A stretch of DNA of 64,000 nucleotides, taken from the NCBI GenBank assembly GCA_040756435.1, contig JBFLZD010000007.1:18099-82098 (forward strand), in the 5' to 3' direction. This DNA comes from Spirochaetota bacterium (GTDB taxonomy: Bacteria > Spirochaetota > UBA4802 > UB4802). Below, piece by piece: positions 1 through 64,000 of the stretch. How positions within the stretch are numbered: position 1 is the first letter of the stretch; the number at the start of each line of letters is the position of its first letter. Below the pieces are notes generated by a model. That model was given only the letters and a program-made list of their open reading frames with translations, searched no databases and was not told where the DNA came from. Made by a program: the position numbers and the translations under genes.

Positions 1-497
1 CCAACTATCGCATTGGTATTATAAGTGCCACCATTCAGAATATGGACAATGCATATAAATACCTTAACAATGCAATGAGGATGAACCCCAATAATCCTGA
101 TGTTCTGTATCAGTTAGGGATATTATTGGTATCACAGGGCAAATATGCTGAAGCGCTGAATTATTTGTTGCAGGCTCATCAGTTAAATATGGCTACGGCA
201 TCGTTATTTTTCAACATTGGTCTGTGTTATGAATCGCTTAAAAACATTGAAGAAGCAAAACGCTATTACGAAAAAGCAAAACTGCTTGACCCCAACGACC
301 CCTCAATACAATCAAGTTTAGAGCGTTTTTCAGGCAAAAAGGAAGAGCCTGTGAACCCAAACGCCGATCCCCGTACCAATCAACTTGATGAGGAAAAAGG
401 GGAAAGCTTCCCATTACCCATTAATCAATCAGCGTATGATGTGCGGCTTAAAGAAAATGAGGTAAAAGAAGAAGATAAGCTTGCTATGCCACAATAG
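1..497 (+). CDS. TPR-repeat protein, 5' end outside the window (frame 3 is open from nt 3)
   Basis: Tetratricopeptide-like repeats (NPNNPDVLYQLGILLVSQGKYAEALNYLLQA; AKRYYEKAKLLDPNDP). The reading frame is open to the window edge. Confidence 0.6.
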   Translation, partial: NYRIGIISATIQNMDNAYKYLNNAMRMNPNNPDVLYQLGILLVSQGKYAEALNYLLQAHQLNMATASLFFNIGLCYESLKNIEEAKRYYEKAKLLDPNDPSIQSSLERFSGKKEEPVNPNADPRTNQLDEEKGESFPLPINQSAYDVRLKENEVKEEDKLAMPQ

Positions 498-550
498 AAT
501 ATTTTACTGTTTGTTTATGAATATAAATTATTAACTAGAGGATAAACACT

Positions 551-2242
551 ATGGATGGATTTTCGATAGGTATCACAATCTTTGGTGGATTAGGATTGTT
601 TTTATTTGGCATGAAAATCATGAGTGAATCCCTGCAACAGGCAGCAGGTGACAGACTGAAAGGTATATTATGGAAGGTCAGCAATAACAGGATTAAAGGA
701 GTCTTTACCGGCTTATTTATTACATCCATTATTCAATCTTCAAGCGCCACAACAGTAATGCTGGTAAGCTTTGTCAGTGCCGGCCTTTTAACATTACAGC
801 AATCAATAGGTATAATATATGGAGCAAATATTGGAACCACCGTGACCGGCTGGCTTGTAGCATTGATTGGATTTAAAGTAAAAATTACTGCTGTTGCCCT
901 GCTCTGCATAGGCATAGGCTTTTTTATACGGTTTGTATCCAATGAAAAAGTGCGCTACTATGGTGAGGTGTTACTTGGCTTTGGGGTGCTTTTCTTTGGG
1001 CTTGATATAATGAGCAATGCTGTCAAAGACCTGCGCAATTCTGAAGCAATACTGAACATGATGACGCGCTTTGCTGCAGTAGACATATCGTCAACATTGA
1101 TTGTGGTTGCTATAGGTACTATTGTAACCATGATTGTACAATCATCAAGCGCTACGGTAGCCATGACCATGACGCTGGCAGTAAACGGCCTTATTGATTT
1201 TCCCACCGCGTGTGCATTCATATTAGGTGAAAATATTGGAACAACAATCACTGCCAATATTGCAGCCATAGGTGCCTCAACCGAGGCCAAGCAGGCTGCG
1301 CGAGCACATTTTTTGTTTAATTTTATTGGAGTAATATGGGCAATTTTTATCTTTCATAAATTCTTTGTGCCCTTTGTTGACTGGTTAGTACCCGGTAATC
1401 CGTATTCTGATATTTTAGCAGTACGTTCCAAAGTAATAGCGGACCACATGGCAGCATTCCATACCTGCTTTAACGTTATCAATACCATGGTGTTTTTGCC
1501 ATTTGTTAATGTCCTTGCAAAGCTTTCAACTAAATTAGCACCAAAACCTAAAGGTGAAAAGGATGAATTCCATTTGAAATATATCACCACCGCATTAGTT
1601 TCCACACCCACAATTAATATAAACCAGGCACGTCTTGAAATCAAACGCATGTGCGGCATTGTCCTTGAGATGTTTGACATGGTCATGGATGTATTTCATC
1701 ACCCAAAGGAAAAATTGGGTACGCAGGTTGAGCACATCATAAAGCTTGAAAACCTCACCGACCACCTTGAAAAGGAGATATCAAGCTTCCTAGTTAATAT
1801 TTTACAAAACAATATTTCCTACGAGCAGAGTGAAGAAGTCTCATCGCTTCTACATACTGTCAATGAATTGGAGAGAATAGGCGATAACTGTGAATCATTG
1901 CTAAAACTTATCCGCAGAAAATATGAGGCGGGGATTGAATTTTCTGATGATGCAGTCAAAGGCATTGATGAAATTGCATCAAAAGTTCGTGAGTTTTTGG
2001 TTTTACTAAATGAAAACCTCACTATCCGCAATAAAGATATAATGACTGATTCAAAATTTTTAGAAGACAGGATTGATGAGCTAAGAAACGAACTGCGCAA
2101 AGGACACGTAAACCGTTTAAATGAAGGGGTATGTGATGTCAATGCTGGGCTTATCTTTATAGACATGCTATCAAAATTTGAAAAAATTGGAGACCATGCA
2201 TTCAATGTAGCTGAAAGCATCTCCGGGGTCAGGGTTTTCTGA
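551..2242 (+). CDS. Na+/phosphate cotransporter family protein (NptA-like) with C-terminal PhoU-like repeats
   Basis: Duplicated GANIGTTVTGW / GENIGTTITA Na/Pi-cotransporter motifs in a multi-TM N-terminal half. The C-terminal half has two PhoU-like helical motifs (ERIGDNCESL, EKIGDHAFNVAE). Confidence 0.85.
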   Translation: MDGFSIGITIFGGLGLFLFGMKIMSESLQQAAGDRLKGILWKVSNNRIKGVFTGLFITSIIQSSSATTVMLVSFVSAGLLTLQQSIGIIYGANIGTTVTGWLVALIGFKVKITAVALLCIGIGFFIRFVSNEKVRYYGEVLLGFGVLFFGLDIMSNAVKDLRNSEAILNMMTRFAAVDISSTLIVVAIGTIVTMIVQSSSATVAMTMTLAVNGLIDFPTACAFILGENIGTTITANIAAIGASTEAKQAARAHFLFNFIGVIWAIFIFHKFFVPFVDWLVPGNPYSDILAVRSKVIADHMAAFHTCFNVINTMVFLPFVNVLAKLSTKLAPKPKGEKDEFHLKYITTALVSTPTININQARLEIKRMCGIVLEMFDMVMDVFHHPKEKLGTQVEHIIKLENLTDHLEKEISSFLVNILQNNISYEQSEEVSSLLHTVNELERIGDNCESLLKLIRRKYEAGIEFSDDAVKGIDEIASKVREFLVLLNENLTIRNKDIMTDSKFLEDRIDELRNELRKGHVNRLNEGVCDVNAGLIFIDMLSKFEKIGDHAFNVAESISGVRVF

Positions 2243-2744
2243 CCCCGGCTTTAGCCTTAATTGCTTCAATAACAACTCCGGGATCTTCAGGAATAAAAAC
2301 CTCCACGTCATCACAATACTGAACACCAAAATTATGTGCTTTCCCGTGTTCAGGCATTAATATATCAAGCGTAAAACCTTTTATGGCGCTACCTGTATCA
2401 AGAGCAACATAATATGCATTATTATATTTTATAATTGAACCCAGAGGAATAACAGACGGGTCAACAGCCACAACAAGAATTCCGCTGTCTAAAAGACCTG
2501 TTAATGTCAACCCACCTACAGCTGCGCAGTTGGTATAGTCTTCAATCCCAGTTTCGGTAAATCGAGTATTACAGCATCTACCCGGGCAGTAGGCTGTTAT
2601 TTTCCATGTTGTTTTATACTGTACTTTTTTTGTGTGCGATAGTTCCGGTAAAAGATTGTGTTTGGGCATTAAATCCTGATACGCAAAAGCCAGTAATGCT
2701 ACTGTACATACTACTATTAAACTAACCAATACTCTTCTCATCAT
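2229..2744 (-). CDS. 3D-domain protein (MltA/YabE-like lytic transglycosylase-related), secreted
   Basis: N-terminal signal/TM segment. C-terminal VAVDPSVIPLGS...YYVALDTGSAIKG matches the 3D domain signature of the YocH/YuiC/MltA family. Convergent 14-bp overlap with the NptA stop. Confidence 0.7.
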   Translation of the reverse strand: MMRRVLVSLIVVCTVALLAFAYQDLMPKHNLLPELSHTKKVQYKTTWKITAYCPGRCCNTRFTETGIEDYTNCAAVGGLTLTGLLDSGILVVAVDPSVIPLGSIIKYNNAYYVALDTGSAIKGFTLDILMPEHGKAHNFGVQYCDDVEVFIPEDPGVVIEAIKAKAGVRKP

Positions 2745-2901
2745 CTTGTAACCAGTCTATGTAAGTTTTACAAAACCAAATAAAAATATTAAAACCCCTC
2801 ATTATCCAAAGACAGTGAGGGGTTTATGTTATTAAATTTTTGGCCAAAATCTAATTTTTTTAAGCGAAGTCAATCATTTTTTAATGTGACATAAAATTAT
2901 G

Positions 2902-2934
2902 TTGACAAATTTAATTAATTGTTTTATGTATAAT
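2902..2934 (+). promoter_or_regulatory. Candidate sigma70-like promoter (TTGACA ... TATAAT) upstream of the 806-aa coiled-coil gene
   Basis: TTGACA at 2902-2907 and TATAAT at 2929-2934. The spacer is about 21 nt, which is longer than optimal, so this is a weak call. Confidence 0.25.
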
Positions 2935-3075
2935 TTTAATGTAAAAAGTGCGGTTTTTTGTTCTCTCAGGGTTGCCGTGCAAAGATTAACAATAAATCTT
3001 TGTAGTGGAAATATAGTTTTTTAACAATTGTAATGGTGCGTGCAGTTAATTTTCATATAAAAGGAGTGTTAAACA

Positions 3076-5496
3076 ATGATATGGAATATTGTGACGCTGG
3101 TATCCTGTTTATTCATGATACTCTTCTTCCGGCGTCTTGACCGCTCCAACTTACGAATAACCAAAGTTAAACGATATACATCAAAAGTGCTGGATGACTT
3201 TAAAAAGTTAGCCCAGGAAGAAGAACGCAAGTTCAATGATTCTACCATTGAACTGGATATCATGCTAAAAAAAGCTCAGGCACTTAGCAATCATCTCAAT
3301 GGTTCAATTGTGGAAATTGAAGAAAAGCTTAAAGGCCTTGATATTGAAAAAACAAACCTTAAAAAAGTGGAAGAGGATCTAAAGGTCATCTCAAATGCAG
3401 CACGTGATGTCAATCAGCAGATAGAATATATTGCCGCATCACGGGCAAGTTTTGGTGATATAGCTAAAAAGATTAACTACCTTACTGACAACCTTTCCAG
3501 ATTAGAAAAAGAAACATCGGTGGTATTGCAAACCTTCAATGACAGGGTCCGTGAACGCTCACGGGAACTATCTGAAGAAATTGCTGAACAGATCAATAAA
3601 CTCCGTGATACTATCACTATAAAAGAAGAACGGATACTTATGGCTTCTCAGGAAAAGGTTGACCTTTTGACACGCAACTTTTCGGAGTCGCTATCGCGCA
3701 TGGAACAAAACATAACAAACACTGGCGATGCTATTTTAGAAAATATACGCTTAAAGATAGATACGGTAACAAAATCCGTTGACTCCATTGAGCAGCGTGT
3801 TGAATCAGCGGAACGCCGTGTATTTACTGACTTAAACCAGAAAATTGCAACACTGGCTAAATCCATTGAAGACTTTGAACAGGATTTGGACGAGATCAGG
3901 ATAACCTCAACCACTTCAATGCGAAAAGAGCTTGCCGAAGTCAGCGATCAGATTTTAGAACTTAAATCTTCCGTTACTGAAGTTGAAAACAGTATTTTTG
4001 CTGATCTCAAGGAAAAGGCAAATGATGTGAAAACCAGTATATCCAGTTCTATAAAGGAATTTAAGGATATGCGTGAAACCTTACTTGAGCAGGTCAACGG
4101 CGATATTGAAAAAGTATATGATAAACTTCGACTCATTGAACAAAATATAGATGAATCAAAAGCTCAACTCATTGCCTCATTTGATGAAGAAGTCAACAAA
4201 ATACGAACTGCATTTGATGCGTTAAACCTTCATGCTATCTCTAAAAAAGACGAAATTGTAAAAGCTGCTCGTAAAGAGGCTGAAGACATAAAAACCCGCA
4301 TAGAAGAATTTGGTGAAAAATTTATTGAGATGGAACACAGATTGGTAGATAAATCAGAAGAGCAGCTTAAAACATTAGTTACCGAATACCAGGCCATAGA
4401 GCTGCGCTTCCATAATTTAACCGAACGTGCAAACCAGATTGAACGGCAGATGCATCAATCAATAGAATCAAAGATAGCTGAAGCCAGAAATGAATTTGAT
4501 ACCATGAGCCAGCATATTTCATCCATGAAAGAAGAGCTTTTAAGCTTAGAGGAAAACCACAAAATTTTTACGCGTACTGACGATATGCTTAAAACAGTTC
4601 AGGGCGCATTAACCGAGCTAAACACCATACTTGCCCAATCACGGGAAGAATCAAAAAAATTAGATGAATTTCTTGAAAAAGCTGAATCAATCAAGGATAT
4701 ACGGCGAACAGTTGAACGTGAACTGAAGGTGTTTGAATCACGAAAAGAAAAACTTGCTACAGTTGAATCTGAAATTAAAGCCCTCATGGAACTGGCAGAT
4801 ATGATTTCAATAAAGGCTGATTCATTACAGGACGGAATGCTTAAAATTGACCAGTTCAATGCACGCATTGATGCCCTGGCAAAGGTTTATAACGATCTGG
4901 AAAACAGGATTCACGAATTACAGGAATATGAAACTACCATAACCAAAAATTTGGAATCTGTTAACAAAGCTGATCTCATCATGAAATCAATAGAAACAAG
5001 AATAAAAACATTCCAGTCAACAGTAGAAAAATCAGAAAAGAAGATTGAGCGCCTCACCGGGTACCTGCACAGTATTGAAGAAAATACACTTATTCTTAAA
5101 ACACGTGAGCAGGAAATCAGGGAAGTTAAGGAGCATTTTGCTGAGCTTGAAGGCCTCACTGCACATATAGAAGAGCGCATCAAACAGGTAAACGCTATGT
5201 TTCAGAAATTAGAAGATATGCGTGATGAAATCAGCCAGACCGATAGTCGCCTGCAATTAATGTTTACTGAAACCGATAAGCGAATGAAACAGTTTGCTGA
5301 TTTCTTGAAAGCTATAGATAGTAACACCGTTATCGGCAAAGAGATTAAAGGGATACCAAACGTCAATATTAACGAGAGGCTGATAAAAACTGTCAGAGAG
5401 CTATCCAATAAAGGTTGGAGTTCTCAGGAAATAGCCAAAAAACTTTTAATAGATGAAAATGCAGTGCGACTGATAATCAATACTTCTTCCCTGTAA
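3076..5496 (+). CDS. Membrane-anchored long coiled-coil protein with C-terminal helix-turn-helix-like tail; function unknown
   Basis: One N-terminal TM helix (IVTLVSCLFMILFF). About 700 aa of heptad-like E/K/L-rich sequence. The last ~40 aa (ELSNKGWSSQEIAKKLLIDENAVRLIINTS) resemble a sigma-70 region-4 / LuxR-type HTH. RBS AAAGGAG sits upstream. Confidence 0.6.
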   Translation: MIWNIVTLVSCLFMILFFRRLDRSNLRITKVKRYTSKVLDDFKKLAQEEERKFNDSTIELDIMLKKAQALSNHLNGSIVEIEEKLKGLDIEKTNLKKVEEDLKVISNAARDVNQQIEYIAASRASFGDIAKKINYLTDNLSRLEKETSVVLQTFNDRVRERSRELSEEIAEQINKLRDTITIKEERILMASQEKVDLLTRNFSESLSRMEQNITNTGDAILENIRLKIDTVTKSVDSIEQRVESAERRVFTDLNQKIATLAKSIEDFEQDLDEIRITSTTSMRKELAEVSDQILELKSSVTEVENSIFADLKEKANDVKTSISSSIKEFKDMRETLLEQVNGDIEKVYDKLRLIEQNIDESKAQLIASFDEEVNKIRTAFDALNLHAISKKDEIVKAARKEAEDIKTRIEEFGEKFIEMEHRLVDKSEEQLKTLVTEYQAIELRFHNLTERANQIERQMHQSIESKIAEARNEFDTMSQHISSMKEELLSLEENHKIFTRTDDMLKTVQGALTELNTILAQSREESKKLDEFLEKAESIKDIRRTVERELKVFESRKEKLATVESEIKALMELADMISIKADSLQDGMLKIDQFNARIDALAKVYNDLENRIHELQEYETTITKNLESVNKADLIMKSIETRIKTFQSTVEKSEKKIERLTGYLHSIEENTLILKTREQEIREVKEHFAELEGLTAHIEERIKQVNAMFQKLEDMRDEISQTDSRLQLMFTETDKRMKQFADFLKAIDSNTVIGKEIKGIPNVNINERLIKTVRELSNKGWSSQEIAKKLLIDENAVRLIINTSSL

Positions 5497-5505
5497 CTAT
5501 GCTTT

Positions 5506-6045
5506 CTATTGAGTTTTATCTTTTATTTTTTCCCTGATTTGCTGCATTATTTCTTCATCAGAAAGTTTCTTTCTTAAAACTATTCTATATTTTACTTCAA
5601 ATTTTGTTGGTTCAATCGTTTTTTCGGGAAATGAAAACGTCCAGCGCTGCAGGTCCTGAACTATAAGGTTATCCAGTTCAACCAGAAATGTAAGCTGCGT
5701 TGGTCGTATCTTCATTATTGCACCTGAATCAGGGAATAACCACACTGTTACTATGCCCTCTCGTGCTTCATCAATTTGATTATTCTGTGCCACCTCTTCA
5801 AGTATATACTTATCACCACTTTCATCATTATTACGTGTGATTCTATCCTGATAATGTAACTGAACTACCTGATAGCTATCCGGAGTTATTAATACTCTGA
5901 AAAGCTCCGAACCACTTTTTTCTTCAAGAAATTTTTTATTATCCTGTGCAAATGGATCTTCTTTTTCTTTAATACCTGCAGTATTACATGCTAACAAGGT
6001 TATTAGCATAATAAATAGTATATGTTTCCTCATAACCACCATCAT
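5506..6045 (-). CDS. Putative lipoprotein (signal peptide + Cys lipobox LLAC), unknown function
   Basis: N-terminal hydrophobic h-region followed by LLAC|NTAG. No recognisable catalytic motifs. Confidence 0.5.
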   Translation of the reverse strand: MMVVMRKHILFIMLITLLACNTAGIKEKEDPFAQDNKKFLEEKSGSELFRVLITPDSYQVVQLHYQDRITRNNDESGDKYILEEVAQNNQIDEAREGIVTVWLFPDSGAIMKIRPTQLTFLVELDNLIVQDLQRWTFSFPEKTIEPTKFEVKYRIVLRKKLSDEEIMQQIREKIKDKTQ

Positions 6046-6334
6046 CTCCTTTAAAAATGGAATTCAGTGTAAAGCTAAGCAAATGAAGAATTTTGTTGTT
6101 TGAAAATATTAATTCTTTGCTTTCAGCTCAGAATGATACATTACAATCATATATCAACATACCATTGTCAATAATTTAATGTTATTGGATGTATATATAA
6201 TAGACATTATCAATTCATTAAATACCTTTAGCTGAACTAACCTACTTTACGGCTAATGTATATACTGCATAAGCATACTTGACAAAATAATGAGAACATT
6301 ATAACGTTGTACATGCAAAGGATTTGATGTCCAC

Positions 6335-6517
6335 TTGAGCAATAATAGTATAACAAGTAAATCAATTTTTTCAATACCTTTTTATAGTATTTTAAAACAA
6401 TCAGTCACAATGATATATGCCATAATCAATACCCTTAGTATCACTATATTAGTTTCAATAATAATACTATGTAAATCATTAATTATTCCTAAATGTTTAA
6501 ATTTGAATAAAATATAA
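6335..6517 (+). CDS. Possible small hydrophobic protein (60 aa); its 3' end lies in the conserved 45-nt repeat leader and is followed by a GC-rich hairpin
   Basis: ORF with two hydrophobic segments, followed immediately by a terminator-like hairpin at 6523-6560. It may instead be a non-coding transcript. Confidence 0.25.
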   Translation: MSNNSITSKSIFSIPFYSILKQSVTMIYAIINTLSITILVSIIILCKSLIIPKCLNLNKI

Positions 6518-6560
6518 AATAGTGTACACCCCCGCCGCCTAAGGCGGCGAGGATGTACAC
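6463..6560. repeat. Repeat element A: conserved 45-nt leader (aattattcctaaatgtttaaatttgaataaaatataaaatagt) + GC-rich hairpin GTACACCCCCGCCGCC-taa-GGCGGCGAGGATGTACA followed by a T-run
   Basis: The leader is near-identical to 50283-50326. The hairpin is near-identical to 44734-44772. GC content departs strongly from the AT-rich background. Confidence 0.8.
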
Positions 6561-6664
6561 TTTATTCTTTATGAAATTTTTTAAGTAATTATTACTGTAT
6601 GTAAATTATTTTTTTAGCTAAGCACATCCATAATTCCTAACGTTTATAAAAGAATGAAGTTATT

Positions 6665-7297
6665 ATGTTAGATGACCTTATACAACAACTGCCTGCTTTA
6701 TTAGATAGTAAAAGCAATCCATTACTGTATCTACTTCTGTGTATATCTGCAGTAATGGAAAATCTGATTCCGCCTGTCCCTGGTGATGTTGTTACCGCAT
6801 TTGGTGCTTTCATGGTAGCAACAGGTAAATTACATTTTTTCTGGGTTTACCTGTCAACAACGGTTGGTTCAGTTATTGGATTTACACTTCTTTTTTTGGT
6901 TGGCAAGTTTTTTGGCAAAGAACTGCTGATCAAAAAAAACTTTACTTTCTTCAAAAAAGACGCTATATTAAAAGCTGAGCAATGGGTACAAACATACGGA
7001 ATATGGCTGGTTTTAGCCAACCGTTTTTTACCCGGTATTCGCAGTGTTATTTCTTTGACTGCAGGCTTTTCAAATTTATCTACATATAAAGTCCTGTTGT
7101 TTTCATTTATCAGTTCATCAATATGGAATCTTATTCTTATATACTTAGGATATTCATTGGGCAATAACTGGCTTACAGTACAGAGTAAAGTTAGTCACTT
7201 TTTATCACAATATAGCAAAGTAATAGGTCTGCTTTTATTATGTCTTGTAATAATCTACTTTTTTATTAAATTAAAAAAATATGTAGCCAAAAAATAA
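6665..7297 (+). CDS. DedA/SNARE-associated (VTT-domain) family membrane protein
   Basis: LIPPVPGDVVTAFGAF motif typical of DedA. Multi-TM, about 210 aa. Confidence 0.8.
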   Translation: MLDDLIQQLPALLDSKSNPLLYLLLCISAVMENLIPPVPGDVVTAFGAFMVATGKLHFFWVYLSTTVGSVIGFTLLFLVGKFFGKELLIKKNFTFFKKDAILKAEQWVQTYGIWLVLANRFLPGIRSVISLTAGFSNLSTYKVLLFSFISSSIWNLILIYLGYSLGNNWLTVQSKVSHFLSQYSKVIGLLLLCLVIIYFFIKLKKYVAKK

Positions 7298-7344
7298 TTA
7301 TTTTGATAGTATTAAAATCACGTATGTTTTTATGGAGCTAATTA

Positions 7345-9744
7345 ATGAATTTTGAAGAATACTTTGATAATGACACCATTCAGATAGAAAATACCATTCT
7401 TGCCAGCGACCTGTCAAAAATTGATACCAATCTACCTTCTACTATACATATCATACCTGTACGATACAGGCCCATATTTCCTGGTATTATTACTCCCCTC
7501 ATAATTGCAAAACCACGGTTCATGCGATCAATTGATGATGCACTAAATACCTCGCGAGCTATTGGTTTAGCTGTATTGAAAGATGATGATGTTGAAGATG
7601 TGGAGATAGATGACATAGAAATGTTTGGCACCGCAGCAAAGATAATCAAAAAGATTAACCTTCCGGATGAAAGCATTAACGTCCTTATAAACAGTATCTG
7701 TAGGTTCAGAATCACTAAAATTATCGATGATAAAAAAAGTATTATTGCTAAAGTTGAATACATTTATGATAAAGCAAATCCAAAAAACCTTGAAATCAAG
7801 GCATTAACCCGCGCTATTTTGAGCCAGCTTAAAATACTATCCGAAAGCAACCCTCTGTTTACTGAAGAGATGAAACTCACCATGCTTAATGTTGATGAGC
7901 CTGGCCGAATAGCTGATTTTGTTACATCCATATTAAACCTGGAAAAACAGGAATACCAGAATATTCTGGAGACAATTAACGTAAAAAAGCGCCTTGAAAA
8001 GGTACTGGTACTTTTGCAAAAGGAGCTGGAAGTAGTTTCGGTTCAGCGCAAAATCCAGAACCAGATAAACGAAAAAATATACAAACAGCAACGCGATTAC
8101 TTTTTACGTGAGCAGTTAAAGATAATCAAGCAAGAATTAGGACTTGATGATGACCGCACAAATGAAATTCAGCAGATGAAATCTAAAATTGAATCCTTAC
8201 ATCTCAAGGGTGAACCAAAAGAAAAGATACAGGATGAGCTTAACCGCCTTTATTACATTGAATCAAATACACCTGAATACATCATAGCCCGTACCTATTT
8301 GGATACGGTACTTTCCCTGCCATGGAATACCTATACAGAAGATTGTCTTGACATTACACGGGCGGAAAAAATCTTAAAGAAAAGCCATTATGGGCTTGAT
8401 GATGTCAAAGAACGAATACTGGAGTTTCTATCGGTCAGAATGCTTAAACCAGATTCAGGAGGCTCAATTCTATGCCTTGTTGGCCCTCCAGGTGTTGGAA
8501 AAACCTCACTTGGGCAGGCTATAGCTGATTCATTAAAACGTACATTCTTTAGGGTATCATTAGGTGGTATACGGGACGAAGCTGAAATAAAAGGCCACCG
8601 CCGTACCTATATTGGAGCAATGCCGGGAAAAATCATTCAGGGCTTAAAAGTTTGTAAATCCAAAAATCCTGTTTTCATGCTTGATGAAATTGATAAACTG
8701 TATCAGAGCTATCAGGGTGACCCTGCAGCTTCGCTTCTGGAAGTCCTTGATTATGAACAAAACCATTCTTTCAGGGACCACTACATTGATATGCCGTTTG
8801 ACCTTTCAAAAGTACTGTTCATTACCACTGCCAATACCACCGACACCATACCTGATGTTCTGCTTGACCGTATGGAAGTCATACGTATTCCCGGCTATAT
8901 TGTTGAGGAAAAATACAAAATTGCAAAACATTTTCTTTTACCAAAACAGCTTAAAAAGCATGGTTTGCCAAAAAATTCCATTGAACTTGACAGGGATGCT
9001 CTCTTGTATATTATTAATGGTTGGGCACGTGAGGCAGGGGTTAGAAATCTGGATAGACAGTTAGAACGCCTTTGCAGGAAAAAGGCAAAATCAATTGTTA
9101 AAAAAGATAACTCATTCCCTCATCACCTTGATGAAGAATCAATACGCTCGTTACTTGGACCGGAATACTATACCGGTGATACAATACCTGATAAACTCAA
9201 ACCAGGCATTGCAATAGGACTTGCATGGACATCAACAGGCGGATCTGTTCTTCTTGTTGAGGCACTTTCCACGCCAGCACAGGGTTCTTCCACTTTAACG
9301 CTTACAGGTAATATTGGCGATGTGATGAAGGAATCAGCAACTATCGCTTATAATTATATTAAAAATTACTTTAATGATGACACTAACGCAATAGACTTTT
9401 TTAACAAGAATAATATCCATATTCATGTTCCGGCAGGAGCTATACCAAAAGATGGTCCTTCGGCAGGAATAACAATGGCATCAGCGCTTTATTCACTTAT
9501 TAAGCATATACCAGTTACAAAACGCATCGCAATGACCGGTGAGCTGACGCTTTCAGGAAGAGTGTTACCTGTTGGTGGAATAAAAGAAAAGCTTATTGCA
9601 GCAAAACGTGAACATTGCAATACAGTCATCATGCCACTGGAAAATAAGAAAGAAATGGGCGATATTCCATCGCATATCACACGGGGATTGTCACTATATT
9701 TTGTTGCCCATGTGAATGAAGTCTTTGATATACTATTTAAGTAA
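7345..9744 (+). CDS. lon: ATP-dependent Lon protease
   Basis: LON N-domain, Walker A GPPGVGKTSLGQAIA, Walker B FMLDEID, and protease-domain catalytic Ser in DGPSAGITMASALYS. Length 799 aa. Confidence 0.95.
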   Translation: MNFEEYFDNDTIQIENTILASDLSKIDTNLPSTIHIIPVRYRPIFPGIITPLIIAKPRFMRSIDDALNTSRAIGLAVLKDDDVEDVEIDDIEMFGTAAKIIKKINLPDESINVLINSICRFRITKIIDDKKSIIAKVEYIYDKANPKNLEIKALTRAILSQLKILSESNPLFTEEMKLTMLNVDEPGRIADFVTSILNLEKQEYQNILETINVKKRLEKVLVLLQKELEVVSVQRKIQNQINEKIYKQQRDYFLREQLKIIKQELGLDDDRTNEIQQMKSKIESLHLKGEPKEKIQDELNRLYYIESNTPEYIIARTYLDTVLSLPWNTYTEDCLDITRAEKILKKSHYGLDDVKERILEFLSVRMLKPDSGGSILCLVGPPGVGKTSLGQAIADSLKRTFFRVSLGGIRDEAEIKGHRRTYIGAMPGKIIQGLKVCKSKNPVFMLDEIDKLYQSYQGDPAASLLEVLDYEQNHSFRDHYIDMPFDLSKVLFITTANTTDTIPDVLLDRMEVIRIPGYIVEEKYKIAKHFLLPKQLKKHGLPKNSIELDRDALLYIINGWAREAGVRNLDRQLERLCRKKAKSIVKKDNSFPHHLDEESIRSLLGPEYYTGDTIPDKLKPGIAIGLAWTSTGGSVLLVEALSTPAQGSSTLTLTGNIGDVMKESATIAYNYIKNYFNDDTNAIDFFNKNNIHIHVPAGAIPKDGPSAGITMASALYSLIKHIPVTKRIAMTGELTLSGRVLPVGGIKEKLIAAKREHCNTVIMPLENKKEMGDIPSHITRGLSLYFVAHVNEVFDILFK

Positions 9745-9781
9745 TTTATTTTACCGTACTTTTTGCGTACTATTACAATAG

Positions 9782-11044
9782 ATGGGGCTACCTGTGAAGA
9801 AAGTACTGATATTCATGTGTATATGTATACTGAGTTTTTCTGTATATGCCAGTGCTCAGATTGCCGGTACCGCAATGGGGGGCATATCTACAGTTACTTC
9901 TGAAGGAGCAATCGATACTACACGAAACCCTGCTTTGCTTGGAACATTACCAGCAGCATCAACTTCATTATACCTTATGGGAAATGTTTATTATAATGAA
10001 AATTCAAACCCTGAATTTAATGCATCTGGATTAACCATATATTCCATAAAACAGGAAAACGACTATAATTATTTTATTTCATTATTTGCTGGCTATGCAA
10101 AACCAGCAGGCAACGGAGCAATTGGCTACAGCCTGTCCTCAAAAGAAAATTTATATTCAAGAAGAAAAGATACTCAGACACTCAAAGGTAGTATTCCACC
10201 CGATTTTGTGCAAACAGAAACAACGACAACCAACCAGATAAACCCTACGCTGAGCGTTGCATACGGCTGGAAGCTTTCAGACAATACGTTTACCGGCATT
10301 CAGTTAGAAATAACACCATTTTTTTCAAATAAAAAAACTGACAATAATAACTCTCTGGGAACCAGTTACTCATACACCAAGCAAGAATATGGTGTTATCA
10401 TCCAGCCTTCTTTGGGATTTTTACTCATCAGCAATGATTCACAGGTAGGGTTACAGTTAAGTCCTTCCACAATAAAGTGTGTAAAAAAGAAAGCGGATGC
10501 TGATTTCACCGGCACAAAACTTTCATATAGCGACAGCTGGGATATTCAGCAGTCTGAGGGACCAAAGATAGTTGCCGGTGGATATTCAAAAATACATCCA
10601 CACGTTGGTTTAGCACTTGAATTTGGATTGTTTTTGCCGTACTCGTATACCAATACCGATATAAATGTCACGGATAACCCCCTCCCTGCAATCAATCATT
10701 CATCATTAACTATCAATAATGACCCAATTGTTTCTATGAAAGGTGGTTTTCAGTATGTGTTTACAGAAAAACTTGAATGCATGGCAGGTATTGCATTTTT
10801 TCATTTTTTGAATACTGCTGGAAATTCTAAAAGCTATGGGAAAGGCAAAATTAATTTCACATTAATAACATTTGCCACAAATTATTCATTTTCATCAGCA
10901 ATAGTGCTTTCAACGATGGCCTTGATAACCAATAGTGCATTTGAATCATATTATCATGTTGCAGACACAATGTCTCTGGATGCTAAAACAAAAATAAATT
11001 CATGGAATGTAACAGTTGGCGCAGGCCTATCGTATAGATTGTAA
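9782..11044 (+). CDS. Outer-membrane beta-barrel protein, probably FadL/TodX-family hydrophobic-compound transporter
   Basis: Signal peptide. Mature N-terminus AQIAGTAMGGISTVTSEGAIDTTRNPALLG resembles the FadL N-terminal hatch motif (..NPAgL). Alternating beta-strand pattern, about 420 aa. Confidence 0.5.
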   Translation: MGLPVKKVLIFMCICILSFSVYASAQIAGTAMGGISTVTSEGAIDTTRNPALLGTLPAASTSLYLMGNVYYNENSNPEFNASGLTIYSIKQENDYNYFISLFAGYAKPAGNGAIGYSLSSKENLYSRRKDTQTLKGSIPPDFVQTETTTTNQINPTLSVAYGWKLSDNTFTGIQLEITPFFSNKKTDNNNSLGTSYSYTKQEYGVIIQPSLGFLLISNDSQVGLQLSPSTIKCVKKKADADFTGTKLSYSDSWDIQQSEGPKIVAGGYSKIHPHVGLALEFGLFLPYSYTNTDINVTDNPLPAINHSSLTINNDPIVSMKGGFQYVFTEKLECMAGIAFFHFLNTAGNSKSYGKGKINFTLITFATNYSFSSAIVLSTMALITNSAFESYYHVADTMSLDAKTKINSWNVTVGAGLSYRL

Positions 11045-11068
11045 TTATAGCAAGGGTATGATTCCCTA

Positions 11069-13282
11069 TTACTCATAATCTTTAATAAATGCAGACACCC
11101 TGCGTGCCACAACCTTACCTTCTTCACCACGGGTAATCCCATGGCTTTTTGAATGCACCATGGTAAATTCCTTCTTTTCAGAGGGGATCTTCATGAACAT
11201 TTCAAATGCACCCTTTGGGTCCACAGTCTTATCACCTGTACCCTGCATAATTAACACTGGAATATGTATATCAGTAAGCCGCTCTTCCACAAGGTTCATT
11301 AATGATTCCATTTGGTGAATGCCCGAAACAGGATTTCGCAAATAGTTGATATCCGGGTTATCCGGATGATTGGGAATATAATCCAGTCTGCCAATTTTTT
11401 TTATTTTTAAAAATGAAAGAAATTTATTCCAGGTATCCACTACTGGAGCAAGGCCTGCAGCAATATTCTGCAGTCTAAACGGTGCGCTGATAGCAATAGC
11501 ACCCTGCAGCACATCTTTCTTATTGGCAGCATGCAATAGTGTAAGCCCGGCACCTGTTGAGAATCCACACAAAAATATTTTTTGAGTACTATTCTTTAAA
11601 ACAATGTACCCCCGGTTCACCGATTCATACCACTCTTCAAAGCTTCGCGTTGCTAAATCCTCAGGTGATGTACCATGACCCCGCAATCGTGTACAATACA
11701 CTGTATACCCTTTTTTATACAGAAATTCAGCCAACTGTCGCATCTCTTCAGGTGCTGCCATATATCCATGAACTAGCACAATTCCAGTGCACGCAAACCA
11801 TCTTTTTTTATACAAAGGCATCCCAATATGCTTTGGCTTTGTTTCACCCTGTTTAAAAAATTCTTTATAGTCTTTTTCAAATATCTCTATATCTCTTTTA
11901 TAAAAACTTTTGACAAGCTTACGCCGTATACAAAACATTGGGGTAAAGAAAACTCTATCAAGCTTTTTAACCACCTGATCTAACGGCTCAATCTCATTTT
12001 TTAAAACTTCAACAATATTATCTTTCCGTATGGTGTGAAATTCATACAGTCTGGAAAACTTTTCCTTATTTTTATATATAATCCCATCCTTAATTGAAAT
12101 TAATCCTTCAGATTTTGCTGCATCTATAAAATCATTGTATCTTCCATGAGGATCATCGGTTAATAGATATCCCTGTTTCAGCTGAAGTGACGTGTGACAT
12201 GTAGCTAAATTCAATTTTTTTACAGCTTCTATTGCACAATACGCTTTAGTTTTAAAATCAGTTTCTTTAATGCAATTCTTTGTTTTAGTCAAAAAATACG
12301 AAAATATATGATCATGATTAAGGGTTGTCATACCATAAATATCACGCATATACCGGTACATGATATCAATTGCTATCTTCCTGAGTAACACATCAGATTG
12401 TAACTCTTGCGGATCCAAATACAATTTCCTGCTTTTAATTTTTTGTTTTGCAAGATAGCTTTTTAAATAGGGGCTTATGGCAATGGGATTACCAAAATTA
12501 ATATCAATATCAACCCCTTCAACAAGCATTGTCCCTTCAACTTCAAGTTCCTCTTCAATACGCTCTGGCAGGGATTTTACCAGTTTGTTTGCAATTTTAT
12601 TGATTACATTGGCACGCGCTCTGATTGGGAAATAGGTAATATTAACAGGTACTATATACGTTTCCTGGTTTGTTATGTGCGATAGTTCCTGCTGAGATAT
12701 TCCAAAGTGTGCCATCAGATTGTTCAGCTCATCACAGGCATTGCGCTCATTACAACTTTTGAGCTCCTCCCTATAAAATTGTGCACGTAATGCAATAAAA
12801 GCTGCTCCGGTATGAGGGGGCCTTCGTATCCCTGAATTGTACACCATATATTTCCCACGCTCAACAAGCTTTTTATCCTTAACCATCTGGCCTTCGGGGA
12901 ATATGATGCAATCCATATCACCACGAAGCAATGCTCCAATAAACTTTACATCCCGCAGAGGGTCTTTAGTTGACACTGCCCCCACCTTTTCCATGAATTT
13001 GCCAAACCCGCCAACAAAGAAGCTATGGTGAGCAAGCGAATAAATATATTTCCCTGTGATTTTATGAATCACATTGGGCAGGAAAAATGTTTCCATACGG
13101 GTGAAATGATTTACCACAAAAACTACCGGTGCTTTGGGAATTCTATCAGCATCATGTACGCGTATATCAGCCTTACTGAATTTTGCAAGTATATCAATTG
13201 CCTTGCCTGTTAGATTTAATAGATTGTAGGATAAATCCATGGCTCTTCCCTTATTAATATGTATTATGTTTAAAATCTTCAA
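11069..13282 (-). CDS. Fusion protein: PlsC-type lysophospholipid acyltransferase domain + C-terminal alpha/beta-hydrolase (lysophospholipase/esterase-like)
   Basis: N-terminal half has acyltransferase block I ([10 protein letters not shown]-x4-D/E) and block III (IIFPEGQ). C-terminal half has the nucleophile elbow GFSTGAGL (G-x-S-x-G) and an alpha/beta-hydrolase topology. Confidence 0.7.
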
Positions 13283-13703
13283 TTATTGATGCATGGTCAA
13301 ATGCAATAGGTTGCGGTAATTCATTAACATTAAATATTCCTATCTCTTTAGCATCATCCTGTGCCCGTGGTATACCTTTTGCCTTTGCTACATATACTGT
13401 AGTGATTGTATGCTGTCGTGGATCCCGTGATGGGTCAGAATATGTGTGAAATTGTTTTAACAATGTCACGTCTAATGAAGTTTCTTCCTTTGCTTCCCGT
13501 ACTGCTGCCTGCTCTAATGTTTCACCATAGTCAACAAAGCCACCTGGCAATGCCCAGCCATATGGTGGGTTTTTTCTTTTTATCAATATAATTTCATCAC
13601 TCCTAATAGTACCATTTTCATCTTCCAGTAATATTATTATGTCTACTGTTGGTACCGGATTACGGTATTCAGACATGAGCATATCCTCTTCAATCTGACA
13701 CAA
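13254..13703 (-). CDS. NUDIX hydrolase
   Basis: Nudix box [24 protein letters not shown] (G-x5-E-x7-REUxEExGU). Confidence 0.8.
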
Positions 13704-13723
13704 ATTGCATTGGCTAAAAATTA

Positions 13724-14803
13724 CTACGAAAAACGTTTTACCAGTGTAATTTCATTTCCCTTTTCATTAAAAGATACTTCAAAAATATCCTGCAACATGG
13801 TCAACCCAACACCATGGTAATTATAGATCAAATTGCCATCAGGAGTAGCTGAAACATATTGTTTCCAATCAAAACCTTTCCCTTCATCGGTAATAATATA
13901 TTTTACATAATCAGAAAAAAGATAGTATTGTACTTTAATTTTTCTATTTTCTAAATTGTCTTTATTGCATATATCAAGCACATGGTCCCAGTAGTTACCT
14001 TCCATTTTTTTCAATCTGCTTTTTGTTTCAAAATCTATCTCTAAATTGCCATGCTCTATTGCATTAATAATGGCTTCCTGCAATCCAAGCTGAATGCGGA
14101 TAATTTCACGCTTCTCCAGATACGGCTCTAAGTTACGTGTCAGACGGTATGATAGCAGGTTAACCATACGTATATTGTTATCAATAATAAATTCTGCATA
14201 TTCTGTTTTCAGATAATGGCTGGTGAGAAAATCAGACTGTATAACCCTCCCAATGGCAAGAATATACTGCAAGCTGTTATCCTGAAACACTGGAATTAAT
14301 TTAAATGCTATTGATTTAATTTCAGAATGATGTTGAACCTTACAGGGCAATACTATCTCGGCTTCATAACCTTTAAAGACATCCCTGAACCGGCTTAACA
14401 AAAGGTCCCGCAACCGTATTGAGTCCTCAAAAGATTTTTCGTATAAAATAATCCTGAAAGGCTGATTAACAATGTCTTCTTTATCATATCTAAGAATTGT
14501 TGTGAGCGAAGGATTAACACTCAATATTTTACCAAACATATCAAGCAGGATTATGATCTCATCTGAATGCTGGATAATAACATCTTTTAATGCTAATTCA
14601 TTTTTACTGGTTACTATCTCCCTGGTAGCAGTAATTAAAAACCGTATGGTTGTATAAATACCTATACTTAATGTCGTAATAAAAAGAAAAAATAAAAAAA
14701 TATATAATGGCACTGAAATTAAATGTTTGCTGACATGGTAAATAAATATATAGATAACCAGCGGAAGAGTAATTATTAACAGTGCTAATATACCATATAA
14801 CAA
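13724..14803 (-). CDS. Membrane sensor with PAS-like domain and GHKL (HATPase_c) ATPase domain; histidine-kinase-like / RsbW-type serine kinase candidate
   Basis: Two N-terminal TM helices. Central PAS-like region. C-terminal N-box (INAIEHGN) and G1 box (ITDEGKGFD). No clear H-box/HisKA. Confidence 0.6.
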
Positions 14804-15172
14804 CGCAATCCATTTTTTTCTGTTTTTGAGTATAAGTATATGTTCTGATCTGTTTCATATCTAACGCCGGCAATACCTATAGCAAAATGATCACTTTTAA
14901 ATCCTCATAAAGGGTAACAAAACCCGTTACAGTAACCCTAATAGCATTATAGTAAATATTTATTATAAAATACAAGCAAATTGTTTTTAATGGGAAAAAA
15001 ATAGCTTGAATAAATAGTATACGCTTATTTGATTGCATTACCCTATGTGTTATGGTAAAATGCAAAAAAATATAACACTTATGATAAAATTATTTAATAA
15101 TATTTGTAGTATATAGTAAAATGTAATATATTTATCTTCATACAATATATCTTAATTTTTTTATAGCTATAT

Positions 15173-16759
15173 ATGGATACTGAGAAAAAACACATTATAC
15201 TCTATGACACCACATTACGGGATGGTGCACAAACATTTGGGATATCCTTTTCCCTGCAGGATAAAATACGGATTGCACTGGAATTAGACAGGCTTAATAT
15301 AGATTATATAGAAGGCGGTTGGCCGGGTTCCAATCCAAAAGACAATATATTCTTTTCAGAGATCCGTAAAGCCAACCTGAAACATTCTAAAATTGCTGCT
15401 TTTGGTTCAACAAAACGTCCAAAGATGAAATTAACAGAGGACACGCTGTTACAGGATCTTATTAATTCCAACGCTCCCACCTTAACTATTGTTGCAAAAT
15501 CCTGGGATTTTCATGTCACCGATGCCCTGAATATAAGCCTTGAAGAAAATTTAGCTCTTGTATATGATACTGTTGCATATTTAAAGGATAAAGGCTTTGA
15601 AGTATTCCTGGATGCGGAACATTTTTATGACGGTTATAAAGCCAACCCTGACTATGCCATGAAAGTTCTGGAAAGTGCGGTAAAAGCAGGCGTTGATATG
15701 CTGGTACTGTGCGACACCAACGGCGGCACACTGACTCATGAAATCAGCTCCATAACAGGAACAGTATGTTCTATATATAACACTCCTGTTGGTGTTCACC
15801 ACCATAACGATGCTGGGGTGGCTGTGGCAAATGGTATAGCAGCTGTATTAAGCGGAGCCATTTCAGTGCAGGGAACCATCAATGGGTATGGTGAACGCTG
15901 TGGCAACTGCGATCTGACTACCTTAATCCCTAATCTTGTATTAAAATTAGGGTATAGCTGTAACGCTGCTGAATCACTGCATCATTTAACTGAAACAAGC
16001 CGCTATATAAGTGAAATTGCAAATCTGGCACATAATGAACGCGCTCCATACGTGGGCGATAATGCATTTGCCCATAAAGGTGGTATCCATGTATCAGCAC
16101 TTAAGCGCAATACATCTACTTACGAACATATAAACCCTGAACTTGTGGGCAACAGGCGAAAGGTTCTTATTTCAGAACTGGCAGGTAAAAGCAACATTCA
16201 GGTAAAAGCTCAGGAATTAGGTATTTCTATAAATAAAATTGAATTGCCAGAAAAAATACTCAGGCGCATCAAGGACTTAGAAGATCAAGGATTCCAATTT
16301 GAAGCAGCAGAAGGTTCGTTTGAATTATTAATCAGGCGAAGCAATGGCGAATATGCACCATTTTTTACCTTAAAGGGTTTCAGGGTAATCACTGAAAAAG
16401 ATGAATCAGGCAGGGTAACCTGCGAGGCTACCATAAAAGTTGAAGTAGATGGCCAGATTGAGCATACTGCTGCAAACGGAAACGGCCCCGTTCAGGCACT
16501 GGATAATGCATTGCGTAAGGCACTGGAAAACTTTTATCCGGAAATCCGTGAATTACAGCTTTCTGATTATAAGGTACGCGTACTCAATGAAAAAGATGGC
16601 ACAGGTTCTTCCGTCCGCGTCCTAATTGACCAGAAACGCCATACGCAGCATTGGGGCACGGTTGGGGTTTCTACCAATATTATTGAAGCTTCATGGCAGG
16701 CACTGGTTGATGGCATAGAATACATGTTGCTTAAAACACGAAAAAACTCAACACATTAG
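15173..16759 (+). CDS. LeuA-family synthase, most consistent with (R)-citramalate synthase CimA / 2-isopropylmalate synthase
   Basis: N-terminal ILYDTTLRDGAQ HMGL-like TIM-barrel motif, HHHNDAG metal site and C-terminal LeuA-dimerisation-like domain. The 528-aa size is typical of the short CimA type. Confidence 0.85.
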   Translation: MDTEKKHIILYDTTLRDGAQTFGISFSLQDKIRIALELDRLNIDYIEGGWPGSNPKDNIFFSEIRKANLKHSKIAAFGSTKRPKMKLTEDTLLQDLINSNAPTLTIVAKSWDFHVTDALNISLEENLALVYDTVAYLKDKGFEVFLDAEHFYDGYKANPDYAMKVLESAVKAGVDMLVLCDTNGGTLTHEISSITGTVCSIYNTPVGVHHHNDAGVAVANGIAAVLSGAISVQGTINGYGERCGNCDLTTLIPNLVLKLGYSCNAAESLHHLTETSRYISEIANLAHNERAPYVGDNAFAHKGGIHVSALKRNTSTYEHINPELVGNRRKVLISELAGKSNIQVKAQELGISINKIELPEKILRRIKDLEDQGFQFEAAEGSFELLIRRSNGEYAPFFTLKGFRVITEKDESGRVTCEATIKVEVDGQIEHTAANGNGPVQALDNALRKALENFYPEIRELQLSDYKVRVLNEKDGTGSSVRVLIDQKRHTQHWGTVGVSTNIIEASWQALVDGIEYMLLKTRKNSTH

Positions 16760-16783
16760 TATAAACAGGCATAATCAACTGTT

Positions 16784-17578
16784 ATGGATTCACGACCCAT
16801 TGGCATATTTGATTCCGGTATTGGGGGGCTTACGGTATGTAAAGCTATCAATAAGCTCTTACCCGGAGAAAATCTTATCTATTTTGGTGATACAGCTCGT
16901 TTCCCCTACGGTACCCGCTCTGCAGAAACCCTTATACGCTATGCACGGCAGATTACTTCATACCTGCTATCACGCGATGTCAAAATGATTGTGATTGCAT
17001 GCAACACATCATCAGCAGCAGCGCTTCCCACTCTTCAGCAGGAGAATACTATACCCATCATTGGCGTTATTAATGCTGGTGCCCGAGCAGCATGTAAAAG
17101 GGTTCATAACAATCTGATTGGAGTTATTGGCACCCGTGCAACTGTAAATAGCAAATCGTATGAAAAAGCAATTCATGCCATTAACCCCGCTATCACCGTA
17201 ATTCAACAACATGCCACCCTGCTGGTATCACTCATTGAGGAAGGCTGGATTGAAGATGATGTTACCAGGTTAACCATACAACGGTATCTGCACCATATGA
17301 TTGATCAGGATTTAAAAACCCTCATCTTAGGCTGTACACATTTCCCAATACTGAAAAACACCATTCATGAAGTATATCCCCAGCTTGATTTAGTTGATAC
17401 AGGGGAAGAAATAGCCAAAGAAGTAAATGAAATTTTAATTAAAAAAAATCTTGCAAATAATTCATCTTCAGGCACAATAGAGCTCTATGCATCGGACATT
17501 ACTGATACCATGCAAAATTTAAAAAAATTATTCTTCAATGGGCATGATGTCCCTATTGAAAAACTCGTTATAGGATAG
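16784..17578 (+). CDS. murI: Glutamate racemase
   Basis: IGIFDSGIGGLTV, ACNTSS and GCTHFP catalytic-Cys motifs. Length 264 aa. Confidence 0.9.
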   Translation: MDSRPIGIFDSGIGGLTVCKAINKLLPGENLIYFGDTARFPYGTRSAETLIRYARQITSYLLSRDVKMIVIACNTSSAAALPTLQQENTIPIIGVINAGARAACKRVHNNLIGVIGTRATVNSKSYEKAIHAINPAITVIQQHATLLVSLIEEGWIEDDVTRLTIQRYLHHMIDQDLKTLILGCTHFPILKNTIHEVYPQLDLVDTGEEIAKEVNEILIKKNLANNSSSGTIELYASDITDTMQNLKKLFFNGHDVPIEKLVIG

Positions 17579-17582
17579 CTCA

Positions 17583-18524
17583 ATGATAAAAAAACTTTGC
17601 ATTATAATTGTAACCATTGTTACAGCCGTGCCTGTTTTTGCCTGGGAAACTTTTGACAGAGTAATTGCTGTTGTTAATGATACTGCCATAATCCAGAGCG
17701 AACTCATGCGCCGTTACCAGATAGTTACCAGGAAACAAACACCTAAAAAACCTGAAGAGCTAAATTCCATCCTTGACAACCTGATTGAAAGAGCGCTCAT
17801 TGAACAGGAAGCCCGTGAACAGGCAATAATCATTAGCGATGAAAAAGTAATGTCACATATAAACAATATTATGAAATCGCAGAAGATTTCTTCTCTGGAT
17901 GTTTTTAAAAAGATGGTTGAAGAAAAAGAAGGAATCAGTTTTGATGAATATAAAGAAGAAATTCGCCAGAGCCTGCTTACTGAAATGCTTGTGTCACTGG
18001 CAATAGGTGTTTCACCACCATCAAAAGATGAGGCATATCAGTGGTATAAAGAAAATAAAAATAAATTGGGGAATGAAGTACATATCAAGCAGATAGTTAT
18101 ACGGCCAAAAAACTCAAGTTTTGCCGAGGAAAAGCGTGCCAATGAATTAATAAAGCAGATACGCGACAGCATTTTAAAAGGTGAATCATTTGAAAAACTT
18201 GCCTCACAATATTCAGAAGACCCAAGTGCAAAGAATGGCGGCGACATTGGCTGGCTTGCTTTAGCTGAAATGGATCCGTATATGGCAAACACTGTATTCA
18301 GGATGAAAAAACCCGGTGAAATATCACCAGTCATAAAAACACAAACAGGCTATACAATCGTAAAACTAATGGATTCACGGCCAACATCATTTGAAACAGT
18401 GCAGGATAGAATCTTGAATATGCTGTATCAACGCAATATGGGCGAACAGTTCAAAAAATGGATTGTAACCCGCAGAGCACAATCCGATATTAAGATATAT
18501 CTTGAAAATTACAGGCAGAGCTAG
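17583..18524 (+). CDS. Peptidyl-prolyl cis-trans isomerase, SurA/PrsA-like (parvulin domain)
   Basis: Signal peptide, SurA-N-like helical domain, parvulin motif DIGWLA...GEISPVIKTQTGYTIVKL. Confidence 0.8.
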   Translation: MIKKLCIIIVTIVTAVPVFAWETFDRVIAVVNDTAIIQSELMRRYQIVTRKQTPKKPEELNSILDNLIERALIEQEAREQAIIISDEKVMSHINNIMKSQKISSLDVFKKMVEEKEGISFDEYKEEIRQSLLTEMLVSLAIGVSPPSKDEAYQWYKENKNKLGNEVHIKQIVIRPKNSSFAEEKRANELIKQIRDSILKGESFEKLASQYSEDPSAKNGGDIGWLALAEMDPYMANTVFRMKKPGEISPVIKTQTGYTIVKLMDSRPTSFETVQDRILNMLYQRNMGEQFKKWIVTRRAQSDIKIYLENYRQS

Positions 18525-18532
18525 GAAATACC

Positions 18533-20032
18533 GTGAACACGCAAGCCTTAATTTTTGTCGATAGCTCAATTAAAGATGACAATCCTTTAACATTCAACGG
18601 ACAGTTTATCCCAGATAGTATTGCACAGAAAATACAATCCCTGCCTGCTATTGAATCCATCCATTACTGTATTCCAGAGTCTTATACAGGTAAACTAAAA
18701 CAGGCTGGTTCAGTTTTTACCTATTCAAACACTGACACCCCTGAAATGTGGCACCAGATTTTTACACAGACAGGTGCACTCCACATCATAAAGATACCTG
18801 CTGATGCAGCGTTTTTCCAGCCTTCAATAGTATCTGAAATGCTTGATACACACAGTAAATATCTTTCAGAATTTACCTTTTCCTACAACCTGCCATCAGG
18901 CTATGCATGTGAGATTATATCAAAATCAGTTCTTGAAAATCCGCTTGCAAACCCAACGCTACCAAACTCACTTTGCGACATTGTTAAAAGCAATCTTAAC
19001 CAGTTTGATGTGGAACTGTACTATAAAGAACCGGATTTGCGCTGGCACAGGGTAAACTTTAGAGCCGCAAACATCCGCGACCGGCTTGTCATGCAGAATA
19101 TTATCGCTGTCAATAACCAGACACCACCATACGAATTGTTGCAGGATATAATCGAAAATCACCCGGAGGTTCTTTTTAGCACACCTTCCTATGTAGAAAT
19201 TGAACTGTGTGGGCATTGTAACATTGACTGCATATTCTGCTATCGCAATATACTATCGCCTCAGCATGGCATCATGGAACTATCCACACTCCAAACGCTT
19301 CTTGAAAAGATGCGATTGTTTAATACACCATATGCTGTGTGTTTTGGTGGAAGTGGCGAGCCTCTGCAGCATCCGCAATTTTATAAGGCACTGGAACTTT
19401 GCAACAACGAAGATTTGATACATACCATTGTTATTGAAACAAATGGCATTGCTGCCAACACTGCTTACGCATCAGCTCTGGCTTCTTTTACAAGCAATAA
19501 AGTAACCACCATAGTGAATATTAATGGCCATAACGCTGAAAGTTATCAAAAGCTGCATAATGCTGATTATTTTAACACAGTTTACGATAATATACTGAAA
19601 CTGAAAGAAATTCTTGAAACAAACAACAAACTTAACAACAATCTTTATATCCAGATACTAAAAATCAATGAAACGGAGAATTTTTTAGATAGTTACTATG
19701 ATTATTGGGAACAGCATAAGATACCTATTATTTTACAAAAGCAAAACACCTATCTTGGACGTATTACCGATAGGCGTTACTCAGACTTAACACCACTGCA
19801 GCGAAAACCATGCTGGCACCTGCGTCAGGATTTATATATATTAAGCGACGGCACCATTGCATTTTGCAAACAGGATATAGATGGAGCAGCAAAACGCGGC
19901 AATATTACTACTGATGACATGAGTGCTATCTGGAAACAACAACAAGAGCATTTTGTTAATGACTATAAGGGAAACAGGGCAAAAAAACCTGATTGCGCAT
20001 TGTGCGATGAATGGTATACTTATAATTTATAA
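18533..20032 (+). CDS. Radical SAM / SPASM-domain enzyme with N-terminal degenerate cytidylyltransferase-like domain (GTG start)
   Basis: CGHCNIDCIFC (C-x3-C-x2-C) radical SAM cluster motif. C-terminal Cys-rich SPASM-like region (CWHL...FCKQD...CALCDEW). The N-terminal ~220 aa align in motif order with the adjacent SpsF-like protein (IKIPADAAF vs VRITADNPF; LPSGYACEIIS vs LPLGTGVEVIA) but lack the N-terminal R/K nucleotide-binding motif. Confidence 0.8.
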   Translation: MNTQALIFVDSSIKDDNPLTFNGQFIPDSIAQKIQSLPAIESIHYCIPESYTGKLKQAGSVFTYSNTDTPEMWHQIFTQTGALHIIKIPADAAFFQPSIVSEMLDTHSKYLSEFTFSYNLPSGYACEIISKSVLENPLANPTLPNSLCDIVKSNLNQFDVELYYKEPDLRWHRVNFRAANIRDRLVMQNIIAVNNQTPPYELLQDIIENHPEVLFSTPSYVEIELCGHCNIDCIFCYRNILSPQHGIMELSTLQTLLEKMRLFNTPYAVCFGGSGEPLQHPQFYKALELCNNEDLIHTIVIETNGIAANTAYASALASFTSNKVTTIVNINGHNAESYQKLHNADYFNTVYDNILKLKEILETNNKLNNNLYIQILKINETENFLDSYYDYWEQHKIPIILQKQNTYLGRITDRRYSDLTPLQRKPCWHLRQDLYILSDGTIAFCKQDIDGAAKRGNITTDDMSAIWKQQQEHFVNDYKGNRAKKPDCALCDEWYTYNL

Positions 20033-20216
20033 AATTTTTTATATTAAATGGATATAAAAACGCCCACCTTTTTTACTGTAAATATGTATAGGTTATCGCG
20101 AATTTTTTATTTATTTTATTTGAGGAATTATCTGTTAAATATTATTAAATGTGAGTTACCAAACTTTCCGGTAAATTTTTTTATTGTTGATTAATATTTC
20201 AAGTTATTATCTTAAT

Positions 20217-20987
20217 TTACTTTTTTTGAGCTATCCGTTTAACCTGATAGGTTTTAAAGGCATTGATATTATAATTCATTTTACAGTATTCTTCTATTTC
20301 AGGGTGGATTGTATATCCAACCATAAATCCAATTACATCTGATTGCAAATATACTCTAAGCCTCTCAAGCATTTTTGCAAATCTATCTATATCCCGTTTA
20401 CCAGGTTGAGCCTTACATTCACCAATAATATATACATCCTTATCATTTTTTACAGCTTTAACATAAATATTAACTTCGTCATACTTGCCACTATCATATT
20501 GTATGTATTTTCTTTCTACCTCCTTAGCTTCTGCACCATATTGATTATAAACAAAATTTTCAATATACGGTATCAAATTATCCTCAATCCCATAGCCTAC
20601 AACCATTGACAATCCACCTACCTGCTTTTTTAAATCATCAACAGTCAAAATGAGATTTTTCAAAACATCTTCTGTCCTTTTCTGTGCTTCTGCTAATTCC
20701 TCAACACGCTGCTCTGTCCTCTTCTGTGCTTCTGCTAATTCCTCAACACGCTGCTCTGTCCTCTTTTGCGCTTCTGCTAATTCCTCAACACGCTGCTCTG
20801 TCCTCCTTTGTGCTTCTGACAGCTCAACTACATTTTCAGTTAACACACGAAATTCTTCTTTAGTTACTGATTGATTGATTTCATTATATATTTTTATTAG
20901 AAGATTGGTCAATACAGTAGCTTCTTTCTCGCCAAAGGTTTCTTTTAAATTTTGATAAATTTCAAACGTATTAATCATTCCCAACAC
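20217..20987 (-). CDS. Coiled-coil tandem-repeat protein with C-terminal PD-(D/E)XK nuclease-like domain; function unknown
   Basis: Three perfect 14-aa repeats ([14 protein letters not shown]) encoded by 42-bp DNA tandem repeats. C-terminal YDEVNIY...[10 protein letters not shown] fits a D...(D/E)xK restriction-endonuclease-fold motif. Confidence 0.5.
20665..20830. repeat. 42-bp tandem direct repeat x ~3.3 (unit gcttctgctaattcctcaacacgctgctctgtcctcttctgt) inside the coiled-coil gene
   Basis: Near-perfect copies at 20686-20727, 20728-20769 and 20770-20811, plus partial flanking copies. Confidence 0.9.
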
Positions 20988-21323
20988 CTCATTGCCGTAT
21001 GATACACAACTATCTCCTCATGTTTTGTAATAAATATAGCATTAATACTATAAATATGTCAAGTAAATTGCACATCATATTCACTATTAAAAAAGCCTCT
21101 CCCCTGGTCACAGGCATGGGTAAAGCCAATTATTCACCAAAAATAAATTAAATAACACACCAATTACCGCATACACCACTTAAGAAAATATAAAATATGT
21201 ATTTATACATTAGCTTCAACAATTGTAAATAAAAAGTATTGCAAAAACTCCTGATACCATTACGATACTTATTGTAGAAAGAATACTTTATAGTTTTTTA
21301 TCATTCTTGCAGGAAGTCATATC

Positions 21324-22055
21324 ATGAAAATTACTGCAATCATACAGGCACGCATGCAATCAACAAGGCTTAAAGGAAAATCAGTCCTTCCGCTTGCAGG
21401 CAAACCACTGCTGTACCATGTTATACAGCGTGCAAAAGCCATACAACAGGTCACACAGGTGGTTGTTGCTATCCCCAACGATGATGACAATAACCCGTTA
21501 GCTGATATTGCACAGCTTTGTAATGTTAATGTATTTCGAGGACCCTTGCACAATGTACTTGAGCGCTACTTTTTAGCATATAAGCAGTATGGTGGCAACT
21601 ACATAGTGCGTATCACTGCCGACAACCCTTTTACCGACAGCCATTTTGCATCGGTTGCTATAAAAGAAGCATTACGCACAAAGGTGGATCTTTGTGCAGT
21701 AAAAAACCTGCCACTTGGCACAGGAGTGGAAGTCATTGCTTCCACTGCCCTTGAAGAAGCATATACGAACAGTACAAAGCCCTACCATTTTGAACACGTA
21801 ACACCGTATATAAAAGAAAATCCTGATACCTTCAACATTCATTATTTTGATGTAGCTTATAAAAATCCTTTTCCATCACTTCGCCTGACAGTGGACACAC
21901 AGGAAGATTATATGCTTGCATCTACAATTTATGATGCGTTGTATAACGAGAGCGTTTTTTCACTGAGCGATGTCATTGCATTCCTTGAAAAAAACCCGCA
22001 TCTTGTGAAACTAAACGCATCCATACAGCAAAAACCAATGACATCGCATGAATAA
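21324..22055 (+). CDS. Acylneuraminate/pseudaminate-type cytidylyltransferase (SpsF/PseF/NeuA family)
   Basis: N-terminal IIQARMQSTRLKGK nucleotide-binding motif and ITADNPF motif typical of CMP-sugar synthetases of the SpsF family. Confidence 0.7.
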   Translation: MKITAIIQARMQSTRLKGKSVLPLAGKPLLYHVIQRAKAIQQVTQVVVAIPNDDDNNPLADIAQLCNVNVFRGPLHNVLERYFLAYKQYGGNYIVRITADNPFTDSHFASVAIKEALRTKVDLCAVKNLPLGTGVEVIASTALEEAYTNSTKPYHFEHVTPYIKENPDTFNIHYFDVAYKNPFPSLRLTVDTQEDYMLASTIYDALYNESVFSLSDVIAFLEKNPHLVKLNASIQQKPMTSHE

Positions 22056-22935
22056 CATGGACATAACAATCATAACCGATTCAGGCCCACACATAGGCCA
22101 GGGCCACTGGCAGCGCATGCTATTCTTTGCATTGTACTGCGCACACAATGGCATACCCGTTACACTGTTACACAAACATGGCGCGTCAACACCTTTAGGC
22201 TTTCCTTTAAAGGTAAGCGATAGTATTCCGCAAAACACTCACTGCATTATACGGGACATGCGTGATTCATCAAAAGAAGAAATTGAAAATTTGAGGGCGA
22301 TAGCACCTGTTATCGTCATCGATGACTGTGGAGAAGGCCGAACACTTGCACACGCAGCTATTGACCTTTTGCCAAATATTTATGGCAACACTGCAAATAC
22401 TTTTCAAGCCACTATGCCGCTTTTCCTGTACGGCTATAATTTTTACCAGTCACTATCGCAAGCTCCACCCAGTATATCAAAAGACATAGATTGTTTTATA
22501 TATGCAACCACATTTGATGCAACACCACTGTGTGATTCATTAGGCAAACACTATAGCTTTGTGTGCAGTGATGGCAACACATTCATAACAAACACACTAT
22601 TATCAAATCGTAGCTATACAAATCTCATTGCACGCAGTAAGGTAGTTATATCCCACTTTGGTATATCTATTTACGAAGCAATGCTGTGTGGTTGCCATTG
22701 TATTATTCTCAATCCAACAGCCTATCATGATGAACTATCGCACACATTGCAAAACACCAACGTGCTTGTACACCACCAGCTTTATAATCAGGCAGATATT
22801 CCCAAAATCATGGAAATTTTAAAAAATTTTGTTGAACAGGCAAATACGCCTGTTGATACTGCCCATTGCATAAGCACCATCCAGACAAATCTGAAAAACT
22901 TTTACGATGCGCTACGATTAATTATCACATCATAA
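22048..22935 (+). CDS. SpsG/PseG-like UDP-sugar hydrolase / glycosyltransferase-fold protein
   Basis: N-terminal DSGPHIGQGHWQRMLFFA resembles the PseG/SpsG G-x-G-H-x-x-R motif. 8-bp overlap with the upstream SpsF-like gene (SpsF-SpsG pairing is common). Confidence 0.5.
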   Translation: MNNMDITIITDSGPHIGQGHWQRMLFFALYCAHNGIPVTLLHKHGASTPLGFPLKVSDSIPQNTHCIIRDMRDSSKEEIENLRAIAPVIVIDDCGEGRTLAHAAIDLLPNIYGNTANTFQATMPLFLYGYNFYQSLSQAPPSISKDIDCFIYATTFDATPLCDSLGKHYSFVCSDGNTFITNTLLSNRSYTNLIARSKVVISHFGISIYEAMLCGCHCIILNPTAYHDELSHTLQNTNVLVHHQLYNQADIPKIMEILKNFVEQANTPVDTAHCISTIQTNLKNFYDALRLIITS

Positions 22936-22954
22936 ACGGAAAGAGGTTGTACCA

Positions 22955-24880
22955 ATGGGATATTCGGTATGTTATAAAATACTGCAGTCACATCTCAAAG
23001 AGGGAAAACTTGAACCGGGAACTGAAATTGGCATTGTCATTGACCAGACATTGACTCAGGATGCAACGGGCACCATGGCGTATTTGCAGTTTGAAGCAAT
23101 GGGCATTGACCGTGTAAAAACTGAGATCTCTGTGTCGTACGTTGATCACAATACATTGCAGATGGGCTTTGAAAATGCTGATGACCATAAATACCTGCAG
23201 ACCATGAATGCCAGATACGGAATCTATTATTCTAAGGCAGGCAACGGTATATGCCATCAGGTGCATTTAGAGCGATTTGCAAAGCCAGGAAAAACATTGC
23301 TTGGTTCTGACAGCCACACACCCACCGCTGGTGGCATGGGCATGGTAGCCATTGGTGCTGGTGGGTTAGATGTTGCCGTTGCTATGGGTGGAGGACTGTT
23401 TTATTTAACCTGCCCAAAAGTTATAAATATTTATCTTACCGGAAAACTTCGTCCGTGGGTTAGCGCAAAGGATATTATTCTTACAGTGCTTCAAAAACTT
23501 ACTACAAAAGGTAATGTTGGCTATGTGATAGAATATACAGGGCCTGGCATTACAATGCTTTCAGTGCCTGAGCGTGCAACCATTACCAATATGGGTGCCG
23601 AGTTAGGTGTAACCACGTCGCTTTTCCCCAGTGATATGGTTACCTATGAGTTTTTAAAAGCACAGGGCAGAGAAAAAGATTTTATTGAACTTCTTCCTGA
23701 TACCGATGCAGTTTACGATAAGATTATTGAACTTGACCTTTCCAGCATAGAGCCAATGATAGCCTGTCCTCACTCACCAGATAACGTGGTAACTGTTGAA
23801 TCAATTAAAGGCATGAAGGTGGATCAGGTTGCCATTGGCAGTTGTACTAACTCATCGTATAAAGATTTAGTCACTGTTGCAAAAATTCTTAAAGGCAAAA
23901 AGATTCATCCCCATGTTAGCTGTATTCTGGCTCCAGGCTCAAAGCAAGTGTTACAGATGTTAGCCAAAGAAGGGTACTTAGCTGACATTATTGAAAGCGG
24001 TGTGCGCATTATGGAATCTGCCTGCGGTTTTTGCATTGGCAATGGCGGTGCACCCATTTCTGGCGGCGTGTCATTGCGCACCAACAACCGCAACTTTGAA
24101 GGGCGTTCAGGCACTAAAGATGCAAAGGTGTACCTGGTAAGCCCTGAAACCGCTGCGCTATCGGCCATTGAAGGCAAGCTTGTAAATCCTTTAGATATGC
24201 CTGCAAGAAGCTTTCCCCAAATAGAATTGCCAAGCACATTTATAATAGATGATTCTATGATCATTCCACCGTTTCAGTCAGATGAACCTATATTCAGAGG
24301 TCCAAACATTGGCCAGCCTCCAAAAACACAGCCCCTACCACAAACCATTCATGCCGTGGTGGGCATAAAGGTTGGCGACAAAATTACCACTGACCACATC
24401 ATGCCTGCAGGGCAACGTTTGAAATATCGATCCAATATTCCTGAATATGCAAAATATGTTTTTGAAATGGTCGATAGTTCATTTTCAAAACGCGCACTTG
24501 ATAATAAAGAAAAAGGGCTGGCAACAGTAATCGTTGGCGGTGTAAGCTACGGACAGGGCTCAAGCCGTGAACATGCGGCTATATGCCCTGCATATCTGGG
24601 AGTAAAGATAGTGCTTGCTAAATCGTTTGAACGCATTCATACAGCAAATCTCATTAACTTTGGGATTTTGCCACTGATATTTAACAATGAAAGTGACTAT
24701 GACAGCATACAGGTGGGGGATACCGTTGTAGTGAAGGATTGCATAAAACAGGTTGAAAGCGGTACCATGATTACATTACTCATCAATAACAAATCTGTAC
24801 ACTGTACATTGCTTGCAACTGATAGGCAACGAAAGATTTTAATTGCTGGGGGGCTACTTAATTATACCACACAGCACTAA
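22955..24880 (+). CDS. Aconitase-family hydro-lyase (short ~640-aa putative aconitate hydratase / homoaconitase-like type with fused swivel domain)
   Basis: GSDSHTPTAGGMGMVAIGAGG and CGFCIGNGG Fe-S ligand regions. C-terminal swivel domain VIVGGVSYGQGSSREHAA. Domain order 1-2-3-4 as in mitochondrial-type aconitases. Confidence 0.85.
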   Translation: MGYSVCYKILQSHLKEGKLEPGTEIGIVIDQTLTQDATGTMAYLQFEAMGIDRVKTEISVSYVDHNTLQMGFENADDHKYLQTMNARYGIYYSKAGNGICHQVHLERFAKPGKTLLGSDSHTPTAGGMGMVAIGAGGLDVAVAMGGGLFYLTCPKVINIYLTGKLRPWVSAKDIILTVLQKLTTKGNVGYVIEYTGPGITMLSVPERATITNMGAELGVTTSLFPSDMVTYEFLKAQGREKDFIELLPDTDAVYDKIIELDLSSIEPMIACPHSPDNVVTVESIKGMKVDQVAIGSCTNSSYKDLVTVAKILKGKKIHPHVSCILAPGSKQVLQMLAKEGYLADIIESGVRIMESACGFCIGNGGAPISGGVSLRTNNRNFEGRSGTKDAKVYLVSPETAALSAIEGKLVNPLDMPARSFPQIELPSTFIIDDSMIIPPFQSDEPIFRGPNIGQPPKTQPLPQTIHAVVGIKVGDKITTDHIMPAGQRLKYRSNIPEYAKYVFEMVDSSFSKRALDNKEKGLATVIVGGVSYGQGSSREHAAICPAYLGVKIVLAKSFERIHTANLINFGILPLIFNNESDYDSIQVGDTVVVKDCIKQVESGTMITLLINNKSVHCTLLATDRQRKILIAGGLLNYTTQH

Positions 24881-25467
24881 GGGATCATTTCAACAACCTT
24901 AACATTGAATCCACAGAAGGGGAGCCACCCCTTCTTTTTTGCTTTTTCAGCAGTGACAATGATATACGGTATATATTCAGGTTCAAATGGCTCACGCAGC
25001 AGGTTCCAGCCTATCTCATGCATAAGCTTGTTACCTTTTTGGTTGTTACACCATTTGCATGCGCACACCAAATTATGCCAGCTAGAAAAACCTTCCTTTA
25101 AGGATTTGCCAGTTACCACTTCCCATCTGCTTCGCGGGATAACATGGTCAACAGTAAGGTATTTCATCTGGAAGCGTTTACCACAGTACTGACATTGCAT
25201 GTCATCACGGTAAATGACATTAAGCTTTGAAAACACAACCTTGCGACGCGGCAGATGATGGTAGTTAAGAATAGCAATAACAGAAGGGACTTTAATTGCT
25301 ATTGATGGGGAGCGGATAAAAGTATCTTCCTCAACAACGGGCACAGCTTTGTCGGAAAGCAATAGGCATATTGCCTCTTTTACCGTTGTTATTCGGATGG
25401 GAACAAACCCTGCATTTAGTACCAGTACCTCAGATTCAATCATGGTGTACCACCTGTACGCACACAA
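24877..25467 (-). CDS. Stand-alone HNH endonuclease
   Basis: CQYCGKRF...LTVDHVIPRSRW...HNLVCACKWCNNQKGNK gives a full HNH motif with two CxxC zinc knuckles. 4-bp convergent overlap with the aconitase stop. Confidence 0.8.
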   Translation of the reverse strand: MCAYRWYTMIESEVLVLNAGFVPIRITTVKEAICLLLSDKAVPVVEEDTFIRSPSIAIKVPSVIAILNYHHLPRRKVVFSKLNVIYRDDMQCQYCGKRFQMKYLTVDHVIPRSRWEVVTGKSLKEGFSSWHNLVCACKWCNNQKGNKLMHEIGWNLLREPFEPEYIPYIIVTAEKAKKKGWLPFCGFNVKVVEMIP

Positions 25468-25667
25468 GCGTTACAGGTAATAAAAAAACCTGCTTATAAA
25501 ATTTGCATAATGATAGCTGTTGTACAAGGTATGTCAACAATATTTAGTAAAAAAATATTATTTTTTTTCACATTAAAAATGAAGCATACAGTTAATAGAT
25601 TAAAATATTTTGGCTCCCACCGCTGCAACGGTAGTAGTCTACATCAATAAAAAATTCATGCAGTACA

Positions 25668-27884
25668 TTATCCCTTTACCAACAGGGATAGCCTGTCAGA
25701 CTTTTCACTAATGGATTTTGAATATTCTTTTATTTTGCTGTTTGTTGTGGCAATACTATCAGCCATTGATGAAATGATGTTTATTGATTCCAGTGTGTTA
25801 GTCATTACATCTTTAATTTTTTCTGATAACTGGAATATATCATTAGATAGTTTATCAATTTGAATAACTTGCTCTTTAACCTTTTGCAATTCATCAGTCT
25901 GATTGTTGACAACCTTTTGAAACGATACTATACCATCTTTAACAGTTCCAATTAGTGAAAAGATATCTGAAAGTGCTGTATTTGAATCCTGTGAAAGTAC
26001 AACTATGGAATGTATATCCTGCGCAATGCTTGCAACACGCTGACTGATCATCCCTGACTGTTCAGCAGTTGCTGCAGCCAATTTCCCAATTTCGTCTGCC
26101 ACAACAGCAAAGCCCCTTCCTGCCTCCCCAGCACGAGCAGCTTCTATTGATGCGTTTAATGAAAGTAGATTAATCTTATCCGAAATCTCATCTATTACAG
26201 CAACAAATTGCTCAATTTCATGGCTGCCCTGCTGGAGTACATTCATATTAGTGATCATAGTGTTGAGGGTATTTTCAGCATTTTTTGCTCTTGAAACAAT
26301 AGATTCAATAATACCTATAAATCGTTTATTTTCATTAATAAGTGCAGTATATGCATTTTCCATTGTAACCACATATTCCTGTGATTTTTTCCCCTGCTCT
26401 TTCTGAGCTTTCAAAGCGTTATGCAGTTCTTCTAACGACATCTGTAAACCGGAAAACGAATCCTGGATGTGAGTTGTCATTTCAGCCTGTTTACCTGAAA
26501 CTTCTGAAAAAGTTTTACTGATTAACTCAAGTTCACGACTTACCTGAATAAAATCATTTGATATAACATTGACAGCACTTACAATGGCTTCAAGATGGGA
26601 TGCTTTTTGTAATGCTTCTGCTTCACTCACTTTCTTTTCTTCATAGAGCATACCAATATCTTTACGCATAACATTGATTCGGTCAGCTAATGCAAAAGAC
26701 AAAAATAGCACAACAAAAGCAGATCCAATCTGAATACTCCACTGGGTTGCAAATGTGGTTGGCAGTACTCCAAAAGTTTTTAAAGCATATAACAAAACCC
26801 CTATGGATAATCCTAAAAAACCAACTGCAAAAAAACGAGCAATCCGTGATTTTTTCAATAATGCATACGCCTGCATGGGAAATAATACCGATACTGCATA
26901 TATTGTAAATCCAGTTGCTATTTTAATTGCTAATTTATATTGTATTGCCAGACTGGAAAGTACTATTATAATGCCTGGTATAATTATTAATACCATATTA
27001 GCTATTATCATTTTCCTGCTTTTCCATAAAACATCAGTTGCACGCAGTAAAAAAATGGAGCAGCTTGTTATAGTCAATGCCATAAAAAACGGCAGTGAAT
27101 TATTTCCCCACCAAACATGGTTGGGCCACAAATATTGATATGCATAGCCATTCAGGCTCATCTGCAACAATATCCAGGATGCTATGAAAAGAACATACAG
27201 TAAATATGAAATATCTCGTATAGATACAAACACAAATAAATTAAATATTACCATAATGATCATAAGCCCGTAATATATCCATATAAGAGGCTGCTCAATA
27301 TTAAGGTGATCTAAAAATCCTTTTACTGAAAATATGGTTGTGGTAAAATTTAGTGAACTTGTGGTTACAATTTTACAATAATAAGTATTTTCTCCAGGAT
27401 ACATATCCAGCAAAAACACAAAACCTACATCAGTTATCGCTCTTTTTTTAAAAGGGAAACTATCACCCGCCACTTCTTTTCCATAGTTCCCATCTTCAAG
27501 AGGTTTATAGAATTCTATATAGTCAATCATGGGATAGGAAATGCGTAGAAACGCCGTATGATGTACTTTGGAAAAGTTGTTGATGGTAAACCTGAACCAG
27601 TATGCACTTTCAGTAAATCCAAAATTTGCGGTTTCTTTTCCCACCGCTTCCCATTTTTTTATGTTAATAATATCACTCAATACAAGCTTGTTGTTTCTGT
27701 CTTCAACATATTCTAACATAACTGGAATTTTATCAGGCATTGTATCATGTATTTGTATCACCTCAGCATATGTGTAACAAGGAGCCATGCAAAGTATTAA
27801 TGGCATAATGGCAGGAAAGAATATAAATTTTAACAAAGTAACACATCTACTTGCAATTTTTATTATGGCATTACTAGTTTTCAT
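25668..27884 (-). CDS. Methyl-accepting chemotaxis protein with 7TMR-DISMED2 extracellular domain and 7TM-DISM membrane module
   Basis: Periplasmic 7TMR-DISMED2-like domain ([15 protein letters not shown]), seven TM helices, and the highly conserved MCP signalling hairpin ([23 protein letters not shown]). Confidence 0.85.
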
Positions 27885-28271
27885 GGTGGTACCTCATGGA
27901 ATATAGATACATCCATATTTTAATCATCTACAATTATAACCCCAAGTATGCATACACTTTATTATGTCATGCTAAATCCCAATGTATCCGCACTATAAAG
28001 ATGCATATCGTAAAACGCAGGGAAATGAAAGCTTTATTATCAAGCTTCAACTATCGCCGTTTACTATAATTTCAACAATCCTTGTTACTATTGTTCATAG
28101 TACAATTACCATACACCAATACTTGCTCAATAGTATCATCATAATGCCACTTGAATGTCATGCGTTACCATACAAAGAAAAATCAGTGCATAATATTAAT
28201 ATTTCATATAAATGCATCACAACCACGTTTATTAAACAATGGGATAATTTGCTGGCAAGGAGAACATTGGA

Positions 28272-28303
28272 TTTTTTAGTACTGACATGTCAGTACTTTT
28301 TTG
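28272..28303 (+). terminator. Perfect 20-bp palindrome AGTACTGACATGTCAGTACT flanked by T-runs; intrinsic terminator or dimeric-TF operator in the divergent MCP/lipoprotein intergenic region
   Basis: attttttAGTACTGA-CATG-TCAGTACTtttttg at 28272-28303. Confidence 0.4.
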
Positions 28304-28448
28304 TCAATAAAAAAACTATTTCCCGATAACTATCGCACAAAAATATTTAAAAATAAATCTTGATATTTTATGCTATATACACTATTGATAGTTCTATTAA
28401 ACGTATACAGGATAGCAAGATACAATCTTTGTAAAGGAGATATTCGCC

Positions 28449-29684
28449 ATGAAAAATATTTTTTGCTATATGATTGCTGCCTGCATCACACTTTCCATTG
28501 GATGTGCTTCTGACCTTCCTATACGAGATATGTCCAAAGCTCGCTATGGGATAACCGAAGCTGAAGAAGTAAAGGCAGACAAGTATGCACCTGAAGAACT
28601 GGAGAAGGCAAAACAATACCTTTATGACACGCATACATTGTTAAAAGAAGATAAAACAAAGGACGCTCAAAAAAAATCAGTAGAATCACTGGCAGAATCC
28701 CAAAAAGCTATTGAAAAGTCTCTGCCACTATATGCAAGCGATATGCTTACAGAAGCCAATGAAAGCCTGCAGCAGGCTGAAATGCTTAACGCCAAAGAAT
28801 TTGCAAATGTTGAATATGCACAGGCTGCAAGCTCTCTGGATGAAGCAACCAGGCTTAATGCCGATAAAAACTATCGGCCATCAATTCAAAAATCGAAAGA
28901 GTCAATTGGCTTTGCTAATGAGGCAAAAGCCAAATCACTGGCAATGATTCCGCAACTTAAAGAACAGCTTGTAGTACTGGAAAATGAAAAAGAATCACTG
29001 CGCACCCAGCGTGGTGATGAATTTGCAAAAGACGAATTGTCAAAAACCGAGCAAAAAATTAATGAAGCCACTACAAAACTTGAAGAGCAAAACATAGTTG
29101 CAGCAATTGCAGCAATGCAGGGGGCAAAAGAATCTTTACTACAGGCAAAAATAGCTATTGAAAAAGGAAAAGCATCTGAATCCCTGGAAGCCGCAAAAAG
29201 CCTTTACACACAGGTCAGTGAAAGGGAATCTTCCCAAGAGATGGCACAAACACTTACTGAAGCTGAAAAACTTATAGCAAATAGTCAGGATCTCTTTTCA
29301 AAAGAAAATTATATTGAATCATACGACGCTTCACAGCAAGCAATAACGGTACTAAATTCAATGCTCATAGCTATGGAAAAGAAGGAAGAAGCCATTGCAA
29401 TGCAAGAAGAAGCTAAAGAAGGAGAAGAAGTTATTACTAAAGAAGAGCCAAAAAAGGAATACAAAGAATATATTGTCCAGTATAATCCCAAAGCACGTGA
29501 TTGCCTGTGGAGAATAGCTCTTAAAGTATATAACAATGCACGCCTGTGGCCTCTTATTTATATAGCCAACAAAGATCAGATTAAAGATCCTGATTTAATC
29601 TTTCCTGGTCAGCGATTTATCATTCCTGCAGTAGAAAAGGAAAAGAAGGAACCAGGTACTGAAGAAAAAGCAAAATCTAATTAA
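28449..29684 (+). CDS. Lipoprotein with long alpha-helical region and C-terminal LysM-like peptidoglycan-binding domain
   Basis: Lipobox LSIGC|AS. A/E/K-rich helical middle region. C-terminal YIVQYNPKARDCLWRIALKVY...IFPGQRFIIP resembles LysM. RBS AAAGGAG. Confidence 0.6.
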   Translation: MKNIFCYMIAACITLSIGCASDLPIRDMSKARYGITEAEEVKADKYAPEELEKAKQYLYDTHTLLKEDKTKDAQKKSVESLAESQKAIEKSLPLYASDMLTEANESLQQAEMLNAKEFANVEYAQAASSLDEATRLNADKNYRPSIQKSKESIGFANEAKAKSLAMIPQLKEQLVVLENEKESLRTQRGDEFAKDELSKTEQKINEATTKLEEQNIVAAIAAMQGAKESLLQAKIAIEKGKASESLEAAKSLYTQVSERESSQEMAQTLTEAEKLIANSQDLFSKENYIESYDASQQAITVLNSMLIAMEKKEEAIAMQEEAKEGEEVITKEEPKKEYKEYIVQYNPKARDCLWRIALKVYNNARLWPLIYIANKDQIKDPDLIFPGQRFIIPAVEKEKKEPGTEEKAKSN

Positions 29685-29688
29685 ACTA

Positions 29689-30870
29689 GTGCACATCTAT
29701 TTGCCAATGCGTGTAATGCACATTATCCTGATGGTGCTTGCTTTGAGGCTGCCCCTGTATGCTCGTGGCATACCGCTTGATTCGGTATACCTGAGTACAT
29801 CTTCAGCCGAATACCAGAAATTGTTTTTCACACGCCTTGATTACTATCAGAGTATTGGGGCACAGTTTATAGATTCTGGTATTGCATATGCAGGATGGCT
29901 CAACGGGAAACAAGTTATCTATATAAAAGAATACGGTAACACAAATGTTGTTATCATCAATACTATCGCTACCCGCAAAGCATACCCGTTGTATCAGTTC
30001 AAAGGAACAGTTATATCAGCACGCATTTCATCTAACGGTGCATACATTGCTGTAAAATATTTCAACACCAATAAAATTCCCCAGCCACAATTGCTCTTGA
30101 TTCATATACCAAAGAAAACCATCAAAGTATTACAAACTTCATCTGCAGGTATGGATTATTCTTTTTCCCGGGATGGCAATTCAATCTATTTTAAAAATAA
30201 CAACTGCATTGTTGAGGTTATGGGCGATAGTTACCCGGGAAAAGAAATCCTTTGTCGTGACAGCACCCCACAGTGGGATGAAAACACAGTGATTTTAGAT
30301 CACAGCAGTCACAGGCTTTTTGTCAGTGGATCATCCGGCAATTATGATGTCTATGTGCACAACAATCTATCATGGAAAAAGCTTTTTACTGCCATAACCC
30401 CGGCCGAAGTCTTTATTACCAATAATTCTGTCTTCTATACTGCAGGCTTTCCCGGAGGTTATACGGTGAACCTGTATTCATTGCAATCGGGAAAAACACA
30501 GAGAGTTTTACCCGGTTCATTCAATCCATCATTGCATATGATGGGAAATACTGCTATTTTCCTGAATAACGCATTTATCACGCTATACGATAGTTCTAAG
30601 AATAAACTATTGCCAACTACAATTGAAAGCGATGAGGCAAAACTGTCCCCTGATCTTTTTTCTATTGCTTCAACCCTGTACAGTCGTCTCTTTATACTAC
30701 CCACTGCCAATATTCTTACATTAGACCCTCAATCAAAACGATACCTTGCCACAATGGAATCACAATACACCTTGATTTTGCAAAAAAAGAGTATGTATAC
30801 ATCCCCATACAGCTTTACTTACATACAACAAAAAAAGGCAACGATAGCATCATTGCTCAAATTATTTTAA
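29689..30870 (+). CDS. Secreted hypothetical protein, beta-propeller-like (TolB/WD40-like) repeats
   Basis: Signal peptide. Repeated S/G-x-DG-x-x-I/Y-F/Y blocks (FSRDGNSIYF, SSNGAYIAV). No catalytic motif. Confidence 0.4.
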   Translation: MHIYLPMRVMHIILMVLALRLPLYARGIPLDSVYLSTSSAEYQKLFFTRLDYYQSIGAQFIDSGIAYAGWLNGKQVIYIKEYGNTNVVIINTIATRKAYPLYQFKGTVISARISSNGAYIAVKYFNTNKIPQPQLLLIHIPKKTIKVLQTSSAGMDYSFSRDGNSIYFKNNNCIVEVMGDSYPGKEILCRDSTPQWDENTVILDHSSHRLFVSGSSGNYDVYVHNNLSWKKLFTAITPAEVFITNNSVFYTAGFPGGYTVNLYSLQSGKTQRVLPGSFNPSLHMMGNTAIFLNNAFITLYDSSKNKLLPTTIESDEAKLSPDLFSIASTLYSRLFILPTANILTLDPQSKRYLATMESQYTLILQKKSMYTSPYSFTYIQQKKATIASLLKLF

Positions 30871-31143
30871 TACGAGTTCATTATATAGTATAATGAATAC
30901 AAAGTTATTTATGGTATTTAATAGTAAATGGCGTTTTGCAATAACACATTTGTAGTATAGATTTCCATCATTCCTTCCATTTCCTGTTTTGGATGGCTTT
31001 ATGTTTATTATCCAATAGAACATATCCCTATCAGCATTGCTGATTATTATTTGCACAGTTTTTTATATTATATTTCAATTTGTAGTTGCAATTTGTTCCG
31101 ATAGTAGTATGATTGTGTTATACATATACTTTGGAGGGAACAT

Positions 31144-31596
31144 ATGAATATAGAAACGACCACCTGTATTGTTTCTGAGCATTTAGAACTTTTCAAACAC
31201 TATGCACCTCTGTATAAATTACCACTGCATACCTTTATTATTAATTTTATAAACTATGTGCTCTCGTATAAACGCATCCCGGTAAAAAGCTATAAACGGT
31301 TGCAATATAGAAAGCGGTATCAAACCTGGAAGCGGGTACATCTGTATTTGTATGAGAATGAGTATGAGTTTGTGATGGATGTGCGCAAAATATGTAAGAT
31401 GTCACTGGCTAAGGTTATAGCCTATTGTGTAGAGAATTATCTGTATGATTTTCTTGCTGCATTAGACAGTGAAGAAAATACCGATAACTATCGCTTTAGC
31501 GGCTACACATTTTCATTTTATTTAGAAGAAGGCATCCCGTGTTGTCAATTTTACTGGGGACCACCGCCAGAATTGGTGAAACTCGCCACCCAATAG
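31144..31596 (+). CDS. Hypothetical protein (150 aa), no recognisable domain
   Basis: ORF with plausible RBS (GGAGGGAA) and basic/aromatic-rich composition. Confidence 0.35.
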   Translation: MNIETTTCIVSEHLELFKHYAPLYKLPLHTFIINFINYVLSYKRIPVKSYKRLQYRKRYQTWKRVHLYLYENEYEFVMDVRKICKMSLAKVIAYCVENYLYDFLAALDSEENTDNYRFSGYTFSFYLEEGIPCCQFYWGPPPELVKLATQ

Positions 31597-32155
31597 CCCC
31601 ACAACTAAAGCTGATAGCTTAAAATAAAATATAAGTATACTTTTACACAGCTAATAGTATATCAGCCTATTATCTTAGTTACTCCATTTATAACAAAGAC
31701 AAACGTTTTCTTTTCTACGCTTCTGTCGGTTGTATCAGTATTCCTCAACTAAGCAATATGAAGATATCTTTTAACAGTATTTGTTATTATGTTACCACAC
31801 ATCATGATTATTGGCCTTATCTGTATTATTCTACAAACTACAATGCCACCGCCTAAATTGATGTAATACCTATAATTTGATGAGCATACAGCGTTATGCA
31901 CTCCTTATTATATGTGCATTGATATATGTTTTGGTTTATGCTTTGAGTAATATGATGCGCACATATATATTATTGCGATGGTAACTCATATACACATTTT
32001 TGCATTATTACTCAAAGTCAGTTCCTATATGAAAAGATAGGGTTACGCTAAGTGGCATTCTACACCACATAGTGGTAATCAAATATTAATTTGACAATTT
32101 TTGATTATATTTATACAGATTGAGACTGTATCAACACTGGTTGCTGGAGAAAGCT

Positions 32156-33106
32156 ATGGATCGCAATTTAGCATTGGAAGTTGTCCGTGTTACCGAGGCA
32201 GCAGCTCTGTGGGCTGCCCGTTACTATGGCAGAGGCGATGAGGCAATTGCTTCAAAAAATGCCGTGGAAGCCATGTACAAGGTATTTTCAACAGTATCAT
32301 TTAAAGGACATATCATTATGGGAGTAAATGATACCCACTCGCCTTTAGCGCAGGGAAACATTATGGGTCATGCTGATCATCCAGAGGTAGATATTGCTCT
32401 GACCCCCATTGATGGACATGCTACCTTAGCGCAAGGTGGGTACAATACCATATCAGCTATCGCCATTGCCGAACACGGGTCCATGCTCAATGCGCCACCA
32501 ATTTATATGGAAAAGATTGCTGTGGGCAAGGAAGGCCGTGGAGTTATTGATATCACCCAATCCCCTGAAGTTAACATAAAGCGCGTTGCCCGTGCAAAGG
32601 GGAAGTACATAGAAGATATCACCGTGTGTATACTGGACCGTGAGCGCCACAGGGAACTGGTGGAACGCATACGGGCCTTAGGGGCAAGGATTAAATTAAT
32701 CAAGGATGGCGATATTTCAGGAGCCATCGCCACGGCACTTGATGATACCCCTATTGATATGCTTATGGGTGTTGGTGGTGCTCGTGAGGGAATACTATCG
32801 GCAGCAGCATTGAAATGCCTGGATGGCGATATGCAGGCACGGTTTATCTATCGCGATGAAAACGATAAGGCGATGGTAAATGCCATGGGCATTAGCGATT
32901 TAGATAAGATTTACACGCTGTCAGACCTTGCAAAAGGTGAGAACATTATGTTCTCAGCAACTGGCATCTCCGATGGGGAGTTACTTCCTGGTGTGCGCTT
33001 TATGGCAGGAGGGGCAAAGACGCATTCCATTATTATGCGCTATAAAACCCATACCATCCGTTACATTACAGCAATACACCGCTTTGACTACAAGCCAGTA
33101 TATTAA
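32156..33106 (+). CDS. glpX: Fructose-1,6-bisphosphatase class II (GlpX)
   Basis: MDRNLALEVVRVTEAAALWAARYYGRGDE is a GlpX N-terminus. About 316 aa. The ORF is open from 32120 but the Met at 32156 fits GlpX alignments. Confidence 0.85.
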   Translation: MDRNLALEVVRVTEAAALWAARYYGRGDEAIASKNAVEAMYKVFSTVSFKGHIIMGVNDTHSPLAQGNIMGHADHPEVDIALTPIDGHATLAQGGYNTISAIAIAEHGSMLNAPPIYMEKIAVGKEGRGVIDITQSPEVNIKRVARAKGKYIEDITVCILDRERHRELVERIRALGARIKLIKDGDISGAIATALDDTPIDMLMGVGGAREGILSAAALKCLDGDMQARFIYRDENDKAMVNAMGISDLDKIYTLSDLAKGENIMFSATGISDGELLPGVRFMAGGAKTHSIIMRYKTHTIRYITAIHRFDYKPVY

Positions 33107-33125
33107 ATGTTTGGAGATAGTTACC

Positions 33126-33338
33126 ATGGATATAACCTCGTATATTCTACACCATACAATGGAAGCAATTTTAGTTGCAGGAATACTGATTGCTCTTTCT
33201 GGATTTATATTGCGCAAATATAAAATTTTGTCGATAGTGCTTATAGTGATAGCATCGTTAATTATATATGTGTTGCTGTATAAAACATCTCCACTACCAC
33301 AACAACCACAAACACAGGAGAAAAATGCCATTGAATAA
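33126..33338 (+). CDS. Possible small two-TM membrane protein (70 aa)
   Basis: ATG preceded by GGAGATAG. Two hydrophobic helices. The longer 32928 ORF overlaps glpX and was trimmed. Confidence 0.3.
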   Translation: MDITSYILHHTMEAILVAGILIALSGFILRKYKILSIVLIVIASLIIYVLLYKTSPLPQQPQTQEKNAIE

Positions 33339-33617
33339 TGATGATAACAATTACATTGAAATTATAAAATTTTTATTGCAGAATTATATACAATATTGTA
33401 TATTATATTTTATTATAATGTTCTGGGTATGCCTGTTTATGGTGTTTATACCAAAACGTATACTGTAAGGTAATACAGCAAACCTGATGCATGTACTTAT
33501 ATTGTCATTTTGACAAATGTAGTTGGGGGAAATCTTAAATTTAATTTCTCTTTTCAAAAAGTCACAAATTGGAAATGATACTAAGAATTAACTCTATATA
33601 ATATTACGGAGCTGTTC

Positions 33618-34808
33618 ATGAAATTGCACTTAGTCAAATCGCACAGTACTATAGAAAATTGTATATCAGACAATGTTAAAACGCTCCCACCTTCAGGTAT
33701 CCGTGAATTCTTTGATATTGTATACAATACGCCTGACTGCATCTCATTGGGAGTTGGCGAACCAGATTTTGTTACACCCTGGCGTATCTCTGATTCAGGC
33801 ATTTATGCCATAAAAGATGGTAACACCCATTACACATCCAACAAAGGTTTGTTAGAGCTCAGGCAGGCTATTGCAGCACACATTAAAAAAAATCATAATG
33901 TTGAATACAACCCGGAAACCCAGGTGCTTGTAACCATCGGTGTTAGCGAAGGCCTTGACATTGCACTGCGAAGCATTGTTAATCCCGGTGATGAAATTAT
34001 CTACTTTGAGCCCTGCTATGTTTCATATTCAGCAACCATTAAATTGGCGTATGGAAAAGCGGTTCCTATCGCCACCCATTTTAAAGATGGATTTGCCATT
34101 GATATTGATGCTTTAAAAAAGGCCATTACCAGTAAAACAAAAGCCATAATGCTCAACTATCCTTCAAACCCAACCGGTGCATCCATCAGTAAAGAAAATT
34201 TAGAGGCGATAGCTGCCATTGCTATTGCCCACAATTTAATCGTTATTTCAGATGAAATCTATGATGCCATTACGTACAATGGAGAACACTTTTCAATCAT
34301 ATCCATACCCGGAATGGTTGAGCGCACAATTTACCTAAACGGCTTTTCCAAAGCGTATGCTATGACTGGATGGCGCCTGGGATACGCATGTGGACCTGAA
34401 CCCATTATCAGCGCAATGAACAAGATTCACCAGTATACCGCACTGTGTGCCCCATCCATAGCGCAGTATGCTGCATTAGAAGCCTTACAAAGGGGACAGC
34501 GCGATGTTGCGTCAATGCGTTCGCAGTACCTGAAACGTCGAAATTTCATCACTGCACGCTTAAACGAGATGGGACTACCCTGCCTGCCACCCAAAGGTGC
34601 GTTTTACGCTTTTCCTGATATATCACCAACAGGATTATCCTCACGGGATTTTGCCCTTGGGCTTTTAAAAAGCCATAAGGTTGCTGTGGTGCCAGGCACT
34701 GCCTTTGGAAGCGCCTATGACAATCACATTCGCTGTGCCTATGCCACATCTATGGAACAGCTCAAAGAAGCCATGGACCGCATGGAAGATTTTGTAAAGG
34801 GATTGTGA
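33618..34808 (+). CDS. Pyridoxal-phosphate-dependent aminotransferase, class I (aspartate/aromatic aminotransferase family)
   Basis: NPTG, SDEIY and SKAYAMTGWRLGY (PLP-Lys region) motifs. Length 396 aa. Confidence 0.9.
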   Translation: MKLHLVKSHSTIENCISDNVKTLPPSGIREFFDIVYNTPDCISLGVGEPDFVTPWRISDSGIYAIKDGNTHYTSNKGLLELRQAIAAHIKKNHNVEYNPETQVLVTIGVSEGLDIALRSIVNPGDEIIYFEPCYVSYSATIKLAYGKAVPIATHFKDGFAIDIDALKKAITSKTKAIMLNYPSNPTGASISKENLEAIAAIAIAHNLIVISDEIYDAITYNGEHFSIISIPGMVERTIYLNGFSKAYAMTGWRLGYACGPEPIISAMNKIHQYTALCAPSIAQYAALEALQRGQRDVASMRSQYLKRRNFITARLNEMGLPCLPPKGAFYAFPDISPTGLSSRDFALGLLKSHKVAVVPGTAFGSAYDNHIRCAYATSMEQLKEAMDRMEDFVKGL

Positions 34809-35047
34809 TTAAGGCTGATGCACGAATGTATAAACATAAGAAAATAAATAAAAATATTAAATAAAGTGCGCTCCCACCGCCTTTGATAGCATGGTTTATT
34901 ATCAAACATTTTTAAAATATTATTATTTACAAAATTAAAAAAGCATGTACTATATCTTTTTAATTTGTATCAATAAATGATTACTAATTTATGTAATTGT
35001 AAAAATTTAATTTCATGATATGCTACTTACGCAGATTTTGAAAACTC

Positions 35048-35773
35048 TTGTTATGGAGGAAAGCTATGAAATTGCGCACAATGATAATTGTTTTATTTTT
35101 ATCAATAACTGTTACATTACCACTGCATGCAGGTGACCTTGGTGTGGGAGTTTCCGGCTGGTATGCTGATTGGAAAATGTATAACCCAGATAGCCCTGAT
35201 GATAAAACCACCAAAATGGATCCTGCTTTTTGCATTGGTCCATCTATTTCATATCAGTTTACTCAATCGTGGAGCACTACACTGGTAGCATTGTTTACGC
35301 CTATACCGTATGAAATGACAAATGAAAATAGCGAAACAACAAAAATCAGACGCTATGATTCTGATTTAGTTATAAACTATCAATTACTAAGATACCTGAA
35401 ATTTTTCTTTGGTGGTAAATATTTAGGTTTTACATACAATGATGGTATACATCATGGCGCAGGGCCTGGTGGTGGTATTGGGTTAACTATTCCCGTTATT
35501 GGCAATTTTTATTTTCTTGGAAATGCTTCAGTCCTGTATTTGTGGGGAAGCCATAAAGATAATGCTGGCACAAGAGATTTTACTGAATATGGCTATAATA
35601 CAGCAGTACAGTTAGCATATTATGCAGCTTCAGCAGGTTTAACCACTTCAATTGGCTATAGATATCAGCTTATAAAATCAAAATATGATACTGATGATCC
35701 TTATGGTAAAAAGGACGAGCATACATTTAAAGGGTTTACTTTCCTTATAGTGAAATCGTTTCACTGGGAATAA
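35048..35773 (+). CDS. Small outer-membrane beta-barrel protein (paralog 1)
   Basis: Signal peptide. DLGVGVSGWYADWKM opening strand. Alternating aromatic pattern with C-terminal aromatic residue. 40-50% identical to the next gene. Confidence 0.55.
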   Translation: MLWRKAMKLRTMIIVLFLSITVTLPLHAGDLGVGVSGWYADWKMYNPDSPDDKTTKMDPAFCIGPSISYQFTQSWSTTLVALFTPIPYEMTNENSETTKIRRYDSDLVINYQLLRYLKFFFGGKYLGFTYNDGIHHGAGPGGGIGLTIPVIGNFYFLGNASVLYLWGSHKDNAGTRDFTEYGYNTAVQLAYYAASAGLTTSIGYRYQLIKSKYDTDDPYGKKDEHTFKGFTFLIVKSFHWE

Positions 35774-35805
35774 ATTTTTAATTCTATTATAAAGGAGTTT
35801 TTATT

Positions 35806-36525
35806 GTGAAACTAAAAATATACATTATGATGTTTGCAATTCTTTTTGCTGCATCAACACTATATGCTGCTGATCTTGGTGTTGGTATATCAGCATGGTA
35901 TGCCGACTGGAAAATGGAAAGCAAATTGTTAGGTACTTCCAATCTTGAACCAGCTTTATTTGTGGGCCCAACTATCTCTTATCAGTTTGAAGACAAATGG
36001 AGCATCACTTTAATTGCTCTTGCAACCTTAAATAAATATGAACAGAAGATTTCTGCAAATAATTCTTTAAGATACAGGAGATACGATGTAGATTGTACCC
36101 TTAACTATCAGATTTCCCGGTATATCAAGTGCTTTGCAGGAGTGAAGTATTTAGCTTTTGATTTTAATTCTGACAATGATAATGGCATAAATCATGGAGT
36201 TGGACCAGGTGCAGGTATTGGTTTTTCATTCCCAATTATTTCAAATGTGTATCTTCTTGGTATAGTATCTGGCATCTACGGTTATGGACTGGAAACAGTT
36301 GAAAACCCGCCTCCAGGTAGCCCGGAGAATAGAAATTTTTATTCATTTGGAATTAATTCTTCCCTACAACTGGCATATTACCTTCAGGCTGTCGAAACAA
36401 CAATTACAGCTGGGTATCGTTATCAGTACATTCAGCTTCATTACCTGGATTATGGAACTGATGAAGACAACAAATATGATAATCATTTTAAGGGGTTTAC
36501 AGCATCAGTTGCTAAATCATTCTAG
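35806..36525 (+). CDS. Small outer-membrane beta-barrel protein (paralog 2, GTG start)
   Basis: DLGVGISAWYADWKM opening strand. Ends ...SVAKSF, matching paralog 1 ...IVKSFHWE. RBS AAAGGAG. Confidence 0.55.
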   Translation: MKLKIYIMMFAILFAASTLYAADLGVGISAWYADWKMESKLLGTSNLEPALFVGPTISYQFEDKWSITLIALATLNKYEQKISANNSLRYRRYDVDCTLNYQISRYIKCFAGVKYLAFDFNSDNDNGINHGVGPGAGIGFSFPIISNVYLLGIVSGIYGYGLETVENPPPGSPENRNFYSFGINSSLQLAYYLQAVETTITAGYRYQYIQLHYLDYGTDEDNKYDNHFKGFTASVAKSF

Positions 36526-36697
36526 TTTTATAGTAATATAAATACCAATAACCATTTTGCGGCAAAATAACTTAAGTAAAACTATACATAAATTGGGATG
36601 AGAACAACCTTTGATAAATTCGCCGAAGTATTTGTTAAATCAATACTTTTTTGTGAAATGCATATGCATTTTGCTACTATAACATATATATGAACCA

Positions 36698-38089
36698 GTG
36701 GATGGGCTTACCATGATTTCCTTTGAAGGCTACGATAATATAATAAATAAAGTGTATCAGTCAGGCAATGAACATGTGTTTGCCTTCTGGGATCATCTGA
36801 CCAGTGAGCAAAAAAGACATCTTTTACAGGAACTATCGCTCATAAATTTTGATGAATTGAACCAACTATTTGTTCTTACCAAAAAGCATACCATACCAAT
36901 GGATTTTGAACCTGCTCCTTTCACCCGTCTGCCACAAACGCCGGAAGAACACAAAGAATTTGAAAATGCAAAACAGGTTGGAATTGATACTATCAAGAAG
37001 GGCAAGGTTGCCGCATTTGTGGTTGCCGGTGGACAGGGAAGCCGTTTGGGATTTGATGGTCCAAAAGGTATATTCCCAATAGGACCAGTGAGCAATAAAA
37101 CACTATTCCAAATTCACGCTGAAAAGATAAAAGCATATGAAAATAAGTATGGGATTGATATCCCATGGTGCATCATGACATCAGAAGCTAATCACAATGC
37201 AACGGTGGACTATTTTGAAAAAAATAACTTCTTTACCTTGAATAATGACAAAGTTTTTATATTTAAACAAAATATGATCCCTTCCCTTGATGAGCAGGGA
37301 AAACTTATTTTAGAAACACCATATTCAATTTTCAGGAATCCTGATGGTCATGGGGGAAGTTTAACGGCATTATACCAGTCGGGTACGCTTTCTAAACTTT
37401 TAAACATGGGTATTGAAGTGCTGTCATACTTCCAGGTTGACAACCCGCTGGTTCGCATTATTGACCCTGTTTTTATTGGTTTTCATGTAAAACATAATGC
37501 CGAAGTTTCAAGTAAGGCATTACAAAAAGCATACCCTGAAGAGAAAATTGGCGTATTTGTAAAATTTTCCAATGGCAGGATAGGTGTTGTTGAATATTCT
37601 GACCTGCCACAGGAAAAACAATACGAAAAAGATGAGCGGGGCAATTTACGGTACAGTGCAGGTAGTATTGCTATTCATCTTTTTGATACACACTTCATTG
37701 AAAAAATAGCACAAGGTAATATTTCACTACCCTTCCATGTTGCTAAAAAATCCATTCCACAATATTCAAATGATGGAAAAAAAACTATCACCGGCTATAA
37801 ATTTGAAAAGTTTGTTTTTGATGCTCTGCCATTAACTGAACACAATTTCATCATTGAAACGAAACGCGAAGAAGAATTTGCTCCCGTAAAAAACAAATCA
37901 GGTGTTGATTCGGTTGACACTGCGCAGGAACTTATGATAAATCTTTACAAAAAATGGCTTTTACAAAAAAATATAGTAATTCCAAAAGTTGTTGAAAAAA
38001 TAGAAATTTCGCCATTATATGCCGTTGAACCTGATGATGTGCCTGGTTCACTTCCAATACCGCAGCAAAAAGAGGTATATATTTCATGA
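36698..38089 (+). CDS. UDP-sugar pyrophosphorylase (UDPGP family; UDP-N-acetylhexosamine pyrophosphorylase-like)
   Basis: [22 protein letters not shown] nucleotide-binding loop typical of UAP1/UDPGP-family enzymes. Length 463 aa. Confidence 0.75.
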
Positions 38090-38943
38090 AACGATACATT
38101 GAAAAAGTTAATACTCTCATTGAATCATTTCCCTATATCAAAGAATTTTATGGCAAAACCATAGTCATAAAATATGGTGGACATGCCATGGAAACTGATG
38201 AGGGCAAACGTTCATTTGCACAGGATATGGTTTTGTTAAAATACGTTGGCATTAATCCAGTAATAGTGCATGGCGGTGGACCACAGATAAACACACTCTT
38301 AAAACAGGTTGGAGTCGAAAGCTCCTTTGTTGGCGGCATGCGAGTGACTGATGCTCCAACCATGGAAATTGTTGAAATGGTGCTTGTGGGAAAAGTAAAT
38401 AAAGAGATAGTTAATTATATAAATCTGGCTGGCGGAAAAGCTGTGGGATTATCAGGTAAAGATGGCAATCTTTTTGTTGCCCAGAAGATATATCATGACG
38501 TGAATGGACAGCAGATGGACATCGGGCAGGTGGGTACCATTAAGCAGGTTAATCCCCTGATTATTGAAACATTAGACAGAGAAAAATTTATTCCAGTTAT
38601 TGCACCCATTGGATGCGATGAGAATGGTGTAACCTATAATATCAATGCAGATATTGCAGCCGGCAAACTGGCCGAAGCACTGAAAGCTGAAAAATTAATA
38701 CTTTTGACTGATGTTGAAGGCATTAAGATTGATAATGCACTTATATCAACACTGCGTAAAGAAGAAGTAAATAATCTCATTGTAAACAACAAAATTACCG
38801 GAGGGATGATACCAAAAGTCAATTGTTGCTTAAGCGCATTAAAAGAAGGTGTTGGCAAAACTCACATTATTGATGGCAGAGTTGAGCATGCGGTACTTTT
38901 AGAAATATTTACAAATGCAGGCATTGGAACAGAAATAGTATAA
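38086..38943 (+). CDS. argB: Acetylglutamate kinase
   Basis: [17 protein letters not shown] and amino-acid-kinase-fold motifs. 285 aa. ATGA overlap with the upstream gene. Confidence 0.9.
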
Positions 38944-38950
38944 AATACCT

Positions 38951-40927
38951 TTATAGTATATCTACAATTATCAATGTAAAATCATCTTCAAATTTTTTCT
39001 TGGGGTAAATCCATTTGTATGCAGCAGTTACTATTTCATTCTTTAAAGCTAAGATGTTTTTCTTTTTAGACTCACGGACAACCTCAAGCAATCGTTCTTC
39101 ACCAAACAGTTCCCCTTTAGCATTTCTTGATTCAATTATACCGTCAGTGAATAATATAATCCTGTCGCCTTTGCTAATTTTTTCCTCTTCCACCGAAAAA
39201 AAAGGATTCTGATAAAAACCAATAGCTCCTCCTTTAGGCCTGAGCTGAAGAATAGAATCATTCCCCTTACATAGTATTGTTGCGTAATGCCCGGCATTAC
39301 TGGTTTTTAAAATCATTTCTTTTGTATCAATAACAGCATATGCAGCAGTTATAAACTGATTCCCAATCCTACTGCATAATGCTTCCTCAATTGCTAGTAA
39401 AAACTTATCAGGTAAAGCAGCGTATTGATTAGCACTACCACATGCCATCTTAACCATTGCTGCACCAATAGAAGCAGGTATACCATGCCCGGAGATGTCA
39501 GCAATAAGTATCCCTACCTTATGTTCATCTATTTGTTGAATTTCAGCAATGTCCCCACCTATTACTTCAGCAGGTAGTATTACTGCTTCAATTGAAACAT
39601 CTGGCAATTGAGGAATCTGAGTCTGTACTATAGAGTTATAAATTGTTTGTGCTATTTCAATTTCATTTTTTAAAATCACAAGCTTTTCATTTTCATCTTT
39701 TATGAGGTTATAGCGGTATCCTAATGCTATCGACAACAAGATGACATCAATGCTGGTACCTAAATGAAAACCATATCGGGTTATAAATACATCAGGCAGA
39801 ATACCAAAATTACGTAAACTGATAAGACTCACACCAAAAAAAACAGCAACCATTGATGCTAAGTAAAAATATGCTGGTCTGTATTGATTTTTAATCGCTA
39901 TTAAACATGCTATAAATGCAAGTAAAGTTGCAGCAATTACTACAGTATTGAGGCAAATAATTGAAAACGAAAGAGGTGCAAGTGGTATTGCAATTATTAC
40001 AGGGACAATTAATGCAATAAATATTTGTATAAGAGTGTCATACCACTGTAAAAAATTACGGGTCATCAAGAAATTACGTGTAAATAGCATAAAAGAAATA
40101 ACAGCAAGATTTCCTAAGAATACTATTGAAACATTATGAAACCATGGGGAGTTGGGCCAGAAAAATTGATATGCTAATCCATTAAAACTGATATTGCTTA
40201 AAGCTGAAAATAATACATATAGTATATAATAAAGATAGCTAATGTCTCGTAAGGTTATTAATAAAAATAAATTGTACAAAAACATTGCTATCATTATGCC
40301 AAAATAAAACCACAGCCCACCATATTCTTTTATGCTATTTTCCAATAGTGATGAATATGTCCGTATTTTTAAAGGGATGATAACTTCGCTTGTTGTCTTA
40401 ACACGTATAAGATAGTGAGCTTTTTCATTATAATCCAATGTCAGGGGAAGTATAAAATTATTGAGTGCAATTTTTCTGTGATAAAATGGGAAAATATCAC
40501 CTTCTTTTGCAATACAAGTGATGCCTTTTTCATTTACATGGTAAAATTCAAAATAATCCATTGTTGGGAATGACAAATCCACTAACCAATGTGTATGCGA
40601 TGACCTGTTATGTACAGAAAAATAAAACCACCATGAAGAATCTGAATAACCTTCATTAATGCCTTTTCTTGTATTATCTTTAAATTTTGTTAGAAAACCA
40701 TGCTTTATTATATCCTCTGCAGAAAGCTGTGAGGTTGTATCTTCCAAAATACTAATATATGGAGTGGTATCATAGGTATCGTTGGTATCATCAAGTACTA
40801 CCGTGCCCGCAAAAGCCTGTAACGCTGATAACAGTATCATTACTACGATAGCATATATAAAGGCTTTATACGGCACTATATGGCAAACAGTAATTTTTAT
40901 TACTTTATTAAGATGAATACAATTCAT
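38951..40927 (-). CDS. 7TMR-DISM receptor with PP2C-type (SpoIIE/RsbU-like) serine phosphatase output domain
   Basis: Periplasmic 7TMR-DISMED2-like domain (SFPTMDYFEFY), seven TM helices, and a C-terminal PP2C domain (GDIAEI...LIADISGHGIPAS...FTDGI). Confidence 0.8.
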   Translation of the reverse strand: MNCIHLNKVIKITVCHIVPYKAFIYAIVVMILLSALQAFAGTVVLDDTNDTYDTTPYISILEDTTSQLSAEDIIKHGFLTKFKDNTRKGINEGYSDSSWWFYFSVHNRSSHTHWLVDLSFPTMDYFEFYHVNEKGITCIAKEGDIFPFYHRKIALNNFILPLTLDYNEKAHYLIRVKTTSEVIIPLKIRTYSSLLENSIKEYGGLWFYFGIMIAMFLYNLFLLITLRDISYLYYILYVLFSALSNISFNGLAYQFFWPNSPWFHNVSIVFLGNLAVISFMLFTRNFLMTRNFLQWYDTLIQIFIALIVPVIIAIPLAPLSFSIICLNTVVIAATLLAFIACLIAIKNQYRPAYFYLASMVAVFFGVSLISLRNFGILPDVFITRYGFHLGTSIDVILLSIALGYRYNLIKDENEKLVILKNEIEIAQTIYNSIVQTQIPQLPDVSIEAVILPAEVIGGDIAEIQQIDEHKVGILIADISGHGIPASIGAAMVKMACGSANQYAALPDKFLLAIEEALCSRIGNQFITAAYAVIDTKEMILKTSNAGHYATILCKGNDSILQLRPKGGAIGFYQNPFFSVEEEKISKGDRIILFTDGIIESRNAKGELFGEERLLEVVRESKKKNILALKNEIVTAAYKWIYPKKKFEDDFTLIIVDIL

Positions 40928-41291
40928 GGTAACAATATTTCAAATATCCTTAGATATTTTTTATATTCAATGTTTTCTTATTCATTTTGATTACTATACT
41001 ATTTCATTACAAATTATTCCGGATCGCAAATTTATTAATATACATTGAATGATACACACCATATATAATAAGAAGCCGGCAAATATACATTGTATTATTC
41101 ACTCAACGTTTTATATATTATTGTAGATAGTTATAATAAGAAACATTCTATTTTCAGATTGTACTCATGTCAAGGGATTATTATCAAAAAGGACAGACGT
41201 TTTAATTTTTAAAGTGCAAAAAAATATCAACGCAGCTTGACCTTTACTTAATATTTCAGTATAATACTATATACTATAATACTACAGGAGG

Positions 41292-41498
41292 ATGACAATG
41301 AAAAAAAATATGGGTACAATTGACAGATTATTACGAACCATAATTGCCATAGTAATCATTGTGCTTTACTTTACCGGGCAAATTACAGGCACTGCAGCCA
41401 TTATACTAGGTATCCTTGCCGTGGTTTTTTTATTAACCAGCGCAGTAAGCTTTTGCCCTTTATATGTCCCACTGAAGATTAATACTAAAAAACAATAG
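41292..41498 (+). CDS. DUF2892/YgaP-like small inner-membrane protein
   Basis: MGTIDRLLRTIIAIVII...two TM helices, typical of the YgaP-like family. Strong RBS AGGAGG. Confidence 0.6.
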   Translation: MTMKKNMGTIDRLLRTIIAIVIIVLYFTGQITGTAAIILGILAVVFLLTSAVSFCPLYVPLKINTKKQ

Positions 41499-41585
41499 TA
41501 AATTTACCATTACCTGAAACACTATTCAGGAACAATGACTGTAAAATTGAATACCCCAGCAAATAAGGGGTATTCAATTATTTAT

Positions 41586-42188
41586 TTATTCAGGTTTTCC
41601 AACGGGAATAATATAGAGTGGCTCTTCACCTTTTTCTAATGACAATATATCTTTAACCATGTCATCATGAAAAGCCCCAACCATGACGCAGCCCAATCCC
41701 AATGCAACAGCCTGTAAACTAATATTGTGTCCCGCATGTCCTGCCTCCATATGTACATACTGTATACCTCGATTTCCATAACGCCCGGTAGTTCGTTCAT
41801 AGACAGCAGTTATTACAATAACCAATGGTGCCTCTTCAATAAACGTTTGATGCAAAGCTGCCCTGCACAGAGCACTGCGCAAATCATACGGCATCATGCG
41901 TTGTAATCCATGGTTTTTTACACTATACCAATACACACCTTTTTCTAATTTTTCTACATCTCCAATTATCGCATAGCAGTTTAAGGGATAGGTTGCACCT
42001 GCCGATGGGACAGTACGATAGCTACCCTGTGATATACCATTGGCAGCCCACAGTATTTGCGATAGTTCCTGTAAAGTGAGCATAGTATTAGAAAAGCTTC
42101 GCACCGAACGGCGCCTAACAAGCGCTGTTTCCACCGACATTTCACCATCAAATGACGGTTGTGGAAGGTTAATGATATCTCTATTCAT
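41586..42188 (-). CDS. Nitroreductase-family (FMN-dependent) oxidoreductase
   Basis: VRRRSVRSF N-terminal FMN-binding motif. About 200 aa nitroreductase fold. Confidence 0.75.
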   Translation of the reverse strand: MNRDIINLPQPSFDGEMSVETALVRRRSVRSFSNTMLTLQELSQILWAANGISQGSYRTVPSAGATYPLNCYAIIGDVEKLEKGVYWYSVKNHGLQRMMPYDLRSALCRAALHQTFIEEAPLVIVITAVYERTTGRYGNRGIQYVHMEAGHAGHNISLQAVALGLGCVMVGAFHDDMVKDILSLEKGEEPLYIIPVGKPE

Positions 42189-42334
42189 AAAACTTCACCC
42201 AAAGGAAATTTTTTATCCATGCCCTCACGTTGTGGCAAGATAATAGATACATTCCATCTACTATTCTTTTGTATTTATTCTATTGATACATTAATGCAAA
42301 GTCAACCTTTTATACAACATGTGTTGTAGCTTGA

Positions 42335-42658
42335 CAATTTAAGATATTCTATAGCGCTAATCCAGATTTACCGTATAAAGACGCGTTTAAATCTGTTCTG
42401 AATATTGGTACAGATATATTAGGATCAATGGTTAATACATTAATACTGGCTTATGTAGGAAGCTCGCTGTCATTAATACTACTTATCTCTATGCGCATAC
42501 AACCAGGAATGCCTGTATGGATGATATTTAACTACAATCCTATTTTAAGTGAGATAGTTAAATCAATCATAGGTAGTATTGGTATGTTTCTATGTATTCC
42601 AATCACTGCATATATTTCAGTACATTTATATGGAAAAAAGGATGGTACCTTGAGATGA
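42335..42658 (+). pseudogene. C-terminal remnant of a YibE/F-family membrane protein gene (truncated; only ~107 codons in frame after a TGA)
   Basis: The frame of ORF 42428-42658 stays open upstream to 42335 and encodes ...PDLPYKDAFKSVLNIGTDILGSMVNTLILAYVGSSLSLILL. This is typical YibE/F C-terminal sequence, but the expected ~250 N-terminal residues are absent (only 240 bp to the neighbouring gene). Confidence 0.5.
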
Positions 42659-42700
42659 ATTTCACCCCACCATTTAAATTGGTAGGGTGAAATAGAAGGA

Positions 42701-44647
42701 CTACTTTTTAAACAACTCGTTAATTTCTTTTTCAAAATTTTTCATGATGATATTACGCTTGACCTTAAGAGTTGGAGTCATTTCCCCGGTTGCCTCAGTA
42801 AACTTCCTGTTTATTATCACATATTTTTTTACTCTTTCATACTCTTCAAGTTCCCTGTTTGCTAACTGGATATCCTCATCAACCAATTTTTTCAGCTTTT
42901 CATTCTCAATAAAATCCTCCCCAACACCAACACACATCCTGGCCGCACCCTCGCCAAAGAATACCAGTTTTGATTTATCGTATGGTATTCCTTCTTTATC
43001 AAACATTTCAATAAAAACATCAAATTTAGGAACAACCAGCGCGCCAACAAATGGCCTGTCATCAGCTATTGGGAATACAATATCAACATATCGTGATACA
43101 GAAAATAAACTTTCTATCTTTGCAGCAGGGACGTTTTTACCAGTATCCAGAACCATTATCCCTTTTTTCCTGTCTACAATTTTGATATATCCATCAGGCC
43201 CCATCTGAACTACATCACCGGTTTTATAAAAACCATCTTCAGTAAAAGCCTCTTTTGTTGCTTCAGGATTATTCCAGTAATTCAGGAATATATTGTCACC
43301 ACGCACCTGCCATTCGCCATCACTTGCCACACGCCCTTCTACACCATTGCACACCGGCCCTACATAGCCAGGCAACACTTTATGTGGCAGGTTCAGATTA
43401 ACAGTATTACAGGTTTCAGTAGCACCATACCCTTCATAAATCCTGACCCCCATGGCCATAAATACCTTGCATAAATCTGCAGGCAAGCTACCCGCTGCTG
43501 AAAATGCAAATCTGAATCTGCCGCCCAATTTTTCACGTACCTTGCTGAAGACAAGCTTATCAACCAATTTGTATTTAAATGCCAGCCACCTGCCAACACC
43601 TTCTGTAAAATCAATTCCTTCGGACATATCAACAAATCCATTTTCATCTGCACGGGCTTCTGTGAGTTGTAATCCGGTTTTAATTGCAAAATCAAAGATT
43701 TTCTTCTTGATTGGTGATTTTGCTGCCATATCACGCATTGCCATAAAAATGCGCTCATATATTCTTGGAACCGACATAAAAACCGTTGGCCTGAAAATTT
43801 GTAAATCTTCAACCAACGTCATTGGCGACGAGTATGCAATGGTTGCAGCAGCCATCATAGCGGTACCGTGACCACATTCTCTTTCATACGTATGCGCAAG
43901 TGGTAAAAATGAAAGTAACACATCATCTTCACGATATTCCGGAACAATACGCAAATCCCTGCAGCATGCTGCATTGATACTGAAATGAGTGTGTACAGCA
44001 CCTTTTTGCCTTCCAGTGGTGCCTGATGTATACACAATAGTCATTGGGTCAAGTATGTTAACCGATCTCCATCGTCGCTCATACGCAAGCTTATCTTCAG
44101 CCAACAGTTTAATTCCTAAATCCCTTACCTGTTGTAGCGTTATAATACGTGAATCATTGCCTTTGTACTCATCTTTCAGTATGATGATTTTTTCCAGTGT
44201 TGGCATTTCCTGTATTGCACTCAGAGCTCGTGATAAAATTTCTTCATCCTGCACATATAAAATTTTAGATCCGGAATCATTGATAATAAAACTCATTTCT
44301 TTTGCTGAAAGTGTTGGATATACACACACCGTAATGCCACCAGCGCATAGTATTGAATAATCAGCCCATAACCACTGTGGCGCTGTATGAGAAGCTATTG
44401 CAACGCGATCACCTTTTTCAACTCCTAAGCTCATAAGGCCAGCAGTTAACTGTTTTACTATAATTCCTAACTCTGCGTAGGTTATGGATGTTGTAGTGTT
44501 TGGACCAGTTTTCCACCATTGTGCACGCCGGGTACCAAACCGTATTGCATTCCTGTTCAGCAATTCAGGGAATGTCAGTTGTTTTATATACCACTTATGT
44601 ATCATAAAAGCCCCCTTGTAATTAATAAGAAAATCCGAAAAATACAT
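42701..44647 (-). CDS. Long-chain-fatty-acid--CoA ligase (AMP-binding family)
   Basis: AMP-binding signature YTSGTTGRQKGAVHTH, plus GYGATE and DRKKGIMV motifs. Length 648 aa. Confidence 0.9.
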   Translation of the reverse strand: MYFSDFLINYKGAFMIHKWYIKQLTFPELLNRNAIRFGTRRAQWWKTGPNTTTSITYAELGIIVKQLTAGLMSLGVEKGDRVAIASHTAPQWLWADYSILCAGGITVCVYPTLSAKEMSFIINDSGSKILYVQDEEILSRALSAIQEMPTLEKIIILKDEYKGNDSRIITLQQVRDLGIKLLAEDKLAYERRWRSVNILDPMTIVYTSGTTGRQKGAVHTHFSINAACCRDLRIVPEYREDDVLLSFLPLAHTYERECGHGTAMMAAATIAYSSPMTLVEDLQIFRPTVFMSVPRIYERIFMAMRDMAAKSPIKKKIFDFAIKTGLQLTEARADENGFVDMSEGIDFTEGVGRWLAFKYKLVDKLVFSKVREKLGGRFRFAFSAAGSLPADLCKVFMAMGVRIYEGYGATETCNTVNLNLPHKVLPGYVGPVCNGVEGRVASDGEWQVRGDNIFLNYWNNPEATKEAFTEDGFYKTGDVVQMGPDGYIKIVDRKKGIMVLDTGKNVPAAKIESLFSVSRYVDIVFPIADDRPFVGALVVPKFDVFIEMFDKEGIPYDKSKLVFFGEGAARMCVGVGEDFIENEKLKKLVDEDIQLANRELEEYERVKKYVIINRKFTEATGEMTPTLKVKRNIIMKNFEKEINELFKK

Positions 44648-44733
44648 AGCATATTTTATTACAATATTATATTAATTTGTATATGTCAAGTTGAATATTA
44701 TAAATGTTGTTTTAAACAATAAAATATAATATA

Positions 44734-44772
44734 CTGTATACCCCCGCCGCCGAAGGCGGCGGGGGTATACAG
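44734..44772. terminator. Repeat element A': perfect 18-bp GC-rich hairpin CTGTATACCCCCGCCGCC-gaa-GGCGGCGGGGGTATACAG, T/A-runs both sides; bidirectional terminator downstream of fliE
   Basis: Perfect palindrome. Same GCGGCG core as element A at 6523-6560. Confidence 0.8.
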
Positions 44773-44845
44773 TATTTTATATTTTGTTCAAATTTCCATA
44801 TTTAGGAATAATTAATGAAAAATTATGGTAACAATGCATCATTCT

Positions 44846-45184
44846 TTACCTGAGATTAATAAGTTCACGATATGCCCTGATTGCCTCATCACGAATTGCT
44901 TTTGTTAAGCTTAACGCAATCTCGGCTTTTTGCTGTGCAATCATCACCGTGTGAATATCCACCGATTCAGGTTCATATATCATCTGCTGTGTTAGATCTT
45001 CAGCATCCACCTGAAGGTCATTAACCTTCCCTAAAGCGTTTTTCAGTGCATCCATAAATGAACTGGCAACATCATCATCCTGCTGTTTTTGCGGCTTATC
45101 GCTGTAATGCAAAGGATGCGATGTCTTCATCACAAAGATATTTGATTTTGTTATTCCATTATTTTCCTGAATCATATCGCACAC
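44846..45184 (-). CDS. fliE: Flagellar hook-basal body protein FliE
   Basis: About 110 aa. Position immediately downstream of flgB-flgC. C-terminal FliE-like helix (IAQQKAEIALSLTKAIRDEAIRAYRELINLR). Confidence 0.6.
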   Translation of the reverse strand: MCDMIQENNGITKSNIFVMKTSHPLHYSDKPQKQQDDDVASSFMDALKNALGKVNDLQVDAEDLTQQMIYEPESVDIHTVMIAQQKAEIALSLTKAIRDEAIRAYRELINLR

Positions 45185-45355
45185 TCCCTGAAAGTATTCT
45201 TGATTCTATTATAGGTCGCTCACCAATCCCCATTTGTTGCCACTGACTTTTTCGCCTGTTTAATGTGGGTGGAGTCGATAGTTCATGTGAGCAGTTTATT
45301 TCGTTTATATATCCTTTTTCAAAATACATGTCATTACTCCTTTATTAAAAAAAAT

Positions 45356-45820
45356 TTATACGCCACCTCTGCCAATTTCCAGTGCCTTTGAAAACATCGA
45401 TTTGGCATTGTTAATCATCATTACATTGGCTTCATACGAACGTGATGCAGATATTAAATCAGTCATTTCCATAACCACGTTTACGTTTGGCATTTCAACA
45501 TATCCCTGCTTTGGTCCTGTTTTAATTGCATCGGGATGTGACGGGTCATATACAAGCCTGAATTCTGAATTATCATCTTCTATCTTTACAACCCGTACGC
45601 CTTTTGGCTCACCATGATCTATACGTTTGGGAACCAATGGGGATTTATAAAATGGCCTTATATTGACTGGTGCAAATATCACCCGTTTGCGTTTATACGG
45701 TCCACCTTCAGGTGTGCGTGTGGTTGTTGCATTGGCAATATTATTGCTGATAACATCCATCCGCAATCGCTGAGCGGTTAATCCGGTAGATGCTATGTTG
45801 AAGCTATCAAACATTCCCAT
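45356..45820 (-). CDS. flgC: Flagellar basal-body rod protein FlgC
   Basis: N-terminal rod-protein motif (ASTGLTAQRLRMDVISNNIANATTTRT) and C-terminal SRSYEANV rod motif. Confidence 0.85.
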   Translation of the reverse strand: MGMFDSFNIASTGLTAQRLRMDVISNNIANATTTRTPEGGPYKRKRVIFAPVNIRPFYKSPLVPKRIDHGEPKGVRVVKIEDDNSEFRLVYDPSHPDAIKTGPKQGYVEMPNVNVVMEMTDLISASRSYEANVMMINNAKSMFSKALEIGRGGV

Positions 45821-45834
45821 ATAATGTTACCTCA

Positions 45835-46293
45835 CTATACTGTTCTCATTACCATTTTTAACATTTTATAATTCTCATTTAAACTTGTTACGTATGCATT
45901 ATATCTCATTTGATTTTTTGCCGCATCAACCATCTCTTTTTCTACATCCACATTGTTGCCATCATTTCGGTATGTGGTTGTATAATCTAAATTAACACGA
46001 GGTTGTACGCTGGTTATATCTTTTGGTTCAAAGAAATCGTAATGTCGAGGATCAGTTTTAAGGGCTTTAACATTCTTCATTGGATCCATATTATGAGCTA
46101 TTGCCCTTTTTAACTCACTTTCAAAATTAACCTCACTGCGCTTAAAATGGGGCACATCTACATTAGCAATATTGTTGGCTATCACCTTACGGCGCAATGA
46201 CTCAACATCTAACGCCTTTTCAAGTAGATAATTGGTTTGCATCATTTTGCTGTATTCAAACATTCTGACATACCTCGTGCTATTCGTTTCCAT
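45835..46293 (-). CDS. flgB: Flagellar basal-body rod protein FlgB (true start probably an internal Met)
   Basis: IANNIANVDVPHFKRSEV rod-protein N-domain and C-terminal AAKNQMRYNAYVTSLN. First gene of the flgB-flgC-fliE cluster. Confidence 0.75.
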   Translation of the reverse strand: METNSTRYVRMFEYSKMMQTNYLLEKALDVESLRRKVIANNIANVDVPHFKRSEVNFESELKRAIAHNMDPMKNVKALKTDPRHYDFFEPKDITSVQPRVNLDYTTTYRNDGNNVDVEKEMVDAAKNQMRYNAYVTSLNENYKMLKMVMRTV

Positions 46294-46355
46294 TTAGTGT
46301 ATCGGCATATTGCAAAAAAGCTTTATTATATTTTTTGTGACATAATCGTATTACC

Positions 46356-46453
46356 CTCTTCCAAGATTGTTGGGAAACCTTATCCATTAATAAGTGATTT
46401 CTCACTCTTTCCGGATTGTTGGGAAACCTTATCCATCATAAAGTGATTTGATT
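46356..46453. repeat. 49-nt tandem direct repeat x2 (core gattgttgggaaaccttatccatYaWaaagtgattt) upstream of flgB
   Basis: Copies at 46365-46400 and 46414-46449 with 34/36 identity. Confidence 0.85.
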
Positions 46454-47176
46454 TCTTTAAGATTGAACTGTTGAATTATCTTCAACCTGAAATATTCATA
46501 ATCTTTATATCCACAGGCCATTTACGGTATGACTATTTTAGTATTTATCCCTTCCGCAAAGCTATTTGAAATTTTCGCGCAATGAATTCCTGATATACTG
46601 TTTCCATTTTTCAATCTGCCTTCCAAATTTTGCCAGCTCCGGTATTTGGATCAATTTCATTATCTCGTTACAATAAGATTTATAAGCATTTTAAACAACA
46701 ACCACCGTGTCTCTTTATACAATCATCTATTCTCGTTGCCAGACCTTTTTAACCTCCCGAATTCGTAATTTATCAATAGTTTTTAAAAAGTGCTGTGTTA
46801 GATGAAAATGATCAAAGCATATTATTTTATCAAATACTGATAAATCTTCAACTTAGTGGTAACGCCTATTTTTCATTTTGTTCAGGAAAGCTTTCCCTCT
46901 TTTTGGATACTCTGAATATCCTTCTCTCTCTACCGTTAAAATAATATTTTTCCCCGTCATGCTATTTCCTTGACAAAACAGCCGTACAGTTCTACTAATT
47001 CTGTTAGTAAGTCCAATCTCATCTCACTTTTTTTAGATTTTTTTTGTGGTAAAAAAAGCATCTTAAAATCTATGATGTGATTAGTTACTATTTTCTTTTC
47101 ATAATATTCAATTTTTTGAAATAATACAGAATGAGTTCAAATATTTAAAACTATTTATACAAGGTTACCATACATC

Positions 47177-47746
47177 ATGACACATAAATATGATCCCACA
47201 CATGCCCATCATCTTGACAGTCTTTTCAGGCGGTTGATGTATCCACCAGTCAAAATTCTTAAGCACATTGGATTGCAACCTGATGACATTTTCTGTGATA
47301 TTGGTGCTGGCACAGGATTTTTCTCCATACCTGCGTCAGGATTACTTCCAAAAGGTAAAGTTATTGCAGTTGACATCCAGCCAGCCATGATTCAGTTACT
47401 ATCGCAAAAAATAATGGATTTGCACATTAATAACATTGAGACTGTAGTTTCCACTGAAAATGATCTATTGCTTCCACAAGAATCTATCACTTTTGCATTT
47501 ATGAGCTTTGTGTTACATGAAGTTGAAAACAAAGAGCAGATGCTTTGTACTATTTATAATGCATTGCGCTCTGATGGGAAAATTGCAATCATAGAATTTT
47601 CTAAAAAAGCACTTTTTGGCCCACCCAAACATGAACGTATTTCTGAAAATGAAATAAAGAAATTACTTGAAAACGCAGGATTCAATGATATTTCTTTGGA
47701 GAAATATAATTTTTTTGCTTACCTGGCAAAAGCAAGAAAATTGTGA
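47177..47746 (+). CDS. Class I SAM-dependent methyltransferase
   Basis: Motif I DIGAGTGFFS and post-I acidic residue (VIAVD). Length 189 aa. Confidence 0.8.
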   Translation: MTHKYDPTHAHHLDSLFRRLMYPPVKILKHIGLQPDDIFCDIGAGTGFFSIPASGLLPKGKVIAVDIQPAMIQLLSQKIMDLHINNIETVVSTENDLLLPQESITFAFMSFVLHEVENKEQMLCTIYNALRSDGKIAIIEFSKKALFGPPKHERISENEIKKLLENAGFNDISLEKYNFFAYLAKARKL

Positions 47747-47776
47747 TATATTAGTAACAATTAAAAGGATTAAAAT

Positions 47777-48022
47777 ATGACAGTAAGTTATAACGCAAAG
47801 ATGATATTGCAGGCTTTCAAAGATAAATATGGCAATGACATTAAAGCTGGCGTGCCCATGCCAGTAGATATACTTAATGACATCCCACAGTCAGAACGCC
47901 ACTTAGTCCTTGATGAACTGGTTAATAAATTAGAATTCATTGAAATGATTGAATCAAAATTCCCGGGCAAGCTTTTTTTAACACACAAAGGCTATCATTA
48001 TATTCAGAATATAAAAGAATAG
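47777..48022 (+). CDS. Hypothetical small protein (81 aa), co-operonic with methyltransferase
   Basis: ORF with RBS AAAGGA. No known motif. Confidence 0.35.
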   Translation: MTVSYNAKMILQAFKDKYGNDIKAGVPMPVDILNDIPQSERHLVLDELVNKLEFIEMIESKFPGKLFLTHKGYHYIQNIKE

Positions 48023-48034
48023 TCTGGTACAACT

Positions 48035-48319
48035 ATGGATGCTCTTCTGTCAATGCTTGTTGACCTTTCACGTACTTTTTTGCAGGATGTTAGCGATATT
48101 CAGGAATTATCGCATCTGAATCATAAATTGCAAACTACACTCCATGACATTGTTGCTGATCCAACACACAAAAGCACATTGAACGCTTTACTGCACCAAT
48201 ATTACAGTGAGATCATGACACTGTATTCTCGATATCCCCAGAGTACATTTCTTGATACCCTGTTGCACAGGATTGAAAGCTTAATACAGGTAGCCAATAC
48301 CATTGATGGAAAATTGTGA
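48035..48319 (+). CDS. Hypothetical small helical protein (94 aa)
   Basis: ORF 12 bp downstream of the previous gene. Overlaps the next gene by 17 bp in a different frame. Confidence 0.35.
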   Translation: MDALLSMLVDLSRTFLQDVSDIQELSHLNHKLQTTLHDIVADPTHKSTLNALLHQYYSEIMTLYSRYPQSTFLDTLLHRIESLIQVANTIDGKL

Positions 48320-48944
48320 CATTCAAACACTTCATCAACTTTGCTATCAATTGGAATTTCAGATTCAACTACGCCTTAATTCTTTCAAGCGACTGTGGCA
48401 TGAAACACCTGCTCACTATCTTTTGCTTGAACTGGTATTCTGTCTTCTTACTCCACAGAGCAATGCCATCCTGTGCTGGGAAAAGGCATTAGCGTTATTT
48501 AATTCAGGAAAACTTTTTACCGCCACAACTCAGGAACTGAGTGTCATTATACACCCTGTGCGCTTTAAAAATAATAAAGCCAAATACATTAAAAAAGCTG
48601 TTAATGTATTTGGCGATAGTTCATTAAAAGAATTTCTGCAGGGGAATGACATTTACACAATAAGGGATAAGCTGGTTGCCACTATTGACGGTATTGGCTA
48701 TAAGGAAGCCAGCCATTTTTTACGAAATATTGGCATTGGACTGGAGCTTGCAATCCTTGACAGGCATATTTTACGATGCCTTAAGGATTTTCACGTTATT
48801 GATACAATTCCCAACATTCTGACACCACAACGCTATAAAGAAATAGAACATGGAATGCAGGATTTTTGTAAAAGTATTAACATTCCAATATCACACTTAG
48901 ATTTTATTTTCTGGTTTATTAAGAAGAAATCTTTATTTAAATAA
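48303..48944 (+). CDS. HhH-GPD DNA glycosylase, Ogg2-like (8-oxoguanine DNA glycosylase/AP lyase, archaeal type) candidate
   Basis: IDGIGYKEASHFLRNIGIGLELAILDRHILR has the GIGxKxASxFLRN helix-hairpin-helix with catalytic Lys, followed ~18 residues later by the Asp (D-R-H). The ~210 aa size matches Ogg2. Confidence 0.55.
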   Translation: MMENCDIQTLHQLCYQLEFQIQLRLNSFKRLWHETPAHYLLLELVFCLLTPQSNAILCWEKALALFNSGKLFTATTQELSVIIHPVRFKNNKAKYIKKAVNVFGDSSLKEFLQGNDIYTIRDKLVATIDGIGYKEASHFLRNIGIGLELAILDRHILRCLKDFHVIDTIPNILTPQRYKEIEHGMQDFCKSINIPISHLDFIFWFIKKKSLFK

Positions 48945-48964
48945 TATACACATATCAAAAGAAC

Positions 48965-49399
48965 TCATTTCTGTAATTCTTCACGCAATATGCCATTTAG
49001 TTCATCCAAAATTTCTTTAAATGCAACAAGACGTTCTTTCTTTATTTTACTTTCTATAAAATTATTAATTTCTTTGATAACTTTTTGTGCTTTCTGTATT
49101 TCAGACAATCCTAATTCCGTAATTTCTATTGAAAATTCTCTTCGGTCATTATTGTTAATGACTCTGTTAACAAAACCAAATTTTTCCAGCCTGTCTATAC
49201 TTCTTGTAATAGCTGAATTATCTAGTTCAAGCACATTGCTTATATAACTCATTGATACATTATTTTTTTCCTGTAATAAAAACATTATAGCTAATTGAGC
49301 AGGTGATGCCTTCAGCCCTTTTTTTTGTAATATGTGTTTTACATACTGATGAAGGCTATTTTGTGTTTTGGTTATACTATAATATAATCGTTGTTCCAT
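48965..49399 (-). CDS. MarR-family transcriptional regulator
   Basis: Winged-helix region (NNVSMSYISNVLELDNSAITRSIDRLEKFGFVNR). Length 144 aa. Confidence 0.8.
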   Translation of the reverse strand: MEQRLYYSITKTQNSLHQYVKHILQKKGLKASPAQLAIMFLLQEKNNVSMSYISNVLELDNSAITRSIDRLEKFGFVNRVINNNDRREFSIEITELGLSEIQKAQKVIKEINNFIESKIKKERLVAFKEILDELNGILREELQK

Positions 49400-49410
49400 G
49401 TTTAATACTC

Positions 49411-50244
49411 TTAATATACTGTTTTTATAATATTAAGTGATGACCACTCCCCTCCTGACACTATTGTCCATAGGTTTCTTTTTGGGAAAAGTTTTTTATC
49501 TATTTCCTCTATTGCATACCCTTTTTCTTTTAGTGTATTTACTTTTGACTGAATATCCACAAAATACTCCATTTTCCTTTTCATTTTTTCTTTACCGTTT
49601 TTATGCACCCCTGAATGACCACAGAATACCATATCAAAATCTAAAGAGAGTAATTTTTGTAATGATACTACGGTATCTTTGATATTTTCATCTTTGAAAG
49701 CAACCATCTGGCGTATATTGACAAAAAGGTCACCAGTAAAAAGCCAGCCCATATTCTTTTCATGCAATACAATATGATAGGGATGATGACCGGGAGCATC
49801 ATACACATCAAATGTATAATGTTCTGTTTTTAAAACATTAGGAATGGGCTGTGCATTAAATCCTTTTCTATTTCCCCATACTATCCTTCTATACAATGGG
49901 ATATTGCTGTTCTGTGATGCTTCTGCTATTGAATTTTTGTGTATATATATGGGAATATTCTTTTCTTTCTGCACCCAATGAGCTACTCCGGTATGGTCCT
50001 CATGGACATGAGTCAAAGCCACAGAAGTTATAGTTTCATTTTTAAGTACTGATGATGCTTTTTTTAATATATTAGCAGATCCTGCATCAATCAAAAGCCC
50101 ATCGGCATTATAAAAATAAACAACAAGCTGGAAAGGTGGCATAAATCCCGATAGACAAGCATAGACTTTGCATTTATCAATTAATGTAATTTTCATAATT
50201 AAATCCCTGACATATATTTGATTTATCAATATTTGATTATGCAA
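49411..50244 (-). CDS. MBL-fold metallo-hydrolase
   Basis: THVHEDHTG (H-x-H-x-D-H) plus downstream His/Asp ligands. Confidence 0.8.
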   Translation of the reverse strand: MHNQILINQIYVRDLIMKITLIDKCKVYACLSGFMPPFQLVVYFYNADGLLIDAGSANILKKASSVLKNETITSVALTHVHEDHTGVAHWVQKEKNIPIYIHKNSIAEASQNSNIPLYRRIVWGNRKGFNAQPIPNVLKTEHYTFDVYDAPGHHPYHIVLHEKNMGWLFTGDLFVNIRQMVAFKDENIKDTVVSLQKLLSLDFDMVFCGHSGVHKNGKEKMKRKMEYFVDIQSKVNTLKEKGYAIEEIDKKLFPKRNLWTIVSGGEWSSLNIIKTVY

Positions 50245-50282
50245 ATATTTGTCAAGAATTTTATATCTTTATCTGGATTTTT

Positions 50283-50510
50283 TTACAATAATTATCCCTA
50301 AAATGTGGAAATTTGAATAAAATATAAAATAGTATACCCGGGGGTGTCCCAAAACAATCCGTGGAGTTCTCAATGACGCGGGTGCAAAGTCATTGCGTGC
50401 GTAGCGAAGCAATCTAAATAGCACAGAAGACAAGATTGCTTCGTCACTTCGTTCCTCGCAATGACAGTATGGCAAAAGTCATTGCAGAAGGTGTCTTTTG
50501 GGACACCCCC
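50283..50510. repeat. Repeat element B: conserved 45-nt leader + 171-nt MITE-like element with perfect 15-bp terminal inverted repeats (GGGGGTGTCCCAAAA ... TTTTGGGACACCCCC) and internal GTCATTGCGAG-type nested palindromes
   Basis: TIRs at 50340-50354 and 50496-50510. The internal hairpin gcgaagcaatc...gattgcttcg. The leader 50283-50326 matches 6463-6520. ORF 50269-50475 (-) is a spurious translation of this element. Confidence 0.8.
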
Positions 50511-50695
50511 TATATTCATGTGGTATCGTATGTTTGAATGATTATGGAAAAATTGTTATATTTTTGTTTTCTTTATATATTGTGCTTTAATATTTCTGAA
50601 TTTCATTTTTTAATCATTTTATGTATAAATCGTAATCTCTTTAAAAAATTGTTGAATTATTTACTACATTAAATAACTATAGTTAAAAACTTAAT

Positions 50696-50770
<75 letters not shown>

Positions 50771-50794
50771 ATAAAATAATTTTTTTTGAACAAT

Positions 50795-50832
50795 AAAAAA
50801 AGGGATGTGTTTTTACGACATCCCTTTTTTTG
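50795..50832. terminator. Bidirectional intrinsic terminator (aaaaagggatgtg-ttttac-gacatcccttttttt) between tRNA-Pro and the convergent minus-strand gene
   Basis: 12-bp stem with U-runs on both strands. Confidence 0.7.
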
Positions 50833-50854
50833 ACTTAATACAATATAATACAAA

Positions 50855-51388
50855 CTATTTGATTAAATCCTCTACCATCTTTACGACTTTGTTAATTTCT
50901 TCTCCACGTACTGCTCCTTTATGGACATATTTAACCTTCATATCCTTGCCAATGAAGATTACTACGGATGTATTATTGCAATCTCCAAGATTCCAGGCTT
51001 TGGCCAGGATAAGATCAGGATCTGTTAATATGGTTGAATTGTACTTTTTGATTTTACCCTGTATTATTTTTCTGATTATAAAGTTAGGTGCCTTGGAATC
51101 TTTCAAATTTGCTATTCCCATACCTTCATACTTTTCTTTTGGGAAATTCTTTGCCTTTAATGCATCTGCCAGTGGATCATTAAGATCAGCAGCGTCAGCA
51201 TCATTATAAAAGATTGATACTAATTTTGTTCCCAATAATGGTATCATGGTAGGGTTGTTTTCAGCATCTCTCAGTTCAATATTCTGAACTGTCTGTCCAA
51301 CTGTTAATGCATATGCAACCGCAATCCCTAAACATAGTGCCATTGTCACTATAATAGCAACTATTGGCGACCTTCTTAAAAACTTCAT
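50855..51388 (-). CDS. Secreted/periplasmic hypothetical protein (177 aa)
   Basis: Signal peptide/TM anchor. No catalytic motifs recognised. Confidence 0.35.
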   Translation of the reverse strand: MKFLRRSPIVAIIVTMALCLGIAVAYALTVGQTVQNIELRDAENNPTMIPLLGTKLVSIFYNDADAADLNDPLADALKAKNFPKEKYEGMGIANLKDSKAPNFIIRKIIQGKIKKYNSTILTDPDLILAKAWNLGDCNNTSVVIFIGKDMKVKYVHKGAVRGEEINKVVKMVEDLIK

Positions 51389-51545
51389 AGGAAATCCCCC
51401 TTCTGTTTTGTTAAAATATTATTATCGTTTTCTATTTAATTGAAAAAATGTTTTATGTCAAGTGAAATATAGTTAAAAAAATTATTTTCTTTGACTGATT
51501 TCTTTGTATAATGTAATGTATTTTTTGCTCACTATCCTATCATAA

Positions 51546-53171
51546 ATGTGTTTGATATTCATATCTATTGAAATTGCAAATGGAATCATGCATAGTAAAA
51601 GATACATAATCTACATGATTATAATTTTATCTTTTATTTCTTCTGTCAACTCACAATCCCCAACGTCATCATTGTATAATAACTTTTATTTTTTGCCTGA
51701 GGTTGGACTTTCACTGGATTATAGCATAATAGAAAGCGATATTGGCTTTACTGCAAAACAGGTTAAAGAAGTTGATCTTCAGGTCTTTTGGTATAATTCG
51801 TGGAAAGTTTCAATGTATGTAAAGGAAAATGTTTACACCTCAAAACGACACGATGCTAATTATTATCCCTATCGCATTTCTTATTATATGGATTTTGCCT
51901 ACATTTCCTATCAATTACAAAATTCACAGATAGGAATTACTTTTAATCATATTTGCAATAATACAATTGATAAACCCCAAAGGGATATTGGCACTGAGCT
52001 ACGATGGTATGGAATTGGAATTAAATGGTATAGTAATGGGATTCAAGTTGGATATGTTCATACATATAGCTATAATTCCTCTTGGCTTTCTTTTAATAAT
52101 TTTCATTATGGTGTATATATTGGATATCCATTTTTAAGCAAAGTACCTGAATACAAATACATGAGCAGCGGTATCATTAGATATGACATTCCATGCCTCC
52201 CATATGGTATTCCCTTTATAAAAATTCAGATAGATGGATTAGTCTATACTGATAATACCATATCGTTAAACAGGTTCATTGAATTGGGATGCATGATGCC
52301 ATCATCCTCTGTAACATTTATTCCTTACTGGTGTTATGGCATGGTGCACGATAGTTTATACCCGGGAATAACCGATAGATATTTTGCGTTTGGAATTAAA
52401 GCACAGTCATTAATTGGAAATTATTATGACAAGGATTTTAGGGATAATCACCATGAAACAAAAACAAAAAACACATCACTCCATTTTTTGGCAGGATATG
52501 CTAAAACAATTAGCAGTGAATATTACAATTTCACAACAGATCTTGCAATAACATTGCAACAATTGATTTGCAATAACAATTATGCATATTTCACTTCTTA
52601 TCTTAATCACAGCTCAGAAGACCAACCAACTGCACTGTATCCAAGATTCATTAATATCTCTATTAAATCAGGATATGCACAGTATATTTTCCCCTGTCAC
52701 CATTTAATTATATCGTATGAACACTACCGCCGTCATGATGGCAATGAATACAGAGGACAATCCGAAAATTACCATGCAATCGTGTTATCGATGAAACATC
52801 ATTTATTATGGAGCATGCTTTTAGACAGCCCAAAACCTTCTCAATTTGAATACATCAACAATAATATAGATTATGAAATAGGCTTTGCATATATTTTTTC
52901 CAACCAACATTACCCTTATTTATTTATTATAAACCCTATTGTTTATTATTACTTTACGTGTTGTAACGCAGGCAGACCTTTTGTTGGCATAGAATTACTT
53001 TACTATATGGGAAAAGAGAACAACTATGAATACAGCCTTGAATCAGGCATGGTCTTAAATACAACTATCCCTTTAACTATATATTATTCATTTAAACGTG
53101 ATATTGATATTGACTTTACAGGTGGTGCACATGATTTATATCATGTCATTGGAATAAGATTAAAATTGTAA
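51546..53171 (+). CDS. Tyr-rich putative outer-membrane beta-barrel protein (likely starts at internal Met MHSKRY...)
   Basis: Signal peptide (IIILSFISSVNSQ). Very high Tyr/Asn content with an alternating amphipathic pattern. No known domain. Confidence 0.4.
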   Translation: MCLIFISIEIANGIMHSKRYIIYMIIILSFISSVNSQSPTSSLYNNFYFLPEVGLSLDYSIIESDIGFTAKQVKEVDLQVFWYNSWKVSMYVKENVYTSKRHDANYYPYRISYYMDFAYISYQLQNSQIGITFNHICNNTIDKPQRDIGTELRWYGIGIKWYSNGIQVGYVHTYSYNSSWLSFNNFHYGVYIGYPFLSKVPEYKYMSSGIIRYDIPCLPYGIPFIKIQIDGLVYTDNTISLNRFIELGCMMPSSSVTFIPYWCYGMVHDSLYPGITDRYFAFGIKAQSLIGNYYDKDFRDNHHETKTKNTSLHFLAGYAKTISSEYYNFTTDLAITLQQLICNNNYAYFTSYLNHSSEDQPTALYPRFINISIKSGYAQYIFPCHHLIISYEHYRRHDGNEYRGQSENYHAIVLSMKHHLLWSMLLDSPKPSQFEYINNNIDYEIGFAYIFSNQHYPYLFIINPIVYYYFTCCNAGRPFVGIELLYYMGKENNYEYSLESGMVLNTTIPLTIYYSFKRDIDIDFTGGAHDLYHVIGIRLKL

Positions 53172-53300
53172 TTTTTGTAATTTATTTATTGATTAATGCT
53201 TGATTTTTTTATTTAATAATTATTGGCTATAACAAGCTCCACTATCAATAATAGTGGTGTTACGGTTATATAATAAAAATTTACTGTAAGGAGAAATGCC

Positions 53301-53771
53301 ATGAAAGGGGATCCAAAATTAATTGAGACATTGAATTCACTGCTAGCTGATGAATTAACAGCAATCAATCAATACATGGTGCATTCAGAAATGTGCGATA
53401 ACTGGGGCTATGAAAAGCTTCATAAACACTTTGAAAAAAGGGCTATTGATGAAATGAAGCATGCTGAAAAACTCATTGGAAGAATATTATTCTTAGAAGG
53501 TTTACCGATAGTAACTAATTTAAGAAAAATCTTTATTGGTGCAGATGTACCTAAACAGCTTGAGCATGACCGCAAAGCTGAAGAAGAAGCAATCAAAGCT
53601 TATAATGATGCAATTGTATTAGCTGGTGAAGTCAAAGATTTTGCAACCCGTGAAGTGCTTGAAAGCATATTAAAAGATGAAGACAGGCATATAGATGAAA
53701 TAGAAGAACTGCAGGATCAGATTAATCAGATGAGTATTCAGATATTTTTAACAACTCAGGTTAAGGAATAA
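53301..53771 (+). CDS. bfr: Bacterioferritin
   Basis: MKGDPKLIETLNSLL...ELTAINQY..DEMKHAEKLI gives the ferroxidase-centre E/H ligands in Bfr spacing. Length 156 aa. Confidence 0.9.
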   Translation: MKGDPKLIETLNSLLADELTAINQYMVHSEMCDNWGYEKLHKHFEKRAIDEMKHAEKLIGRILFLEGLPIVTNLRKIFIGADVPKQLEHDRKAEEEAIKAYNDAIVLAGEVKDFATREVLESILKDEDRHIDEIEELQDQINQMSIQIFLTTQVKE

Positions 53772-53778
53772 GATTGTT

Positions 53779-54015
53779 AAAAAAGGGGACCAAAATACAC
53801 ATCATTGCAATTACACTGCACCCGCGTCATTGCGAGGAACAAAGTGACGAAGCAATCCCATAGTTGCAAGTGCCGCAGGCGCGTGGCAATCTCATCTTCT
53901 GCGTCATTGAGATTGCCCACTTAGACAAGCTTGAGGACAAGCGCTACGCTCGCAATGACATTGCACTCACGTCATTGCGAGCCCCCACGGTTTGTTTTGA
54001 GACGGTCCCTTTTTT
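53779..54015. repeat. Repeat element C: GTCATTGCGAG-type composite palindromic element between convergent bfr and flavin-reductase genes
   Basis: Contains cgtcattgcgaggaacaaagtgacgaagcaatc (reverse complement of the core of element B), plus hairpins ggcaatctca...tgagattgcc and ctcgcaatgac...gtcattgcgag. Imperfect terminal IR aaaaggggaccaaaa / ttttgagacggtccctttt. Confidence 0.75.
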
Positions 54016-54588
54016 TTAATTTTTCTTCTTACGTTTTTTTACCGAAAATCCAAACTTTCCAATCTGTTTATCCACAACACAATAATATCCATGATTATAA
54101 CACAAAAGCCCTGCCCTTTCTAAATGCAATGCCCCTCTTTTATCAAGCAGAGTATTGTCAACATGTACCACAACGACTTTTCCAATGAATTGATAATGAC
54201 TTCCCAGTTGAATAATTTTTGTCACCTTGCATTCAATTGATACAGGACATTGTTCTATTAAAGGTGCTTTTACCTTTTTGGCGGGCAGCTTATTAAGATG
54301 AGCTATCGCAAACTTATCAATATCCTTTCCCGAACGCACACCGCAAAAGTCAACTGCTTTTACCAGTTTCTTATCAGGAATATTTACTACAAATTCTTTT
54401 GATTGCTGTATCAGTTGAAAAGAATATCGTTCCGGGCGAAGGGATATACTTATCATTGGTGGCTCAGTACATACCGTTCCTGCCCATGATACAGTACAAA
54501 CATTATCAATGTCGTTATAATGTGATGTTACCAATACTGCTGGTACTGGATATAGCATTGTTCCAGGTTTCCAGGCTACTTTTGCCAT
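54016..54588 (-). CDS. Flavin reductase-like (FMN-binding split-barrel) protein
   Basis: NVCTVSWAGTV...PPMISISLRP typical of the flavin reductase-like domain. Length 190 aa. Confidence 0.75.
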   Translation of the reverse strand: MAKVAWKPGTMLYPVPAVLVTSHYNDIDNVCTVSWAGTVCTEPPMISISLRPERYSFQLIQQSKEFVVNIPDKKLVKAVDFCGVRSGKDIDKFAIAHLNKLPAKKVKAPLIEQCPVSIECKVTKIIQLGSHYQFIGKVVVVHVDNTLLDKRGALHLERAGLLCYNHGYYCVVDKQIGKFGFSVKKRKKKN

Positions 54589-54600
54589 TATACTATCCCC

Positions 54601-55983
54601 TTATAGCAATGTTCCTTTTAATATTAAATATGCAATGTTGAAATAAATTATTAATCCTGATACATCAACCAGTGTTGCTACAAATGGTGCTGATGAGGTT
54701 GCAGGGTCAAGGCCTAAGCGTCGTAAAATAAAGGGTAACATTGAACCCATAAGTGTTCCCCACATGACAACACCAATTAATGAAAATGACACCGACAATG
54801 CCACCTTCAACCAGTGTTCTCCATACATTCCAAAAAGTTTCTGCCAGATACTAATACGCAAAAAACCAATGAATGCAAGAATTGAACCAAGCATAAATCC
54901 TGATTGAATTTCCCGTATTAAAACACGCCACCAATCACGGAGTTTAATCTCGCCAATTGCCATGGCACGAATTACCAGTGTGGATGCCTGCGATCCTGAA
55001 TTGCCACCACTGGAAATAATGAGTGGAACAAATAATGCCAGCACCACTGCCCGTGCAATCTCTTCTTCAAAATATCCCATAGCTGTTGCGGTCAGCATCT
55101 CACCAAGGAAAAGAAATACCAGCCAGGATGCACGTTTCCTTGTTAACCGTAACAATGGCTCTTCAATGTAAGGCTCTTCTAAAACTTCAACTGCGGCCAT
55201 TTTATGAATATCTTCGGTTACCTCTTCTTCTTCAACATCCAGTACGTCGTCTATCGTTACAATCCCTAAAAGAACTCCATCATTATCCACAACAGGCAAA
55301 GCATAATAATCATATTTTTTAAACACACCTACCGCAGTTTCCTGATCATCAAAAGCATTGAGACTCACAAATTTATGGTCCATTAATGTTTTTATTCGTC
55401 TTGTTGGTTGTGCTAAAAGTACCTGTCTCATTTTTATATCATCAATAAGTTTGCCTTCATCATCTATTACATAAATCACGTTCAGTGTTTCACTATCTTT
55501 ACCATATTTACGGATATAATGTAAAACCTGGGCGATAGTCATATTTTCCTTGACGGCAATATAATCCGTTGTCATTAAACGGCCAACACTGTTTTCGGGA
55601 TACCCAAGGAGACTCATTGCGGTTACACGTTCTTCCCTGGACATCAATGCTAACATTTGTCGCAGTATATCAGCTGGAAGTTCTTCAAACAGTGCAGTTC
55701 TATCATCAGGCGACATGTCATTCAATATATCTGCTATCTGCTTTTTGGCCAGATTTCCCAGAAGGTGCGATTGAACCTCAAAATCTAAATATTCAAAAGT
55801 TTCAGCCTGCAGTTGTTTTGGTAAAAGTCTAAAAATAATTACCTGCTCATCTTCAGGCAATTCACTGATAAGCTCGGCTAAATCGGCAGGAGCCCATTCA
55901 CTGAACACTTCTTTTAATACACTGAACTCTCTTTTTTCAATCAGTTCTTTTATTTCAGGCTGGATAAGAGGTGCAATCATCAT
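54601..55983 (-). CDS. mgtE: Magnesium transporter MgtE
   Basis: MgtE N-domain, tandem CBS pair and C-terminal 5-TM MgtE channel domain (GGNSGSQASTLVIRAMA). Confidence 0.9.
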   Translation of the reverse strand: MMIAPLIQPEIKELIEKREFSVLKEVFSEWAPADLAELISELPEDEQVIIFRLLPKQLQAETFEYLDFEVQSHLLGNLAKKQIADILNDMSPDDRTALFEELPADILRQMLALMSREERVTAMSLLGYPENSVGRLMTTDYIAVKENMTIAQVLHYIRKYGKDSETLNVIYVIDDEGKLIDDIKMRQVLLAQPTRRIKTLMDHKFVSLNAFDDQETAVGVFKKYDYYALPVVDNDGVLLGIVTIDDVLDVEEEEVTEDIHKMAAVEVLEEPYIEEPLLRLTRKRASWLVFLFLGEMLTATAMGYFEEEIARAVVLALFVPLIISSGGNSGSQASTLVIRAMAIGEIKLRDWWRVLIREIQSGFMLGSILAFIGFLRISIWQKLFGMYGEHWLKVALSVSFSLIGVVMWGTLMGSMLPFILRRLGLDPATSSAPFVATLVDVSGLIIYFNIAYLILKGTLL

Positions 55984-56410
55984 AACATGCCTCTAAAAAT
56001 ATTTTAAAAGATTTTATCTACGATAGTTTAGTGCAACTTTAAACTTTACAATCTTAAAAACAGGTAGGAAAGAATTTTACAAAACATTTTCCATTTGAGA
56101 GTAATTGTACCAGATTATTACATTTTATTCAATAAATAAATCAATAATTATTCCATAAAATATTTAAATAATAAGCCCCACCAATTTTGGCAGGTAAATG
56201 TCGTATTTTAAATATTATTATAAGCAAAAGAGGTTTCGTCAGCACTTCTTACGGCAGCGCAGGCAATTATTCTTAAAGTATCTTTTATTAATTATCATTG
56301 GCAATCATCATTATTCTTTCTATCATTCCTAACTTCCTAACATAGATAAGTGCTATCTGTATGGAATTTATGTATACATTTTTATTTCATAATATTTGCG
56401 TATTTATTAT

Positions 56411-56441
56411 AGCAGGAAAAGCATTACAATTGCCTTTCCTG
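56411..56441 (-). terminator. Hairpin gcaggaaaagc...gcctttcctgc just downstream of the SPFH gene stop (probable terminator of nfeD-SPFH operon)
   Basis: 10-bp inverted repeat with a short loop, 30 bp after the stop codon of the minus-strand gene. Confidence 0.4.
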
Positions 56442-56474
56442 CAAGAAGTTAAAAATATTCTTTTGATTCAATGT

Positions 56475-57353
56475 TTACTTCAATTTAAACAGATTCTTTA
56501 AATTTTCTACAAGATCTGATGGCAAAACAACTACATGGCTGCTTTGTGATTCACCCAATTTTATTAGCCCCTTAACATATTCCATGCCCAAAAGATATAA
56601 TAACGGATCGCCGCCTGTACTTTTTAGTGATTTTGCCACATATTCAATTGCATTTGCTTCAGCCTGAGCTAAACGTTCTCGTGCTTCTGCATCACGTTGT
56701 GCTGATTCTTTTCGTGCTTCTGCTTCAAGTATCTGTGCTCTCTTAAAACCTTCAGCTTTTCTTTCCTGTGCTTCCTTTTGTGCTTCTGCTTCCAGAACTG
56801 TTGCACGGCGCTCTCGCTCTGCTTTCATCTGCAAAGCCATTGCCTGCTGGAGATCCTGAGGTGGTACAATATCCTTGATTTCAACACGCGTAATTTTGGT
56901 ACCCCATGAATCAGTAGCCTGATCAAGAATTGTTAGCAATTCAGCATTTATTTTGTCACGGGATGATAGCGACTGATCCAGTGTCATTTTCCCCATTATT
57001 GAACGGAGTGTCGTCAATGCTAAATTGGAAATAGCCATTTGCAAATTTTCAATACCGTAGAAAGCTTTATAGGGATCAAGTATCTTATAAAAGACAACCC
57101 CATCAACTTTTACTGTTGCATTGTCTTCTGTAATAATTCCCTGTGGCGGAAGATCAAGTACCTGCTCACGAATATCAATTTTGGCAGCTACCCGTGAAAA
57201 GAGTGGATTGATAAGATTTAATCCTGGCGACAGTGTCGCAGCATATTTTCCAAACCGCTCAACCAGCCAGTTTTCCGCCTGTGGGACTATCCTAACACCC
57301 TTGTAAATCAGAATTACCAAAAGAATTGCAATAGCTATTACCAAACCTTGCAT
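56475..57353 (-). CDS. SPFH/band-7 (stomatin/paraslipin-like) protein
   Basis: N-terminal TM, SPFH domain, and C-terminal A/E/R-rich coiled coil (EAEAQKEAQERKAEGFKRAQILEAEARKESAQRDAEA). Confidence 0.85.
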   Translation of the reverse strand: MQGLVIAIAILLVILIYKGVRIVPQAENWLVERFGKYAATLSPGLNLINPLFSRVAAKIDIREQVLDLPPQGIITEDNATVKVDGVVFYKILDPYKAFYGIENLQMAISNLALTTLRSIMGKMTLDQSLSSRDKINAELLTILDQATDSWGTKITRVEIKDIVPPQDLQQAMALQMKAERERRATVLEAEAQKEAQERKAEGFKRAQILEAEARKESAQRDAEARERLAQAEANAIEYVAKSLKSTGGDPLLYLLGMEYVKGLIKLGESQSSHVVVLPSDLVENLKNLFKLK

Positions 57354-57365
57354 AAAAACCTCCTG

Positions 57366-57812
57366 TTATAATTTTTTTACGATCAGTTTAATACCATCAG
57401 CGCCTTCAACTACTATCTGCTCATCTTTATGAATTAATTCATTTGATTGTGCTTTCCACACCGTAACACCATGATATGGTTCAAATAACTCGACCTGGCC
57501 AATTTGTGGAGGGATGATATCCTGAATACACTTCCCTTTTTTACCTGCCAGAGTGACATCAAGCGCATCATCAGCTGTTTTGACTTTTACCCTATCTTTT
57601 AAATAACCAAACCAGAAAACTAAAAAAGCACCCGATGAAATAAAGAAGCAAAACCACTGCGATATTTCAGACTGCAAAAGCCCAATATACACAAGTGCAG
57701 CTGTAATCACCGCCCCTATACCAAACCAGAATATTATAAACCCTGGCATGATGATTTCAACTGCCATTAACACAATGCCCACAGCTAACCAAGCAACAGG
57801 TGATAATGCCAT
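57366..57812 (-). CDS. NfeD-family membrane protein (stomatin-operon partner)
   Basis: Three N-terminal TM helices plus C-terminal OB-fold-like domain. Immediately upstream of the SPFH gene (conserved NfeD-stomatin pair). Confidence 0.7.
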   Translation of the reverse strand: MALSPVAWLAVGIVLMAVEIIMPGFIIFWFGIGAVITAALVYIGLLQSEISQWFCFFISSGAFLVFWFGYLKDRVKVKTADDALDVTLAGKKGKCIQDIIPPQIGQVELFEPYHGVTVWKAQSNELIHKDEQIVVEGADGIKLIVKKL

Positions 57813-57947
57813 AGTATAACCCTTTATATGTTTTGTTTATTTATTATATTCTGCAGCTAAATTATTACTAATGTCAATAAAAAAAATTATTATTGAACAT
57901 ATTCACTATCATGATATACTGCTATCTATACTAATTAAGGAGGTTTT

Positions 57948-58370
57948 ATGAAAAAATATTATCTTTCATTTCTATCATTATGTGTGATAGTTTTTCTTAT
58001 TAGCTGTGGCTCATCAACTGGCAAATACAGTGATGTTCGTGCCCTTATGCAGGATTCAATCACTGCACAGGAAAACCTTATCAAGGATATTGATGCAGCT
58101 TCAAACGCAGGTGATATTGCAAAAGCTATTAACTCGTATGCCGATGCAATAGAAGGTCTGCAACCAAAGATCAAACAATTGCAGGCAAAATACCCCGAAT
58201 TAAACAACGCAAATGCACAAATGCCTAAAGAATTGTTTGATCTTGAACAAAAACAGGCAGAAATAAGTCAAAAACTCACAACAAGCATGATGGAAAAGAT
58301 GCCTAAGTATGCAACCGATAAAGAAGTTATGAAAGCATCAATGCGATTGGCAAAGATAAGCCAGATGTAA
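57948..58370 (+). CDS. Putative lipoprotein (lipobox LISC|GSS), helical, unknown function
   Basis: Signal peptide + Cys. RBS AAGGAGG. Confidence 0.4.
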   Translation: MKKYYLSFLSLCVIVFLISCGSSTGKYSDVRALMQDSITAQENLIKDIDAASNAGDIAKAINSYADAIEGLQPKIKQLQAKYPELNNANAQMPKELFDLEQKQAEISQKLTTSMMEKMPKYATDKEVMKASMRLAKISQM

Positions 58371-58448
58371 CAAAACAATAAGGCAGGGATTAGCTCTCTG
58401 CCTTATGTTACTATATGGAGAAATAAACACATTAACAGTTACTATCGC

Positions 58449-58943
58449 TTATACTAAAATCTTTAAATGAAATTCTTCAGGAATATCCACACGTATACAA
58501 TCATTGGCATAAGTCCGCTCAGGAAGTATTATTAGCGCATTAACAGTGACATTGACAGCAAATGGTGCGTGATGCCATACACCAGCTTTTAATACTACCA
58601 TTGTATATTGTGGCACTAAAAATACTGTAATGTCATCAAAGGGATACACGTTATTCTGAGTTGCATGTGCCACATGAATAAGCACATCGCCATCCATTGG
58701 TAAAATGCCTTCGTAGCAGTAGCTGTGGCACTCAATTTTTTGAATAACAAAATCACGCTTTTCAACCTGGCATATTGAAAATGAAACATTTGCCATGGAA
58801 ATAACAGGAAGCTGAATAATGTCACGATAAAATTTAACCGGTGAAGTACCAAAATGTATAGTGCTGGGATTCTGCATCTTTGTAAAATATCCATAGGGGG
58901 AAAATTTTTCCAAAGTTAAATCTAATGGTTTAATTGTTTTCAT
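58449..58943 (-). CDS. Cupin-fold protein, ureidoglycolate lyase (AllA)-like
   Basis: N-terminal IKPLDLTLEKFSPYGYF resembles the AllA N-terminus (l.pLt.eaF.pYG.vi). Length ~160 aa. Confidence 0.45.
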   Translation of the reverse strand: MKTIKPLDLTLEKFSPYGYFTKMQNPSTIHFGTSPVKFYRDIIQLPVISMANVSFSICQVEKRDFVIQKIECHSYCYEGILPMDGDVLIHVAHATQNNVYPFDDITVFLVPQYTMVVLKAGVWHHAPFAVNVTVNALIILPERTYANDCIRVDIPEEFHLKILV

Positions 58944-59027
58944 AACGATGTCTCCCAGGCAATGGAATTATACGTATTTTTTAATACACGCAATTTCTTT
59001 TCATAAGATTTTCATTAGAATACGGTA

Positions 59028-61013
59028 TTACATCTCACAGCTTGTAGCATTATCACTCAAACGCAACTCCTTAACTGCTTTTGATATATCTTCACGCTTT
59101 CCAACAACATACAGTATATCATCACTTTCTATTTTATCATCAGCACCTGGATTGGTAATTATATCATTGTGGCGTTTAATGGCAACAACAGAAAATTTAT
59201 AGAGCTTCCTGAATTGCATATGCCCTATAGTTTTACCAGCAACCGGCGAATGAGAACATACCCGTATTGCCTGCATATCAATTTCTGCAATGGGCAAATC
59301 TTTATATACGTCAACATGCAATTTCCTGAGCATTGCATATCCTTTAGCTCTAATTGACTCTATCATTGCTTCAATATCACCACGTGGCACACCATAGTAG
59401 TGCAATACCCGTGCAAAAATTTCAATGGATGTTTCATACTCTTCAGGAATTACTTCGTTAGCACCTAATTCTATTAATTCCTTCATATCACCTACAAAAC
59501 GTGCACGCACAATAATATGTATATGCGGATTGATCTGCCGTGCTAATACTATAATTCTTTTTATTGCACTTCTATCGGCTATTGCTATCACCAGAACCCT
59601 GGCTGTTGGAATATTACAATAATGCAATAGGTCTTCCTGGGAAGCATCACCATAGATAATATTTTCACCTTCTTTTTTTTCTTTTTTTACTGTTTCAGGA
59701 TTCATCTCAACAATAATGTATGGAATCTTTATACTTTTAGCAGCTGCTGCAACATTTCTGCCATTGATGCCATACCCTACAATAATAATATGGTTATGTA
59801 AGGCTTGAACTTTTTCTTCAGAATTATATGCAAATCCTTTTTGTAACTTTTCAGGGAATGGCAATTGCAAGAGCATGTCAACCAGTGCCGGAGAATATTT
59901 AATTAGATACGGTGTGATACCCATCGCAAAAATAGTTATTGAAAGAAACAACTGGTATTCTTCCTGTGACAACAATGCATACGATATCCCAATTTGAGCT
60001 AAAATGAAGGAAAACTCACCAATCTGTGGTAAAGCTAAACCAGTTAAAAAAGCTATCCGTAATGGATATCCAAGTGCAAGTACAACTGATACTATAATAA
60101 TAATTTTTATAATAAGTATTAAAACTGAAAAATTAGCGATAGTTACTATATTAGAAACCACAATGATAGGATTAAGTAACATCCCTATTGAAATAAAGAA
60201 AAAACTGGTAAATAAATCCCTGAACGGCATCATTGAACTAAACGTCTGACCACTGTATTCGGAAGCAGCAATGATAATGCCTGCTAAAAATGCCCCCAAC
60301 TCAACTGACATCCCCATTGAATACGTTGCTAAAGTGACAGCTAAGCATATCGTTACAATGGTAATAATAAACAATTCACGACTTCTTGTTTTAGCTATCT
60401 CAAATAACAACCTGGGAACCACATACCGCGCAAGAACAATAACAACAATAACAATTAAAGCACCTTTAACAATAAGTTTAAACATCTCAACAGGAATTGA
60501 ATTCTTAGAAACGCCAGCCAATAAGGGAATAAATAACATTAACGGTACTATAGCAATATCCTGAACAATAAGAATTGCCAGTGATATCCTGCCATGCGGG
60601 CTTTCAGATAATGCTAATTCCTGAATTACCTTTAACACTACTGCTGTACTGCTCAATGAAACAATAAATCCAAAGAAAATAGCCTGTGAAAAAGAAGTCC
60701 ACACGAGCATTATACCAGTAACAATAATAATTGTTAGGCTAACCTGCATTACACCCACAACTATTGCTCGTTTCAGTGATACAATTTCATCAAATGATAA
60801 TTCCAATCCTATGGTGAAAAGCAGGGTTATAATACCTATCTCAGCTAACAGATGAACATCTTCAGTAGATTTAATAACTTGAAGTCCATACGGTCCCACA
60901 ACAATACCAGTAATAAGCAATCCTATGATGGTAGGAATTTTCAAGCGATTGCATACATATATTACTGCAATTGATATTGAAAATATTATTAATATGTTTA
61001 AAAGAATGTTCAT
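59028..61013 (-). CDS. Monovalent cation:proton antiporter-2 (CPA2; KefB/KefC-like) with C-terminal RCK (TrkA-N/TrkA-C) domains
   Basis: About 12 TM Na+/H+-exchanger domain. Rossmann GxGxxG (IIIVGYGINGRNVA) and C-terminal TrkA-C-like region. Confidence 0.85.
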   Translation of the reverse strand: MNILLNILIIFSISIAVIYVCNRLKIPTIIGLLITGIVVGPYGLQVIKSTEDVHLLAEIGIITLLFTIGLELSFDEIVSLKRAIVVGVMQVSLTIIIVTGIMLVWTSFSQAIFFGFIVSLSSTAVVLKVIQELALSESPHGRISLAILIVQDIAIVPLMLFIPLLAGVSKNSIPVEMFKLIVKGALIVIVVIVLARYVVPRLLFEIAKTRSRELFIITIVTICLAVTLATYSMGMSVELGAFLAGIIIAASEYSGQTFSSMMPFRDLFTSFFFISIGMLLNPIIVVSNIVTIANFSVLILIIKIIIIVSVVLALGYPLRIAFLTGLALPQIGEFSFILAQIGISYALLSQEEYQLFLSITIFAMGITPYLIKYSPALVDMLLQLPFPEKLQKGFAYNSEEKVQALHNHIIIVGYGINGRNVAAAAKSIKIPYIIVEMNPETVKKEKKEGENIIYGDASQEDLLHYCNIPTARVLVIAIADRSAIKRIIVLARQINPHIHIIVRARFVGDMKELIELGANEVIPEEYETSIEIFARVLHYYGVPRGDIEAMIESIRAKGYAMLRKLHVDVYKDLPIAEIDMQAIRVCSHSPVAGKTIGHMQFRKLYKFSVVAIKRHNDIITNPGADDKIESDDILYVVGKREDISKAVKELRLSDNATSCEM

Positions 61014-61070
61014 AGGTAATACTATGATAAGATTATATAATTGGATATTACATTCATAGAGATAGTAACG

Positions 61071-61562
61071 TTAGTATTGGAGCACTAATTGCATCTCATC
61101 GGTTGTTGATACAAAACCAGCTTTTTCATAGATACGTTTATCTTTTCCAATAGCATGGAGCAATATTCTTCCTGCTTTTCTTTCTTTAGCATGTTCAATT
61201 ACTTTTTCCAGCAATTTTGATGCAACACCTTTTCCCCTATACTCAGGTTCGGTATAAACATTCATTATATATGCTTCAATACCATGAGGGTTTTCATATA
61301 ATGGTGGTCTTTCTAAAAACTGAATACCGGTAGTAGCAATAATTGTATCATCTTTTAATGCGCAAAAAACTTTAAACTCACCCGTCTGAAATTTACGTAT
61401 AAAGAAATCCCTTGTTAATGACCTCAATTTCCTGGTTCCATCTTCAGTTTCTAGCTTCCCCAATTCAAACAGCATCTTCATTCGTATGGTGACAATATCA
61501 TCAATATCACTCAATGTAGCTTCACGAATTTCGTACATAAAAAAACCTCCACCATTACACAA
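61071..61562 (-). CDS. GNAT-family N-acetyltransferase
   Basis: Acetyl-CoA-binding motif RGKGVASKLLEKVIEHAKE (R/Q-x-x-G-x-G/A). Confidence 0.8.
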   Translation of the reverse strand: MCNGGGFFMYEIREATLSDIDDIVTIRMKMLFELGKLETEDGTRKLRSLTRDFFIRKFQTGEFKVFCALKDDTIIATTGIQFLERPPLYENPHGIEAYIMNVYTEPEYRGKGVASKLLEKVIEHAKERKAGRILLHAIGKDKRIYEKAGFVSTTDEMQLVLQY

Positions 61563-61684
61563 ATCTCAATATACTAACCATTCAAATAAGATTAATTTTT
61601 TCGTCAAATCATAAAGTATATTACATTCATTGTTTTGCACTTTCTTTTGTCACAAACAAGCACCCAAAAGAAAGCCAAAAAAAA

Positions 61685-62095
61685 TCAATCATCTTTCGTC
61701 ATGGCATATACCAGAAGGAGTTCTATAACTGCTATGATATCCCGTACTATCACTATCAGTAAAGCAAACCAGGTGGCACCTGATAATATAGTTGCTATTG
61801 TCAAACCTGCTGCAAAGGCAATGTGTACATCCATTATCATTACATGGATTGTAACATTAATGATGTTGCCAATATATAGCTTCAGTATATGTATGCTTAA
61901 GGCAATACCCACTATAATCCCAACCAGTGAAATTAACATTGGCGGATAAAAAAATATTGCTATATTCATCATATACAAGAGTTCAATGTAGTACCATATA
62001 GCCACAAATGCAGCTCCGTGATGAGGTTTATGTACTACATGATTCCATGTAGATAAAACTATAGTAATAAACGATTTATACAATACATCATTCAC
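61685..62095 (-). CDS. Hypothetical 4-TM membrane protein
   Basis: Same strand as, and downstream of, the GNAT gene. Strongly hydrophobic. The overlapping plus-strand ORF 61635-61949 is judged less likely. Confidence 0.35.
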   Translation of the reverse strand: MNDVLYKSFITIVLSTWNHVVHKPHHGAAFVAIWYYIELLYMMNIAIFFYPPMLISLVGIIVGIALSIHILKLYIGNIINVTIHVMIMDVHIAFAAGLTIATILSGATWFALLIVIVRDIIAVIELLLVYAMTKDD

Positions 62096-62248
62096 TCATT
62101 TGCCTCATGTAAAAATGGATTGACTAAACGTAGCAAAACATTTCCTCTTATTGCATCAATGGCATACATCCTACCCTGCTATAAGTGGAAATGAATGATG
62201 TCATGTTTGCATTATCTTTATAGCACTTCAGTATTTCAAGGCTTTTTT

Positions 62249-63217
62249 ATGGTAAATGAAAACAATATAACACTAACAGTCCCCGAAGAATATGCTGGGA
62301 CCCGCATTGATGTGTTTATTTACAATGCACTTGAAGAGGAACTATCGCGAAGCTTTATACAAAAACTATTAAAAAACAACCATATTACAATACACGGAAT
62401 GCCTGTAAAACCAAATTACAGGGTAAAACCAGATCAACAAATACATATTCTCATCCCACAGCCTGAAAAATCAACCATTGAACCCGAGGATATACCCTTG
62501 CATATTTTGTATGAAGATAACGATATTGCCATACTCCATAAACCTGCAGGGATGGTAGTGCATCCTGGTGCCGGCAACACCCAGCACACATTGGTAAATG
62601 CTTTGCTATATCACTTTAAGGGCCTTTCTTCAATTGGTGGTGTTGAAAGACCAGGTATTGTCCACAGGCTTGATAAAGACACTGAAGGCCTTATGATCAT
62701 AGCAAAAAATGATACTGCACACAATGTGCTTACAAAATCATTCCAGAGCAGAAATGTCATCAAAAAATATGAGGCGATAGTTACCGGAAAACCATCCATA
62801 CCAACCCTTACAATCAACAAACCCATAGAACGCCATCCCAAATATGGCCATAAAATGACTGTACGTGATGATGGCAAAGAAGCCATAACTCATTATACAC
62901 TTCGCCAAGTATGGCACACACCGCACGGTGTATTCTCACATCTGAACATACAGATATTTACAGGAAGAACACACCAGATAAGGGTTCATTTATCTTCGAT
63001 AGGGCTTCCCATTGTTGGCGACAAGCTTTATTCCAAGAAATGGGAAAAATATAATGTCCCATTCATGTTGCTTGCTTCAACCTATTTAGCATTTGAACAT
63101 CCAGTTACGGGGAAACTTCTACAATTTTCTATTGACTTACCACAGCACATGAAGGATTTTATAAAAAAGATTAACACGATGGCATTTGAACACATAAAAA
63201 CAGAGCACTATGACTAA
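62249..63217 (+). CDS. rluD: 23S rRNA pseudouridine synthase, RluA family (RluD-like)
   Basis: S4-like N-domain and catalytic HRLDKDTEGLMIIAKN motif. The ORF is open from 62195 but the Met at 62249 (MVNENNITL) is the likely start. Confidence 0.85.
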   Translation: MVNENNITLTVPEEYAGTRIDVFIYNALEEELSRSFIQKLLKNNHITIHGMPVKPNYRVKPDQQIHILIPQPEKSTIEPEDIPLHILYEDNDIAILHKPAGMVVHPGAGNTQHTLVNALLYHFKGLSSIGGVERPGIVHRLDKDTEGLMIIAKNDTAHNVLTKSFQSRNVIKKYEAIVTGKPSIPTLTINKPIERHPKYGHKMTVRDDGKEAITHYTLRQVWHTPHGVFSHLNIQIFTGRTHQIRVHLSSIGLPIVGDKLYSKKWEKYNVPFMLLASTYLAFEHPVTGKLLQFSIDLPQHMKDFIKKINTMAFEHIKTEHYD

Positions 63218-63638
63218 AACTACATACATAACACAATCACCAGAGGAAACATTAACATTAGGCATTGAACTGGGTAAAAATGCAAAACCTGGTAATATTT
63301 TTGCACTTATTGGCAATTTAGGAACAGGAAAAACTATCCTTGCTAAAGGCATTGCACAAGGCTTGGGGATAAAAGAAGAAATCACCAGCCCAACATTTAC
63401 CTTGCTTGAAGTGTATGAATCAACATTGCCTTTATATCACTTTGACCTTTACCGAATATCTGATGATGCTGAGCTTGAAAACCTATTTTTTGAGGAATAC
63501 TGGTTTGGTGATGGTGTTTCGGTTATTGAATGGGCTGACCGAGCCCTAAAACGACTTCCCCAGGACACATACATCATCACATTGGAATACATGGATACAC
63601 AAAGGAGGAAAATTACCATTGAACATTCTGCTTCTTGA
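63210..63638 (+). CDS. tsaE: tRNA threonylcarbamoyladenosine biosynthesis ATPase TsaE (YjeE)
   Basis: P-loop ALIGNLGTGKT, conserved TSPTF and DLYR motifs. 8-bp overlap with rluD. Confidence 0.85.
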   Translation: MTKTTYITQSPEETLTLGIELGKNAKPGNIFALIGNLGTGKTILAKGIAQGLGIKEEITSPTFTLLEVYESTLPLYHFDLYRISDDAELENLFFEEYWFGDGVSVIEWADRALKRLPQDTYIITLEYMDTQRRKITIEHSAS

Positions 63639-64000
63639 TACAGCAACAAATATTGAAATTGTGGCACTGAGCTACAACGGTGTAGTAGCAGATAAAACCA
63701 TGCAAACGCACCATTCACATTCAGTTACCCTATTTGACACTATTGACAGTGCATGCAAAGAGGTAAACACCACAATACACAGCATCCAGTGTATAGGCGT
63801 TGGCATTGGGCCCGGTTCATTCACTGGAATCAGAATAGCAGTTACCACTGCGCGCATGCTGGCACAGATTTTACAGGTACCGCTGGTAGGCATACCAACC
63901 CAGCTTCTTTTTGCATGTGCGATAGTTCCTAGTAATGCCCATTGCATCGTAGCATTTGATGCAAAGAAAGGAAGAGTCTTTGCTGCTCGTTATCATCTAA
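63619..64000 (+). CDS. tsaB: tRNA threonylcarbamoyladenosine biosynthesis protein TsaB (YeaZ), 3' end outside window; TTG start
   Basis: LNILLLDTATNIEIVALSYNG...GVGIGPGSFTGIRIAVTTARMLAQ. RBS AAAGGAGG at 63601. Frame open to the window end. Confidence 0.8.
   Translation, partial: MNILLLDTATNIEIVALSYNGVVADKTMQTHHSHSVTLFDTIDSACKEVNTTIHSIQCIGVGIGPGSFTGIRIAVTTARMLAQILQVPLVGIPTQLLFACAIVPSNAHCIVAFDAKKGRVFAARYHL

Follow-up and report, generated by a model that had tools for sequence, protein, structure and literature searches.

The 64-kb stretch of Spirochaetota DNA analysed here (the window) contains a short dispersed repeat that we call element A. One copy, W1, lies in a region with the gene order coiled-coil gene, 175-aa gene, DedA and Lon. 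(This order is shared with two related loci that we collected, L061 and L059; we number such loci with an L.) A second copy, W2, lies beside fliE, and a third, W3, is a left arm joined to another repeat, element B. A profile search of the window found exactly these three copies: W1 on the plus strand, W2 on the minus strand (44701-44817), and W3, with its left arm only, on the plus strand. The features at W1 are:

6335-6517, plus strand: 60-aa open reading frame with a TTG start, an artefact in AT-rich intergenic DNA; its last 41 nt lie in element A
6468-6476, no strand: left copy of the W1 target-site duplication (TSD), TATGTAAAT, 9 bp, present as a single 9-mer at the empty sites L061 and L059
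6477-6597, plus strand: W1, full length (121 bp), identified by nhmmer (121 bits), alignments and fold
within 6477-6597, plus strand: terminal repeats of W1, CATTAATTATTCCT on the left and AAGTAATTATTACTG on the right
6522-6560, no strand: central GC-rich palindrome of W1, with an 18-bp stem and a 3-nt loop, terminator-like on the minus strand
6598-6606, no strand: right copy of the W1 TSD, TATGTAAAT, 9 bp, a perfect match

The first-pass annotation of the window had described a 45-nt leader followed by a GC-rich hairpin, shared between distant loci. The repeat is real and far beyond chance: a 25-mer (AAATTTGAATAAAATATAAAATAGT) occurs three times in the window, at 6499-6523 (plus), at 50309-50333 (plus) and, with 2 mismatches, at 44771-44795 (minus), and shuffled sequences are expected to contain none. 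The leader exists too, but it is a 43-mer at 6481-6523 rather than at 6463-6520, and its partner is at 50290-50333 (the two agree at ~40 of 44 positions, with a single indel). The positions given for the hairpins, 6522-6560 and 44734-44772, were correct. The leader does stand beside two different GC-rich modules, as that annotation had it, but a copy of the leader, in inverted orientation, adjoins the twin hairpin at 44734-44772 as well. (The arms of W1 and W2, 6476-6566 and 44728-44818, are inverted relative to each other and 86% complementary over 91 nt.)

When the window copies are aligned with loci from metagenome-assembled genomes (MAGs), conservation continues to the right of the hairpin, as far as 6597. 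The consensus from this alignment is ~121 bp long. Its left part is CAyTAATTATTCCTAAATGTGGAAATTTGAATAAAATATAAAATA-GTGTACACCCCCGCCGCC-TTC-GGCGGCGGGGGTGTACAC, and after GGCGGCGGGGGTGTACAC it continues with TATATTCATTATGAAATTTTTTAAGGAATTATTrCTG. Element A thus has a 45-nt AT-rich left arm, a GC-rich palindrome with a perfect 18-bp stem, and a 38-nt right arm. Its ends are imperfect inverted repeats (CAyTAATTATTCCT...AGGAATTATTrCTG), so that it begins with CA and ends with TG; CAyTAATTATTCCTAAAT and the reverse complement of the right end, CAGCAATAATTCCTTAAA, match at ~13 of 18 positions. The borders are sharp: in 22 aligned copies, similarity ends at CAyTAATT on one side and at ATTrCTG on the other. 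The whole element is a long imperfect palindrome (W1 folds with -36.4 kcal/mol, z = -6.1). Its 121 bp are non-coding, the sole open reading frame being the 60-aa frame that crosses its boundary.

We have several pieces of evidence that element A was inserted where it lies. First, the 9 nt on either side of A tend to be direct copies of each other. Among 46 pairs of ends, 16 have a match at 9 of 9 positions and 6 at 8 of 9. (By count, ~27 of the 46 pairs are genuine copies, and the remainder are spurious pairings of motifs.) If the register is shifted by 1 to 12 nt, this signal is essentially gone, homopolymer runs excepted.

Second, there are empty sites for W1. With 6477-6606 removed, the window is colinear with L061 and L059, each of which has a single ...ATGTAAAT; their DedA proteins are 94% and 91% identical to that of the window.

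Third, there is an empty site between fliE and fliF. L025 has the arrangement ATAATTTTT-[A]-ATAATTTTT there, and in L058 (FliE 94% identical) just one ATAATTTTT precedes the same right flank. L057 (FliE 87% identical) also lacks A at this place.

[quoted passage not shown] It has every sequence feature of a bacterial MITE except an identified autonomous partner. The stretch called a leader is the left arm of this MITE, and the proposal that it is primarily the 3' end of a small RNA is not supported, given the TIRs, the TSDs, the empty sites and the lack of an Rfam match. (At the gathering score, the only Rfam match in the window was a tRNA gene at 50696-50770, and a permissive scan of 6300-6700 gave at best 29.7 bits, against a gathering score of 65.3.) The suspicion that the 60-aa frame is an artefact was correct, since its 3' end is supplied by the inserted element and is missing at the empty sites.

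The duplications and empty sites point to a staggered cut: a transposase, presumably supplied in trans, would cut an AT-rich target with a 9-bp stagger, which would leave a 9-bp duplication around A. Among insertion sequences, TSDs of 9 bp occur in the IS4, IS5/IS903, IS1 and ISLre2 groups. We found no autonomous element with A-type TIRs in the window or in ~400 kb of related loci. When the loci were searched for long repeats and for pairs of A-type ends separated by 0.7-2.3 kb, only an unrelated IS1182-family element nested in A came up. As no autonomous A-type element was found, we infer the mobilisation of A, and the family of its transposase, indirectly.

Element A is not limited to the two loci where it was first noticed; dozens of copies exist, which bears out its description as a modular, dispersed repeat. 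A genome scan for the core, with one genome per species, found it at five loci in two Spirochaetota MAGs, Uz-U4-13 (four loci) and AMR_MDS_4586. A metagenome scan gave 42 more loci, nearly all of them from sample Ga0067045. Overall, counting left arms, we find at least 46 distinct copies in public Spirochaetota MAGs and metagenomes; three copies are in the 64-kb window. The element was absent from the plasmid and viral collections that we searched, and comparing the collected loci yielded no filled and empty versions of one site. Copies often lie at contig ends, which is typical of repeats that break assemblies. All 30 copies with a scorable context are intergenic. W1 is as close to copies in other assemblies as it is to W2.

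Might element A instead be a selected RNA or regulatory module, such as a leader with an intrinsic terminator (where a small RNA ends, or a portable terminator that works in both directions), that was kept by selection and not spread by transposition? The hairpin with its T-rich tail is indeed scored as terminator-like. The prediction is for transcripts that enter from the right arm (tail TATTTTATATTTT), which is opposite to the orientation of A; the tail for transcripts from the left arm, TATATTCATTAT, is weaker, and the hairpin of W2 scores on both strands. The stem is also well conserved: over 22 distinct copies, pairing is kept in 96% of stem cells and compensatory double changes are seen at 8 of 18 pairs, values that none of 500 shuffles reached. 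In the arms, column identity is 95% among copies that come from several MAGs and metagenomes. But the TSDs and the precise empty sites show insertion, and Rfam has no match. Covariation within a DNA palindrome has another possible origin as well, as it can come from the correction of quasi-palindromes by template switching. Also, mismatches in the stem are G-T (13) and A-C (8) in similar numbers, so there is no sign of selection on one RNA strand.

The genes around element A argue against this alternative too. In ~27 copies where both flanking genes could be scored, 11 contexts are divergent, where a terminator has no obvious job, 15 are tandem, and just 1 is convergent. In the tandem contexts, the two orientations of A are about equally frequent (7 and 8), with no bias. 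Nothing in these surroundings supports a role of A as a dedicated terminator or small RNA. Overall, we consider it improbable that A is a selected module rather than a MITE.

If A is a MITE, its hairpin may still matter when it is transcribed. Judging from the predictions, it would then probably act as a terminator or as an RNA-stabilising structure, mainly for transcripts from the right arm. Such an effect would be a side effect or a co-option, not the nature of the element. We read A as a selfish element, whose palindrome may be kept by its own biology or by palindrome-correcting replication errors. The conservation of the arms and the covariation in the stem could reflect selection on function as well as recent mobility. 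(We rejected two other candidate signals in A. The leader is not a promoter, as hexamer matches occur only in the duplicated target and none is intrinsic to A; and the RBS-like AGGAAT at the ends of A is not a fixed ribosome-binding site, as its distance to a start codon ranges from 29 to 819 nt.)

W2 lies at the end of a conserved flagellar region. Its features are:

44701-44727, minus strand: degenerate sequence that replaces the right arm of W2 and resembles an inverted left arm
44728-44817, minus strand: W2, left arm and hairpin (44734-44772) followed by 6 nt of the right arm; identity with L025 is 98% up to here
44818-44826, minus strand: left copy of the W2 target site, ATAATTTTT; the right copy is in L025, not in the window

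L025 matches the window at 97.5-98.6% identity between 50467 and 44728, and beyond the latter point the two are unrelated. Synteny of fliE and fliF with L025, L057 and L058 breaks at 44727/44728, just past the W2 hairpin. These three loci go on with fliF, fliG and so on, which is the usual operon order. In the window, W2 is followed by the degenerate stretch and then by a gene for an acyl-CoA synthetase, not by fliF. An independent Logan contig stops beside this junction. The junction reflects either recombination between inverted A copies or a chimeric join. The suggestion that the repeat is a recombination site agrees with its position at this synteny break. In summary, W1 is intact, W2 is intact up to its hairpin and then rearranged, and W3 is truncated. 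(No identical protein is on record for FliE or for the neighbouring 179-aa protein.) In the same region, two 45-nt direct repeats (46356-46400 and 46405-46449; 87% identical, 49 nt apart) lie just upstream of the start of flgB (46293, minus strand), and they may be a regulatory repeat of the flagellar operon.

In W3, the hairpin is absent and element B stands in its place. The features here, with a second copy of B, are:

50286-50339, plus strand: W3, left arm and a remnant of the left half of the stem, GTATACCC
50340-50510, no strand: element B copy 1, 171 bp, with GGGGGTGTCCCAAAA at both ends, in place of the W3 hairpin
50511-50519, plus strand: remnant of the W3 right arm, TATATTCAT, with the rest absent; the flank from 50520 on is common to L062 and L063
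53785-54009, no strand: element B copy 2, 225 bp, not within an A copy, between convergent genes; an A-run and a T-run border it, and there is no duplication

The comparison with the flanks of L062 and L063 indicates that the right arm of W3 is cut after TATATTCAT. We had also considered a right end at ~50557 (ATGGAAAAATTGTT), but that stretch belongs to the flank conserved in L062 and L063. (The tRNA gene at 50696-50770 is on the plus strand, between genes for a YtfJ-like protein and an MBL-fold hydrolase and on the opposite strand to both. It is kept in place in L062 and L063, which lack A and B.)

The source of element B is suggested by L028, which contains a 1,730-bp insertion sequence (IS) encoding a 519-aa transposase of the IS1182 family. 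This transposase matches NF033551 with 468.6 bits (the cut-off is 270), and it also matches the Pfam families DDE_Tnp_1_6, DUF772 and DDE_Tnp_1. The left repeat of the IS is identical to the right end of B copy 1 (22 of 22 positions), and its right repeat matches the right end of B copy 2 at 22 of 25. The interior of B is unrelated to that of the IS. B copy 1 folds strongly, and its GGGGGTGTCCCAAAA ends are in inverted orientation. Since the ends match and the interior does not, B is, by its sequence, a MITE derived from an IS1182-family element of the L028 type. (B also contains an internal sub-repeat, GTCATTGCGAGGAAC..GTGACGAAGCAATC, at 50434-50465 and 53826-53857 in the window, at 1039-1071 in L007 and at 313-748 in L023, where it forms tandem arrays. 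The sub-repeat matches a Helicobacter burdigaliensis contig with 94% identity over 33 nt. It seems to be widespread well beyond the source lineage.)

Other copies of A have been filled in the same way. Inside A copies we found the IS (L028, L029), a solo IS end (L031) and B (W3/L025, L017, L022, L026, L032/L045, L035 and L040), in both orientations. The first-pass annotation had two alternative modules downstream of the leader; they are instead the native hairpin and a nested insertion that replaces it. The native hairpin follows 21 of the 34 left arms whose continuation is readable (22 with the degenerate one of L008), and an IS1182-type repeat follows 8 others. But not every copy has one or the other, as 2 have a collapsed hairpin and 2 continue differently.

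In the filled copies, the inner CCCCGCCGCCTTCGGCGGCGGGG, and at times the whole stem, is absent, and B and the IS have left no duplication. Compared to unfilled paralogues, at least 23 inner nt are absent in 8 to 10 independent filled copies. The outer 9-bp TSDs of B-filled copies are still perfect in L017 (ATTATTAAT), L022 (GATTCATAT) and L026 (AAAAATAAT), and the B nested in A in L032 likewise leaves the outer A duplication intact. Within A, B and the IS have inverted rather than direct flanks (GTGTACAC...GTGTACAC). We rejected GTGTACAC as a duplication made by B, since in other copies (W2, L043 and L047) the halves of the stem are inverted and not direct. We found no orthologous pair from before and after the insertion of B into A, and at the W3 site the relatives L062 and L063 are without A and B. 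So we infer the replacement of the hairpin by comparing paralogous copies. The module in W3 is likely an IS1182-type MITE that replaced the hairpin.

These patterns resemble what is known of IS1272, a member of the IS1182 family. It carries out inverted-repeat-replacing transposition, with targets of 21-85 bp and no duplication (Wan et al. 2017, PMC5678879). The same paper gives a remark by the ISfinder curators that some IS1182 members target palindromes. As IS1182-type insertion is reported to remove stem-loops, the palindrome of A would be a recurrent target. B or the IS would insert by removing the stem-loop of A, leaving no duplication behind. The earlier idea of an insertion site fits, with the hairpin as the target of an IS1182-type element. 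It seems to us about as likely as not that an IS1182-family element and its MITE, moving by stem-loop-replacing transposition, use the palindrome as a preferred landing pad. About a quarter of the resolved A copies have been hit (8 of 34), in both orientations and with variable loss of the stem. A bolder extension would be that selection keeps the palindrome perfect, be it as a terminator or attenuator (for instance, at fliE-fliF) or as a decoy that spares terminators.

Two other sites in the window, 25594-25623 and 34851-34895, share a 30-nt pattern that is A-rich and then has a GC-rich hairpin (..GCTCCCACCGC), and one of them is a weak profile match to A (E = 0.002). These are probably ordinary terminators, and it is possible that they are further IS1182-type targets.

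Given that IS1182-family transposases are the only ones found beside A arms (L028 and L029), A and B might both be deletion derivatives of a single IS, with the arms of A as its outer ends. However, the IS lies in both orientations relative to the A arms (compare L028 with L029), B occurs without A arms (in the window at 53785-54009, and in L013 and L036), A has a 9-bp duplication where B and the IS have none, and the ends of A (CAyTAATT...) are unrelated to the IS ends (GGGGGTGTCCCAAAA). We think it very unlikely that one IS gave rise to both. A perfect GC-rich palindrome dispersed in intergenic DNA also recalls the REP/BIME and IS200/IS605 types moved by Y1 transposases, but we give almost no credence to this, as those elements make no TSD and lack TIRs while A has both, and the conserved unit is 121 bp, with no palindrome in the window without arms.

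As a MITE, element A has familiar counterparts, which we liken to it by their features and not by sequence. The Correia elements of Neisseria (NEMIS), ERIC/IRU and RUP are also ~100-150 bp long and non-coding, with TIRs and a TSD of fixed length; they too have many intergenic copies, fold as long imperfect palindromes and break assemblies. A differs from Correia elements in its target, since it duplicates 9 bp in AT-rich DNA where they duplicate TA, and it differs from other bacterial MITEs in its core, the perfect GC-rich 18-bp stem. MITEs are abundant in genomes of Spirochaetes (PMC11602168). A study of pneumococcus describes dispersed repeats that resemble terminators (SPRITE), and repeats inserted into one another (PMC10969869). 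As described there, SPRITE is like A in being a small dispersed repeat whose core resembles an intrinsic terminator, although its host, pneumococcus, is another organism than that of A.

For B and the IS, the closest counterpart is IS1272 of Staphylococcus: in both cases the element belongs to the NF033551 family, a stem-loop is the target and no TSD is formed, and here too the stem-loop appears to be removed and replaced, with variable loss of the stem. There are several differences. The phylum here is Spirochaetota, another MITE provides the seemingly preferred target with its core, and most events come from the non-autonomous B, which shares only ~22 nt per end with the IS. The L028 transposase is at most 55% identical to any plasmid-borne transposase of the IS1182 family (the best match is from Paenibacillus). 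An IS that targets the palindromic core of another repeat is also seen in enterobacteria, where IS1397 and ISKpn1 insert into REP/BIME palindromes. But those are IS3-family elements that leave the palindrome in place, entering its loop and generating a small duplication.

Element A accounts for a recurrent, highly conserved intergenic sequence that fragments assemblies in an uncultured lineage of Spirochaetota. Recognizing it removes a spurious small open reading frame, and a would-be small RNA or terminator, from the annotation, and it draws attention to 44727/44728 as a likely site of rearrangement or chimeric joining, which bears on the quality of the assembly. As a MITE, A is of a known kind. 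What is less ordinary is the apparent repeated stem-loop-replacing capture of its core by an IS1182-family IS and its MITE, which would carry a mechanism documented in Staphylococcus into a further phylum and over to a non-autonomous element. This little-studied mechanism was put forward on the basis of a few events in staphylococci; the nested copies would be a natural set of independent insertions of this type. If the palindrome is indeed a preferred landing pad, they are the first such set outside staphylococci, and a non-autonomous element can use the duplication-free pathway. An assay could exploit the target in A, since it is short, defined and found in many copies.

We also noticed repeated sequences elsewhere in the window. 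The 11-mer GGAACTATCGC occurs 13 times with at most 1 mismatch, compared to 0.32 expected. Six sites are exact (2636-2646, 12679-12689, 42059-42069 and 63919-63929 on the minus strand; 36829-36839 and 62338-62348 on the plus strand), and seven have one mismatch. The sequence is also found in L025 (~5821-5830), and across 352 kb of related loci there are 40 instances of its 10-nt core. All six exact copies but one are within long open reading frames of unrelated genes, on the coding strand and in one frame (GAA-CTA-TCG); the exception (63919-63929) is beyond the last listed reading frame. This looks like a DNA-level signal, for example one similar to an uptake sequence or to Chi.

The region 31076-31676 includes a 150-aa open reading frame (31144-31596) with no match in Pfam. 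Its DNA is 79-90% identical to pieces of L012, L037, L039 and L045. The gene is either multi-copy or unusually conserved. Finally, 20671-20818 contains three to four tandem units of 42 nt. These lie within the open reading frame at 20217-20987 (minus strand) and are a coding repeat.

Follow-up and report, generated by a model that had tools for sequence, protein, structure and literature searches.

The window, that is, the whole stretch of 64,000 nucleotides that was analysed, carries on its minus strand a gene for a coiled-coil protein with a C-terminal PD-(D/E)XK-like domain (Table 1). The open reading frame reported in an earlier note on this DNA (20217 to 20987, 256 aa from a GTG codon, the span given by the ORF finder) is real, with its start moved to the ATG at 20978. 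The ATG is the likelier start and yields a protein of 253 aa, since the GTG sits within a Shine-Dalgarno sequence, GAGGTG, 6 nt 5' of this ATG, and since the identical protein in NCBI (P0001, 100% identity, entered as 'MAG: hypothetical protein, Spirochaetota bacterium') is also called at 253 aa. A near-consensus promoter-like site, consisting of TTGACA, an 18-nt spacer with TG, and TATATT, is located about 55 nt 5' of the ATG and may serve as the promoter of the gene, judging from its match to the consensus. No terminator-like site was found, and no second copy of the gene was found within the window.

The gene is convergent to a spiro-SPASM radical-SAM gene (TIGR04321, 354 bits; 18533 to 20032, plus strand), 5' of which lie a LeuA-like gene, a racemase gene and a SurA-like gene. 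On its other side it is divergent from a cytidylyltransferase gene and an unknown 295-aa gene (together 21324 to 22935, plus strand) and from an aconitase gene. The 295-aa protein had no match in Pfam or NCBIfam. The gene was previously described as inserted inside a sugar cluster. The cluster is weak, with a single cytidylyltransferase, and the insertion is upheld, since two related genomes have the same neighbours and no gene between them.

Table 1. Features of the nuclease gene and its surroundings in the window
Feature	Position	Strand	Basis
Cassette of about 1.3 kb (gene and both intergenic regions)	20036..21329	.	Absent from L086 and L087
Promoter-like site TTGACA, 18-nt spacer with TG, TATATT	21033..21062	minus	Consensus match only, 11/12
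Shine-Dalgarno sequence GAGGTG	20985..20990	minus	6 nt before ATG; includes the GTG used by the ORF finder
CDS, coiled-coil PD-(D/E)XK protein, 253 aa and stop	20217..20978	minus	ORF, ATG, Shine-Dalgarno sequence, P0001 match
N-terminal helical hairpin, residues 1-36	20871..20978	minus	AlphaFold2 helices 4-15 and 17-36; conservation
Beta-layer-type motif S37-V-T-K-E-E-F43 (xVTKxEF)	20850..20870	minus	Conservation; helix break at 37-39
Coiled-coil stalk, residues 40-118	20625..20861	minus	Heptad register unbroken from F43 (a)
42-bp in-frame tandem array (degenerate unit and three 14-aa units)	20673..20840	minus	Tandem Repeats Finder, unit alignment
Fourth repeat unit, degenerate, preceding the three identical ones	20799-20840	minus	
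Three repeat units, identical as protein	20757-20798, 20715-20756, 20673-20714	minus	DNA versus protein comparison
G121-G122 hinge between stalk and nuclease domain	20613..20618	minus	Conservation; low model confidence here
C-terminal nuclease domain	20220..20612	minus	Profile, model, fold comparison
Residues of the domain: E132; E168; E187; K189; also R156, N170	20583-20585; 20475-20477; 20418-20420; 20412-20414		

The AlphaFold2 model of the full protein, built on a 54-sequence alignment (pLDDT 89), contains in order helices at residues 4 to 15 and 17 to 36, a break at residues 37 to 39, a long helix from residue 40 and a compact alpha/beta domain. The long helix runs on into the C-terminal domain; at residues 121 to 128 (GGLSMVVG) the confidence of the model is very low. 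The N-terminal hairpin is the part of the protein best conserved among orthologues, with amino acid identities of 88 to 92%. The segment S37-V-T-K-E-E-F43 that follows it matches the beta-layer motif [aliphatic]-A-T-K-[polar]-[DE] of Hartmann et al. (2016, PMC4786415), which may be compared with 'FVTKTEF' in MPN010. The VTKxEF motif is nearly invariant in the family, with V38 and F43 conserved at 90% or more, and the alignment of the Pfam DUF16 model in homologues begins exactly at this motif.

From F43 at position a, a heptad register runs without a break to V120. Position a is occupied in turn by F, V, Q, V, Q, V, Q, V, Q, L, V and V, and position d by L, L, T, L, T, L, T, L, T, L and L. Each 14-aa repeat unit comprises one hydrophobic heptad (V/L) and one polar-core heptad (Q/T), with Ala at e and g. 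The polar core, with Gln at a and Thr at d, occupies every second heptad over residues 43 to 118 (20625 to 20852). Across the family, L95 and Q99 are invariant and T102 is conserved at 90% or more, which indicates that the repeat unit is more than a generic coiled coil. The polar-core heptads suggest a specific role, for example in ion binding, oligomer-state selection or ligand contact. The stalk measures 82 aa, or about 12 nm, from V38 to V120 just before the hinge. It may well form a parallel homo-oligomer; the beta-layer motif suggests a trimer, since beta-layers have been seen in trimeric coiled coils, and a dimer is the alternative. At the hinge, G122 is invariant and G121 is conserved at 90% or more in alignment A1, and both are conserved at 90% or more in the wider alignment A4.

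Within the stalk, Tandem Repeats Finder reported a repeat of period 42 with 3.5 copies, 95% matches and a score of 261 at 20671 to 20818. The 'three perfect 42-bp repeats' of the earlier note are perfect as protein. As DNA, the three 14-aa units differ by two and then by one substitution, all of them synonymous, and the degenerate fourth unit lies upstream.

The C-terminal domain was modelled with a pLDDT of 92.6 and a pTM of 0.85, and its best Foldseek matches were MspJI, the R2 endonuclease domain and NucS. The restriction-endonuclease fold that had been proposed from the letters alone was borne out by this model and these matches. The structural neighbours, with their figures as listed, are NucS (12.2), AF1548 (11.5), Can2 (11.0 and 10.4), N.BspD6I (9.8), FokI (9.2), Card1 (9.1) and SduA (8.3), and they also include Cap4, NucC and HamA. 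Pfam NucS_C was matched by 2 of the 34 homologous domains (E = 7.6e-4). A search of the viral fold collection BFVD returned generic restriction-endonuclease-fold matches only, with TM-scores of 0.4 to 0.6.

The D-x(~20)-E-C-K motif noted previously is present as D167-E168...E187-C188-K189; the conserved acid is E168 and not the variable D167, and E132 is to be added to it. In alignments of 54, 34 and 124 homologues, G121, G122, G128, Y129, E132, R156, E168, N170, G186, E187 and K189 are invariant or conserved at 90% or more. Among the 124 representatives, E132 is invariant, and E168, N170, E187 and K189 are conserved at 90% or more. The first helix carries E132; strand 2 has E168 at its start, and strand 3, which pairs with strand 2 as a hairpin, has E187-C-K189 at its end, so that the catalytic acids and the (D/E)xK lie in the elements expected of the PD-(D/E)XK superfamily. 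In the model, E132, E168 and E187-x-K189 are predicted to make up the canonical motif I/II/III arrangement, with a spatial clustering that is read from the hairpin topology. The domain may perform Mg2+-dependent DNA cleavage.

Scans of the full protein against Pfam, NCBIfam and PADLOC gave nothing specific. Matches of the full protein to tape-measure proteins, Rad50, JetC and LmuB were set aside as composition-driven coiled-coil noise. Searches of the sequences of solved structures with the full protein or the domain profile yielded no relative, and the SNAP-25 and tropomyosin matches obtained there were considered artefacts. The isolated domain had a Pfam DUF4838 match (E = 0.022), which was dismissed, and nothing significant.

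The profile of the domain, searched against 1.84 billion representatives, matched 992 clusters at the 50% identity level with E <= 1e-3, and 682 with E <= 1e-10. In the best 150 matches listed, the domain is at or near the C terminus. The full-length search gave more than 4,400 matches, and lengths range from 188 to 425 aa among the 120 listed. In total, 22 of the 124 family representatives match Pfam DUF3782 (PF12644) at E <= 1e-3. The window protein itself scores 10.5 bits against this model (E = 0.7), below the gathering score of 24.4 bits. Its homologue P0067 (42% identical; phmmer E = 1.3e-72) scores 25.4 bits, above the cut-off; with the 22 matching representatives, this indicates that the window protein, though below threshold, is a homologue of bona fide DUF3782 members. 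The stalk lies directly before the PD-(D/E)XK domain, which is the DUF3782 architecture. The DUF3782 model is not purely coiled coil, since it takes in the last repeat and continues through the GG hinge to cover helix 1 and strand 1 of the nuclease domain; it extends over residues 118 to 183 of P0067 and residues 81 to 112 of the window protein.

The models of the domain and the NucS_C matches of its homologues agree with the features described for DUF1626/COG5493 (PMC1913061). PF07788 (PDDEXK_10) was not matched by the isolated domain at E <= 10, nor by the 34 homologous domains at E <= 1, and the Shedu (SduA/DUF4263) models were not matched in PADLOC. By sequence, the gene is assigned to a DUF3782-type family (compare DUF1626/COG5493) that is known computationally. 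Members occur in Spirochaetota, Desulfobacterota, Nitrospirota, Kryptonia, Bacteroidota and other phyla, and in at least one archaeal (Jordarchaeales) metagenome-assembled genome (MAG). The distribution is patchy, and some genomes carry two or three paralogues. Two paralogues (L050 and L057) lie about 30 kb apart on contig JASGUC010000035.1 of a Pseudomonadota MAG, and several other MAGs have two or three copies on different contigs.

The architecture of a coiled-coil stalk followed by a PD-(D/E)XK domain has already been described by computation (PMC1913061, PMC4786415). Hartmann et al. (PMC4786415) treated DUF3782 solely as a source of coiled-coil structure and did not deal with function, copy-number variation or allele turnover. 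The function of DUF1626 is unknown, and its distribution is patchy and resembles that produced by horizontal gene transfer (HGT) (Steczkiewicz et al. 2012, PMC3424549). The literature search on COG5493, DUF1626 and DUF3782 returned three computational or structural papers and no functional study.

The number of repeats had been expected to vary between strains, and it does. Four proteins with identical non-repeat residues (168 of 168) have stalks of 103 (P0007), 82 (P0011), 68 (P0017) and 68 (P0018) aa, as counted in short-read metagenome assemblies, which can miscount near-identical repeats. P0002-type alleles are 307, 321, 335 and 363 aa long, and P0005-type alleles are 244 and 272 aa long. 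The terminal units are kept, and gains or losses involve two internal unit variants, as is classic for a variable-number tandem repeat (VNTR). These alleles indicate that repeat number changes faster than point mutations accumulate. The distance from VTKxEF to xGGLS ranges from 54 to 258 aa and equals 7n+5 in 73 of the 81 homologues in which both landmarks could be located, and in 10 of 10 syntenic alleles. The run of N at about 7700 to 7820 in L006 falls within the repeat array of the orthologue, a sign that this VNTR is difficult for assemblers and that repeat counts from short-read MAGs call for caution.

All of the length differences are multiples of 7 aa, and the heptad phase is preserved. 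The full-length alleles that were reconstructed (those of the window, L001, L003, L005, L008, L085 and L088 to L091) are all in frame. The suggestion that the repeats form a potential contingency locus did not hold; length changes that are always multiples of 7 aa indicate length variation and not on/off phase variation. The differences in stalk length between alleles and the heptad rule appear to be new.

The slot between the radical-SAM and cytidylyltransferase genes is occupied in the Leptospira-like MAGs or contigs L001 to L006, L008, L085 and L088 to L092, in which the flanking proteins are about 70 to 99% identical to those of the window. In L086 and L087, only 37 bp separate the radical-SAM stop from the cytidylyltransferase start (L086, 3900 to 4010), with no gene between them. 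The radical-SAM, cytidylyltransferase, 295-aa and aconitase proteins of these two genomes are 81 to 95% identical to those of the window, so that in these four flanking genes both are closer to it than the L001 group. Loss of the gene in L086 and L087 is the most parsimonious explanation, since more distant genomes carry it. The nuclease cassette probably splits an operon of unknown function. Judged by these genomes, the cassette is accessory and non-essential, and it brings a promoter-like site of its own. A homing endonuclease, that is, a free-standing cassette between conserved genes, was also considered and is unlikely; the divergence of the gene mostly tracks that of its flanks, and no preferred insertion context was seen in the family.

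L085 is the nearest relative of the window, with identities of 96% for the radical-SAM protein, 96% for the cytidylyltransferase and 99% for the aconitase (95 to 99% over the flanking proteins); its nuclease domain is only 61.7% identical. At the DNA level, identity between L085 and the window is 96.3% up to 20041 and 92.8% from 20701, and in between it is about 75% or the sequences are unalignable. This drop places one recombination breakpoint in the repeat array, and the alignment indicates that the nuclease half of L085 was replaced by recombination through the repeats. The replacement of the domain and the absence of the cassette appear to be new. No protein segment in the neighbourhood is less conserved than the nuclease domain, but the dN/dS of this domain, 0.15, indicates purifying selection. 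The N-terminal 50 aa have a dN/dS of 0.08 and are more conserved than the nuclease domain.

An HNH gene 4 kb away (24877 to 25467, minus strand, 196 aa) had also been pointed out. It is unrelated to the nuclease gene; the HNH protein is a highly conserved resident, 95 to 99% identical in all of the syntenic genomes, with a dN/dS of 0.02 to 0.04. The HNH gene thus resembles a core gene in its behaviour, something unusual among small stand-alone HNH proteins. Its product has a weak NCBIfam likeness to IscB in the HNH part (32 bits, cut-off 175).

These observations suggest that the gene quite probably encodes a cytoplasmic, self-associating endonuclease of the DUF3782 type, in which a coiled-coil stalk is joined to a PD-(D/E)XK domain. 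The protein has five parts in order: the N-terminal hairpin, the VTKxEF beta-layer-type motif, the coiled coil, the Gly-Gly hinge and the restriction-endonuclease-fold domain. The oligomeric stalk would bring two or three nuclease domains together at the same end, and the conserved hairpin may contact a conserved cellular partner or act as a sensor. The length of the stalk would be that of a weakly constrained or tunable spacer. The enzyme may have a role in nucleic-acid surveillance or genetic conflict rather than in core repair. Housekeeping-like neighbourhoods and nonspecific PADLOC matches weaken the case for a conflict role, and no DNA-recognition or sensor domain is recognisable in the protein. 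In a bolder version, which must count as a long shot, the gene would be a single-gene system of nucleic-acid surveillance of a novel type, with a conserved hairpin that docks on a structure of the cell or of an invader, a trimeric ruler retuned by slippage of one or two heptads and swappable PD-(D/E)XK 'warheads'. If this version were true, the repeats would be both a length dial and a recombination joint for domain shuffling.

A more specific reading, possible although doubtful, is that the gene encodes a stand-alone nuclease for defence against phages or plasmids, a single-gene system of the kind represented by Shedu or by type IV restriction enzymes, in which the diversifying nuclease domain and the variable stalk would result from an arms race. 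The allele turnover at the locus hints at a role in defence or abortive infection, as had been suggested at the outset. Some relatives have the cassette and others lack it, a near-identical genome carries a replaced nuclease domain, this domain is the fastest-evolving protein segment in the neighbourhood, and two or three paralogues occur in some genomes. Taken together, this turnover (loss, warhead replacement and the VNTR) and the defence nucleases among the structural neighbours (Can2, Card1, Cap4, NucC, SduA, HamA and MspJI) favour genetic conflict or defence. However, no clustering of homologues in defence islands was observed. Across about 60 loci, the 148 neighbours within two positions of the family gene spread over 144 Pfam families, with only generic PADLOC matches (cyclase, ABC ATPase and MotA models). 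The gene's own PADLOC matches arise only via the coiled coil, without a match to SduA. All-against-all clustering of the neighbours at these roughly 60 loci revealed no conserved partner gene; it gave only lineage-specific syntenies (FMN reductase, GspH pseudopilins and a promiscuous histidine-kinase cluster). Searches of phage and plasmid collections (tblastn) and a scan of IMG/VR found no relatives. The housekeeping neighbourhoods, the lack of a partner or of a recognisable reader or sensor, the purifying selection (dN/dS 0.15) and the absence of relatives from the mobile-element collections searched argue against a typical defence-island gene.

In two clusters of 7 and 4 loci (L026 and L038 are examples, both from Desulfobacterales), the family gene lies about 90 bp upstream of genes for pseudopilins with prepilin-type N-terminal methylation on the same strand (for example L038, 7799 to 8248), and four neighbours match Pfam GspH/N_methyl. 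This adjacency could be no more than lineage synteny, or it could point to a functional tie with pili or DNA uptake.

The gene might instead encode a housekeeping nuclease of DNA repair or recombination, comparable to NucS/EndoMS or Hjc, with a repetitive oligomerisation stalk. Its occupation of the same slot in at least five lineages, between flanking proteins about 70 to 99% identical, is consistent with such a role, as are the purifying selection and the promoter-like site of its own. Nevertheless, a core repair role is improbable, since close relatives do without the gene: L086 and L087, which lack it, are closer to the window than some carriers are. The replaced nuclease domain of L085, the patchy distribution and the family's total of only about 1,000 clusters among 1.84 billion representatives also speak against it.

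Conserved N termini (88 to 92%), diverging C termini (58 to 81%) and a domain-swap breakpoint in the repeats would also be expected of a polymorphic-toxin-like effector, in which a delivery module at the N terminus would be joined by a repeat stalk to a nuclease toxin that is exchangeable at the C terminus. This is very improbable, because inspection of the N-terminal sequence revealed no signal peptide, transmembrane segment or secretion-associated domain, and no immunity-like ORF lies downstream, where the gap to the convergent radical-SAM stop is just 184 bp (about 20 bp in L085). It is scarcely credible, finally, that the nuclease fold is catalytically dead and the protein a structural or scaffold coiled coil: no family member has demonstrated activity and one member of the C-terminal alignment weakly matches NA-iREase3 ('inactive restriction endonuclease', E = 0.046), but the acid/acid/acid-x-Lys set is invariant or nearly so in the 124 representatives, a retention that would be unexpected in a dead enzyme.

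As a DUF3782-type endonuclease, the gene is one more member of an uncharacterised and previously noticed nuclease family, and the finding is for the most part an ordinary one. The family is sizeable, with about 1,000 clusters at the 50% identity level, and is without a solved structure. The additions made here are of modest interest, namely, the VNTR in the stalk, the rule that the heptad phase is kept, and a nuclease domain replaced by way of the repeats. Hypervariable length, domain replacement via repeats and presence or absence among relatives form a pattern that is common in conflict systems, which makes the family a candidate for defence screening, although it lies outside defence islands.

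Several known systems resemble the window protein in part. Like it, DUF3782 proteins (PMC4786415) begin with a coiled-coil stalk that leads to a PD-(D/E)XK domain, and they share the beta-layer-type motif [aliphatic]-x-T-K-x-[DE]; the stalks of their bacterial members use plain heptads. DUF1626/PDDEXK_10 (PF07788, COG5493; Knizewski et al. 2007, PMC1913061) also has DUF91/NucS as its nearest family and a patchy, HGT-like distribution. In contrast, Thr replaces the lysine of motif III in many DUF1626 members, whereas this lysine is conserved at 90% or more here. The Mycoplasma DUF16 proteins (MPN010, PDB 2BA2) share the xVTKxEF beta-layer motif followed by a coiled coil. However, they have no nuclease domain, and the DUF16 matches of the homologues all fall below the curated cut-off of 40 bits. 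NucS/EndoMS (PDB 2vld and 5gke) is only about 11 to 12% identical in sequence and has, instead of a coiled coil, a beta-barrel N-domain for dimerisation and DNA binding together with a PCNA-binding tail. NucS is, moreover, a conserved repair enzyme, whereas the window gene is accessory.

The variation in stalk length recalls that of HsdS in type I restriction systems (EcoR124I versus EcoR124II), where in-frame repeats in a coiled-coil spacer change in copy number and hence alter a molecular distance. In HsdS, the spacer determines how far apart two DNA-recognition domains lie, and its length is known to affect specificity. The window protein differs in that no recognition domains are known in it, and any effect of stalk length is conjecture. 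Its stalk is a natural in-frame VNTR with strict heptad phase (7n+5, 54 to 258 aa), and as such it provides a clean natural experiment that relates coiled-coil length to function.

Follow-up and report, generated by a model that had tools for sequence, protein, structure and literature searches.

A decayed ISL3-family insertion sequence with a doubled right end between flgB and a divergent methyltransferase gene in a spirochaete genome

The non-coding DNA between the flgB-flgC-fliE operon and a divergent methyltransferase gene is a dead, internally deleted relic of an ISL3-family insertion sequence (IS), and the 49-nt tandem repeat found there consists of two head-to-tail copies of the IS right end. 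Evidence from the window (the whole 64-kb stretch of DNA analysed) and from related contigs leaves us highly confident in an overall reading in which the element decayed in place, carries a doubled right end and is inert today. The relic probably has no present-day function; a minor transcriptional influence on flgB or on the methyltransferase gene is possible today. As ordinary genomic debris the relic holds nothing surprising to a specialist, and its value is one of annotation: the gap upstream of flgB is to be read as a pseudogenised ISL3-family element and not as regulatory RNA or operator DNA, and a putative flgB promoter, with a motif of the sigma-28 type, can be placed next to it. The analysis also documents a multi-copy ISL3-family lineage, with MITEs, in uncultured Leptospirales and other spirochaete MAGs, where it breaks assemblies, and it provides a small case of strain-level polymorphism at an IS end.

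Three statements of the earlier note on this DNA hold: that flgB, flgC and fliE form an operon on the minus strand (identities confirmed by Pfam), that the longest ORF-free stretch lies upstream of flgB, and that this stretch contains a tandem repeat. No credible ORF is present in the stretch, and the gap between flgB and the methyltransferase gene is the window's largest between ORFs of at least 100 aa. The single ORF of at least 60 aa that touches 46294-47176 is a 69-aa plus-strand frame at 46237-46446, which overlaps flgB and which we take to be spurious. The 142-aa FlgB is on record as an exact sequence, and the same start is called in relatives. A 152-aa FlgB starting at 46293 was considered and rejected; no such sequence is on record, gene calls in relatives start at 46263, and the conservation of a sigma-28-type motif at 46300-46325 in every relative makes the longer ORF implausible. 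Because FlgB starts at 46263 and not at 46293, the non-coding stretch is corrected to 46264-47176 (913 nt). Base composition pointed to a decayed minus-strand gene, as 46300-47000 has a GC content of ~0.33 and negative GC and AT skews, like the adjacent minus-strand genes and unlike an AT-rich spacer.

The repeat is made up of two 45-nt units (46356-46400 and 46405-46449) that a repeat search found to be 87% identical, differing at 6 of 45 aligned positions (13%), with starts 49 nt apart. A 23-nt core, GATTGTTGGGAAACCTTATCCAT, has two matches and no more in the 64 kb (46365 and 46414), where 100 shuffles give an expectation of 0.00. The 49-nt repeat was missed by Tandem Repeats Finder but detected by the general repeat search and by a motif search.

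Six-frame translation of the region yields transposase-like fragments. Two minus-strand frames match the Pfam family DDE_Tnp_ISL3 (PF01610) in colinear order, at profile positions 79-114 and 206-240, and a stitched translation of the relic has 13 homologous proteins, all of them carrying PF01610 (best E = 3.8e-32). An intact 1354-nt element of the family (L019) encodes a 404-aa transposase with Zn_ribbon_ISL3, HTH_Tnp_ISL3 and DDE_Tnp_ISL3 domains. The pseudogene map in Table 1 is defined by tblastn of this 404-aa protein against the window, which places residues 1-66 and 227-404 on 47022-46432; blastn of the relic against the intact copies L013, L019 and L015 gives the same segment map. The pseudogene has at least six in-frame stops, at least two frameshifts, an internal deletion of 160 codons and additional deletions. 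Loss of residues 67-226 takes out the HTH domain and, judged by position within the Pfam domain, would also have removed the first two catalytic Asp. Relative to the intact element 46% of the length is lost, and 594 nt of pseudogene are kept. Of the options raised in the earlier note, a decayed gene was thus the correct one, in the form of an ISL3-family transposase pseudogene with flanking IS ends. Comparison of the region with the rest of the 64 kb by blastn and tblastx found no other copies of the IS.

Table 1. Features of the IS relic and of the neighbouring genes (window coordinates)
Feature	Position	Strand	Basis or remark
Whole IS relic, 735 nt	46403..47137	-	Intact copies 1348-1354 nt
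ISL3-family transposase pseudogene, N-terminus MRLDLLTELVELYGCFVKEI, C-terminus ...EIKSLYDG and stop	46429..47022	-	Pfam, tblastn, blastn
Transposase residues 1-25	47022-46948	-	True N-terminus
Transposase residues 25-66	46951-46826	-	Past a frameshift
Transposase residues 67-226	absent		Deletion junction 46826/46825
Transposase residues 227 to about 356	46825-46571	-	Several gaps
Transposase residues 351-404	46602-46432	-	Stop codon 46429-46431
Distal (resident, decayed) right-end unit: K-S-L-I-N-G, stop, degenerate right inverted repeat ending CTTGGAAGAGGG	46354..46400	-	
Extra 49-nt unit: K-S-L-Y-D-G, stop, proximal IRR, linker	46401..46449	-	Absent from L074
Proximal right inverted repeat (IRR), plus strand CACTCTTTCCGGATTGTTGGGAAACC	46403..46428	-	Intact, abuts stop codon
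Decayed left inverted repeat (IRL), reverse complement AACTCATTCTGTATTATTTCAAAAAA	47112..47137	-	Likeness to L013
IS leader hairpin remnant	47015..47082	-	RNAalifold, 4 relatives and window
flgB CDS, 142 aa, start MFEYSK..., first gene of flgB-flgC-fliE	45835..46263	-	Pfam Flg_bb_rod
Sigma-28 (FliA)-type promoter motif (putative), TAAAG-N14-GCCGATA, flgB operon	46300..46325	-	Consensus match and conservation
Class-I SAM methyltransferase gene, divergent from flgB	47177..47746	+	Pfam

ISL3-family ISs encode a DDE_Tnp_ISL3 transposase, usually with an N-terminal zinc ribbon and HTH, and are bounded by terminal inverted repeats of roughly 15-40 bp that start with GG and by an 8-bp direct target duplication; examples include ISL3, IS1165, IS31831 and IS1411/ISPpu12. 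Intact relatives of the relic share the three-domain transposase, a length of ~1.35 kb, inverted repeats of ~25 bp starting GGCTC, 8-bp target duplications and AT-rich insertion sites. The window copy, in contrast, is dead, with its catalytic region deleted, its IRL eroded and its right end doubled. An AT-rich target preference has been reported for IS31831 in a study that groups it with ISL3-family-like elements (PMC1590026).

The limits of the relic were drawn by comparison with these family members. The IRR of the window copy was assigned because all 16 of the family right ends collected share one layout, in which GA(T/C)GGAT(A/G)(A/G), containing the stop codon, is followed by ~8 nt, by CCCAA...CCGGAA(A/T)GAGT(G/T) and then by unrelated AT-rich flanks; the tip CCGGAAAGAGTG (one variant, CCGGAATGAGTT) is common to the 16. 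The left inverted repeat of L014, GGCTCTTTCCGGATTGTTGGGAAA, has 22 nt that are identical to the plus strand of the window at 46405-46426. At the other end the IRL agrees with the left inverted repeat of L013, GGCTCATTCCGGATTATTGGGAAAAG, at 18 of 26 positions (own count), and lies inside a 333-nt blastn alignment with L013 that is 74% identical (E = 6e-48). Each end of the relatives carries the repeat GGCTC(A/T)TTCCGGA(A/T)T(G/A)TTGGGAAA, the two copies being inverted with respect to each other. The complete copy L015, with ends GGCTCATTCCGGAATGTTGGGA and its inverted partner, is flanked by an exact 8-bp target duplication (TTTAATTT), and exact 8-bp duplications also flank L029 (ATATTCTT), L068 (AAAAATTC) and L072 (TATTATAT); in L035 the match is 7 of 8. 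No 8-bp target duplication is recognisable at the window relic with either right end; one flank reads AATATTTG and the opposite one AGAAATCA or TAATACGA.

The IS family is multi-copy and mobile, with the same ends recurring at unrelated loci and with sites that are occupied in some genomes and empty in others. The inverted-repeat pattern was found in 56 stretches among GTDB genome contigs, at least 13 of them in one MAG and many at contig ends, and nearly all in uncultured Leptospirales, Leptospiraceae or other spirochaete MAGs; the window's own locus is absent among the 56. This distribution would suggest an uncultured Leptospirales-like spirochaete as the source of the window. Family members comprise the intact copies of 1348-1354 nt and MITE derivatives of 288-332 nt, with ends in inverted orientation. 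Both inverted repeats are kept in the MITEs (L029, L032, L034, L035, L068, L069 and L072), all of which come from MAGs of uncultured Leptospirales or other spirochaetes, and several of them have 8-bp duplications, either exact or matching at 7 of 8 positions. The window element is likewise an internal-deletion derivative, but it keeps its 594-nt pseudogene, has a decayed IRL and sits at a single locus (in the window, L005 and L074). Found at one locus only, it shows no sign of ever having been mobilised as a MITE.

The window, L005 and L074 all carry the relic at this site; L001, L003 and L004 have none there. The closest relic-free relatives have a FlgC identical to that of the window and flgB-fliE DNA that is 92-95% identical, and the promoter DNA, that is the 53-54 nt between flgB and the homology boundary, is ~91-96% identical. 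In L001, L003 and L004 homology to the window sets in a few bases beyond the distal IS tip, at 46346/46347. L003 and L004 have a methyltransferase orthologue ~178 nt from flgB and no IS, and L001 (94.5% identical) lacks window positions 46348-47425, a segment made up of the relic and the initial 249 nt of the methyltransferase gene (L001:3047-3081). L001 keeps only a 73-aa ORF in place of the 3′ part of the methyltransferase gene, and the segment it lacks is bounded on one side by the outer tip of the distal IS end.

Each unit of the 49-nt repeat is the last 47 nt of the IS (seven C-terminal codons of the transposase, a stop and then the right inverted repeat), and 2 nt lie between the units. 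What the earlier note had listed as the first copy is the distal unit, and its second copy is the extra, proximal unit. The proximal unit reads AAA TCA CTT TAT GAT GGA TAA and then the IRR, and the distal unit reads AAA TCA CTT ATT AAT GGA TAA and then the degenerate right inverted repeat. Read on the plus strand, the extra unit consists of a 2-nt AG linker (46401-46402), the IRR (46403-46428), the stop (46429-46431) and the K-S-L-Y-D-G codons. Against the right-end consensus of the family (47 positions), the proximal unit shows one difference and the distal unit six, four of these six falling within the nearly invariant 12-nt tip.

The metagenome contig L074, which is 97.5% identical to window 50467-44728 (over 5.7 kb), carries this relic at the identical position, deletions and eroded IRL included, together with a single unit, which is of the distal type and contiguous with the relic body. 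The window differs from L074 by one clean 49-nt insertion (46401-46449) and by four substitutions in the adjoining 12 nt (46450-46461), at three of which the window agrees with an L011-type subfamily. Since L074 has one unit and the window has two, the repeat is a strain-level polymorphism between one right end and two. The extra unit most probably originated in a second and younger member of this IS family. Replication slippage of the relic's own right end, with the copies diverging later and no second IS involved, is less likely than such an origin and on the whole seems unlikely. Slippage would account for the exact head-to-tail layout and the 49-nt spacing, and there are short A-rich microhomologies at the unit boundaries. 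However, the units are 13% apart (6/45) while the strains differ by only about 1.5-2.5%, the extra unit is nearer to the family consensus than the resident unit (1 versus 6 differences), and it comes with the four substitutions in the adjoining 12 nt, of which three agree with the L011-type subfamily.

The following history would fit an element that decayed in place. An ISL3-family IS would have entered the short, AT-rich DNA that separates the flgB operon from the divergent methyltransferase gene, with its transposase oriented in the same way as flgB and its insertion point immediately upstream of the -35 in the sigma-28-type promoter of flgB. A 480-nt in-frame deletion would then have taken the HTH and (by Pfam position) the first two catalytic Asp, and later deletions, stops, frameshifts and erosion of the IRL would have left the inert 735-nt relic. 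The distal unit is the relic's own decayed end, and the proximal unit, which is of consensus grade and present only in the window strain, would have been copied or recombined from the second, younger IS copy, either through nested insertion and later recombination with the old relic body or through templated repair running off the end of the donor. We infer both this order of events and the origin of the extra unit. A simple nested insertion was rejected; it predicts the flank TTAAATCA after the IS tip where AGAAATCA is observed, and the AG linker misfits a target duplication. No donor for the extra unit was found.

We give little credence to two further suggestions, that the extra end is more than debris and records a templated-repair or end-capture event, or that the doubled end and the relic feed transcription into flgB or the methyltransferase gene. 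If the first were true, a break in the dead IS would have been mended from a live copy, with synthesis running off the donor tip; if the second were true, read-through or a hybrid promoter would lead to strain-level variation in flagellar expression.

A related and similarly improbable explanation is that the relic has been co-opted, with internal promoter-like sites directed into flgB or with the IRL giving the -35 of a hybrid methyltransferase promoter. The minus strand has sigma-70-like matches at 46851-46824 and 47149-47121, and no terminator-like site is predicted between the relic and flgB, so that read-through from the relic into flgB is possible. On the other side, the methyltransferase gene starts just 39 nt past the IRL, which leaves only those 39 nt of native DNA upstream of its start codon, and the plus strand carries TTGAAA (47116-47121) followed after 18 nt by AATATT (47140-47145). 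Yet the promoter-like sites are not above the shuffled expectation (8 versus 5.7 +/- 2.6), and close relatives keep both genes without the relic. The plus-strand candidate at 47116-47145, which would place its -35 in the decayed IRL and its -10 in native DNA, is speculative.

The promoter of flgB probably lies in native DNA beside the relic. Sigma-28 (FliA/SigD) promoters have the consensus -35 TAAA, an N15 spacer and -10 GCCGATAA, and the flagellar promoters of this class are resembled by TAAAG-N14-GCCGATAC near flgB. The pattern TAAA-N14-16-GCCGATA has a single match in the window, where 0.15 matches would be expected by chance, and the motif is kept in L001, L003 and L004 and more loosely in L002, being the sole upstream part that is conserved in relatives. 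It lies outside the repeat, ~37 nt upstream of the flgB start codon. We infer from the consensus that this candidate is a flgB promoter of the sigma-28 type, and its position would make the flgB leader short (~30 nt).

Such a promoter bears on the proposal, made in the earlier note, that the stretch holds a large structured ncRNA. Upstream of flgB in Clostridioides difficile there is a c-di-GMP riboswitch and an invertible flagellar switch, and the window resembles that system in having an unusually long non-coding stretch ahead of a flagellar operon, along with one conserved hairpin at 47015-82. By analogy the region might be a structured ncRNA, a riboswitch or a long flgB leader, a reading that we consider very improbable. 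Scanning both strands of 45800-47700 with Rfam 15 (E <= 10) returned two chance-level matches only (MIR1120 and RT-2), with E = 2.1 and 5.5; their 14.0 and 17.2 bits fall far short of the gathering scores, 40 and 86. Unlike C. difficile, the window has no riboswitch match and no inverted repeats around an invertible segment, and its extra DNA is an IS relic upstream of the promoter and not a 5′ UTR, the conserved motif lying too close to the start codon for a long leader.

The hairpin, for its part, belongs to the IS. In L013 (169-237), L014, L015 (5269-5331), L019 and the window it comprises 25 pairs, eight of which show compensatory changes, and two or three pairs are broken in the window copy. 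In intact relatives the hairpin lies between the IRL and the start codon, and its upstream arm pairs with the start-codon region of the transposase, an arrangement that may have served to occlude translation from read-through transcripts. The chance-level MIR1120 match (47013-47084) coincides with this hairpin and is explained by it.

An equally improbable reading, all but refuted, is that the units are paired operator sites for a flagellar-class regulator at the flgB promoter, since their placement ~30-125 nt upstream of the -35, typical of activator sites, is outweighed by the absence of any unit from relatives (L001-L004) with an identical FlgC and ~91-96% identical promoter DNA, by the single unit in the 97.5%-identical L074 and by the identity of the unit with a transposase C-terminus and IS terminal repeat found at dozens of unrelated loci. 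The earlier note had proposed both such paired regulator sites and duplicated sRNA modules, and neither is supported for units that are an IS 3′ terminus, missing from the relatives and single in L074.

Downstream of the operon there is a second repeat, distinct from the IS, of ~90-110 nt. This palindromic repeat occurs at 44718-44831, 6476-6566 and 50281-50339, and is a near-perfect palindrome with 34-nt arms and a GC-rich tip (CCCCCGCCGCC-GAAG-GGCGGCGGGGG) followed by a T-rich stretch, which gives it a terminator-like look. One copy lies just past the fliE stop codon, and the copy at 50.3 kb, 5.5 kb distant, is partial and inverted. The genes next after fliE in L074 and L001-L004 are fliF-fliG-fliH-fliI-fliJ. 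Homology of the window stops inside the palindromic repeat, beyond which lies an AMP-binding acyl-CoA synthetase gene (42701-44647, minus strand), and tblastn found no FliF to FliJ anywhere in the 64 kb. L005 and L006, which are independent contigs from the strain of the window, break off within the palindromic repeat, at 44772-44774. The fliE downstream junction (44650-44830) reflects either a genuine rearrangement at this repeat or a join (chimera) made in assembly.

Elsewhere in the window, a tandem repeat (20671-20818; 42-nt unit, 3.5 copies, 95% matches) lies inside a 256-aa minus-strand ORF (20217-20987) and would encode a 14-residue protein repeat.

Follow-up and report, generated by a model that had tools for sequence, protein, structure and literature searches.

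A mosaic of REP-type units in the centre of an AT-rich MITE upstream of a tRNA-Pro gene in a Spirochaetota bacterium

Results

Anatomy of the GC-rich block upstream of tRNA-Pro

The DNA analysed here (hereafter the window) is a stretch of 64,000 nt from a Spirochaetota bacterium, and the block under study is a GC-rich segment of 171 nt lying in a divergent promoter region, 185 nt from the tRNA-Pro(GGG) gene at 50695-50771. The original prediction described this block as a MITE-like element with perfect 15-bp terminal inverted repeats, nested internal palindromes and a GC content of about 55%. The two terminal arms (50340-50354 and 50496-50510) proved to be complementary at 15/15 positions, and the nested palindromes were located at 50405-50415/50433-50443 (11 nt) and at 50389-50397/50457-50465 (9 nt). 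The block is indeed richer in GC than its surroundings, but the contrast is smaller than first estimated, with 49.7% in 50340-50510 versus 36.5% in the window.

The block, here named element B1 (Table 1), consists of four REP-type units in alternating orientation, which are enclosed by the 15-bp outer stem. Its two inner units (b and c, 50389-50414 and 50434-50465) form an inverted pair around a 19-nt spacer and are predicted to fold into a hairpin, the arrangement that defines a REPIN doublet, and the identical 32-mer of unit c is present in genomes of other species. Fold prediction for a 179-nt stretch over B1 gave -74.9 kcal/mol (z = -6.6 versus shuffles), and the reverse strand folded about as well (-72.1 kcal/mol, z = -6.1); across the element folds of B1 and of its second copy B2, z-scores were about -6. 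With at most one mismatch allowed, the motif GTCATTGCGAG was matched six times in the window versus 0.64 expected, a count reached in 0 of 100 shuffles. A match to GTCATTGCGAG at 9526 falls within an ORF of 799 aa, the identical gene of contig L013 having Lon protease domains, and looks like a chance occurrence.

Orthologues of B1 with few substitutions were found in the relatives L150 (98% identity) and L427 (97%). At the same place the relative L001 has 9 nt where the window has 48953-50558, a segment that holds a MarR gene, a gene of the metallo-beta-lactamase fold and the block with its surroundings. A spurious ORF read from the block had been expected to recur wherever copies exist; this 68-aa ORF had no match in a collection of 5.8 billion proteins and no Pfam match, and Pfam searches with five spurious ORFs of the elements yielded nothing meaningful.

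Table 1. Repeat elements of the window and their parts, with positions counted from the first nucleotide of the window
Feature	Position	Strand	Remarks
A1, canonical 121-nt element	6477-6597	+	simple central hairpin; perfect 9-bp TSD TATGTAAAT at 6468-6476 and 6598-6606
A2, left arm and central hairpin	44728-44817	-	TSD copy ATAATTTTT at 44818-44826
A3, left TSD copy ATTTTTTTA	50277-50285		imperfect 9-bp; 7/9 match with 50560-50568
A3, left arm (the predicted 'leader')	50286-50339	+	TIR CAATAATTATCCC, AT-rich arm, GTATAC half-site, CC
Element B1	50340-50510	+	171-nt GC-rich REP-type mosaic; perfect 15-nt inverted repeats at 50340-50354 and 50496-50510
Degenerate REP head CGTCATTGA	50370-50378	-	faces unit b; homologous stretch GCACCCGCGTCATTG again at 53817-53832
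REP unit b, 26 nt, GTCATTGCGTGCGTAGCGAAGCAATC	50389-50414	+	short arm of the B1 inner doublet
REP unit c, 32 nt, GTCATTGCGAGGAACGAAGTGACGAAGCAATC	50434-50465	-	long arm of the B1 inner doublet; spacer 50415-50433
Truncated REP head GTCATTGCAG	50478-50487	+	adjoins right terminal repeat; direct repeat D1 AAAGTCATTGC at 50386 and 50475
A3, right arm, degenerate	50511-50559	+	starts CTATATTCAT as canonical; ~21 extra nt; shortened TIR-like GGAAAAATTGTTAT
A3, right TSD copy ATTTTTGTT	50560-50568		imperfect; L001 has a single …cttatttttgtt… there
Element B2, 225 nt	53785-54009	-	orientation opposite to B1; ends GGGGACC and GGTCCC, flanked by an A6 and a T8 run
REP unit in B2, 32 nt, GTCATTGCGAGGAACAAAGTGACGAAGCAATC	53826-53857	+	matches 50434-50465 in reverse complement at 97%
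REP unit in B2, 49 nt	53911-53959	-	24-nt extra apex segment CTTGTCCTCAAGCTTGTCTAAGTG

The surrounding element A is an AT-rich MITE

The 45 nt upstream of the block had been regarded as its leader and as recurring once elsewhere in the window. These nucleotides do not belong to the block; they are the left arm of a separate 121-bp MITE, element A, which has its own terminal inverted repeats (TIRs) and a 9-bp target-site duplication (TSD). The predicted recurrence was found at 6476-6527 (92% over 37 nt), and a third copy at 44768-44818 on the reverse strand had been missed. Canonical A is 121 nt long, has 13-bp TIRs (CAyTAATTATTCC / GGAATTATTrCTG) and reads CAyTAATTATTCC…AAATTTGAATAAAATATAAAATA-GTGTACAC-CCCCGCCGCC-ttcg-GGCGGCGGGG-GTGTACAC-TATATTCATTATGAAATTTTTTAAGGAATTATTrCTG. 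It forms an imperfect, AT-rich palindrome that surrounds a GC hairpin flanked by two GTGTACAC half-sites.

Scanning metagenome contigs with a 23-mer of the leader gave 53 loci, ~38 of them true A copies, which come mostly from one sample and in many cases lie at contig ends; in the same strain, contigs assembled from short reads end within copies of A. TSDs, a search for which across copies had been proposed, were evident in A: the 9-nt flanks of 18 full copies were identical in 12/18 and matched at 8 or more of the 9 positions in 16/18, versus 3.4/9 at control positions. All 39 copies scored for position were intergenic. A location near a tRNA gene had been regarded as a classic insertion neighbourhood; the distance of 185 nt stands, but the neighbourhood is incidental, as none of ~37 other A loci has a tRNA within 700 nt.

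Three A copies are present in the window. A1 is canonical, and A2 retains the left arm and the central hairpin; in place of its right arm stands an inverted left arm that has diverged (at about 44690-44741). At the A2 locus, the 95% identical relative L424 shows an empty site with a single ATAATTTTT, and the 98% relative L150 holds an intact element between two copies of ATAATTTTT. A3 is the copy that encloses B1. Over 33 nt, its left arm agrees with the canonical consensus at 100%, an arm that is present in at least 38 metagenome copies, and its right arm is degenerate by comparison with the canonical CTATATTCATTATGAAATTTTTTAAGGAATTATTGCTG; L001 is without A3, and homology to L001 resumes at 50559.

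The TSDs and the empty site therefore establish A as a genuine MITE that arrived by transposition, and it is new and lineage-specific. Like the classical bacterial MITEs (Correia/NEMIS, RUP, Nezha and ERIC), A is ~120 bp long, non-coding, multi-copy and intergenic, and it shares with them TIRs, a TSD of fixed length and an empty site in a relative. It differs from them in that the available sequence yielded no parent IS whose TIRs match: ~0.5 Mb of related sequence held no pair of A's TIRs spaced 0.7-2.5 kb apart, as a full-length IS would have.

The element B family occupies the centres of A copies

In the 64-kb window and in scattered contigs of the organism and its relatives, 14 copies of element B were counted, ranging from 170 to ~330 nt and sharing the ends GGGGnnGTCyCAAAA…TTTTGrGACnnCCCC; each starts GGGGnnGTCyCAAAAsAAwCsGTrG and carries the inverse at its other end. 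These copies bear out the predicted dispersed, non-coding family with conserved termini. By-eye alignment shows clear homology along most of the element between copies from different loci, e.g. L155 versus B2, and the copies occur in both orientations relative to neighbouring genes. Ten of the 14 lie exactly between the two GTGTACAC half-sites of an A copy, i.e. in its central palindrome, with the palindromic half-sites as their flanks. Reciprocally, in ~10 A copies (including 50286-50559) the central CCCCGCCGCC…GGCGGCGGGG hairpin is absent and a longer B stands in its place; the B copies in A centres belong to at least five distinct variants, and TSDs of the A type, perfect in both cases, surround the A+B copies L145 and L151.

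The remaining four copies (B2 at 53785-54009, L134, L143 and L159) lie outside any A, and direct repeats flanking them were not found. Lacking a TSD, unlike the classical MITEs, B is therefore not a classical MITE. The block itself is a mosaic of four REP-type units.

Such mosaics have counterparts elsewhere. The BIMEs of E. coli, the NIMEs of Neisseria and the RIMEs of Rhizobium are mosaics in which REP-type units of alternating orientation are joined by other short motifs, and they are intergenic and often located at the 3' ends of genes. By this general comparison, B resembles them as a mosaic of alternating REP-type units, and differs from them by its own conserved terminal inverted repeats (GGGGnnGTCyCAAAA) and by its preferred site in the centre of another mobile element.

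A second copy stands in place of a terminator hairpin

The core of the block had been predicted to recur at 53800-53835. A reverse-complement copy is present there, with matching stretches of 97% (Table 1) and 86% identity (50368-50396 versus 53807-53835), but the true element, B2, is larger and extends over 53785-54009, between convergent bacterioferritin and flavin reductase genes. An apex insert like the extra segment in the 49-nt unit of B2 distinguishes L183 from L158, and L163 from B1.

Twenty-three contigs encode an identical bacterioferritin protein, whose gene is separated from that of flavin reductase by a spacer of ~40 nt in 10/10 contigs listed. In L009, which is 95-96% identical to the window, this spacer reads aaaaaCTGCGCTGccaaataCAGCGCAGtttt and contains the 23-nt terminator hairpin CTGCGCTGCCAAATACAGCGCAG, and the same simple hairpin stem is found in L001 (82-88% identical). 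In the window, exactly those 23 nt are swapped for the 225-nt B2, the flanks being conserved or identical to those of L009. The simple hairpin is present in two lineages (L009 and L001) and is therefore the older state; B2 is a recent arrival that took the place of a hairpin instead of being added to one. The replacement could have been brought about by recombination or repair, not by transposition.

The REP unit is shared by many phyla and by viral contigs

The original prediction placed the motif GTCATTGCGAG in a repeat family of this genome. This proved too narrow: the pattern GTCATTGCGAG-N(5-20)-GAAGCAATC turned up in no fewer than 120 species-representative genomes, spread over many phyla, and in viral contigs, again at least 120, so that the unit is not lineage-specific. 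Hosts among the matches listed include Bradyrhizobium, Sphingomonas, Chloroflexi, Patescibacteria, Bacteroidia and Microcoleus, as well as Planctomycetota, Omnitrophota, Helicobacter rodentium and Sporomusa. Among the genome matches listed, the commonest arm is the 26-mer GTCATTGCGAGCGAAGCGAAGCAATC (69/171 arms), followed by a 32-mer with GAGCGAAGCGAC in its middle. The 26-nt unit stands unchanged in 32 places across the genome loci listed, which is hard to square with palindromes that converged independently across phyla.

The unit has the architecture GTC-ATTGC-GA-G-(optional GA)-variable hairpin-(GA)-C-GAA-GCAAT-C, with an outer stem (P1) and an inner stem. The 94 unique middles showed 2.3 consecutive end pairs versus 0.63 when shuffled and form many different perfect inner stems, whose pairs comprise 345 Watson-Crick, 5 G-T and 2 A-C. 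P1 occurs in viral contigs as ATTGC/GCAAT and as ATTCT/AGAAT, at at least 120 loci each, with mixed forms found 0 times (ATTCT/GCAAT) and 3 times (ATTGC/AGAAT). Covariation across copies, proposed earlier as a check on structure, was thus found in both stems of the unit. The non-Watson-Crick pairs (5 versus 2) are too few for a comparison of G-T with A-C wobbles to decide which strand is selected. A kink-turn reading of the GA/GAA loop was discarded, as the pairing register does not fit. Among the genome loci listed, 36/38 close pairs of units are inverted and 32/38 are heads-out; half of the heads-out doublets combine a 26-nt with a 32- or 33-nt arm, the modal arrangement and that of B1, and the modal spacer is 23-26 nt.

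The unit compared with published REP families

In the descriptive passages of Di Nocera, De Gregorio & Rocco (2013, BMC Genomics 14:522, PMC3733652), CGTC-tagged REPs are characterised by an unpaired head (CGTC, or else TGTC or CCTC), by a stem that opens with A-T and T-A, by a short unpaired tail that is mostly CCA, and by occurrence mostly as inverted dimers; the stem is 8-9 bp long and the loop 4-5 nt, with loops of different length in Bradyrhizobium units. The hosts named in these passages are alpha-Proteobacteria, Neisseria (dRS3), Rickettsia (RPE-4/RPE-6), Chlorobi, Bacteroidetes, Spirochaetes and Thermotogae, and the REPs are stated there to "apparently lack a dedicated transposase".

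Measured against these passages, the unit found here is alike in its unpaired CGTC/TGTC head, its A-T, T-A stem start, its inverted dimers, its presence in many phyla including low-GC ones, and the lack of a flanking transposase gene. The heads in the window read CGTC at 53824, 53902, 53969 and 50378 (reverse strand), TGTC at 50466 (reverse strand), and AGTC at 50388 and 50477, and in other genomes the doublets mostly terminate in …CGCAATGACG, or CGTC when read on the strand of the unit. All units have the stem start ATTGC…GCAAT, and the variant ATTCT…AGAAT keeps its A-T, T-A opening. The tail GCAATCCAG is common in alphaproteobacterial copies, which are alike in their CCA(G) tail, whereas the window copies read GCAATCTaaa and GCAATCCcat, without a clear CCA. 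From the plain 8-9 bp stem with a 4-5 nt loop of the description, the unit differs in its outer stem of 5 bp, its conserved internal GA/GAA loop and an inner hairpin of variable length. It also differs in its range: five phyla were reported in 2013, and the unit here occurs also in Chloroflexi, Patescibacteria, Cyanobacteria, Planctomycetota, Omnitrophota, Firmicutes-type genomes and viral contigs. The unit fits most features of the CGTC-tagged REP superfamily, the comparison with families CGTC-1 to -4 being by description only. The supplements of PMC3733652 yielded no matching sequence text, and exact-string searches of the literature, with the whole motif, either half of it or the spurious peptides, returned only unrelated primers.

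According to Bertels & Rainey (2011, PLoS Genet 7:e1002132, PMC3116915), REP doublets are mobile units that form hairpins, and higher-order clusters build up when copies insert into or beside those already present. The elements described here share with REPINs the inverted REP pair around a short spacer, the hairpin, compensatory changes, clustering and the lack of a TSD. REPINs are, however, defined by a RAYT gene flanked by the same REPs, which was not found here, and REP sequences are usually genus-specific, whereas the unit studied here recurs unchanged across phyla. The ends of B were also compared with the GGGGWSAS TIR motif of TIRYT genes, which they do not fit. The flagged block is selfish DNA, a new member of the known REP-type class and not a new kind of element.

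Search for an enzyme that moves the elements

Using approximate sequences of IS200 TnpA and E. coli RayT as tblastn queries, 0 matches to a Y1 transposase or RAYT were obtained in 1.43 Mb, which comprise the window and the fetched loci and cover part of the genome. All-versus-all clustering of the ORFs near units at 120 genome and 120 viral loci gave no enriched protein family that would point to a linked enzyme. ORF clusters that recur in the viral loci look, by eye, like phage structural genes or spurious ORFs. A transposase for A or for B was found nowhere in the sequence searched.

Discussion

Three nested layers of non-coding repeats

The observations on the elements and their copies make it likely that the region consists of three nested layers of non-coding repeats, namely the MITE A, the REP mosaic B and the CGTC-type REP unit. 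Since close relatives differ in the presence and absence of the elements, the predicted non-autonomous mobile element is the best reading among those that had been put forward. In the first layer, A inserted 135 nt upstream of tRNA-Pro with a 9-bp duplication, the signature of cut-and-paste by a DDE-type transposase, which we infer to have been supplied in trans. In the second layer, B1 takes up the place of the central hairpin of A3. B shows no target duplication and sits where a hairpin was, in the centre of A or in the terminator; we therefore infer that it spread by a hairpin- or single-strand-directed route like that of REPIN/IS200-type elements, and not by the DDE route. The third layer would be a REP unit of a pan-bacterial CGTC-tagged superfamily, whose conserved single-strand fold is presumably the feature recognised by a trans-acting protein. 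Effects on the host are probably secondary: B2 retains the A-run, stem and T-run layout of the bidirectional terminator that it replaced, and the hairpin and T-rich arm of A could terminate transcription in one direction.

Alternative explanations

With regard to the mode of spread, it is conceivable, if rather unlikely, that CGTC-type units and B mosaics spread without a dedicated transposase, either by copying directed to hairpin apices, for instance when templates are switched or DNA is synthesised by fold-back at hairpins extruded in the course of replication or repair, or through some unrecognised enzyme that acts on single-stranded hairpins. Such a mode would explain the missing TSD and the exact replacement of hairpins (the terminator by B2 and the A centre by B), the 22-24-nt inserts at unit apices, the near-pure Watson-Crick inner stems of differing sequence, and the fact that a transposase has been missing since 2013. 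On this reading, the presence of the unit in viral contigs suggests phages as its carriers between phyla.

About equally doubtful is the possibility that recombination, gene conversion or template switching between palindromes has generated B as an internal variant of A (or of local hairpins), and that B spreads only within A. The location of 10/14 B copies inside A agrees with it, and the perfect A-type TSDs around L145 and L151 mean that B could spread as a passenger of A; moreover, the conversion of the A2 right arm to an inverted left-arm copy indicates that palindrome-driven rearrangement happens here. What speaks against confinement to A is that four copies lie outside it, that the variant closest to B2 (L155) sits inside A, which implies exchange between A and non-A contexts, and that the A centres hold at least five distinct variants. 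B may also move independently of A.

Somewhat less probable is the reading of the elements as functional transcription terminators or insulators under selection, whose repetition would reflect reuse and not selfish spread. It draws on the position of B2 between convergent genes, with A6/T8 flanks and in the exact place of a conserved bidirectional terminator hairpin, and on the GC hairpin of A, which is followed by TATTTTATATTTTATT on one strand. At B2, the A6 and T8 runs and a closing stem are present and the minimum free energy structure pairs the runs, but the closing stem encloses a loop of more than 200 nt and a terminator scan calls nothing there. In the divergent promoter region around B1 there is no upstream gene whose transcription could be terminated, of 24 A copies scored for both neighbours only one is placed between convergent genes, and the TSDs and empty site indicate that A arrives by transposition; in addition, 57 solo units in viral contigs lie inside long ORFs, although such ORFs can be spurious. 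Of the predicted terminator or insulator function, a terminator role thus remains plausible for B2 alone and does not extend to the other copies, B1 being in a divergent region and A avoiding convergent spacers.

That B is a structured ncRNA gene or a cis-regulatory RNA family, with selection on the fold at the RNA level and the A arm as promoter or leader, is improbable. The strong fold of B1 and the covarying stems would agree with it, as would the somewhat greater frequency of solo units on the sense strand of neighbouring ORFs in bacterial genome loci (70 versus 38). In viral contigs, however, this bias is absent (65 versus 61), so that the orientation of solo units relative to ORFs is weak and inconsistent overall. 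Both strands fold about equally well, and the units form inverted doublets, so any transcript would hold sense and antisense copies; the inner stems show no G-U enrichment (345:5:2), and B copies occur in both orientations relative to their neighbours. Rfam likewise lent the predicted ncRNA family no support, as tRNA-Pro was the only match at gathering score in the window, nothing matched over its elements even at E<=10, and none reached gathering score in 11 other loci. No sigma-70-like promoter directed toward B1 was predicted in the left arm of A; a weak match (9/12) occupies 50260-50289, just upstream.

Chance local palindromes in a GC-rich patch, a reading favoured by the small size of the motif and by nothing else, can be dismissed, being refuted by the copy census, in which homologous copies that share conserved ends number in the dozens and units from other genomes in the hundreds, and by the excess of motif matches and the fold z-scores in the window.

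Significance of the nested repeats

On the preferred reading of three nested layers of mobile, non-coding repeats, the findings bear first on the assembly of genomes of this lineage. Short-read assemblies are broken up by the nested repeats, within which contigs of the same strain end, and one repeat copy marks a synteny break or a possible chimeric join, the FliE / AMP-binding junction at 44690-44830; flagging the repeats would therefore improve assembly and gene calling in the lineage. Beyond this lineage, the 26-nt unit with its compensatory stem variants has a wider distribution than the five phyla reported in 2013. The lineage also offers recent, datable events from which the mechanism of REP spread may be worked out: a terminator hairpin turned into a 225-nt mosaic at ~5% divergence, filled and empty alleles of a MITE, and inserts at the apices of REP units.

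Small inserts at the apices of REP units

In some copies of the REP-type palindromes that make up the GC-rich mosaic element B, additional 22-24-nt segments with the core CTGAGCyTGTCGAAG were found at one shared position, the apex of the unit, and these segments were missing from near-identical paralogues of the carrier copies. Because near-identical copies differ in whether they carry an apex segment, and the insert in L183, a comparison locus with a B-family copy, is flanked by repeated CGAAGTG, the sequences suggest that very small apex inserts constitute a fourth level of nesting.

Features located in the window and in comparison loci
Feature	Location	Compared with
Apex insert	L183	L158
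Apex insert	L163	window 50389-50414
Apex insert	window 53911-53959	
Apex insert	L143	
Exact GCGATAGTTCC copies within listed ORFs	window 2636, 12679, 36829, 42059, 62338	
Exact GCGATAGTTCC copy past the last listed ORF	window 63919	
Junction at MITE copy A2	window 44690-44830	L424, L150
Ends of same-strain short-read contigs	window 44713-44774	
MarR/metallo-beta-lactamase-fold segment	window 48953-50276	L150, L427
Tandem segments 3′ of tRNA-Pro	L001 3240-3500	
42-nt tandem repeats	window 20671-20818	
Minus-strand ORF carrying the 42-nt repeats	window 20217-20987	

Junctions and gene content around the MITE and tRNA-Pro

In the relatives L424 and L150 the gene next after FliE is FliF; in the window, FliE is succeeded by A2, a copy of the AT-rich MITE (element A), beyond which lies a gene for an AMP-binding enzyme. 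The right arm of A2 is swapped for a diverged inverted left arm, and contigs assembled from short reads of the same strain end within this junction. The arrangement is either an inversion or translocation via a pair of MITE copies or the product of a chimeric assembly.

Between Ogg and tRNA-Pro, the window and its 97-98% identical relatives share a segment of about 1.3 kb encoding a MarR-family regulator and a metallo-beta-lactamase-fold protein, in place of which the 82-88% identical relatives have 9 nt. On the 3′ side of tRNA-Pro, L001, a relative at greater distance, carries 4-5 tandem segments, each terminating in the tRNA-Pro 3′-end-like sequence gctggtttttccagtcgccccgc, which look like stacked attachment-site remnants of integrative elements; the window is without such segments.

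Short repeats in the window

The 11-mer GCGATAGTTCC was strongly enriched in the window, with 13 matches at ≤1 mismatch (six exact and seven one-mismatch sites) against 0.39 expected. At five of the six exact copies the sense strand of the host gene reads GGAACTATCGC, and cTTTTAC often lies 5′ of the motif. The reading frame varied among the three hand-translated sites, which speaks against a peptide motif. Separately, three 42-nt tandem repeats, 92-95% identical, encode a 14-residue protein repeat.

REP units and possible B-like stems in other genomes

In L025, from the MAG 'bacterium KM4337-16', outer inverted repeats with GGGGTGTC / GGGGTGCCCC enclose REP doublets. These repeats resemble the GGGGGTGTCCC termini of the window's element B, so unrelated genomes may carry B-like outer stems. 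A tandem REP-unit array with a ~50-nt period was present in a Chloroflexus MAG (L020). One of the two viral contigs (L201 and L232) carries six REP units on one strand, 0.4-6 kb apart, and the other carries four in tandem with a 33-nt period. The units in some viral contigs also appear to be read through within long ORFs resembling portal or other structural genes, in likeness to the Rickettsia RPEs, which are read through inside genes.

Follow-up and report, generated by a model that had tools for sequence, protein, structure and literature searches.

Two described kinds of bacterial repeat come closest to the element considered here. The first comprises the Ssn-related motifs (SRMs), such as the NTS of Neisseria, with the SsnA GIY-YIG nucleases of single-stranded DNA; Ssn cuts single-stranded DNA only, on one strand only, and upstream of the hairpin (Chenal et al., Nat Commun 2025, PMC11893778). 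The second is the CGTC-tagged REP superfamily, which includes dRS3 of Neisseria and RPE-4 and RPE-6 of Rickettsia (Di Nocera, De Gregorio, and Rocco, BMC Genomics 2013, PMC3733652). Other points of comparison are the BIMEs of enterobacteria and the NIMEs of Neisseria, the REPIN–RAYT systems (Bertels and Rainey 2011, PMC3116915), and bacterial MITEs (e.g., Correia and ERIC).

The element under study is a new example of an already described, very widespread kind of repeat (CGTC-tagged REP / Ssn-related hairpin). It lies in a Spirochaetota genome, in a window (i.e., the whole stretch of DNA that was analysed, 64,000 nt) where the genes for a bacterioferritin (bfr) and a flavin reductase converge, with stops at 53771 and 54016, on a spacer of 244 nt occupied by one repeat-rich element. 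As a sequence-only reading of the window had proposed, a single composite palindromic repeat fills this spacer, in the form of a palindromic mosaic of about 230 nt (53779–54016). The names of both genes were checked with NCBIfam and Pfam; for the flavin reductase, the NCBIfam matches to flavin reductase components are weak. On the flavin reductase side, which also holds mgtE, the closest named MgtE proteins come from Spirochaetota MAGs (89–97% amino acid identity), followed by those from Ignavibacteria (63–66%).

The spacer is a real, selfish-looking, non-autonomous mosaic repeat in the style of BIMEs and NIMEs, with an interior in which three full directional hairpin units and additional head-only fragments lie in both orientations, and it is bounded by terminal inverted repeats (TIRs) of type GGGGnTGTCCCAAAA. 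The explanation that we regard as probable is that of a TIR-bounded mosaic of ATTGCGAG units, which are hairpins of the Ssn type, that arrived recently and replaced a terminator hairpin. The parts of the element and its flanking genes are as follows:

53301–53771, plus strand: bfr (bacterioferritin), left neighbour, convergent; TIGR00754, E 6.6e-48, exceeding the curated cut-off
53779–53791, no strand: left arm of the outer inverted repeat, AAAAAAGGGGACC; an A-run plus the family terminus, with ends that align with the termini of other copies; GGGGACCAAAAT within this arm is a shortened form of the family TIR GGGGGTGTCCCAAAAG
53784–54009, minus strand (reverse with respect to copy B): mosaic element proper, the segment differing from the empty allele of contig L008 (95–96% identity) by BLAST breakpoints
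53800–53811, plus strand: degenerate head-only remnant CATCATTGCAAT, which matches CGTCATTGCGAG at 9 of 12 positions and is homologous to the family's 'head' module
53825–53860, plus strand: unit U1, long form, CGTC-ATTGC-GAGGA[AC-AAA-GT]GACGAA-GCAAT-CCCA, of the 31-mer type of at least 120 species
53861–53894, plus strand: unit U2, degenerate, with a GC-rich interior, TAGTTGCAAG-TGCCGCAGGCGCG-TGGCAATCTCA; an optional module, also in copy L247 by alignment
53885–53917, no strand: tail-to-tail hairpin GGCAATCTCA / TGAGATTGCC, in which the U2 and U3 tails pair (10 bp, 13-nt loop)
53908–53960, minus strand: unit U3, TGTC-ATTGC-GAGCGTAGCG-[22-nt insert CTTGTCCTCAAGCTTGTCTAAG]-TGGGCAAT-CTCA
53948–53982, no strand: head-to-head hairpin GCTCGCAATGAC / GTCATTGCGAGC, 12 bp, perfect, with an 11-nt loop
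53970–53982, plus strand: head-only unit fragment CGTCATTGCGAGC, the 'head' module of the family
53985–54016, no strand: family terminus (reverse complement GGGACCGTCTCAAAACAAACCGTGG) plus the right outer arm GGTCCCTTTTTTT (54004–54016) and a T-run
54016–54588, minus strand: flavin reductase, right neighbour, convergent; PF01613 Flavin_Reduct

The imperfect inverted repeats that had been thought to delimit the element were recovered as a 13-nt pair with 92% complementarity (53779–53791 / 54004–54016). The motif GTCATTGCGAG occurs in exact form at 53826 (plus), 53949 (minus), and 53971 (plus), and with at most one mismatch it is matched six times in the whole window against an expectation of 0.64, a number reached in 0 of 100 shuffles. 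The proposal that three distinct hairpins all use this motif stands only in part: two of the copies do pair mutually (53948–53959 / 53971–53982), in the head-to-head hairpin that folds as DNA at −14.1 kcal/mol (z −7.0), whereas the third copy (53826) sits within a 36-nt unit that alone folds weakly (z −0.85), with an alternative pairing to 53949–53959 across 112 nt, and the hairpin at 53885–53894 / 53908–53917 (10 bp) is built of the unit tails GGCAATCTCA rather than the motif. On both strands, the spacer region as a whole folds much better than its shuffles (z −4.7 and −4.6), and the MFE and centroid structures alike contain the outer stem. Readings of the spacer as a CRISPR (no regular spacing), an integron attC site (no R/L boxes), a protein-coding region (ORFs not conserved, with the sequence absent in relatives), or a tRNA-derived repeat (on anatomy) were dropped. 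The short ORFs at 53864–54019 and 53931–54188 are repeat artefacts, and the spacer is best annotated as repeat DNA, i.e., as neither gene nor regulatory RNA.

A second copy, the 'element B' of the earlier reading and here copy B, lies between a lactamase_B-family gene and a tRNA gene that are divergent:

50340–50510, plus strand: copy B, with the perfect 15-bp TIR GGGGGTGTCCCAAAA / TTTTGGGACACCCCC
50367–50377, minus strand: head module
50389–50416, plus strand: unit
50433–50465, minus strand: unit
50479–50490, plus strand: head module

As the genes around copy B diverge, the family does not have termination as a general role. The same copy is present in a 99% identical contig (L236); the contig of the lineage at 96% identity diverges ahead of it. 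The spacer element aligns with copy B only as its reverse complement, which agrees with the description of the family as strand-flippable; the arm that had been called an exact reverse complement of element B's core is inexact, matching at 31 of 32 positions (53826–53857 versus 50434–50465). The end-signature of the family is common to 11 stretches, 10 of them in one metagenome (Ga0067045), and nine of these ten match the window only inside the element, which places copies at nine or more unrelated loci; that metagenome holds at least 10 dispersed copies assembled from interchangeable modules. Alignment of the 11 full copies bears out the modularity, revealing a fixed frame with optional blocks: an insert of 0, 22, 23, or 68 nt at one point within a unit (the variable insertion point at which the 22-nt insert of U3 is located) and an optional extra unit in this spacer copy and L247. 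Their termini of 13–16 bp are common to all copies and conserved in the 11.

With BIMEs and NIMEs, the family has in common hairpin units of alternating orientation with conserved spacer modules between them, a module content that differs among copies, and a location at the 3′ ends of genes; it differs in being additionally framed by its own TIRs of 13–16 bp and in sitting at the apex of a larger palindrome, which is of two kinds, namely the position of a terminator stem and the centre of an AT-rich repeat. Bacterial MITEs offer a likeness of another sort, as the family too consists of small (170–300 nt), TIR-bounded, non-coding, dispersed sequences with presence/absence polymorphism and assembly breaks inside them; it departs from MITEs in the lack of a target-site duplication, the lack of a cognate IS among what was found, and the replacement of a hairpin instead of the interruption of a target. 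An ordinary TIR-type MITE, with the GGGGnTGTCCCAAAA ends moved in trans by a DDE transposase and the CGTC units as passengers or nested insertions, is a reading to be weighed, and we hold it to be unlikely. The termini shared by all copies speak for it, as does the recurrence of the same kind of terminus both around a unit-free interior at this very site (contigs L250–252) and, in an unrelated MAG of marine origin (L144), around a minimal element. Against it, no direct repeats flank any of the 11 copies, the flanks being inverted-complementary instead; all pairs of family termini in the loci examined lie 130–290 nt apart, with no IS-sized element bounded by them; a scan (Pfam, NCBIfam) of 54 of the 59 window ORFs of at least 70 aa found no transposase, RAYT, or ssn/GIY-YIG gene; and in contig L253 the two termini alone make up a simple hairpin, suggesting a palindromic unit rather than transposase ends.

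The suggestion of mobility or recombination between copies had come with a proposed check for insertion polymorphism among relatives, and this check supports it: the orthologous site has four alleles, and copies occur at unrelated loci. The opposite pattern, an element present at orthologous positions only and free of polymorphism, as expected of a conserved regulatory structure, is not what is seen. The four alleles are the mosaic element, a terminator hairpin, a different TIR-bounded element, and a bare hairpin. The mosaic allele is found in the window and in contigs 98.9–100% identical to it, one of which (L248, 98.9%) spans the whole element and gives independent confirmation of the filled allele, while two more, both 100% identical, end inside the element; the repeat explains such breaks at element loci in short-read assemblies of this organism. 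The terminator hairpin allele, 23–28 nt long and flagged as terminator-like by the scanner, is that of ten contigs with an identical Bfr protein and a spacer of 39–41 nt that holds only the hairpin CTGCGCTG..CAGCGCAG (L008 at 95–96% identity to the window and L001–7, 9, and 10 at 87–91.5%), and L254, at ~85% identity, has the same allele as L008. A different element of ~150 nt, with the same kind of termini and a unit-free interior, occupies the site in L250–252 (88–92% identity), and a bare GGGGACTGTC-TT-GACAGCCCCC hairpin does so in L253 (~83% identity).

As the simple hairpin allele is common to three bracketing lineages (96%, 87%, and ~85%), the element is the derived state. The comparison of these sequences indicates a recent acquisition in the lineage of the window, in place of what appears to be an ancestral bidirectional intrinsic terminator hairpin; this hairpin was replaced and not interrupted, leaving neither a duplication nor a remnant. 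The same precision of replacement would also be expected if nothing had been inserted here and old alternative alleles had been exchanged between strains by homologous recombination via the flanking genes, a possibility that we consider rather doubtful. The presence of four alleles at one site is in line with it, as is the uneven divergence of the flanks, with L250 showing 92% identity on the mgtE/flavin reductase side, 88% on the bfr side, and a MgtE protein that is 99% identical. Exchange of standing alleles is, however, hard to square with the occurrence of the composite at unrelated loci, which means that new sites must be reachable, and with the derived state of the element among the bracketing lineages.

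The distribution of alleles bears equally on the notion of a conserved cis-regulatory RNA that would belong specifically to bfr or the flavin reductase, as an iron-responsive element or a structured 3′ UTR. While its RNA folds are significant on both strands and it lies between two genes of iron/redox metabolism, the orthologous site lacks the element in the 96%, 87%, and 85% lineages, which have an identical or near-identical Bfr, and the element is also found at loci unrelated to these genes. The element has no Rfam match either with the gathering thresholds or at E ≤ 10, the only find being the tRNA at 50696–50770. Such a regulatory RNA is hence extremely improbable.

The hairpin unit that recurs in the mosaic has the consensus YGTC-ATTGC-GAG-[variable mini-hairpin]-GAA-GCAAT-CYC: the stem ATTGC/GCAAT comprises five contiguous Watson-Crick pairs, followed by a GAG/GAA internal loop and two more pairs, and is capped by a 3-nt GNA triloop, or else a variable hairpin of as much as 64 nt takes up the interior. 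It commonly occurs as a doublet of a plus unit, a 15–25-nt spacer, and a minus unit, and the spacer element holds both head-to-head and tail-to-tail pairs. Across the 503 units of the loci examined, GTC is preceded by T in 252 and by C in 208, giving a YGTC head in 460; 211 units have the tail CTC, 129 have CCA, and 163 have another sequence. The window has the heads CGTC (53825–53828 and 53970–53973) and TGTC (53957–53960, in the minus-strand unit) and the tails CCA (53858–53860) and, in the other units, CTCA. The pattern GATTGCTTCGT-N9-CCTCGCAATGAC is found in 103 viral-contig stretches, and an exact AT-rich 31-mer variant is present in at least 120 species, which, among the matches listed, belong to Proteobacteria, Chloroflexi, Bacteroidota, Ignavibacteria, CPR, Omnitrophota, Actinobacteria, and others; the unit is also carried by plasmids of cultured Methylosinus, Novosphingobium, Legionella, and Calothrix. 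A literature search for the literal motif returned primers and chance matches only.

In 108 non-redundant instances, positions 2–8 are G-C in 95, A-T in 11, and unpaired in 2, positions 3–7 are C-G in 91, T-A in 10, T-G in 6, and unpaired in 1, and the loop is GNA in 81. By this covariation, the strand-specific GNA-triloop mini-hairpin appears to be under selection, and its presence on one strand makes it a concrete candidate substrate in single-stranded DNA. Single units fold no better than shuffles with nearest-neighbour DNA parameters (z 0 to −1.4), and the case for a unit hairpin, which stays a predicted structure, rests on covariation and analogy. A crude hairpin test of the variable unit interiors, in which 67 of 129 beat their own shuffles, is weak and carries no weight.

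At the level of the superfamily, which comprises four published families, the spacer units fit the CGTC-tagged REPs. They have in common with these an unpaired tag (CGTC, with TGTC or CCTC as variants, in the superfamily; CGTC or TGTC here), a stem starting with A-T and T-A, and a tendency to occur mostly as inverted dimers that are intergenic, often between convergent genes, and free of a RAYT. The tail is short, with the consensus CCA in the superfamily and CTC, CCA, or another sequence here. In contrast to the published stems of 8–9 bp with loops of 4–5 nt, the stem here is interrupted and ends in a triloop or a long insert; likewise, the published hosts are from 5 phyla and mostly alpha-proteobacteria, whereas here there are many more phyla along with phage contigs.

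The units also resemble the Ssn-related motifs of Chenal et al. 2025. Both kinds are directional hairpin repeats present in many copies, in which a conserved HGTCWY head precedes the stem on its 5′ side and a conserved C follows the stem, and at loci outside the window ATTGCGAG-type units bracket small single-domain GIY-YIG genes of the cd10448 type on both sides with their heads distal. Several differences set them apart. Short and long ATTGCGAG units alike fail the search sequence HGTCWYN(0-2)YYVSBRHN(0-5)WNVSBRGN(0-2)RNCYNB, which NTS, Rhizobium, and Azospirillum units pass, and the published SRM regex has 0 matches on either strand of the window; the ATTGCGAG stem has only five Watson-Crick pairs before the GAG/GAA internal loop leads into a 2-bp GNA-triloop mini-hairpin or a long variable hairpin; by ORF scan and tblastn, the window has no ssn gene; and TIR-framed composites are not described in PMC11893778.

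The ATTGCGAG units are associated with Ssn-like genes at loci outside the window. In five loci selected by motif, from different phyla (L130, L142, L157, L192, and L221), a PF01541 GIY-YIG gene lies between two inverted units. A further five loci of the same subfamily were selected by protein (L265, L270, L275, L289, and L290), with an Ignavibacteria MAG and an isolate of Melioribacteraceae among them, and ATTGCGAG-type units flank the gene in every one; L265 and L130 are probably orthologues. Among 12 homologues in isolate replicons, 10 have CGTC-type units on both sides, with unit stems that covary with lineage, and an Ssn homologue is encoded in the relatives Melioribacteraceae and Ignavibacteria. 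Clustering of the neighbouring genes with viral and genomic loci mixed yielded mostly phage structural proteins and junk ORFs and showed nothing; limited to genomic loci, it has the GIY-YIG gene emerging as a recurring neighbour. No relatives of the GIY-YIG alignment were found in viral contigs, and tblastn found no GIY-YIG gene in the window or in the ~96 kb of metagenome contigs with other copies.

These neighbours bear on a further reading, that of a classical REPIN/BIME moved by a RAYT, a transposase of the Y1 HUH type from the IS200/IS605 superfamily. The inverted doublets resemble the non-autonomous partners of a single-copy, unit-flanked gene, the doublets and mosaic clusters look like REPINs and BIMEs, and the covariation suggests recognition as a single-stranded hairpin. 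Nevertheless, the conserved tag is YGTC rather than GTAG; the gene recurring beside the units encodes a GIY-YIG nuclease, whose role in mobilisation is only putative here, rather than a Y1 HUH transposase, and no such transposase is seen among the recurring neighbours or the 54 of 59 window ORFs scanned; and the literature describes CGTC REPs as having no associated RAYT (PMC3733652). Mobilisation by a RAYT is accordingly very unlikely.

Returning to the TIR-bounded mosaic of Ssn-type hairpins as the probable explanation, the following course of events may be envisaged. The units, as a ATTGCGAG subtype of the CGTC-tagged REP / Ssn-related-motif class, would form hairpins on one strand of single-stranded DNA and would most likely be bound by a small GIY-YIG nuclease of the Ssn family encoded elsewhere in the genome, whose predicted cut most likely falls a few bases to the 5′ side of CGTC. 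By analogy with the strand preference of Ssn, the strand-asymmetric GNA loop and the covariation are indirectly consistent with such one-strand recognition. The element would have taken the place of the ancestral terminator hairpin exactly between its A-run and T-run. The outer stem GGGGACC/GGTCCC, which is flanked by A6 and T8 and present in the folds of both strands, encloses 212 nt, and beside these A- and T-runs it probably still acts as terminator for the two convergent genes. The element is not called by the terminator scanner, the limit of which its loop far exceeds.

Current censuses of Ssn and SRMs are probably undercounts because the ATTGCGAG subtype, widespread and Ssn-linked, falls outside the published SRM pattern; a wider pattern would admit ATTGCGAG, ATTCTGAG, and ATCCTGAG stems with interrupted helices. 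A broader and frankly speculative proposal is that the ATTGCGAG units and the small GIY-YIG genes together make up a pan-bacterial selfish element, in at least 15 phyla plus phage contigs, that the SRM pattern has missed. If this were so, the unit/spacer/unit doublets would be gene-less derivatives of that selfish element, and the TIR-framed composites would spread via single-stranded DNA by a nuclease-initiated copy-in that swaps the tops of existing palindromes, including intrinsic terminators, precisely between the A- and T-runs and with no duplication of the target. In that case, the series of four alleles at the bfr/flavin reductase terminator might be seen as a natural record of 'hairpin-slot replacement'. 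Taken with the same kind of swap in the middle of an AT-rich repeat, the allele series offers a testable picture of hairpin turnover.

The spacer between the convergent bfr and flavin-reductase genes spans 244 nt and is filled by a mosaic element assembled from small directional hairpin repeats (units), each with a YGTC head and an ATTGC/GCAAT stem, the head and adjoining stem constituting the motif GTCATTGCGAG. The features concerned are:

53301–53771, + strand: bfr (TIGR00754 bfr, E = 6.6e-48)
53779–53791 / 54004–54016: outer inverted repeat, 13 nt, 92% complementary
53826 (+), 53949 (−) and 53971 (+): exact copies of GTCATTGCGAG in the spacer, with a fourth at 50455 (−)
53885–53894 / 53908–53917: second spacer hairpin, 10 bp, perfect
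53948–53959 / 53971–53982: head-to-head hairpin, 12 bp, perfect
54016–54588, − strand: flavin reductase (PF01613 Flavin_Reduct)

With up to one mismatch allowed, GTCATTGCGAG has six matches in the window against 0.64 expected, a number reached in 0/100 shuffles. RNA folding of the spacer is far better than that of shuffled sequences on both strands (z −4.7 and −4.6), with the outer stem found in both the MFE and centroid structures. The sequence-only reading derived three hairpins from GTCATTGCGAG: the three inverted repeats are present, but the 10-bp hairpin is made of unit tails rather than the motif, and the unit at 53826 folds only weakly by itself (z −0.85). Two + strand ORFs, of 51 aa (53864–54019) and 85 aa (53931–54188), arise from the repeat sequence and yield peptides such as ..VIEIAH.. 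and ..LAMTLHSRHCEP..; since they are missing wherever the element is missing, they do not count as genes. In many genomes the repeat, translated in frame, turns up as "hypothetical proteins", in agreement with the ORFs near units here.

The check for insertion polymorphism proposed from the sequence reveals that the site is indeed polymorphic among relatives, with the element alternating with a simple hairpin and two further alleles. In 10 contigs encoding an identical Bfr protein, the spacer is just 39–41 nt and carries the hairpin CTGCGCTG..CAGCGCAG, flanked by an A-run and a T-run and scored as terminator-like by a terminator scanner; nucleotide identity to the window is 95–96% for L008 and 87–91.5% for the others (L001–7, 9, 10), and the same hairpin recurs in a lineage ~85% identical (L254). 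Against L008 the breakpoints are exact, with 226 nt of the window (53784–54009) standing in place of 23 nt: both flanking runs are retained, the old stem leaves no remnant, no target duplication was found in this comparison, and arrival may have been by homologous allele replacement. In L250–252 (88–92% identity) the site holds a different ~150-nt element, whose termini are of the same kind (GGGGCTGTTCCAAAA ... TTTTGGGACCCCCCC) and whose AT-rich interior lacks units. In L253 (~83% identity) GGGGACTGTC-TT-GACAGCCCCC occurs alone, a bare hairpin formed by the two termini. The filled allele is genuine, being spanned by an independent assembly (L248, 98.9% identity); two 100% identical short-read contigs end at the same base within the element, the usual behaviour of assemblies at repeats, and a third ends within a second copy (copy B, 50340–50510). 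As the simple hairpin is common to three lineages bracketing that of the window, the element is the derived state, and a conserved regulatory structure is thereby excluded; an Rfam search of the element gave no match. Together, these alleles show a recent acquisition at the bfr/flavin-reductase site.

The element is non-coding repeat DNA, dispersed and modular in build. In reverse complement it aligns full-length with copy B, bearing out the suggestion that the family is strand-flippable, although the arm described as the exact reverse complement of the core of B matches at 31 of 32 positions. Copy B is bounded by a perfect 15-bp terminal inverted repeat (TIR), GGGGGTGTCCCAAAA / TTTTGGGACACCCCC. 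The end-signature common to the two copies retrieved 11 stretches in a metagenome scan, 10 of them from metagenome Ga0067045: two represent one contig, 98–99% identical to the window and carrying both copies, and in the remainder similarity to the window is confined to the element, so that these are other loci. An alignment of 11 full copies gives the following frame, in order:

terminus GGGGGTGTCCCAAAACAAWCCGTGG
head-only unit fragment, − strand
spacer
unit GTCATTGCGAGCGTAGCG/AAGCAATCT, + strand; the slash marks an insert (0, 22, 23 or 68 nt)
spacer
optional extra unit, carried by the window element and L247
long unit GATTGCTTCGTCACTTCGTTCCTCGCAATGAC, − strand
spacer
head-only unit fragment
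terminus TGTCTTTTGRGACAMCCCC

The family is thus modular, with a fixed frame, a variable insert and an optional unit, as had been proposed; mobility or recombination between copies is likewise supported by the site polymorphism and the copies at other loci. The original observation was essentially right. In other genomes, a doublet of units is framed by different conserved inverted repeats (L125, L149, L213, L223, L235; L140, L159, L215), for example CGTAAAAAGTC / GACTTTTTACGAGACCATCA in Smithellaceae and relatives, or AGTGTCTGACCGAAAACCCC / GGGGTTTTCGGTCAGACACT, which hints that these units have more than one "carrier" palindrome, several of them independent.

Copy B and its counterparts in L241, L242, L245 and L249 are centred in a larger AT-rich palindromic repeat, laid out around a slot x as ...AAATGTGGAAATTTGAATAAAATATAAAATAGTGTAYA–x–TRTACACTA...TTATGAAATTTTTTAAGGAATTATTACTG, with a left arm of about TTAATTATTCCTAAATGTGGAAATTTGAATAAAATATAAAATAGTGTAYA and a right arm of about TRTACACT..TTATGAAATTTTTTAAGGAATTATTACTG. 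Its occurrences in the window are:

6476–6600: AT-rich outer repeat
44700–44818: AT-rich outer repeat
50278–50339 and 50511–50560: AT-rich outer repeat, flanks of copy B

At the first two, the slot holds only a simple GC hairpin, CCCCCGCCGCC-GAAG-GCGGCGGGGG. Being found both at a terminator site and in the AT-rich repeat, the composite fills a "hairpin slot" in two settings.

The building block has a pan-bacterial distribution: the pattern GATTGCTTCGT-N9-CCTCGCAATGAC (23 fixed bases) occurs in 103 viral-contig stretches, and the exact AT-rich variant seen in the element (31 fixed bases) in at least 120 species representatives, including, among the matches listed, Alpha-, Gamma- and Deltaproteobacteria, Chloroflexi, Ignavibacterium, Melioribacter, isolates of Chryseobacterium and Flavobacterium, Saccharibacteria and other CPR, Omnitrophota, Elusimicrobia, Spirochaetes, Actinobacteria, Clostridia and a MAG labelled Halobacteria. 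Plasmids from cultured Methylosinus, Methylocystis, Novosphingobium, Legionella, Calothrix, Aulosira and Halomonas carry it as well, without annotation. The usual arrangement is a doublet, in which a short unit (GTCATTGCGAG-[interior]-GAA-GCAATCY) is followed, after a 15–25 nt spacer, by an inverted long unit. Among 503 units from the comparison loci, a pyrimidine precedes GTC in 460 and GAA forms the 3' bracket in 417; the interiors comprise 161 distinct sequences, measuring 12 nt (279 units), 6 nt (95 units) or other lengths that tail off to 64 nt. In 108 non-redundant instances with the central 9 nt left free, positions 2–8 covary (G-C 95, A-T 11, unpaired 2), as do positions 3–7 (C-G 91, T-A 10, T-G 6, unpaired 1), and 81 have a GNA loop. 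These pairs define a mini-hairpin with a C-G-closed GNA triloop, which exists on just the GTCATTGCGAG strand; d(GCGAAGC) is a classic DNA mini-hairpin of unusual stability. Nearest-neighbour folds of single units are not significant (z 0 to −1.4), and the structure accordingly rests on the covariation, which shows a strand-specific hairpin that is under selection.

Clustering of genes near units across motif-selected genomic loci recovered, at five loci from different phyla, a small ORF between two inverted units with a Pfam GIY-YIG domain (E 3e-18 to 5.5e-16); at L166, a 34%-identical homologue is flanked by sister-type units, GTCATCCTGAGC..GAAGGATG. When loci were picked by protein similarity alone, all five (L265, L270, L275, L289 from a Melioribacteraceae isolate, and L290 from an Ignavibacteria MAG) had ATTGCGAG-type units near the gene start and directly after the stop; L265 and the motif-selected L130 are probably orthologues. 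Among 12 homologues encoded on cultured bacteria's replicons, 10 have CGTC-type units on both sides, with stems that vary by lineage, for example:

Rhizobium: ATCCCAGGG
Sinorhizobium and Shinella: ATCCTCGGG
Sphingobium: ACCCCGGG
Novosphingobium: GCCCCGTG
Azospirillum: ATCCCCGC
Aeromonas and Neisseria: ATTCCCGC
Planktothrix: ATTCTGAG

Units of the element's type are thereby shown to accompany genes like those of Ssn, a family of small GIY-YIG ssDNA nucleases, across phyla. Several such unit-flanked genes lie within operons, where they look like inserted mobile cassettes: on plasmid AZO_p3 of Azospirillum lipoferum 4B (L282) the gene separates sufB from sufC, in L290 the ATPase gene of an ABC transporter from the permease gene, and in L289 (Melioribacteraceae 4301-Me) it has RND efflux genes on either side. 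An identical 97-aa GIY-YIG protein occurs in a MAG labelled Gammaproteobacteria (L142/L256, GCA_964422835.1) and in Candidatus Daviesbacteria (L260, GCA_000997225.1; L262, GCA_001777495.1), each time next to Obg, M48 peptidase, LemA and PolX, in records labelled as different phyla; this probably reflects a binning or labelling error in the former rather than gene transfer.

The host is an uncultured, motile bacterium of roughly 36% G+C, whose closest named MgtE proteins come from Spirochaetota-labelled MAGs (89–97% aa identity) and then Ignavibacteria (63–66%). Its window encodes flagellar basal-body proteins (FliE and an FlgC-like rod protein; 44846–46293, −) and two 7TMR-DISM signalling proteins (25668–27884, 38951–40927). 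An ORF without a Pfam match (20217–20987, −) contains three tandem copies of 42-nt period, 92–95% identical (20671–20818). The motif GCGATAGTTCC is over-represented, with 13 matches at up to one mismatch (e.g., 2636–2646, 12679–12689, 36829–36839, 42059–42069, 62338–62348, 63919–63929) against 0.39 expected and 0/100 shuffles reaching 13; several lie within ORFs, ~100–140 nt from the start. A stand-alone HNH endonuclease ORF of 196 aa (24877–25467, −; PF01844, E 2.6e-12), adjoining an aconitase-family gene, is the sole nuclease-like or mobile-looking gene among the scanned window ORFs.

Neither an ssn gene nor a transposase was found among the 54 of 59 window ORFs of at least 70 aa that were scanned (three of the other five bear the precomputed labels MarR, lactamase_B and YtfJ), and tblastn detected no ssn gene in the window or in related contigs totalling ~96 kb. 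In this host the units would be recognized as ssDNA by an Ssn-family nuclease whose gene lies elsewhere in the genome, and its activity, or recombination between copies, might underlie their spread and shuffling. A separate TIR-dependent mobiliser is possible, as GGGGnTGTCCCAAAA termini also bound the unit-free element of L250 and, in the unrelated MAG of L144, a minimal one, but no IS-sized partner is seen for these termini. At the bfr site, the outer stem (GGGGACC/GGTCCC) beside A6 and T8 would retain the bidirectional terminator function of the replaced hairpin; termination is not general to the family, as copy B lies between divergent genes.

The unit type falls into a known class that has recently been explained, the CGTC REP/Ssn-related hairpins. 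Like members of the CGTC-tagged REP superfamily defined by Di Nocera et al. 2013, which takes in Neisseria dRS3 (PMC3733652), it carries CGTC or TGTC as an unpaired tag, occurs as inverted dimers and has no RAYT, the first stem pairs being A-T, T-A and the short tail coming close to CCA; the CGTCATT...AATCCAG frame is literally common to it and dRS3/NTS, the Neisseria repeat. The Ssn family (cd10448 GIY-YIG) comprises site-specific nucleases that bind the hairpin of NTS or the Ssn-related motif (SRM) as ssDNA only, on one strand only, and cut a few nucleotides upstream of it (Chenal et al. 2025, PMC11893778). An SRM lies close to 71% of homologues and on both sides of 42%, and NTS-ssnA-NTS is likened by those authors to an insertion sequence (PMC11893778). 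The association of units with GIY-YIG genes is an independent rediscovery of this published link. The published degenerate SRM pattern has no match in the window: it fits the NTS, Rhizobium and Azospirillum units but fails on ATTGCGAG units, which thus fall outside it and constitute an addition to that work. What is new here is the composite and its allele series, as instances of this kind with some new detail.
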